Sequence record: DRR723986_2443
Reading direction: 5' to 3' (one strand)
Length of the DNA stretch: 22,109 nt
The notes under the pieces were generated by a model, which worked only from the letters and a program-made list of their open reading frames with translations, searched no databases and was not told the DNA's origin. This document shows positions 1 through 22,109 of this stretch, piece by piece. A program made the translations under genes and the position numbers. Position 1 is the stretch's first letter, and each line of letters opens with the position of its first letter.

Positions 1-271
1 GAGACCAGCGCATGCCGCCGCCTTTCACCAGAAAACGGTTCTTGCTGCCGTTTGCATTCATCAACCAAATTTCCGAGGACCATTTGTCTTCCATTTGATC
101 GACGCGGGAGCGGACATACAAAATTTGATTGCCGTCTGGCGACAATTGCGCCCCGCTAACCCGTTCCCAGTTCATGTAAATTTCTGGTTTAATTGTGTCA
201 GCAGATGCGGTGAAAAATCCGGCAGATACCAACATCAACGCGGTGCCCACCGCACGTAATATTTGCAACAT
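1..271 (-). CDS. S9-family (dipeptidyl aminopeptidase/acylaminoacyl peptidase-like) exported peptidase, N-terminal part only; runs off the window edge
   Basis: Not in the ORF track; translated by hand from ATG at 271: MLQILRAVGTALMLVSAGFFTASADTIKPEIYMNWERVSGAQLSPDGNQILYVRSRVDQMEDKWSSEIWLMNANGSKNRFLVKGGGMRWS. Signal peptide ending A-S-A; 'QLSPDG' and 'RWS' beta-propeller repeats typical of S9 N-termini; RBS AGGGAGGG at 276-283. The catalytic domain is outside the window. Confidence 0.7.
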   Translation of the reverse strand, partial: MLQILRAVGTALMLVSAGFFTASADTIKPEIYMNWERVSGAQLSPDGNQILYVRSRVDQMEDKWSSEIWLMNANGSKNRFLVKGGGMRWS

Positions 272-378
272 ATAACCCTCCCTTAATTTAGATAAGGCAT
301 TGACTATAGTTTATTTTGGCCGGATTGTCTTGATGATGGTCAAAAAAATTATGCGCTTCACTTGAATAGGGGGTTTCG

Positions 379-2088
379 ATGAAAAAGATTTTAATAGTGG
401 CTCTGGCCGTTCTGGCAATTGTAGGCGGGCTGTATCTTACGAATGAAACTCCGGATACAACGGTTGAATATGACCTTATTGTGAAAAATGGCACTGTTTA
501 TGACGGCAGTGGCGGCGCAGCCCTTGATGCAGACATCGCGGTTTTGGGCGATAAGATTGTTAAGATGGGTGACCTTGGTAATGCAACGGCTAAACAGGTT
601 ATTGATGCGGGCGGTAAAGCAGTGGCACCTGGATTTATTAATGTTCTTAGCTGGGCAACAGAAACCTTGCTTGTTGATGGGCGAGGGCAAAGTGATATCC
701 GCCAAGGTGTAACCACAGAGGTGTTCGGCGAAGGCTGGTCAATGGGACCTTTGAACGCTGAAATGATGCAAACCGCCAAAGAGCAACAAGGCGACCTGAA
801 GTTTGATATAGCCTGGACCAGCCTTGGTGACTATTTGATGCACCTACAGACCAAAGGCGTCTCGCCCAATGTGGCGTCTTTTATGGGCGCAACAACGGCG
901 CGCATTCACGTACTTGGTTATGAAGACCGCAAGGCAACAACATCTGAGATTGAGCGGATGCAAGAGTTGGTGGCGGAAGCCATGGAAGAAGGGGCATTGG
1001 GCATTGGGTCATCGCTTATCTATGCGCCGTCGTCCTATGCTGATACCGCAGAATTAATCGCTTTAATGCAAACCGCATCCAGCTACGGCGGCATGTATAT
1101 TTCTCACATGCGCAGTGAAGGCGATAGGTTTGAAGAAGCGGTTGAGGAGTTGATTACCATTGCCCGTGAAACCAATGCGCCAGCCGAAATATACCACTTG
1201 AAAGCGGCGGGTAAATCAAACTGGCATAAGATGGACAAAGTGATTGCCATGATTGAGGCTGCACGCGCCGAGGGCCTGCAAATTACCGCTGATATGTATA
1301 CCTATACCGCCGGTGCCACCGGCCTTGACGCCATGATGCCACCAAGCGTGCAGGCGGGCGGATATGATGCGTGGGCAGAACGGTTGCAAGACCCGCTTAT
1401 TCGCGAACGATTGATTGCAGAAATTTCCGTTCCGCAGGATGGTTGGGAAAACCTGTATTTGGCGGCTGGCGGTGCAGATGGTTTGCTATTGCTTGGCTTT
1501 AAAAATGAAGAGCTTAAGCCCCTGACCGGCAAAACACTGGCTGAGGTGGCTGCCATGCGCGGCAAAGGGCCAATTGAAACTGCAATGGATTTGGTTGTGG
1601 AAGATGGCAGCAGGGTTGGCACTGCCTATTTCATTATGTCGGAAGATAATATTGTTAAGAAAATTCAACAGCCATGGATGAGCTTTGGCTCAGATGCTGG
1701 CGCCCCGGCGACCGAGCTACCCTTCACACTCAGTGGTAATCACCCTCGTGCTTACGGTAATTTTGCCCGGGTATATGCCAAATATGTGCGCGAAGAGGGT
1801 GTGCTAACGCTGGCAGAAGCTGTGCGCAAAATGACGTCACTACCAGCAGAAAACCTGAAACTGCGGGAACGTGGCAGGTTAAAAGAAGGGTATTTTGCTG
1901 ATATTGTGGTCTTTGACCCAGCAACCATTCAAGATCATTCGGTGTTTGATAACCCGCATCAATATTCAACCGGTGTTAACCATGTGGTTGTCAACGGTGT
2001 TCAAGTACTGAAAGACGGCGAGCATACCGGCGCCACACCGGGTGTTGCCCTGCGTGGCCCCGGCTGGACCGGATGGGAGCAAGAGTAA
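379..2088 (+). CDS. N-acyl-D-amino-acid deacylase (D-aminoacylase) family amidohydrolase with N-terminal signal/anchor
   Basis: YDLIVKNGTVYDGSG, QGVTTEV, SHMRSEG, YHLK, FGSDAG, HPRAYGNFAR, RGRLKEGYFADIVVFD, GEHTGATPG; hydrophobic N-terminus MKKILIVALAVLAIVGGLY; RBS AGGGGG upstream. Confidence 0.9.
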   Translation: MKKILIVALAVLAIVGGLYLTNETPDTTVEYDLIVKNGTVYDGSGGAALDADIAVLGDKIVKMGDLGNATAKQVIDAGGKAVAPGFINVLSWATETLLVDGRGQSDIRQGVTTEVFGEGWSMGPLNAEMMQTAKEQQGDLKFDIAWTSLGDYLMHLQTKGVSPNVASFMGATTARIHVLGYEDRKATTSEIERMQELVAEAMEEGALGIGSSLIYAPSSYADTAELIALMQTASSYGGMYISHMRSEGDRFEEAVEELITIARETNAPAEIYHLKAAGKSNWHKMDKVIAMIEAARAEGLQITADMYTYTAGATGLDAMMPPSVQAGGYDAWAERLQDPLIRERLIAEISVPQDGWENLYLAAGGADGLLLLGFKNEELKPLTGKTLAEVAAMRGKGPIETAMDLVVEDGSRVGTAYFIMSEDNIVKKIQQPWMSFGSDAGAPATELPFTLSGNHPRAYGNFARVYAKYVREEGVLTLAEAVRKMTSLPAENLKLRERGRLKEGYFADIVVFDPATIQDHSVFDNPHQYSTGVNHVVVNGVQVLKDGEHTGATPGVALRGPGWTGWEQE

Positions 2089-2104
2089 GATAGTAAAATA
2101 CAGT

Positions 2105-3016
2105 TTATTCCGGTAGCGGGATAAACTCGTCGTCGCCGGGTACAGGGGAGAACCCACCGTTTTTCCAGCGCTGTTTGGCTTCGTCAATTTTAGCAATGTC
2201 GGTGTGGGCGAAATTCCAGAACAGGCGGCGTGGCTTTTTGAGCTTGTCACCGCCAATAAGGGCGATATGAGCGCCGCCGGGTGATGTAACCGGCACTTCT
2301 TCACCTTCACGCAGTATGACCATCGTCGCTTCGCCGAAGTTTTCTTCACCCAATGACACCGAGCCTTTAATAACATAGATGGCGCGTTCCTCATGCTGGG
2401 CAGGAATATCCAGCGAAGCACCGGCATTCATTTGAATGTCGGCATAGAGGGTGCGCGAATAAACTGCCACGGGCGACTGTGCGCCAAATGCGTCACCGGC
2501 AACCACGGTGATTTTGCAGCCACCAATTGCTACGCTTTTTAAGCTATCAGCACTGTAATGCTGGAACGACGGGTCAATTTCCTGTTTGTCTTCCGGCAGC
2601 GCCATCCAAACCTGCAGGCCGAGCAAGGCATGGCCGCGCGCCCGCACATCGTCTGGTGTGCGCTCGGAATGGACAATACCGTTCCCGGCTGTCATCCAGT
2701 TTACTTCACCGGGCCGGATCGGTTGTGCGTAACCAAGACTGTCCCGGTGCATAATTTCGCCGTCGATCAACCATGTGAGCGTGGCAAGCCCAATGTGCGG
2801 GTGGGGCCTTACATCAATGCCTTCGCCTTCACCAAAAACTGCGGGGCCCATCTGGTCGAAGAAAATAAACGGCCCAACGGTACGGGCCTCTAACGACGGC
2901 AAGGCGCGCCGCACTTCAAAACCACCAATGTCTTTGGCCTTGGGCCGTATGACCGTTTTGATGCCTGAACAGTTTTTGTTTTCGCATTGGGCGTCGTTGG
3001 TTTCTTGCCAGCTCAT
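2105..3016 (-). CDS. Pirin family (bicupin) protein
   Basis: GGFEVRRALP, VGPFIFFDQMGP, Fe ligands in RPHPHIGLAT and GIVHSERT, GLQVWMALP, C-terminal EFIPLPE; RBS GGAG upstream. Confidence 0.95.
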   Translation of the reverse strand: MSWQETNDAQCENKNCSGIKTVIRPKAKDIGGFEVRRALPSLEARTVGPFIFFDQMGPAVFGEGEGIDVRPHPHIGLATLTWLIDGEIMHRDSLGYAQPIRPGEVNWMTAGNGIVHSERTPDDVRARGHALLGLQVWMALPEDKQEIDPSFQHYSADSLKSVAIGGCKITVVAGDAFGAQSPVAVYSRTLYADIQMNAGASLDIPAQHEERAIYVIKGSVSLGEENFGEATMVILREGEEVPVTSPGGAHIALIGGDKLKKPRRLFWNFAHTDIAKIDEAKQRWKNGGFSPVPGDDEFIPLPE

Positions 3017-3153
3017 ATCGTGTCTCCAGGCTAATGTGGTAAAGCGCTAGGCACTATCATCACAAATTAATGACAGACAGCCAAGCCGCTCTATATAGTG
3101 TATAACTAAAGTAATGCCGATGGCCACGCACAAAGCATATTGGGAGCACAGAC

Positions 3154-3618
3154 ATGGAATTTTTACTGAATGTCAACGGTGAGGCACGCACAGTTGATGT
3201 CGAACCGGACACACCTTTGTTGTGGGTGCTGCGCGACGAACTTGGCTTCAAGGGCGTGAAGTTTGGTTGCGGTGTTGCGGCCTGCGGGGCCTGCACAGTG
3301 CATATGGACGGTGCTGCCACGCGCACTTGCGTGTTGCCGGTTGAGGCCGCGACAGACACACAAATCACTACCATTGAAGGCCTAGCGAAAGATGGTGTGC
3401 TCACAGATGTGCAGCAGGCATGGATTGATGCACAGGTCCCGCAGTGTGGTTACTGTCAGTCTGGCATGATTATGGCGGTGAGTGCTTTGCTGGACGAAAT
3501 GCCGAACCCTACAGACGAAGATGTTGAAACGGCTATCACCAATGTGTGCCGCTGCGGCAGCTATCCGCGCATTAAAAAGGCTATCAAAGCCGTGATCGCC
3601 AGCGAGGGAGCAGCATAA
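3154..3618 (+). CDS. (2Fe-2S)-binding small subunit of a xanthine-dehydrogenase-family aldehyde oxidoreductase (IorA-like)
   Basis: [27 protein letters not shown]...C and QCGYCQSG...CRCGSY (two 2Fe-2S clusters); RBS GGGAG; stop overlaps the next start (TAATG). Confidence 0.93.
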
Positions 3619-5837
3619 TGAGTAAAGATAACGCTGCGCCTAAAAAGAAATTAACCCGGCGTAAGTTCTTGCTAGGTACGGGCGCCGTTGTCGGTGGTGG
3701 TTTGGTACTGGGCTATATGGCGATGCCAAACCAAAATGCCGATATTGCCCGACGTGACAAAGGCAATGGCCGTATTCTGTCTGGCTGGATACGCATAACC
3801 CCCGACAATAAAATTTCGGTTATAGTGCCACATGCTGAAATGGGGCAGGGAACGCACACCGCCCTGCCTATGATGGCGGCAGATGAACTGGATGCTGACT
3901 GGAGCCTGGTTTCGATGGAACAAGCACCCGGCATACCAGACTTTGCCAACCAACCTCTGGCTGAGGGCTTCATTGTCGGTGATAAGTTGCCCGATATACT
4001 CGCGCCGTTGATCAATAAAAGCTTCTACTCCATCGCCAAAGCAATGGACTTGCAGATAACCGGTGGGTCTACATCCGTGCGTTTCACCGGCCATTACGGT
4101 ATGCGGGTTGCGGGTGCGGCTGCGCGCGAAATGCTGATGAAAGCAGCGGCGGACCAATGGTCTGTCTCGCTCAGCGAACTGAACACCGAAAAAAGCTTCG
4201 TTCACCACAAAGCCAGTGGTCGCTCGGCCAGTTACGGCTCACTCGCCCAGGCCGCCAGCGAATTTGTCCCCAATGCAACGCCAAAATTAAAGGCGAAGGC
4301 GGAGCATACCATTGTGGGTACGCGTATTCAGCGCTTTGACATCCCGTCAAAAGTGGATGGTAGCGCCAAATACGGCATCGACGCCGAAGTAGACGGCATG
4401 CTGTATGCTGCCATCGCCCGGGTGCCGGTGCACGGCGGGGCGGTCACATCAGTTGATGATGCCGCCGCCTTGGCAATGCCCGGTGTTAAAAAAGTATGTA
4501 ATCTGGGCTATGCGGTTGCTGTTGTTGCCGACAAATATTGGCGTGCAAAAACCGCGCTTGATGCTGTTGGCATTGAATTTGACGGTTTGGGCAACGAGGG
4601 GCTTGATACCGACAAGATTTTCGCGAAATTCGCCTCTGATCTGACCACGATGGACCTTGAGTTTGACATCGACGAAGGCGATGTTGATGCTGCAACAGGC
4701 ACTACTGTCGTGGAGGCGGATTATGCCGTGCCGTATTTGGCCCATGCCTGTATGGAGCCAATGAATTGCACCGCGTGGGTGCGCGACGGGCAGTGCGATA
4801 TTTGGACCGGTACCCAGGCCGCGCTTATGGCTCGCTCAGCGGCTGCAACCGCGGCGGGGTGTGACCCTGATAAAGTAACCGTGCATAATTTCATGCTTGG
4901 CGGTGGCTTCGGTCGGCGTATTCATTCCGAGAATGATTATATTCGACCTGCCGTTGAAATCTCCAAAATGGTTGGTGCGCCGGTGAAAACCATATGGTCG
5001 CGCGAGGAAGACATGCGGTTTGACGAATATCGCCCTGCCATGGTCAGCCAGTTTAAGGCTGTGCTTGATGACAATGGCAAACCAGTGGCATGGCGCAACC
5101 GTTATTCGGACAAGCGCGAACCTGTTGAAGCGCCTCTAATCCCATATGCGGTTGAAAATCAGTCCATCGGTTATGTGGTCAGTCAAAGCCATTTGAAGTT
5201 GGGCCCGTGGCGCAGTGTGGACCATTCTCAGCATGCTTTCTTTACGGAAAGTTTTGTTGACGAATTGGCACATGCCGCAGAGGCAGACCCGCTAGAGTAC
5301 CGTTTGTCTATGCTAACGGACAAGCCCCGTGTTGCTCATGTGCTGAAAACGGCGGCTGATAAAGCCGGTTGGTATGCTGGCGTGCGCGACGGCAAGGCAA
5401 TGGGGGTCGCTGTGCATGAGAGCTTTGGGTCGATCGTTGCCCATGTGGCTGAGCTGTCAGTAGGCGGTGACGGTACGGTGCAGGTGCACCGCGTCACCAG
5501 CGCAGTTGATTGCGGCGAGGCGATTAACCCCGACACCATTGAAGCACAAATCGAAAGTGCGATCATTTACGGTATGACGGCGGCCTGTTACGGCGAAATT
5601 ACCGTTGAAAATGGTCAGGTAGTTGAAGGTAACTTCCCAGAATATGAGATGGTGCGCCTGGCTGAAGTACCCGAAATTGACGTGCATATCATCGAGTCAG
5701 GTGCGCCGCTTGGCGGTTTGGGCGAACCAGGTTTGCCGCCGATTGCGCCTGCCATGACTAATGCGCTCTTCACGCTTACCGGTACCCGGGTACGCAAACT
5801 ACCACTGAAAAACTATGAGTTTTCCGCTAGGGCTTGA
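3618..5837 (+). CDS. Molybdopterin-binding large subunit, isoquinoline 1-oxidoreductase beta / aldehyde oxidoreductase type (IorB-like), Tat-exported
   Basis: Twin-arginine signal LTRRKFLLG; AEMGQG, TGGSTS, HACMEPMNC, LGGGFGRR, WSREEDM, GPWRSV, GGLGEPG; translationally coupled to the 2Fe-2S subunit. Confidence 0.92.
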   Translation: MSKDNAAPKKKLTRRKFLLGTGAVVGGGLVLGYMAMPNQNADIARRDKGNGRILSGWIRITPDNKISVIVPHAEMGQGTHTALPMMAADELDADWSLVSMEQAPGIPDFANQPLAEGFIVGDKLPDILAPLINKSFYSIAKAMDLQITGGSTSVRFTGHYGMRVAGAAAREMLMKAAADQWSVSLSELNTEKSFVHHKASGRSASYGSLAQAASEFVPNATPKLKAKAEHTIVGTRIQRFDIPSKVDGSAKYGIDAEVDGMLYAAIARVPVHGGAVTSVDDAAALAMPGVKKVCNLGYAVAVVADKYWRAKTALDAVGIEFDGLGNEGLDTDKIFAKFASDLTTMDLEFDIDEGDVDAATGTTVVEADYAVPYLAHACMEPMNCTAWVRDGQCDIWTGTQAALMARSAAATAAGCDPDKVTVHNFMLGGGFGRRIHSENDYIRPAVEISKMVGAPVKTIWSREEDMRFDEYRPAMVSQFKAVLDDNGKPVAWRNRYSDKREPVEAPLIPYAVENQSIGYVVSQSHLKLGPWRSVDHSQHAFFTESFVDELAHAAEADPLEYRLSMLTDKPRVAHVLKTAADKAGWYAGVRDGKAMGVAVHESFGSIVAHVAELSVGGDGTVQVHRVTSAVDCGEAINPDTIEAQIESAIIYGMTAACYGEITVENGQVVEGNFPEYEMVRLAEVPEIDVHIIESGAPLGGLGEPGLPPIAPAMTNALFTLTGTRVRKLPLKNYEFSARA

Positions 5838-5842
5838 GCAGG

Positions 5843-6820
5843 TTAAGCGGCAGATGCTTTTTCAGCGAGTGACGCCAGAATACGGCGGGTGCCTTCAAAT
5901 GGGCGCCTGCCATGCATTACTCTGAAGTTGTCGACCAGAACCAAATCGCCAGCCTGCCATGGCATGTCGAACGTGACCTCGTCCGCCAGTTCGCATACTT
6001 GCTGCATATCGTGTTCAGAAATGGGGCTGCCGTCCCCAAAATGAATGGCCTTGGCTCCGTTTTTCCACCCCAGGAAAGCAGCGATTAACTGATTGAAAAA
6101 CACCTCAGTTCCGTCCTCCAATGTTTTCACCGCATCGAGGGCGGCGGTTTGTACTTCCAGCGTGCCGTCATTGTGCCACACCCAGCTGTAACCCAAACGC
6201 GAAAGCTTGGTTTCAGCGTCTTCTGAGGTTTCCACATCTAATGTGCTGCTCCAGCTGCGCCCTTGGCCAGAGGCTGAATCGTCTGCGCTCGGCATATAGT
6301 TAGTATATTTGACGCCAAGCTTTCTGCACTTAGCTGCAAATGCTGGCAGTTTTTTGTCTATTGCCTTCAACAAAATATCTGAGCGGCACAGGGGTGTTTC
6401 CCCATGTTTTTGCGCGGCCTTTTCACAGAAAAAGAAAAGTTTGGACGGAAACACGGGTGTTTGTGCCATCTCGTGGTGCATATAAATGCTTACATTGGCC
6501 GGTGCCTCATTAGCTGTAAAAACTCGGTCTGTCACTGTTACCCGTACGGCATTTGATAGCGATTCTTCATAGGTAAAAATAGGCAAGTCTAGCACTGCTA
6601 TAAATCCATCGAAGTCTTGCGCAGTGACCAGCGGAAAACCCCGAAACAAAATGGCACCATCTTTTGCCAATTGGCTCAAAATGGCCTGTTTGTTGTTTTT
6701 AACCCACGCAAACACTTCTTGTTTACAAGCAGTGGTGTTACCGGAATATACGGCTGGAAACGGCCCCGTAGGTAGCTGTTGTTGTATGGGCAGGTTGATT
6801 GTTCGGGCGGAGAAGGTCAT
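5843..6820 (-). CDS. Fe(II)/2-oxoglutarate dioxygenase, TauD/TfdA (clavaminate-synthase-like) family; probable sulfoquinovose dioxygenase SqoD-like
   Basis: GAILFRGF, RVFTANEAP, H115-x-E117 in MHHEMAQ, FPSKLFFFCE, GETP, WQAGDLVLVDN, MHGRRPF, RRILASL. The family call is secure; the SQ specificity is inferred from operon context with the GH188-like gene. Confidence 0.85.
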   Translation of the reverse strand: MTFSARTINLPIQQQLPTGPFPAVYSGNTTACKQEVFAWVKNNKQAILSQLAKDGAILFRGFPLVTAQDFDGFIAVLDLPIFTYEESLSNAVRVTVTDRVFTANEAPANVSIYMHHEMAQTPVFPSKLFFFCEKAAQKHGETPLCRSDILLKAIDKKLPAFAAKCRKLGVKYTNYMPSADDSASGQGRSWSSTLDVETSEDAETKLSRLGYSWVWHNDGTLEVQTAALDAVKTLEDGTEVFFNQLIAAFLGWKNGAKAIHFGDGSPISEHDMQQVCELADEVTFDMPWQAGDLVLVDNFRVMHGRRPFEGTRRILASLAEKASAA

Positions 6821-6828
6821 GGAGTTTC

Positions 6829-8571
6829 CTAATGGGGGTGGTAGTCTTTTGAAAGCTTTGCTTTGAGGCTTTTCTGATATTTGTTTTGCCAGTGCGATAG
6901 CGCGCGCCGTGTCGCTATCAAGGTGATGAGGGCCAAGCTAGCTATGGCAATCCAGAAGTCAGCGCCGATGCCGCCAACCACGCCAATGGGTGAGAAAATG
7001 ATATATTGTGCCGCAATTGCCGCCACCAGAATGATGGCTACCGGCACCGAATATTTCCAAGGCGTCATATCAACGGCGGGTGCAGTTTTGTCTTTGGCGG
7101 GTGCGTCTAGTGGCCGCCAATAGCCAACAGCCAGCATGATAGATACTTCGATGGTAAACAATATCGCATAGATATGGATGAAGTTGATATCCACCACCCA
7201 AATGAATTTCAGTGTACCGTATGCGACCACGTGAAAGACAATGGCAATTTTAGCACCCAGTGCTGGCACGCGGTGGGCGAACAAGCCGATGATAACGACC
7301 GCAATAATCGGTATGTTATAGAAGCCAGTGAAAATACGGATGATTTGCCATAACCCCTCGGGTGCGCGGGCGAGTAGGGGGGCCACCACAAAAGATAACA
7401 GGGCGATGACAATACTGGCGATTTTTGCGATGCGGATCAGTTTTTCATCACTGATTTTTGACTTTGCCAGCGGTGCATAAACATCCAGCGTAAACAAGGT
7501 GGCAGCACTGTTTAAGAGCGAGTTGAACGAGCTGAAAACCGCTCCCAGTAACACTGCGAGGAAAAACCCGGACAAATATACTGGCATCACATCAGCAACC
7601 AGTTGCGGATATGCCAGATCAATGGTGGCGAGGCCGGGGCCATATAAATGGAAGGCAATGACGCCGGGAATGAGCATCAGGATGGGTACAAACAGTTTGA
7701 AGAAGCCTGTCAGCATGACGCCCTTTTGGCCCTCTGCCAATGATTTGGCCCCTAGTGTGCGCTGAATCACATATTGATTGGTGCCCCAGTAAAATAGGTT
7801 GGCGAAAATCATCCCGGTAAACAGGGTACCAAACGGCGTTGGGTCACTGTCGCTGCCCACTGCGTTTAGCTTGTGGGTGTTTTCGGTCATCAGTGTTGAA
7901 ACACCGGCAAAGAACTGACCATCGCCCAATGCTATCAACCCGAAATAGGGCACCAGCAACCCAATAACCAAAAGGCCGATGCCGTTGATGGTGTCAGAAA
8001 CAGCGACAGCCCTCAGGCCGCCAAATACGGCGTAAATGGAACCGATAACGCCGATGCCAACAATGGTGACCACAAGGCTTTCGGTGAACGACATGCCGGT
8101 AAGGGCAGGCACATCAAACAGCCGCAAAACTGCGAGCGACCCTGAATATAAAACCGATGGAATGGTAATAAGACCGTAGCCAAGCAGGAACAGTACAACT
8201 GTCATGCGTCGTACATCATCATCGAAGCGGTTTTTGAGAAACTCGGGTAATGTGGTGAAAGCCCCCGCAAGGTAACGGGGCAGAAACACCAATGCCATAA
8301 TGATGATGGCGAAACCGGCAGTTACCTCCCATGCCATGCTAGACATGTTGAAGCCGTAGGCGGAACCATTGAGGCCGATGAGTTGCTCGGCAGATAGGTT
8401 GGTCAGCAGCATAGAGCCAGCGATAAAAACCCCGGTGAGGCCGCGTCCCGCCAAAAAATAGCCTTCTGCCGTGTCAACAGTGCCCTTGGTTTTCTGGTAT
8501 GAAATCCATGCCACAAGCGCCATGAGAAGCGCAGCGCTGGCGACTGTGAATATCAGGTTGGCATCAGACAC
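6829..8571 (-). CDS. Solute:sodium symporter (SSS) family transporter, YidK-like
   Basis: GYFLAGRGL, SMLLTNLSAEQLIGLNG, FGGLRAVAVSD, FYWGTNQYVIQRTLGAKSLAEGQKG, FSSFNSLLNSAATLFTLDVY; many hydrophobic helices; GTG start with RBS overlapping the upstream gene's end. Confidence 0.93.
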   Translation of the reverse strand: MSDANLIFTVASAALLMALVAWISYQKTKGTVDTAEGYFLAGRGLTGVFIAGSMLLTNLSAEQLIGLNGSAYGFNMSSMAWEVTAGFAIIIMALVFLPRYLAGAFTTLPEFLKNRFDDDVRRMTVVLFLLGYGLITIPSVLYSGSLAVLRLFDVPALTGMSFTESLVVTIVGIGVIGSIYAVFGGLRAVAVSDTINGIGLLVIGLLVPYFGLIALGDGQFFAGVSTLMTENTHKLNAVGSDSDPTPFGTLFTGMIFANLFYWGTNQYVIQRTLGAKSLAEGQKGVMLTGFFKLFVPILMLIPGVIAFHLYGPGLATIDLAYPQLVADVMPVYLSGFFLAVLLGAVFSSFNSLLNSAATLFTLDVYAPLAKSKISDEKLIRIAKIASIVIALLSFVVAPLLARAPEGLWQIIRIFTGFYNIPIIAVVIIGLFAHRVPALGAKIAIVFHVVAYGTLKFIWVVDINFIHIYAILFTIEVSIMLAVGYWRPLDAPAKDKTAPAVDMTPWKYSVPVAIILVAAIAAQYIIFSPIGVVGGIGADFWIAIASLALITLIATRRALSHWQNKYQKSLKAKLSKDYHPH

Positions 8572-8576
8572 GCTGG

Positions 8577-9791
8577 TTATCCTTCCAAGCCAAGCAGGGC
8601 GGAAAGGCCTTTAGTTTCAGCTGCGAACTCGCGAATGCCCACCGGTGTACCTGATTTGACAGAGCGCTCGGCTGCCGCACCGATAACTACCGACCATAGT
8701 CCGTCTAGAACCGTCGCTGCTTGTGTTTCCCTGCCCAAAAGACGGTCAACGAAAGCGATATGTTCCATATAGGTGGCGCCGCTATGGCCGCTTTCCTCAA
8801 TGAAACGGGCATAATGGGGTTCTGTTTTGCGGCTCAGGCCCGGCTCTGCTTTTTCGATCAGCAAGTCGCAGGCAAGGGGTGTTTCTGCCTGTATGTCAGC
8901 TTTTTCGGTGGCGCTAAGGCGACCCTGATCGCCGCAAATAACTAAATCTTCCTGAAAGTTTGGGCAGAACATATTTAAAGTGAAAGTGCCGCGTGTGCCA
9001 TCCTCATAATCGATAACCACAGCGGCGTTATCAAGGATGTCTGATTCTTGGCCGTCATGAGAAAAGTCAGTAAAATTAACCGTTTGCGAGCCAGAGGCAT
9101 AAACACGAATTGGTTTTGCACCCGCAAAAAGTGTGATCAGGTCAAAGTAGTGACAACACTTTTCAACCAATGTGCCACCTGACTTTTCAGAGAATTTGTT
9201 CCACTGTCCCACCTTGTCGAGAAACGGTGGCCTATGCTCGCTGAGGCTTATTGTTTTTACATCACCCAGCGCCTTGCGCTCTAAAGCCTCAAAGATGGCT
9301 TCGCTGTAGATTGGCTTGTATCGGTATTGCAGGCCAATTTGTATCGGGGCGGCATAACCGTCAGCGATCTTGCATATTTCCACGGCGTCCACGCAAGTGG
9401 TCGCCATGGGCTTTTCCAACAGTATCGGTTTGCCGGATTTTACTGCCACTTTCAAAACATCAAGGTGCGTGTGGTTCGGTGTGCAAATGATCAGCGCGTC
9501 GACATTCGGGTCAGTGCAAGCCTCCGTGAGGGACGTATGCACAATAAGGTCGCGGTCGCAGTAGCTGGCGAACTCGCGTTTGGCAACTTCGATGCTCTCC
9601 GATTGTGTATCATAGATACCGTGGACTTGGGCGCGCCCTTCCAATTCCGTCACCCGCATATGTTCTTGACCGATCATGCCGGTACCAATGACATTGAACC
9701 TGAAAGCGGCATCCGGGCGTTTGAAAATGTGCCGGTCTTCGGCACGGATATAGTCTATCGCCGGGGAGCGCTCGAATGGTCGCAATCTCAT
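8577..9791 (-). CDS. sqgA: Gfo/Idh/MocA-fold protein; probable NAD+-dependent sulfoquinovosidase (GH188, SqgA-like)
   Basis: Rossmann GTGMIG, CTPNHTH, LLEKP; GLQYRY (Tyr156); EHRPPFLDK (R187-x3-L191-x-K193, the spacing I recall for the SqgA sulfonate-binding residues); GGTLVEKCCHYFDL; GHSGATY (His336); RBS GAGGGG. Confidence 0.75.
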   Translation of the reverse strand: MRLRPFERSPAIDYIRAEDRHIFKRPDAAFRFNVIGTGMIGQEHMRVTELEGRAQVHGIYDTQSESIEVAKREFASYCDRDLIVHTSLTEACTDPNVDALIICTPNHTHLDVLKVAVKSGKPILLEKPMATTCVDAVEICKIADGYAAPIQIGLQYRYKPIYSEAIFEALERKALGDVKTISLSEHRPPFLDKVGQWNKFSEKSGGTLVEKCCHYFDLITLFAGAKPIRVYASGSQTVNFTDFSHDGQESDILDNAAVVIDYEDGTRGTFTLNMFCPNFQEDLVICGDQGRLSATEKADIQAETPLACDLLIEKAEPGLSRKTEPHYARFIEESGHSGATYMEHIAFVDRLLGRETQAATVLDGLWSVVIGAAAERSVKSGTPVGIREFAAETKGLSALLGLEG

Positions 9792-9850
9792 TTTTTACCC
9801 CTCATGAAGTGCCCGCCGCGACAGGTTTCGTCTGTTTATGGGCTAATTGT

Positions 9851-9878
9851 ATGATAAATCGATTGTGGTAAATATCAA
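9851..9878 (-). promoter_or_regulatory. Putative sigma70-type promoter of the sqgA-SSS-dioxygenase operon
   Basis: Minus strand TTGATA (9878-9873), 16 nt spacer, TATCAT (9856-9851), about 60 nt upstream of the ATG at 9791. Confidence 0.35.
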
Positions 9879-9933
9879 TGGGGCGCTTTTAGATAATTAA
9901 TGGCAATAACGGGGCCTTACTGGAAGCAAAAAA

Positions 9934-10542
9934 CTAGTCGAGCGGGCTGGTGATTGTTGTGGTGCCGTCTTCGGTGGAAAAATCAAGCAGGCCAATGTGT
10001 TGTATATTTTCATGGAAGTCAGCGAACGGCGTCAAAGTAACTAAGTTTTGCCGCTGTGGACCGGTTGCTATAGCGTGCATTCTCTCAATCCAGGACGAAA
10101 GGGTCGCATCGTTTACGAAAATATTCCGGTGAGGGATGCACCAACTGGCTGCACATACGTCTGCCAGGCCTGGTAACAGCCCCTGCAGAAATGGACGTCC
10201 ATCAGCCATTTGGCGCGAAACCAAAAGACTGTTGGCGGCTAATGCGGCCTCGAGACTAATCGGCTTCTTTTTCATTGATTGCCACCAGTGCAGCAAAGCC
10301 AAAGGCATGCCCATGTTGCCGTTGGGAAAAAGACTGGGAGTTGGTGCTAGTGCTTCCAGGCACAAGCAAACTGCTGCCGGGCCGATAACGTTGATATCAG
10401 CCCATTTTAGCGACAGAGCTTGGTGCTCTGTTATTACTTCTTTGGCGGCAATTTGCTTTTGACCACAACAGAGCGCCAGAAATAATTTATCCTCTGGTAA
10501 GCTCGAATGACATTCTATTTCTAGATTGGTTTGCTTATTCAT
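9934..10542 (-). CDS. Degenerate glutathione S-transferase-fold protein
   Basis: GST-like segments LEALAPTPSLFPNG, QMADGRPFLQG...PGLADVC (N-capping box/hydrophobic staple region) and LSSWIERMHA; canonical N-terminal GSH-binding motifs not recognisable. Confidence 0.55.
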   Translation of the reverse strand: MNKQTNLEIECHSSLPEDKLFLALCCGQKQIAAKEVITEHQALSLKWADINVIGPAAVCLCLEALAPTPSLFPNGNMGMPLALLHWWQSMKKKPISLEAALAANSLLVSRQMADGRPFLQGLLPGLADVCAASWCIPHRNIFVNDATLSSWIERMHAIATGPQRQNLVTLTPFADFHENIQHIGLLDFSTEDGTTTITSPLD

Positions 10543-10722
10543 GAAGTAAAGCTAAAGACGGTGCATGATTATGCCAATCACTTTATTGAGCAGTAAAATG
10601 ATAAAATTGATCAAAAAAATCTAAAAATAGCCAGTTAGGTTCTAAAAACAGGCTGTTTACTTCTAATTTTCCTGCAATTTGTTCGAGTTTTCCAAAGTTT
10701 TCCTCAGCTTTTTATGGCTGCC

Positions 10723-10750
10723 AATAAAAAGCCGGAATAAACCCGGCTTT
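10723..10750 (-). terminator. Rho-independent terminator of the lyase-hydantoinase A-B operon
   Basis: Inverted repeat AAAGCCGG (10728-10735) / CCGGCTTT (10743-10750), 7 nt loop, minus-strand TTTTTATT tail, 22 nt after the stop at 10773. Confidence 0.75.
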
Positions 10751-10772
10751 CATATTTGTTTCTTGGCTCAAT

Positions 10773-12632
10773 TTACCAGCTTGGTGGGGTTGGTGCTTCA
10801 AGACCGGTTTCTGCTTTGCAGTTGGCGCGAATGGCCGCCATGTCAGGCCCATAGTTAAATATCTCGCCGGTCACCTGTGTTTTGGCAAGCTCCGCGCGCT
10901 TTGCTTTTGTAGCTGCAGCATCAACGCTTCCGTCTGCAGCAATTTTTACGCCGTAGTTATCAAAGGCACCTTCCTTTGAAACCAAGCCCTGCTTAACTTC
11001 CAGCGCCACCAAATCAGCGTCGCGCTCTAGCGGGTTGCCCCATCCGCCGCCGCCCCATGTGATGTAATCCAGCTCGTCGCCTTCAAATACATCAACCCGG
11101 TCGCATTTGGAGGCCAACACTTCTTCAGTGCCGTCAGCTCGTCGCAGAATTTTGGTGGACCGTGCACCAGGCTCGCCGCCGTTCACGCCCCAAGGGTAGG
11201 TGAACCAACGGTCATCATGAATGGAGACCGTGCCTTTGTTGAGGAACTGATAGGTCATCAAAATACCATTGCCGCCGCGGTTAAGCCCTGCGCCGCCACT
11301 ATCAGGGATTGAGGTATAATCCGTGATGCGCATGGGGAAGTACCGTTCCAGGAATTCGTTGGGAACGTTGGTGAAACCGGGCCAGAGGCTGTGACCGTCA
11401 GGGCCGTCGCCCCACGGCCGGCCGGGAATGCCGCCGAAGCCGATTTGGAACAACTGGAACCATTCGCCGCTATCTTTGTCAAAGCCCGAGAACATCAGAT
11501 GCGGGCTGGACGAGAAGCCTGCAGCATTCAGGAACTCCGGCTGGCCTTGGCCAAGTAATCCACCGAGAATATCAAAGATTCGTCCCAGTGCGTGGGTTCT
11601 GCATGACAGGGCGGCAGGGAAGTTTGGCTTAAGCAGACTACCCTGCGGAATGCGCACATCCACAAGGTCGTAGAAGCCATCGTTGAACATAACCTGCGGG
11701 TCAAACACCATGACCATGTAGATGCCAAAGAACATTTTGAACATATTTTCGTTCAGGTAAAAGTTAATTGAACCAACAGCTTGTGGGTCTGTTCCATCAA
11801 AATCGAGAATGACAACTTCGCCTTCTCGCCACATAGTGCATTTAATTTTGTAGGGCCCAAAGCCACGGCCATCATCGCAGATATAGTCTTCAAAGCTAAC
11901 TTTGTCCTCGCTGACGGCGGTGTTGATTAAATGGCCCATCGCGCGTTTGTTGCGCGCCAGTAGCTCGTCAGTTGCGGAGGCGAAAAAGTCATCCCCAAAA
12001 CGCTCACAAATTTCGATTACGCGTTTTTCCGCTACCCGGCAGCTGGCAACAATGGCCAGCAAGTCAGCCCTACACCATTCCGGCATGCGAACTTGATGCA
12101 GAACCAAAGTCAGGATGTCTTCCTGAAGTTCGTCTTTCTTAAACAGTTTGATTGGTGGAATTCGCACACCTTCTTCGAAGATGCTGGTGGCGTCTGTCGG
12201 CATGCTGCCCGGCACCTTGCCGCCAATGTCGGTCATGTGGCCGAACATACAAGCCCAGCTAACCAACCGACCTTTGACGAATATGGGCCGGATGATCAAC
12301 CAATCATTATTGTGCGAAACCGCCCCTTCGCAAGAGTAGGGGTCTGCGAGCCAAATCATGTCGCCTTCTTCAATGTCGCCATCATAGCCGTTCAGGAAAC
12401 CGTCGATGAAACTGCCAAATTGGCCAACCACCATCAATCCTTCGCGGTCTGCGATCAGAGGAAATGCGTCGCCTTGTTCGCGAATACCCGGGCTCATGGC
12501 TGTGCGGAATAATGTTGCATCCATTTCTTCGCGTGCGTTTCTCAGCGCATTCTCAATGATATCAAGGGTGATTGTATCCACTGCAGTTTTTGCAAATGGG
12601 GTGGTATTTGTTTCAATGATTGTTGCGGGCAT
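10773..12632 (-). CDS. Hydantoinase B/oxoprolinase family subunit (ATP-dependent lactamase beta subunit, caprolactamase CapB-like)
   Basis: TLDIIENALRNAREEMD, RTAMSPGIREQGD, DPY...SHNND, GHMTDIGGKVPGS, EEGVRIPP, PDSGGAG..RGGNG, GGGGWGNPLERD; RBS AAGGGGAGG. Confidence 0.93.
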   Translation of the reverse strand: MPATIIETNTTPFAKTAVDTITLDIIENALRNAREEMDATLFRTAMSPGIREQGDAFPLIADREGLMVVGQFGSFIDGFLNGYDGDIEEGDMIWLADPYSCEGAVSHNNDWLIIRPIFVKGRLVSWACMFGHMTDIGGKVPGSMPTDATSIFEEGVRIPPIKLFKKDELQEDILTLVLHQVRMPEWCRADLLAIVASCRVAEKRVIEICERFGDDFFASATDELLARNKRAMGHLINTAVSEDKVSFEDYICDDGRGFGPYKIKCTMWREGEVVILDFDGTDPQAVGSINFYLNENMFKMFFGIYMVMVFDPQVMFNDGFYDLVDVRIPQGSLLKPNFPAALSCRTHALGRIFDILGGLLGQGQPEFLNAAGFSSSPHLMFSGFDKDSGEWFQLFQIGFGGIPGRPWGDGPDGHSLWPGFTNVPNEFLERYFPMRITDYTSIPDSGGAGLNRGGNGILMTYQFLNKGTVSIHDDRWFTYPWGVNGGEPGARSTKILRRADGTEEVLASKCDRVDVFEGDELDYITWGGGGWGNPLERDADLVALEVKQGLVSKEGAFDNYGVKIAADGSVDAAATKAKRAELAKTQVTGEIFNYGPDMAAIRANCKAETGLEAPTPPSW

Positions 12633-12646
12633 TGGTCGTCCTCCCC

Positions 12647-14701
12647 TTATGCTGTTGGATTGATGAGAATATTACCGTAGGTATCCATTTCGCCCACATG
12701 GTCAGGCAGGATAACCGCGGTACTGTCCATTTCGGTAACGATACACGGACCCGGTATTCGGTCGCCTTTTTCAAGCTTCGACCGGTCATAAATAGCTGCA
12801 TCATATTTCTCACCGCCGCACCACATGGTGTGATCGCTGATCTTTGCTTGGGATGGGTCGTTATCGCCTTCACCGACTTTGATTGCGGGCATTTCCGCAC
12901 CTTTGCCAAGAGCAATGGCCCGCAGGTTCACAATCTCATGAACCACATCAAGGTTAAATGTGAATAAGCGTTTATGTTCATCGTCAAAGGATGCTTGCAG
13001 CGCCTTTACCCCGTTTCCAGCTTCAAAGTCCTCGATGTTAATGGGCAGGTCAACCTCAAAGCCCTGACCGGAATAGCGTACACCGGCTTCAAAGGTGATG
13101 ATTTGCTTGTCGCGTGGCACACCTTCGTCTTCTAGTTCCTTAACCACTGTTTCGCGCATACTTGCGAGCCACTCAGCAACTTCACTATCATTGGTTTGTC
13201 TGACGGTACGATTGAAGGATCGCGCGTGTTCGTAGCGCATTTGGGTTGTTGCGTCGCCTGTTGCACACAGCACGCCGGGACTAACCGGAACCACCACTGG
13301 GTAAGAACCCATGAGTCTGCCAACAGCGTTGGAATGCAAAGAGCCCGCGCCGCCAAAACCCATAAGGGCAAAGTCGCGGGGGTCGTAGCCTTGCTGCACC
13401 GAGACAAGCCGAAGCGCACCAAACATATTCTCATTGGCGATATCGATAATGCCCTGAGCAGCTTCTTGTATGGTAACGCTAAGAGCGTCAGCGATGGTTT
13501 GAACGGCAGCAGTTGCGGCCGCAACGTCCAATTTGAAGGATCCGCCAAGCAAGGCCGCTGGCAAGTTTCCGAGCACAACATGGGCATCAGTAACCGTTGG
13601 TACTTCGCCGCCTTTACCGTATGCAGCAGGGCCAGGGACAGCACCGGCTGATTCAGGGCCCACCCGCAGCGCACCGGTTAATTCAGGTACGTGGGCAATA
13701 GAGCCGCCGCCTGCACCCACTGTTTTAACATCTAGCGATGATGCGCGTACGGTGAGGTGGCCAACACTGGTTTCACGACGAAGACGTGGCTCGCCGTTTT
13801 CAATAAGCGCCACGTCGGTAGAGGTGCCGCCAACGTCCAGCGTGAGAATGTTTTTCAGGCCAGCATTACGTGCCGACCACAGTGCGCCGGTTACACCGCC
13901 AGCTGGACCGGACATCAGCAAGTTTACCGGGTGGCCCTCTGACTTTTCTGAGCCCATCAAGCCGCCATCTGAGCGTAGCAGGTTGATCCGGCCTTCCATG
14001 CCCAATTTTCTCAGCTCGCCCCGTAGGTTTGATACATACATTGCCATAATCGGGCGCACAAGTGAGTTGGCAACTGAGGTAAGTGCGCGCTCGTATTCTT
14101 GCATTTCCGGCAACACTTCATGGCTCAGGGTTATGGGCAGGTCAGGGAAAACCTCGCGGGCGATTTCTGCAATCTCGGTTTCATGCACGCCGTTGACATA
14201 ACTGTTAATGGTGCAAATGGTTAGCGCTTCAATGCCCTCAAGCTTTAAGCTTTCAAGCGCGGCTTTGGCTTGAGCGCGGTTAACCGGCTTAACCACACCG
14301 CCGTTGGCGTCCAAGCGTTCGTCAATTTCAACGGTGCATTCAAGCGCGGCCAGCGGTACGGGCTTTGGCCATGTGATCCAGGCGGCCAGGCCGCCGGGTA
14401 CTAAAGAGCGCGCAACCTGCAGAATTTGGCGGTAACCTTCGGTGACAACCAGCCCTGTTTTTGCGCCTTTACCTTCCAATACCGCATTGGTGGCAACAGT
14501 GGTGCCATGTAGGAACTGTTCAATGTCAGAGGGTTTAATACCTGCCTGGTCACAAATCGCCTTTGTGCCGTTTATTACGGCCTCTGAGGGGTCATGCGGC
14601 GTGCTTGGCACCTTATCACGCCATGTTTCACCGGTTGTTTCTTCGATAAGTAGAAGGTCTGTGAACGTGCCCCCCACGTCTACGCCCAGTCTGTATGGCA
14701 T
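12647..14701 (-). CDS. Hydantoinase A/oxoprolinase family subunit (ATP-binding alpha subunit, caprolactamase CapA-like)
   Basis: LGVDVGGTFTD, HGTTVATNAVLE, EYER, SGPAGG, DVGGTSTDV, VGAGGGSIA, VGPESAGAVPGPA, FGGAG; RBS AAGGGAGAG. Confidence 0.94.
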   Translation of the reverse strand: MPYRLGVDVGGTFTDLLLIEETTGETWRDKVPSTPHDPSEAVINGTKAICDQAGIKPSDIEQFLHGTTVATNAVLEGKGAKTGLVVTEGYRQILQVARSLVPGGLAAWITWPKPVPLAALECTVEIDERLDANGGVVKPVNRAQAKAALESLKLEGIEALTICTINSYVNGVHETEIAEIAREVFPDLPITLSHEVLPEMQEYERALTSVANSLVRPIMAMYVSNLRGELRKLGMEGRINLLRSDGGLMGSEKSEGHPVNLLMSGPAGGVTGALWSARNAGLKNILTLDVGGTSTDVALIENGEPRLRRETSVGHLTVRASSLDVKTVGAGGGSIAHVPELTGALRVGPESAGAVPGPAAYGKGGEVPTVTDAHVVLGNLPAALLGGSFKLDVAAATAAVQTIADALSVTIQEAAQGIIDIANENMFGALRLVSVQQGYDPRDFALMGFGGAGSLHSNAVGRLMGSYPVVVPVSPGVLCATGDATTQMRYEHARSFNRTVRQTNDSEVAEWLASMRETVVKELEDEGVPRDKQIITFEAGVRYSGQGFEVDLPINIEDFEAGNGVKALQASFDDEHKRLFTFNLDVVHEIVNLRAIALGKGAEMPAIKVGEGDNDPSQAKISDHTMWCGGEKYDAAIYDRSKLEKGDRIPGPCIVTEMDSTAVILPDHVGEMDTYGNILINPTA

Positions 14702-14776
14702 GTCTTACTCTCCCTTGTTCCGCAGGCTTTGATAGTGCGCGCGAAATGTCTGTTTATTTAAGTCATGGCTACTTGA

Positions 14777-15730
14777 TTATGAGGCAGCCCCAGATTCTGG
14801 AAATCCGCCAGCCTGGCTAACCATAGCTGGCGGTGTGCGGCCCAGAACTGTCTCCGCCCAATTGGCCAGTTTAATCATTTCATCCAAGTCTACCGCTGTT
14901 TTAACGCCGGATTCGTGCAGCAGATATAATAGGTCTTCTGTGCCAATATTACCGGTGGCTTTCGGTGCAAACGGGCACCCGCCGAGACCAGCAACCGATG
15001 CGTCAAGTGTTGCAACGCCAGCCTGATAAGCGGCCCAAGCATTGGCAAGACCTGTATTGCGCGTGTTGTGGAAGTGAGCGCGCAGTGGCATGTTGGGCAA
15101 GCGTTCTTTAATTTTTGATATTAGTTCTGTAACCCGCAGCGGTGAGCCTACACCAATGGTGTCAGCAATAGCGATTTCTCGCGGCTGGGCTTCGGCGATG
15201 CTTTCTGCCATAGCAACAACGCGAGATTGGTCAATGCGGCCTTCAAACGGGCAGCCAAATGAAGCCGAGATGGTCGCTTGGGCAGACATGCCTTCTGCCT
15301 TTGCCATGCGGATCATATCTTTTGTGACGTCCACAGACTCTTGCGAGGTTTGGCCTTGGTTTTTTTCTGCGAATGTATCCGACGCTATGGCAACACAGCC
15401 CACTTCATCAATGCCGCGTTTATTGCCTTCGCGGGTAGCAAAGGCACGCAGTAATCCGCGTTTATTAAGAATAAGACCGATGTATGTGACATCGTCGCGG
15501 TCACTTAGCCCGGCAATAACATCCTCTGCATCCGCCATTTGCGGTACCCGCTTGGGGTGGACAAAGCTTGCCACCTCTATGCGGCGTATACCTGCATTGA
15601 CTGCGCCATTGATCATGCGCAGCTTGTCAATGGTCGAGAATACGATTTTCTCGTTTTGCAGGCCGTCCCTTGGGCCAACTTCCAAAACTTCTACAGAAGA
15701 TAACGGTTGCGAATTACTGGTTACAGTCAT
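14777..15730 (-). CDS. HMG-CoA lyase family (DRE-TIM) acyl-CoA lyase; (R)-citramalyl-CoA lyase-like possible
   Basis: EVGPRDGLQNE, FGCPFEG, IADTIG, HFHNTRNTG metal ligands, GLGGCPFAPKATGN; not in a liu (leucine catabolism) context. Confidence 0.88.
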   Translation of the reverse strand: MTVTSNSQPLSSVEVLEVGPRDGLQNEKIVFSTIDKLRMINGAVNAGIRRIEVASFVHPKRVPQMADAEDVIAGLSDRDDVTYIGLILNKRGLLRAFATREGNKRGIDEVGCVAIASDTFAEKNQGQTSQESVDVTKDMIRMAKAEGMSAQATISASFGCPFEGRIDQSRVVAMAESIAEAQPREIAIADTIGVGSPLRVTELISKIKERLPNMPLRAHFHNTRNTGLANAWAAYQAGVATLDASVAGLGGCPFAPKATGNIGTEDLLYLLHESGVKTAVDLDEMIKLANWAETVLGRTPPAMVSQAGGFPESGAAS

Positions 15731-15757
15731 CTGTTGCCTAACTCGAAATTACGAAAA

Positions 15758-15820
15758 AATGTATACAATCCATGTTAGCAATTGTATACAAAAATTCTAT
15801 TAAAAGAATCGTATACCAAT
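15758..15820. promoter_or_regulatory. Three TGTATACA-type palindromic operator sites in the lyase / CoA-transferase divergent promoter
   Basis: AATGTATACAAT (15758-15769), ATTGTATACAAA (15781-15792), degenerate ATCGTATACCAAT (15808-15820); matches the TTGTATACAA type of GntR/FCD operator known for MdcY and MatR. Confidence 0.75.
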
Positions 15821-15863
15821 ATAAACACTATTGCTGTCGAGATAAATCATTGGGAGACATCAC

Positions 15864-17060
15864 GTGACGAATGCCGCAAACTTCGGTGCTCTAAAGGGCC
15901 TTAGGATGATCGAATTGGGGCAGCTGATTGCAGGGCCGTTTTGCGGTCAATTGATGGCTGATCATGGCGTTGAAGTGATTAAGGTAGAAGCGCCGGGCAT
16001 AGGTGATCCCATGAGAAAATGGGGCCAAAGCGCGCCTCTTTGGTGGCCCGTAGTGTCTCGCAACAAAAAATGTGTAACCCTTAACCTGCGAGAAAAGCCT
16101 GGGCAGGATATCTTAAAAGAGATGGTCAAAAAGACCGATTTTTTGTTGGAGAATTTTCGTGCGGGCACCATGGAAAAATGGGGCCTGTCTTACGACGTGT
16201 TAAAAAAAATAAACCCACGCTTGATAATGATTAGGGTTTCAGGGTTCGGGCAAACCGGGCCATATGCAAAAAAAGCAGGCTATGGCTCTATTGGTGAAGC
16301 AATGGGCGGTATGCGCAACTTGGCGGGGGACCCTGCAACACCGCCTAGCCGCATTGGCCTCTCTATTGGTGACTCGCTTGCGGCAACATACGCGTGCCTT
16401 GGGGCTTTGATGGCCCTGCGGCACCGGGATCAAACCGGTGAAGGGCAGGTGGTAGATTCTGCAATATACGAAGCCGTTCTTGCTATGATGGAATCGGTGG
16501 TGCCGGAATATACCGAGCAGGGTTTCGTTCGTGAGCGTACCGGCTCAGTTCTGCCAAAGGTTGCGCCCTCAAACGCCTACCCAACAAAGGACGGCGATAT
16601 TCTAATCGCTGCCAACCAGGACACGGTTTTCCGGCGATTGGCCACTGCGATGGGTAAAGCAGAAATGGCGGATGACGAGAAATATGCTACCCATCAAGCG
16701 CGCGGTGAATGCCAAGACGAACTTGATGAAATGATAACGCAGTGGACCAAAGGCTTCACCAGTGATGAGATGCAGTCACTTATGGATGAGCACGGTGTGC
16801 CTGCCGGGAAAATATTCAAAGCGCCGGATATGCTGAATGACCCACAATTTGAAGCGCGCGAAGCGATTGTGAAAGTTGATCACCCGTCGTATGATAAGCT
16901 GTATATGCAAAATGTTTTTCCGAAGCTTTCGCAGACGCCCGGCGAGATTCGCTGGGCTGGGCCAACGGATTTAGGCCAGCATAATAGTGAAGTATACGGT
17001 GAAATTTTGGGCAAAACTGACGCTGAGATTGAAGAAATGCGAAACGCTGGAACCATATAA
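15864..17060 (+). CDS. Family III (CaiB/BaiF) CoA-transferase; succinyl-CoA:(R)-citramalate CoA-transferase-like possible
   Basis: LKGLRMIELGQLIAGPFCG, EVIKVE..GDPMR, RNKKCVTLNL, ENFRAGTMEKWGL, SGFGQTGPY, catalytic Asp in IGDSLA, LGQHNSEV; GTG start with RBS GGGAG. Confidence 0.92.
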   Translation: MTNAANFGALKGLRMIELGQLIAGPFCGQLMADHGVEVIKVEAPGIGDPMRKWGQSAPLWWPVVSRNKKCVTLNLREKPGQDILKEMVKKTDFLLENFRAGTMEKWGLSYDVLKKINPRLIMIRVSGFGQTGPYAKKAGYGSIGEAMGGMRNLAGDPATPPSRIGLSIGDSLAATYACLGALMALRHRDQTGEGQVVDSAIYEAVLAMMESVVPEYTEQGFVRERTGSVLPKVAPSNAYPTKDGDILIAANQDTVFRRLATAMGKAEMADDEKYATHQARGECQDELDEMITQWTKGFTSDEMQSLMDEHGVPAGKIFKAPDMLNDPQFEAREAIVKVDHPSYDKLYMQNVFPKLSQTPGEIRWAGPTDLGQHNSEVYGEILGKTDAEIEEMRNAGTI

Positions 17061-17075
17061 GGCTTTATTCATTTA

Positions 17076-17723
17076 ATGACTGATCCGGACCTTAAGCTAA
17101 CTCTTGACGAAGATTACAAGGCCGCAGGCTTTGGCGGACAGTTGGGGTTTGGTACAGCGCCTGTGCTGTTGATAATAGACATGTGCATGGCGTACCTTGA
17201 CCCGGCAGCGCCTTTATATGCAGGTATGGAAGCTGAGTACCAGCAGATTGAAAAACTGTTGAAGGCTTTTCGAAGTGCAGGCCGCCCCGTTGTTCATACG
17301 CGGGTAGAGTTTGGTGCTGATGGCGCTGATGGTGGGCTATTCTATAAAAAAGTATCGGCACTAAAATGTTTTGATAAGGGTAGCCCCTTAGCTCTTCCGC
17401 CCGAAGGGTTGGTGCCCGAAGACGGCGAAGTGGTGGTTACTAAACAATATGCCAGTGCTTTCTTTGGTACATCATTGGCTAGCACTCTGCGCGCTATGGG
17501 GTGTGACAGCGTTGTTATTACCGGGGTTAGCACCTCAGGTTGCGTGCGGGCGAGTGCTCTTGATACGCTTCAAAATGGTTTTATCCCGTTAGTTGTTGAA
17601 GACGCCTGCGGTGACCGAGATGCAGGGGTTCACAAGGCGAACATATTCGATCTGAAAGCTAAGTATGCTGACATAGTCTCAACGGATGATATTCTTGCGA
17701 AAGTTAATTCTGGCTGGGATTGA
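17076..17723 (+). CDS. Isochorismatase/cysteine hydrolase family amidohydrolase, maleamate amidohydrolase (NicF)-like
   Basis: Triad Asp35 (IIDM), Lys123 (TKQYASAFFGTSL), Cys156 (STSGCVRAS); GFG.AP N-terminus, APLYA, GDRD...H.ANIFDL..KYAD resemble NicF as recalled. Confidence 0.85.
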   Translation: MTDPDLKLTLDEDYKAAGFGGQLGFGTAPVLLIIDMCMAYLDPAAPLYAGMEAEYQQIEKLLKAFRSAGRPVVHTRVEFGADGADGGLFYKKVSALKCFDKGSPLALPPEGLVPEDGEVVVTKQYASAFFGTSLASTLRAMGCDSVVITGVSTSGCVRASALDTLQNGFIPLVVEDACGDRDAGVHKANIFDLKAKYADIVSTDDILAKVNSGWD

Positions 17724-17785
17724 GTGTATTTATTCTTAACGTGAACTTTGAAGTAAAGCAGCCTTAGTTTTTTGCTCTGTATGGC

Positions 17786-18439
17786 TTAAACGTCTTCATC
17801 AGCATATGTATTCACAAATTTTCTTTGTGCTGAAATAATGTGCGTTTTCATCACGGATGATGCCCACGCACCATCGCGAGATTCGAGCGCATTGATAATG
17901 TCCAGGTGGTGGTCATTGCTGCGCTGGAGCTCCTGCCGGGTATATTGACGGGCTGTTTGCGCAATAAGCGGTGGCTGGACAATTTGGGCAAGGGTATCTG
18001 CCAGTGTTCTGCTTTGTGAAGCGCTAATCAAAATTTGATGAAATGCTTTATTCTCGACCAAAAACACTTCTACTACGGGCGTATTCTTATCATCCAGCAT
18101 GGTTTGTATTTTGCCGTGGATTTTTTTTAGCTCGGTAATTTCATCTTTGGTGATGTGTTGCGCGGCCCGTTCTACTACTATCGATTCTAGTATTGAGCGT
18201 AATTCAAAGATGTCTTTAATATCTTCCACTGTCCATTGATTAACAAAAACCCCTTGATTTCGGTGGGTCACCACATAACGGTCTGTTGCCAATTGGCGCA
18301 GGGCATCTCTTACGGGGGTTCTGCTAACGCCGCACTTTTCTACCAATTCCCCTTCTTTAAGATGAGTTCCTGGCTGGTATCCGCCGTTTAAGATGTTTTC
18401 GCGGATGATGTTATATGCCTTTTCCGTCGCTTTAGACAT
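17786..18439 (-). CDS. GntR family transcriptional regulator, FCD (FadR/VanR-type) effector domain
   Basis: wHTH AYNIIRENILNG...PG..LKE..L....GVSRTPVRDAL..L...RNQGVFV; FCD residues FELRSILE, NKAFH, DHHLDIINAL...D, KTHI. Confidence 0.95.
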   Translation of the reverse strand: MSKATEKAYNIIRENILNGGYQPGTHLKEGELVEKCGVSRTPVRDALRQLATDRYVVTHRNQGVFVNQWTVEDIKDIFELRSILESIVVERAAQHITKDEITELKKIHGKIQTMLDDKNTPVVEVFLVENKAFHQILISASQSRTLADTLAQIVQPPLIAQTARQYTRQELQRSNDHHLDIINALESRDGAWASSVMKTHIISAQRKFVNTYADEDV

Positions 18440-18443
18440 TTAG

Positions 18444-18487
18444 TTTGTATACTCCACCGCAGAAAATTTATCTTTAATGTATACAAT
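18444..18487. promoter_or_regulatory. Two TGTATAC operator sites between gntR and the TonB-dependent receptor
   Basis: TTTGTATACT (18444-18453, overlapping the gntR RBS) and AATGTATACAAT (18476-18487), identical to the 12-mer at 15758-15769. Confidence 0.75.
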
Positions 18488-18630
18488 TATCCAAAATATG
18501 CAATATAGTGCCTTCGCGGATAACTCTATACGTCGAAGCATCGCATAGCTTGCGGGTTTTGTCTGGTAACAAATGTTTGCTGGCTAGTGGGTAGATGAGA
18601 ATACGCCGTTGGGAATATGAGGAGGGGACT

Positions 18631-21219
18631 ATGACTTCAAAGATTTTTCGCACGCGCACCACTGCGGGTGTTTCTGGTATTGCTGTACTAACAGCAGCTT
18701 TTTTCGCATCACCCGCGATAGCGCAACAAAGTGATGACGAAGGTTTCTCGCTGGAAGAAATTGTTGTGACAGCGCGTCGCCGCTCGGAAAGCTTGAAAGA
18801 TGTGCCGGGTACTGTGTCAGTAATCTCTGCATCAACTATTCGGGGTGCTGGCGTGGAACGCGCAGAAGATTTCATCGCACTTACTCCTGGTGTCACAATG
18901 GTGAATGCTGCCGAGGTTGGAGACACGCAGGTTAACATTCGCGGCATTAACGGTGCCCGCGATGCCGAAAATAGCTTTGCCTATATTCTAGACGGTATTC
19001 TTTATACCAACCCCGCAGCGTTTAACCGCGAATATACCAACTTGTCCCAGATTGAAATATTCAAAGGGCCGCAGGGCGCCATATACGGCCGGAATGCGGC
19101 CGCAGGCGCAATTATCGTTAAAACGACCACGCCAGACAATGAAGTTGCCGTCAACGGCACCGCAAGTTTTGCAGAAGATAACAGCTATTTGTTGAAAGCA
19201 GCTGTGTCAGGGCCGATTGTTGAAGACGAAATGTTTTTCCGCTTGTCGGCTGACTGGCGCAAATCTGATGGTTTTTTCAGGAATAGTTTCCAAAATAATG
19301 CCAAAATTGTTGATCGCTTCGAAGGCTACAACATTAACGGTCGTTTGATTTGGGAAGCTTCAGAAAACCTGACTGTCGATACGAAAATGCGCTACGGGCA
19401 AGTAGATGCAGGGTCGATCACTTTTAACTCTACATTTAATCTGCCAGTTTTTGCCGCGGGTACTAATACGCCTGCCGCATTTCAGGATGTGAACGACTTT
19501 GATTTCCTGTTCCAGTCCAATATTGCCTCTGACAATGATCAAGAATCTTTCGAGGTTTCTACCAAATTTGATTATGACCTGGACGGTATGGTTTTAACCG
19601 GTTGGGTTTTGTATAGCGATATTGATAACAACCTTATTTCAGACGGTACGTCCGCGGCTTTTGGTTTTTATGCACCTGATGCAGCGTGCCAACAATCTAT
19701 TGCAGACCTTAATGCTGCAGGCCAAACGCTACTTGCGCCTCAGTTTATTGGTCAAACCCCAACGGGGGTCATTTTCGATCCTAATGGTTCGTTCCTTGGC
19801 GCCTATACGCCAAGTACATGTGACGGTATCCAGGAGCAGCTTCGCAATCAAAGAGACCTTAGTGCTGAACTGCGCCTGGCCTCAGATACCGACGGTGACA
19901 TGCGATGGATGATCGGTGCCTACTTCCTTGATATTGACCGCCAGGTTGGTGTGTCTTTGAACAGAGACGGTGGTGCAGACCCAATTAGGGGGCTATACCA
20001 ACCAACAGGGCCAAATGCCACGGCTTCGCTTATTCATGATCAGTTTGATAGCACAGTTTTTGCCGTTTTCGGACAGCTTCAGTATGACGTGAATGAAGAT
20101 GTCGAACTTTCTTTGGCGTTGCGTTACGACAACGAAAACCGGGAAGTGTCCAGCCTTGTGCCTTTTGGTGCAACGCAGTCAGTCATTGATCTGGATTTTG
20201 ATGGTGTTTTTAATGATCCACTCAATCCCGCACTTTCAAGTTTGATTAATTCAACCGGGACAATTCCAGACCAGGAACAAACGTTCTCGGAGTTTCAGCC
20301 TAAAGTCGCGCTAACATGGGATGCAGATGAAGACCTTACTCTGTTCGCCAGTTGGGGTGTTGGCTTTAAGGCCGGTGGTTTCAATAATTCAGGCAGTGCA
20401 GCCACGGTAAATATCTTCAACAATAGTTTCATTAACGGCGGCATCGGTATTAACTTTGCTGACGACCTTGGTGTAGTGCTTCCAGTGATCACGGACGATT
20501 ATGAAGAAGAAACATCAAGCGCATTTGAGGCAGGCTTCAAATCCAACTTGTTTGATGGCCGGGTGCAGCTGTCAGGTTCGGCTTACTATACTAAAGTAAG
20601 TGATATGCAATTCTTCGAATTCTTCGTTGGTACGTTTGGTTTGTTGCGTGTTGTTTCTAACATTGATGAAGTTGAGCTTTACGGCGGCGAACTGGGTGTC
20701 ACCGTTCATCTGGACGAGCACTTCCGGGTATTTGGAGGTGCGAACTTTACTGAAAGCGAAATTCAGGAAAACAGTTCACGGCCTGACACGGTTGGCAACA
20801 AATCACCCTACACGCCTGACTATACAATTAACGCCGGTGCAGACTTTGACTATCCGATTACGGAATCGCTCACCTTGTTTGGCCGGGTCGATGCACAGTT
20901 TATTGGTGCTACCTGGTTCCATACTGTGCAGGAAGGCCAGCGGTCTACCATATTCCAGCCTCTGTTTGAGCTTGGCTTTGGTGCCGGTGCCGGAGCACTT
21001 GGTATAGCAGACTTCTCGAATGCACAGCGTGATAGTTATCACATCGTTGACATCCGGGTTGGTATACGCGGCGAAGGTTGGGCGCTTACGGCGTTTGGTT
21101 CAAATATTACTAACCAAAACTATCTGGAAGAAGTGATCCCTGCACCTGAGTTTGGCGGGTCGTTTAATCATCCGGGCGCTTTAAGTCGTTATGGGGTTGA
21201 GGTTTCTTTTAACTTCTAG
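18631..21219 (+). CDS. TonB-dependent outer-membrane receptor
   Basis: Signal peptide ending AIA-Q, TonB box LEEIVVTARRR, plug motifs NIRG, DG, IEIFKGPQGAIYGRNAAAGAI, barrel GFKAGGFN, C-terminal YGVEVSFNF. Start placed at ATG 18631 because GAGGAGGGG directly precedes it. Confidence 0.95.
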   Translation: MTSKIFRTRTTAGVSGIAVLTAAFFASPAIAQQSDDEGFSLEEIVVTARRRSESLKDVPGTVSVISASTIRGAGVERAEDFIALTPGVTMVNAAEVGDTQVNIRGINGARDAENSFAYILDGILYTNPAAFNREYTNLSQIEIFKGPQGAIYGRNAAAGAIIVKTTTPDNEVAVNGTASFAEDNSYLLKAAVSGPIVEDEMFFRLSADWRKSDGFFRNSFQNNAKIVDRFEGYNINGRLIWEASENLTVDTKMRYGQVDAGSITFNSTFNLPVFAAGTNTPAAFQDVNDFDFLFQSNIASDNDQESFEVSTKFDYDLDGMVLTGWVLYSDIDNNLISDGTSAAFGFYAPDAACQQSIADLNAAGQTLLAPQFIGQTPTGVIFDPNGSFLGAYTPSTCDGIQEQLRNQRDLSAELRLASDTDGDMRWMIGAYFLDIDRQVGVSLNRDGGADPIRGLYQPTGPNATASLIHDQFDSTVFAVFGQLQYDVNEDVELSLALRYDNENREVSSLVPFGATQSVIDLDFDGVFNDPLNPALSSLINSTGTIPDQEQTFSEFQPKVALTWDADEDLTLFASWGVGFKAGGFNNSGSAATVNIFNNSFINGGIGINFADDLGVVLPVITDDYEEETSSAFEAGFKSNLFDGRVQLSGSAYYTKVSDMQFFEFFVGTFGLLRVVSNIDEVELYGGELGVTVHLDEHFRVFGGANFTESEIQENSSRPDTVGNKSPYTPDYTINAGADFDYPITESLTLFGRVDAQFIGATWFHTVQEGQRSTIFQPLFELGFGAGAGALGIADFSNAQRDSYHIVDIRVGIRGEGWALTAFGSNITNQNYLEEVIPAPEFGGSFNHPGALSRYGVEVSFNF

Positions 21220-21263
21220 GCGATGAGGCATCTACGCTATCTGCTGGATAGTATCTAAATCAT

Positions 21264-21297
21264 AAAAAAAGGGCACCTTGCTGGGTGCCCTTTTTTT
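21264..21297. terminator. Bidirectional Rho-independent terminator between the convergent TBDR and nrtR genes
   Basis: A7-GGGCACC-TTGCTG-GGTGCCC-T7 perfect inverted repeat. Confidence 0.92.
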
Positions 21298-21320
21298 AAT
21301 TTCTATTTTGCTTTGTTTGT

Positions 21321-21989
21321 TTACCGAATGTTCTTAACGCCTTCGCGATCAATAACCCGGTACAGCATTGCGGGGCGATGTGGCCCGCTAGAATATTTCT
21401 TGCCGGTCGCTTCTATAATATTCAAAGAGAATATCCATTTACGGAAGTTACGTTTATCGCGCGGCTTGTCTGTTGCCTTTTCGTATACATCCTGAAGATA
21501 CGACAAAGTAAACTCATCTGGCATTAGCTTTAAGCCAACCGTTGAATATTCCATTTTAGCGGCAAGCCGTTTCCTCGCCTTTTCAAGAATCTCAGCATGA
21601 TCAAACGATAACTTTGGCAAGTCATCAACCGCGAACCATTCGGCCTCAACGGCATCTGTGCCGGCTTCAAGCGTAACATTTTTGCCCGGAATGAGCGCAT
21701 AGTACGCCGCGCTTATGACCCGTTCACGAGGGTCACGATCAACCCGACTAAATGTATAAAGCTGTTCAAGATAAACATCTTTAATACCCGCTTCTTCCTC
21801 AAGCTCTCGTGCGGCACATTCGTCGAGTGTTTCGTCCATTTTTACGAAACCACCAGGAAGTGCCCATTGGCCTTTAAAAGGCTCCATGCCACGTTTGATA
21901 AGAAGAACTTTAAGTGCTCGATCCAAGACAGTTAAAATCACGATGTCCGTGGTGACTGCCGGATGTGGATAATCATATGTATATGTCAT
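21321..21989 (-). CDS. nrtR: NrtR family Nudix-related transcriptional regulator (Nudix + C-terminal wHTH)
   Basis: YPHPAVTTDIVI, LKVLLIKR..EPFKGQWALPGGF, YLEQLYTFS..DRDPRERVIS.AY, L.FDH, EFTLS.LQ.VYE, DKRNFRK, HRPAMLY. Confidence 0.9.
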   Translation of the reverse strand: MTYTYDYPHPAVTTDIVILTVLDRALKVLLIKRGMEPFKGQWALPGGFVKMDETLDECAARELEEEAGIKDVYLEQLYTFSRVDRDPRERVISAAYYALIPGKNVTLEAGTDAVEAEWFAVDDLPKLSFDHAEILEKARKRLAAKMEYSTVGLKLMPDEFTLSYLQDVYEKATDKPRDKRNFRKWIFSLNIIEATGKKYSSGPHRPAMLYRVIDREGVKNIR

Positions 21990-22109
21990 TATAGTATAAC
22001 CCGTAGACCCCCGCTTCCCCCCAACGATGGAAGAAACCTAAGTGCTATAAATATGGCAAAATTGCCAGCTGAAATGCGCCCTAAAACCCAATAGGCGCAT
22101 TCAAGGCTA

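Follow-up and report, generated by a model that had tools for sequence, protein, structure and literature searches.

Amidases that act on N-carbamoylsarcosine or on maleamate (NicF) take substrates of the form H2N-CO-X-Y-COO-, which come from five-membered rings or their equivalents, and LeuCD-type enzymes act on C4-dicarboxylate (alkylmalate) skeletons. For six-membered rings, PMC9304392 describes nicotinate breakdown in Aspergillus with hydroxylated piperidine-2,6-diones as intermediates, where an imidase opens the ring before an amidase deamidates the product. A locus combining an ATP-dependent hydantoinase/lactamase with an amidase, a CoA-transferase and a lyase had been put forward in the original prediction as an import and catabolism regulon with no characterised counterpart, and no description of a pathway with this gene set was found in the literature.

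The whole stretch of DNA analysed here, 22,109 nucleotides and hereafter called the window, shows likeness to Kordiimonas. Its ORFs were compared with the Pfam and NCBIfam profile models, which confirmed the families of all seven predicted genes, each found at its predicted coordinates; these genes, their operator copies and the flanking hairpins are as follows.

10728..10750, minus strand: terminator-like hairpin directly 3' of hyuB, closing the lyase-hyuA-hyuB unit (8-pair stem, 5 GC pairs)
10773..12632, minus strand: hyuB, 619 aa, ATP-dependent hydantoinase/lactamase subunit B (Pfam Hydantoinase_B, 478 bits)
12647..14701, minus strand: hyuA, 684 aa, the ATP-binding A subunit with an actin-like fold (Pfam Hydant_A_N, Hydantoinase_A and Hydant_A_C)
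14777..15730, minus strand: HMG-CoA-lyase-family lyase, 317 aa, heading the lyase-hyuA-hyuB unit (Pfam HMGL-like; NF004283)
15758..15769, no strand: operator copy 1, AATGTATACAAT, between the divergent lyase and CoA-transferase genes
15781..15792, no strand: operator copy 2, ATTGTATACAAA, 23 bp from copy 1
15864..17060, plus strand: family III (CaiB/BaiF) CoA-transferase, 398 aa, GTG start (Pfam CoA_transf_3, 395 bits)
17076..17723, plus strand: Isochorismatase-family cysteine amidohydrolase (the amidase), 215 aa (Pfam Isochorismatase, 119 bits)
17786..18439, minus strand: GntR-family regulator with an FCD ligand domain, 217 aa (Pfam GntR and FCD)
18444..18455, no strand: operator copy 3, TTTGTATACTCC, with one core mismatch, adjoining the gntR start
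18476..18487, no strand: operator copy 4, AATGTATACAAT, sharing bases with a promoter-like site of the receptor gene
18595..21219, plus strand: TonB-dependent outer-membrane receptor (TBDR), ORF (Pfam Plug and TonB-dependent barrel)
21263..21298, no strand: strong bidirectional terminator-like hairpin, right-hand boundary (16 pairs, T-runs on either side)

Strands and spacing define four transcription units, as had been predicted: lyase-hyuA-hyuB, with intergenic gaps of 75 and 14 nt, transferase-amidase, whose genes are 15 nt apart, and gntR and the TBDR gene as one unit each. On the minus strand a T run comes after the left-hand hairpin, and the right-hand one sits between the TBDR gene and a convergent NrtR gene. 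The true TBDR start is likely ATG 18631 and not the ORF start, since it is preceded by GGAGG and gives a signal-peptide-like N-terminus ending in AIA-QQ as well as a TonB-box-like EEIVVTA; the promoter-like match for this gene lies at 18480-18509.

The units share a palindromic operator (consensus ATTGTATACAAT). Exact TGTATACA sites occur three times in the window (15760, 15783 and 18478), all inside the two divergent intergenic regions, and a one-mismatch site lies at 18446. The window-wide count with one mismatch allowed was not significant (10 observed vs 5.9 expected, with 7 of 100 shuffles reaching 10), and the operator is considered real because it is conserved across genomes. The copy 1 palindrome also precedes the lyase and transferase genes in related loci, site pairs with the 23-bp spacing recur in L002-L004, L015, L017, L020, L023 and L038, and in L002-L004 a site equivalent to copy 3 lies 13 nt from gntR. 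Among 54 long related loci, all 34 with the GntR gene had at least two TGTATACA sites and all 20 without it had none, so that in sequence comparison the gene was a perfect predictor of the operator; 75 of the 78 sites lay upstream of a cluster gene, no more than 300 bp from its start. In five whole genomes, seven of the nine exact TTGTATACAA sites fell within the cluster, the remaining two being inside ORFs. With operator copies in both divergent promoter regions, the GntR/FCD regulator and the palindrome are predicted to control all four units.

The gene set was found, in shuffled order, in Sphingomonadales, Caulobacterales, Kordiimonadaceae, Parvularculaceae and some Gammaproteobacteria. The sample of 54 long HyuA-seeded loci contained hyuB throughout (54/54), the lyase and transferase in 36, the five enzymes in 31 and all seven genes in 26, so the set is co-conserved. 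The lyase was nearly always directly upstream of hyuA in the same operon, and the transferase adjoined the amidase. TBDR orthologues (40-67% identity) were present in 30 of the 54 loci, the dedicated receptor travelling with the enzymes. Taken at the level of sequence, these comparisons indicate that the tightly co-regulated seven-gene unit is real and common to many Alphaproteobacteria.

A chance gathering of housekeeping neighbours, with HyuAB as a 5-oxoprolinase, the lyase as the HMG-CoA lyase of leucine breakdown and the other genes unrelated, is hardly credible. HyuAB-type enzymes do include 5-oxoprolinases, which no model used here separates, and the only HMGL homologue of G002 and of G004 (E<=1e-30) is the lyase of the cluster, which may have a second role in leucine breakdown there. 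However, the set is conserved despite its shuffled order, the operator is shared in 34/34 loci, a further, separate lyase paralog (36-40% identity) exists in five cluster-bearing genomes (G001, G003, G005, G008 and G009), and Pfam searches of the window ORFs revealed no liu genes in or adjacent to the unit. Co-conservation, the shared operator and the extra paralogs already disfavour this explanation, and the paralogs together with the absent liu genes argue against reading the lyase simply as the enzyme of leucine breakdown.

The pairing of a family III transferase with an HMGL-family lyase, noted in the original prediction, proved a genuine and recurrent module, and the pair is also widespread without HyuAB, which is new here. 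In 33 lyase-seeded alphaproteobacterial regions, some of them on short contigs, HyuAB adjoined the lyase in only 7-8 and the transferase was present in 17; the lyase and transferase pair lacked HyuAB in 11, although in one of these (L170) HyuAB lay ~5 kb off. HyuAB occurred without a cluster-type lyase in three of five genomes examined, therefore the two halves need not work on the same molecule. Full and HyuAB-only loci were interleaved in a quick HyuA tree (six changes needed), and in G010 one contig carried the lyase, transferase and GntR genes, operator sites and a TBDR gene (its product only 22% identical to the window TBDR) and a second contig HyuAB. The halves are thus separable modules. 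This separability, the interleaved tree and the split in G010 would suit two functions under one repressor, in which HyuAB and the amidase recover nitrogen from a ring compound (lactam, hydantoin or imide) and the transferase and lyase independently break down a hydroxy-dicarboxylate, or in which the two halves of an imported conjugate each feed one module. We consider such an arrangement rather unlikely, given the one operator common to all seven genes wherever the GntR gene is present, the nearly constant lyase-hyuA and transferase-amidase adjacency, and the single receptor.

Most likely, the unit takes up a small nitrogen-containing ring compound, uses ATP to open the ring, removes nitrogen and splits the carbon chain to central metabolites. 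At about even chances, it is a substrate-inducible catabolic regulon leading from a five-membered cyclic imide or ureide through a half-amide, an alkylmaleate or alkylmalate and a CoA ester to acetyl-CoA and a 2-oxo acid. The substrate would cross the outer membrane via the TBDR and the inner membrane via a carrier encoded outside the unit; neither an inner-membrane transporter nor a hydratase was encoded within the regulon according to the Pfam matches of the window ORFs, which counts against this reading. HyuAB would then open the ring at a C-N bond with ATP, giving a terminal amide or carbamoyl acid (H2N-CO-X-Y-COO-), and the amidase would free ammonia, together with CO2 in the case of a ureide. 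The product would be an alkylmaleate- or alkylmalate-type dicarboxylate, for example citraconate or citramalate, and if unsaturated would be hydrated by a LeuCD-type hydro-lyase, which some relatives encode within the operon and which here would be the housekeeping enzyme. The transferase would form the CoA thioester, probably with succinyl-CoA as donor, and its cleavage by the lyase would yield a 2-oxo acid, for instance pyruvate or glyoxylate, alongside acetyl-CoA (or propionyl-CoA).

Among solved relatives, HyuA matched N-methylhydantoinase (7hk5, 471 bits) ahead of caprolactamase (6yra_A, 379 bits), and more distantly acetophenone carboxylase (268 bits) and acetone carboxylase (218 bits), while HyuB scored 216 bits with N-methylhydantoinase (7hk5) and 205 bits with caprolactamase B (6yra_B). 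The earlier HyuAB/CapAB-type label needs correction to this extent, N-methylhydantoinase and not caprolactamase being the nearest solved relative of HyuA. Caprolactam, doubted as a substrate from the outset, is unlikely, the CapA and CapB models giving 507 and 232 bits vs cutoffs of 1000 and an aminotransferase being absent. The amidase, in which the Asp-Lys-Cys triad positions are conserved, was closest to N-carbamoylsarcosine amidohydrolase (26st, 144 bits) and NicF (3ot4/3uao, 138 bits), followed by Ami (4l07, 119 bits) and CSHase (1nba, 110 bits); since the first two scores are similar, the description "NicF-like" tells only half the story.

Related loci carried accessory genes. In 13 of 80 loci the receptor gene had a co-oriented hydantoin/allantoin-racemase-like gene (3qvk, 72 bits; no maleate isomerase match at E<=1e-3 in the solved-structure comparison), and PuuE/imidase-family genes accompanied the amidase in L003, L009, L155 and L170. 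The PuuE (allantoinase) family, whose genes also lie beside amidase paralogs in relatives, includes imidases according to PMC11424739. The HyuA and amidase relatives and these neighbours make a five-membered ring most likely. They would also fit a 5- or N-substituted hydantoin, with HyuAB as ATP-dependent hydantoinase and the amidase acting on an N-carbamoyl amino acid, in parallel to the creatinine/N-methylhydantoin route, and with the transferase and lyase treating a side chain that bears carboxyl and hydroxyl groups, whether before the ring is opened or afterwards. This alternative is unlikely: a true hydantoin would give an amino acid, for which the lower pathway has no obvious use, the set has no conserved aminotransferase, deaminase or oxidase, the amidase is about equally close to NicF, and the PuuE family also covers imidases (PMC11424739).

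LeuCD paralogs beside the amidase also point away from a hydantoin and would favour a dicarboxylate product. Such in-operon LeuC/LeuD-type genes in relatives are new here (e.g. hyuA-hyuB-CoAT-leuC-leuD-isoch in L024). They occur in a minority of loci (11 of 122), which tells against the preferred reading; leuC-leuD-amidase was contiguous in six loci, and leuC-leuD lay beside a second lyase/transferase pair in four. The LeuC-like proteins scored above the LeuC model cutoffs and are extra copies (three per genome in G001 and G003); where the operon has none, housekeeping LeuCD could serve. The hydratase is absent from the window, as stated originally, but the argument drawn from it, that the substrate is already hydroxylated, is weakened by these paralogs.

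Against the five-membered ring, the transferase and lyase score best with glutarate- and HMG-type enzymes, and a six-membered hydroxy-glutarimide would fit them equally well. The lyase passed the HMG-CoA lyase subfamily model (NF004283, 304 bits vs a cutoff of 246), is ~40% identical to solved HMG-CoA lyases and retains all the HMGCL catalytic and metal residues, the equivalents of human R41, D42, E72, H233, H235, C266 and N275. The top NCBIfam models of the transferase were succinate-glutarate CoA-transferase (267 bits) and succinyl-CoA:mesaconate CoA-transferase (240 bits), both below cutoff. A 3-hydroxy- or 3-hydroxy-3-methyl-glutarimide, for instance a hydrated 2,6-dihydroxypyridine-type ring, could thus pass through a glutaramate to 3-hydroxy(-3-methyl)glutarate, SUGCT-like activation and HMG-CoA-lyase-like cleavage, and catabolic intermediates of the hydroxylated piperidine-2,6-dione type do exist (PMC9304392). 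We nevertheless hold this route to be quite unlikely: the LeuCD-type partners and the amidase relatives point to shorter skeletons, and the lyase scores fail to separate HMG-type from citramalyl-type lyases. The substrates of those amidases are the shorter H2N-CO-X-Y-COO- compounds, and we know of no natural source of 3-hydroxy(-3-methyl)-glutarimide.

Very improbable is a ureide route in which HyuAB and the amidase make glyoxylate from an allantoin-like compound and the lyase and transferase condense it with acetyl-CoA to malyl-CoA and then malate, as a malate-synthase substitute. It would draw on the allantoin-racemase-like and PuuE-like genes of the variants and on L145-L147, where the lyase and transferase pair lies beside luciferase-like monooxygenases, possible releasers of small oxo acids. 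However, the set has no conserved genes for urease or for handling ureidoglycolate or allantoate, the LeuCD partners are left unexplained, and the condensing direction is not usual for this pairing. For the preferred five-membered imide or ureide, the CoA ester would be formed by a transferase whose matches to solved relatives were 4ed9 (232 bits), SUGCT (9br7, 197 bits) and YfdE (193 bits), which makes it SUGCT-like.

All seven open reading frames of the original prediction, which had read 10773-21219 as a regulon for the import and catabolism of a cyclic amide or imide, were present as described, and their families were confirmed by Pfam and NCBIfam. Gene spacing defined four units: lyase-hyuA-hyuB (gaps of 75 and 14 nt), family III CoA-transferase-amidase (gap of 15 nt), gntR, and the gene for the TonB-dependent receptor. 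The boundaries of the cluster and the start of the receptor gene were placed as follows:

10728-10750: terminator-like hairpin, cluster boundary
18631: probable ATG start of the receptor gene, with GGAGG ahead of it; the N-terminus from there resembles a signal peptide, and EEIVVTA a TonB box
21263-21298: terminator-like hairpin, cluster boundary

The signal-peptide-like N-terminus and TonB-box-like motif, together with plug and barrel domains, identified the receptor as TonB-dependent; no named siderophore, B12 or haem equivalog of NCBIfam reached its cutoff. The regulator combines a GntR HTH with an FCD domain (Pfam), and the HyuA protein is 89-96% identical to those of Kordiimonas and related MAGs.

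A HyuA-seeded search of the genome collection matched 600 stretches, 557 of which were confirmed, and the best 80 were kept as loci (L-numbers below denote these and the loci from other searches; G-numbers are the genomes searched, G001 being the closest complete one). In 54 of the 80, hyuA had flanks of 8 kb or more in each direction; these are referred to as long loci. Among them, 26 carried all seven genes, a count in which the receptor may have gone undetected where it lay beyond the locus flank; 31 carried the five enzymes and 36 the lyase and transferase. Both of the latter were absent from 17/54 long loci, nine of which kept the amidase. The order of the cluster genes differed between bacterial orders, pointing to selection on the gene set as opposed to synteny by inheritance. 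Clustering of the ORFs in the best 80 loci yielded no eighth gene of comparable frequency; ORF families 7 and 11 of this clustering were antisense ORF-calling artefacts in GC-rich loci, as probably were the large ORFs without a family match that adjoin the lyase in three loci (L145-L147). The full set was found in many Sphingomonadales, Caulobacterales and Kordiimonadaceae, and a cluster-type lyase (homologue at E<=1e-75) in 33 of the 401 sampled alphaproteobacterial genomes. In the class holding the Gammaproteobacteria, seven of 400 scored genomes had such a lyase, at least one of them with the full set, including the receptor, ExbB/ExbD and the operator (L107).

Three exact TGTATACA sites were detected in the 22-kb window, all inside the two divergent promoter regions, and a one-mismatch copy adjoined the gntR start. 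One-mismatch sites in the window numbered 10 against 5.9 expected, a count that is not significant alone, and the predicted operator was accepted as real because it is conserved across loci. All the long loci with a GntR gene (n = 34) had at least two TGTATACA sites and none of the 20 long loci without the gene had any; 75 of the 78 sites in the 54 long loci lay 300 bp or less upstream of a cluster gene start. The consensus, ATTGTATACAAT, was retained even in genomes of 65-70% GC. These observations support the assignment of the regulator to the GntR/FadR type (FCD), with predicted palindromic operator sites in the promoters. A scan of five whole genomes for exact TTGTATACAA sites gave nine, seven of them within the cluster and two inside ORFs elsewhere, and no transporter or hydratase was found under the operator outside the cluster; the predicted regulon is the cluster alone in the five genomes scanned. 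The reversed control pattern was equally frequent genome-wide, showing that the motif is concentrated in the cluster and not enriched across the genome. Given that control, the sole off-cluster exact operator 10-mer of G001 (G001:C1:2858702, L088), located inside its third LeuC-like gene (2857792-2859186), was probably due to chance.

The HyuA domains were full-length (Hydantoinase_A with its N- and C-terminal domains; 282, 167 and 47 bits), HyuB matched Hydantoinase_B with 478 bits, and the two genes are 14 nt apart, indicating that the products belong to the hydantoinase/oxoprolinase A+B superfamily of ATP-dependent ring-opening amidohydrolases. Among solved structures, HyuA was closest to N-methylhydantoinase (7hk5, 471 bits), followed by caprolactamase (379), acetophenone carboxylase (268) and acetone carboxylase (218), and HyuB to N-methylhydantoinase (216 bits) and caprolactamase (205). 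Caprolactamase CapAB itself was discarded, since the CapA (507 bits) and CapB (232 bits) scores fell far under the NCBIfam equivalog cutoffs (1000). The best solved matches of the amidase were N-carbamoylsarcosine amidohydrolase (26st, 144 bits), NicF (3ot4/3uao, 138 bits, about 40% identity), Ami (119 bits) and the Arthrobacter CSHase (110 bits); its Asp-Lys-Cys positions were conserved in alignments, and the enzyme is assigned on these grounds to the CSHase/NicF clade of isochorismatase-like cysteine amidohydrolases. The labels "CapAB-type" and "NicF-like" of the original prediction do name relatives, but they understate the hydantoinase and CSHase affinities, N-methylhydantoinase and N-carbamoylsarcosine amidohydrolase being the top solved matches. 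The relatives of these three proteins, the upper module, without exception have as substrates small rings or the H2N-CO-X-Y-COO- acids derived from them, and a true hydantoin is a rival candidate substrate.

The lyase scored 304 bits with the model for the HMG-CoA lyase subfamily, above its cutoff of 246. It shares about 40% identity with solved HMG-CoA lyases and, in an alignment to the human enzyme (2cw6), retained the equivalents of R41, D42, E72, H233, H235, C266 and N275. These residues of the human enzyme are catalytic, and the Arg-Asp, Glu, His-x-His, Cys-loop and Asn features place the protein in the HMG-CoA lyase subfamily, with HMG-CoA, citramalyl-CoA and alkylmalyl-CoA as candidate substrates; a six-membered hydroxy-glutarimide of the HMG type is a rival candidate substrate. 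A leucine (liu) HMG-CoA lyase was rejected, as the unit in the window has no liu genes, such as those for methylcrotonyl-CoA carboxylase and isovaleryl-CoA dehydrogenase, and relatives carry extra HMGL paralogs: further paralogs of 36-40% identity were present in G001, G003, G005, G008 and G009, that of G001 itself lying outside any liu cluster. An ordinary oxoprolinase accompanied by a leucine lyase is disfavoured, because co-conservation and the common operator speak against it, although no HMGL homologue other than the cluster copy was detected in G002 and G004 (E<=1e-30), where a dual role of the lyase is possible. The transferase, which with the lyase makes up the lower module, had a CoA_transf_3 domain (Pfam, 395 bits) and scored under the cutoff of every named NCBIfam equivalog (best, 267 against 750); its solved relatives were a Brucella CaiB/BaiF protein without characterised function (232 bits), SUGCT (197) and YfdE (193).

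Seeding with the lyase gave a less biased view of how the modules are combined, as 33 regions around its hits (all but that of G002 itself, several on short contigs) were inspected. Beside the lyase were the transferase in 17 regions, HyuB in eight, HyuA in seven, the amidase in four, GntR in three and the receptor in two. The lyases most similar to that of the window (59-61% identity, L145-L147) had a transferase partner and were without HyuAB, GntR and operator. Conversely, in five genomes whose HyuAB locus is without the lyase/transferase pair, a cluster-type lyase was located elsewhere in two and not at all in three, and in a quick HyuA tree the full and HyuAB-only loci were interleaved, with six changes needed. 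Since the two modules are also found apart, the seven-gene regulon represents a specific joining of both; two independent functions sharing one repressor are the rival account of this arrangement. A gammaproteobacterial locus (L110, G371:C20) without HyuAB carried the lyase and transferase together with one operator-like site, an EamA transporter and a racemase-like gene 58% identical to the sphingomonad one. Extradiol-dioxygenase-like genes were found nearby, along with an alpha/beta hydrolase and an enzyme of the amidase-signature family, and may represent a different ring-opening front end with them.

LeuC/LeuD-like genes were detected in 11 of the 122 loci examined. A contiguous leuC-leuD-amidase arrangement was found in L005, L006, L066, L030, L042 and L024, the last with the order hyuA-hyuB-CoAT-leuC-leuD-amidase and the GntR/operator/receptor arrangement, and in L043, L042, L062 and L189 a second lyase (37% identical) with its own transferase adjoined leuC-leuD. 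The LeuC-like proteins of these loci passed LeuC models with 574-716 bits. They are extra copies, with three LeuC-like genes each in G001 and G003 and one each in G002, G004 and G005, and a housekeeping role for those near the cluster was rejected once they had been mapped. L189 (G001:C1:1057000-1073000) is located some 20 kb away from the cluster of G001 and also contains MFS transporters, a DUF1838 protein and a protein of 373 aa with a methyltransferase domain, whose family recurs near HyuAB-only loci.

In 13 of the 80 loci, the interval separating receptor and regulator held two small NTF2/SnoaL-like genes (a weak assignment for SnoaL, at 26.8 bits just short of the cutoff of 27) and an Asp/Glu/hydantoin-racemase-family gene, in the orientation of the receptor; the sole solved relatives of this racemase at E<=1e-3 were hydantoin and allantoin racemases. 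Amidase paralogs stood beside PuuE-family genes in Kordiimonas relatives and others (L003, L009, L155 and L170), a family that, according to PMC11424739 and PMC9304392, takes in allantoinase and cyclic imidases. Ureide breakdown with glyoxylate capture is a further rival reading of the cluster. The transporter neighbours were heterogeneous (EamA in L009, L110 and L145-L147; an NMT1-like binding protein in L052) and gave no clue to the substrate.

The flanking genes of the window (TauD-like, SSF, Gfo/Idh/MocA, Mo-hydroxylase and NrtR) were rejected as members of the unit, having no operator and not being conserved with the set. At 21321-21989 (minus strand), convergent with the receptor, lies an NAD-related NrtR-like Nudix/winged-helix regulator (NF050029, 159 bits, below cutoff), found at the same position with 84-85% identity in the Kordiimonas loci L002-L004 and absent from all other related loci. 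Just beyond the hyuB terminator, a 202-aa ORF (9934-10542, minus strand) without a Pfam or NCBIfam match has a 58%-identical counterpart at the same place in the closest relative, L001. At 5843-9791 (minus strand) is an operon in which genes for a Gfo/Idh/MocA oxidoreductase and a TauD-family dioxygenase accompany that for a sodium:solute symporter resembling YidK (710 bits). In L001 the Mo-hydroxylase genes come directly after the hypothetical gene without the intervening block, so this block of about 4 kb in the window looks like an insertion or replacement. The segments 3154-5837 (plus strand) and 379-3016 encode a two-subunit Mo hydroxylase (2Fe-2S small and Moco large subunits), a pirin and a D-aminoacylase-like amidohydrolase; homologues of the small subunit (58-60% identity) occur, with no operator, near the Novosphingobium HyuAB-only loci L031, L035 and L051. 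In L002-L004, the stretch some 4-10 kb downstream of hyuB, a place occupied by other genes in the window, holds a second module: a LysR regulator and a sodium:solute symporter together with two PuuE/imidase-family genes and a further isochorismatase-family amidase.

The observation and pathway outline of the original prediction stand. Its remark that no hydratase is encoded holds for this window, but the argument drawn from it, that the substrate already carries a hydroxyl, is weakened by the in-operon LeuCD of relatives. These partners point to a dicarboxylate of the alkylmaleate or alkylmalate type. In the most economical chain, which in our judgement has about an even chance of being right, a five-membered cyclic imide (or ureide) would be opened to a half-amide, the half-amide converted to an alkylmaleate or alkylmalate, with LeuCD hydrating the unsaturated acid, and the alkylmalate-type acid activated to its CoA ester and cleaved to acetyl-CoA and a 2-oxo acid. 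Methyl-ethyl-maleimide, methyl-vinyl-maleimide and hematinic acid imide are monopyrrole end products of the oxidation of chlorophyll, bacteriochlorophyll, haem and bilins. Tetrapyrrole-derived maleimides are documented natural products, and among the literature titles listed in a search none dealt with their bacterial breakdown. A regulon devoted to uptake and breakdown of alkyl-substituted maleimides or succinimides seems improbable to us: the receptor would scavenge the imide, HyuAB would open the ring, the maleamate-amidase-like enzyme would free ammonia, LeuCD-type enzymes would hydrate the alkylmaleate, and transferase and lyase would cleave the alkylmalyl-CoA to give an acyl-CoA and a 2-oxo acid. 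If true, tetrapyrrole-derived imides would have their first known microbial sink, and the spread of the cluster among light-exposed aquatic and leaf-surface Alphaproteobacteria would be explained.

No published description of the seven-gene set was found in a full-text literature search. The component families are all known; the combination, the regulon and the receptor are new. The preferred imide-to-acetyl-CoA chain, if true, would be an undescribed pathway coupling two chemistries not known to be joined, ATP-driven opening of a stable cyclic amide with deamidation and CoA-dependent retro-Claisen cleavage of the resulting hydroxy-dicarboxylate. The system is tractable, with a sharply defined operator as an induction reporter, a single regulator for ligand screens and several cultured carriers, among them Blastomonas natatoria DSM 3183 (L045), Sphingorhabdus contaminans KCTC 32445 (L054), Sphingomonas flavalba (L046) and Erythrobacter sp. 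YT30 (L063). Its substrate, once found, would reveal which nitrogen and carbon source oligotrophic bacteria take from the environment by way of a dedicated outer-membrane receptor.

Several known systems share parts of the cluster. The CapAB lactamase of the caprolactam pathway is likewise a two-subunit, ATP-dependent member of the HyuAB superfamily, whereas neither an aminotransferase nor dehydrogenases are present here. With the nicotinate maleamate pathway the cluster shares an amidase resembling NicF and Ami (nicotine degradation), with the same catalytic triad; however, homologues of NicC, NicX, NicD or NicE are missing from the unit, and the accessory Asp/Glu-racemase-family gene of relatives is closer to hydantoin racemases than to maleate isomerase. 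The creatinine/N-methylhydantoin route, which also employs HyuAB and then N-carbamoylsarcosine amidase families, is the source of the solved structures closest to HyuA, HyuB and the amidase. Membership in that route was rejected, as neither a creatinine deaminase nor a sarcosine oxidase or dehydrogenase was found in the unit or among conserved partners; the unit instead combines CoA-transferase and HMGL-family lyase with a TonB-dependent receptor and a GntR regulon.

The bacterial cyclic-imide pathway of Blastobacter consists of an imidase and a half-amidase. Its counterpart in the fungal lower nicotinate pathway is formed by imidase HxnM and amidase HxnN, according to PMC9304392. Both have a logic in common with the proposed route, from imide through half-amide to dicarboxylate, and some related loci have PuuE/imidase-family genes in place of HyuAB or alongside it. 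In contrast, the ring opener here is of the ATP-dependent HyuAB type, the amidase is of the isochorismatase family, and the product would enter CoA-dependent cleavage rather than central metabolism directly. Cleavage of (R)-citramalate in Chloroflexus is carried out by succinyl-CoA:D-citramalate CoA-transferase and R-citramalyl-CoA lyase. A family III CoA-transferase and an HMGL-family lyase are common to both systems, a likeness at the family level alone, and the LeuCD paralogs of relatives fit a citraconate/citramalate-type acid; unlike in Chloroflexus, the pair here would be catabolic and tied to amide chemistry and outer-membrane import.
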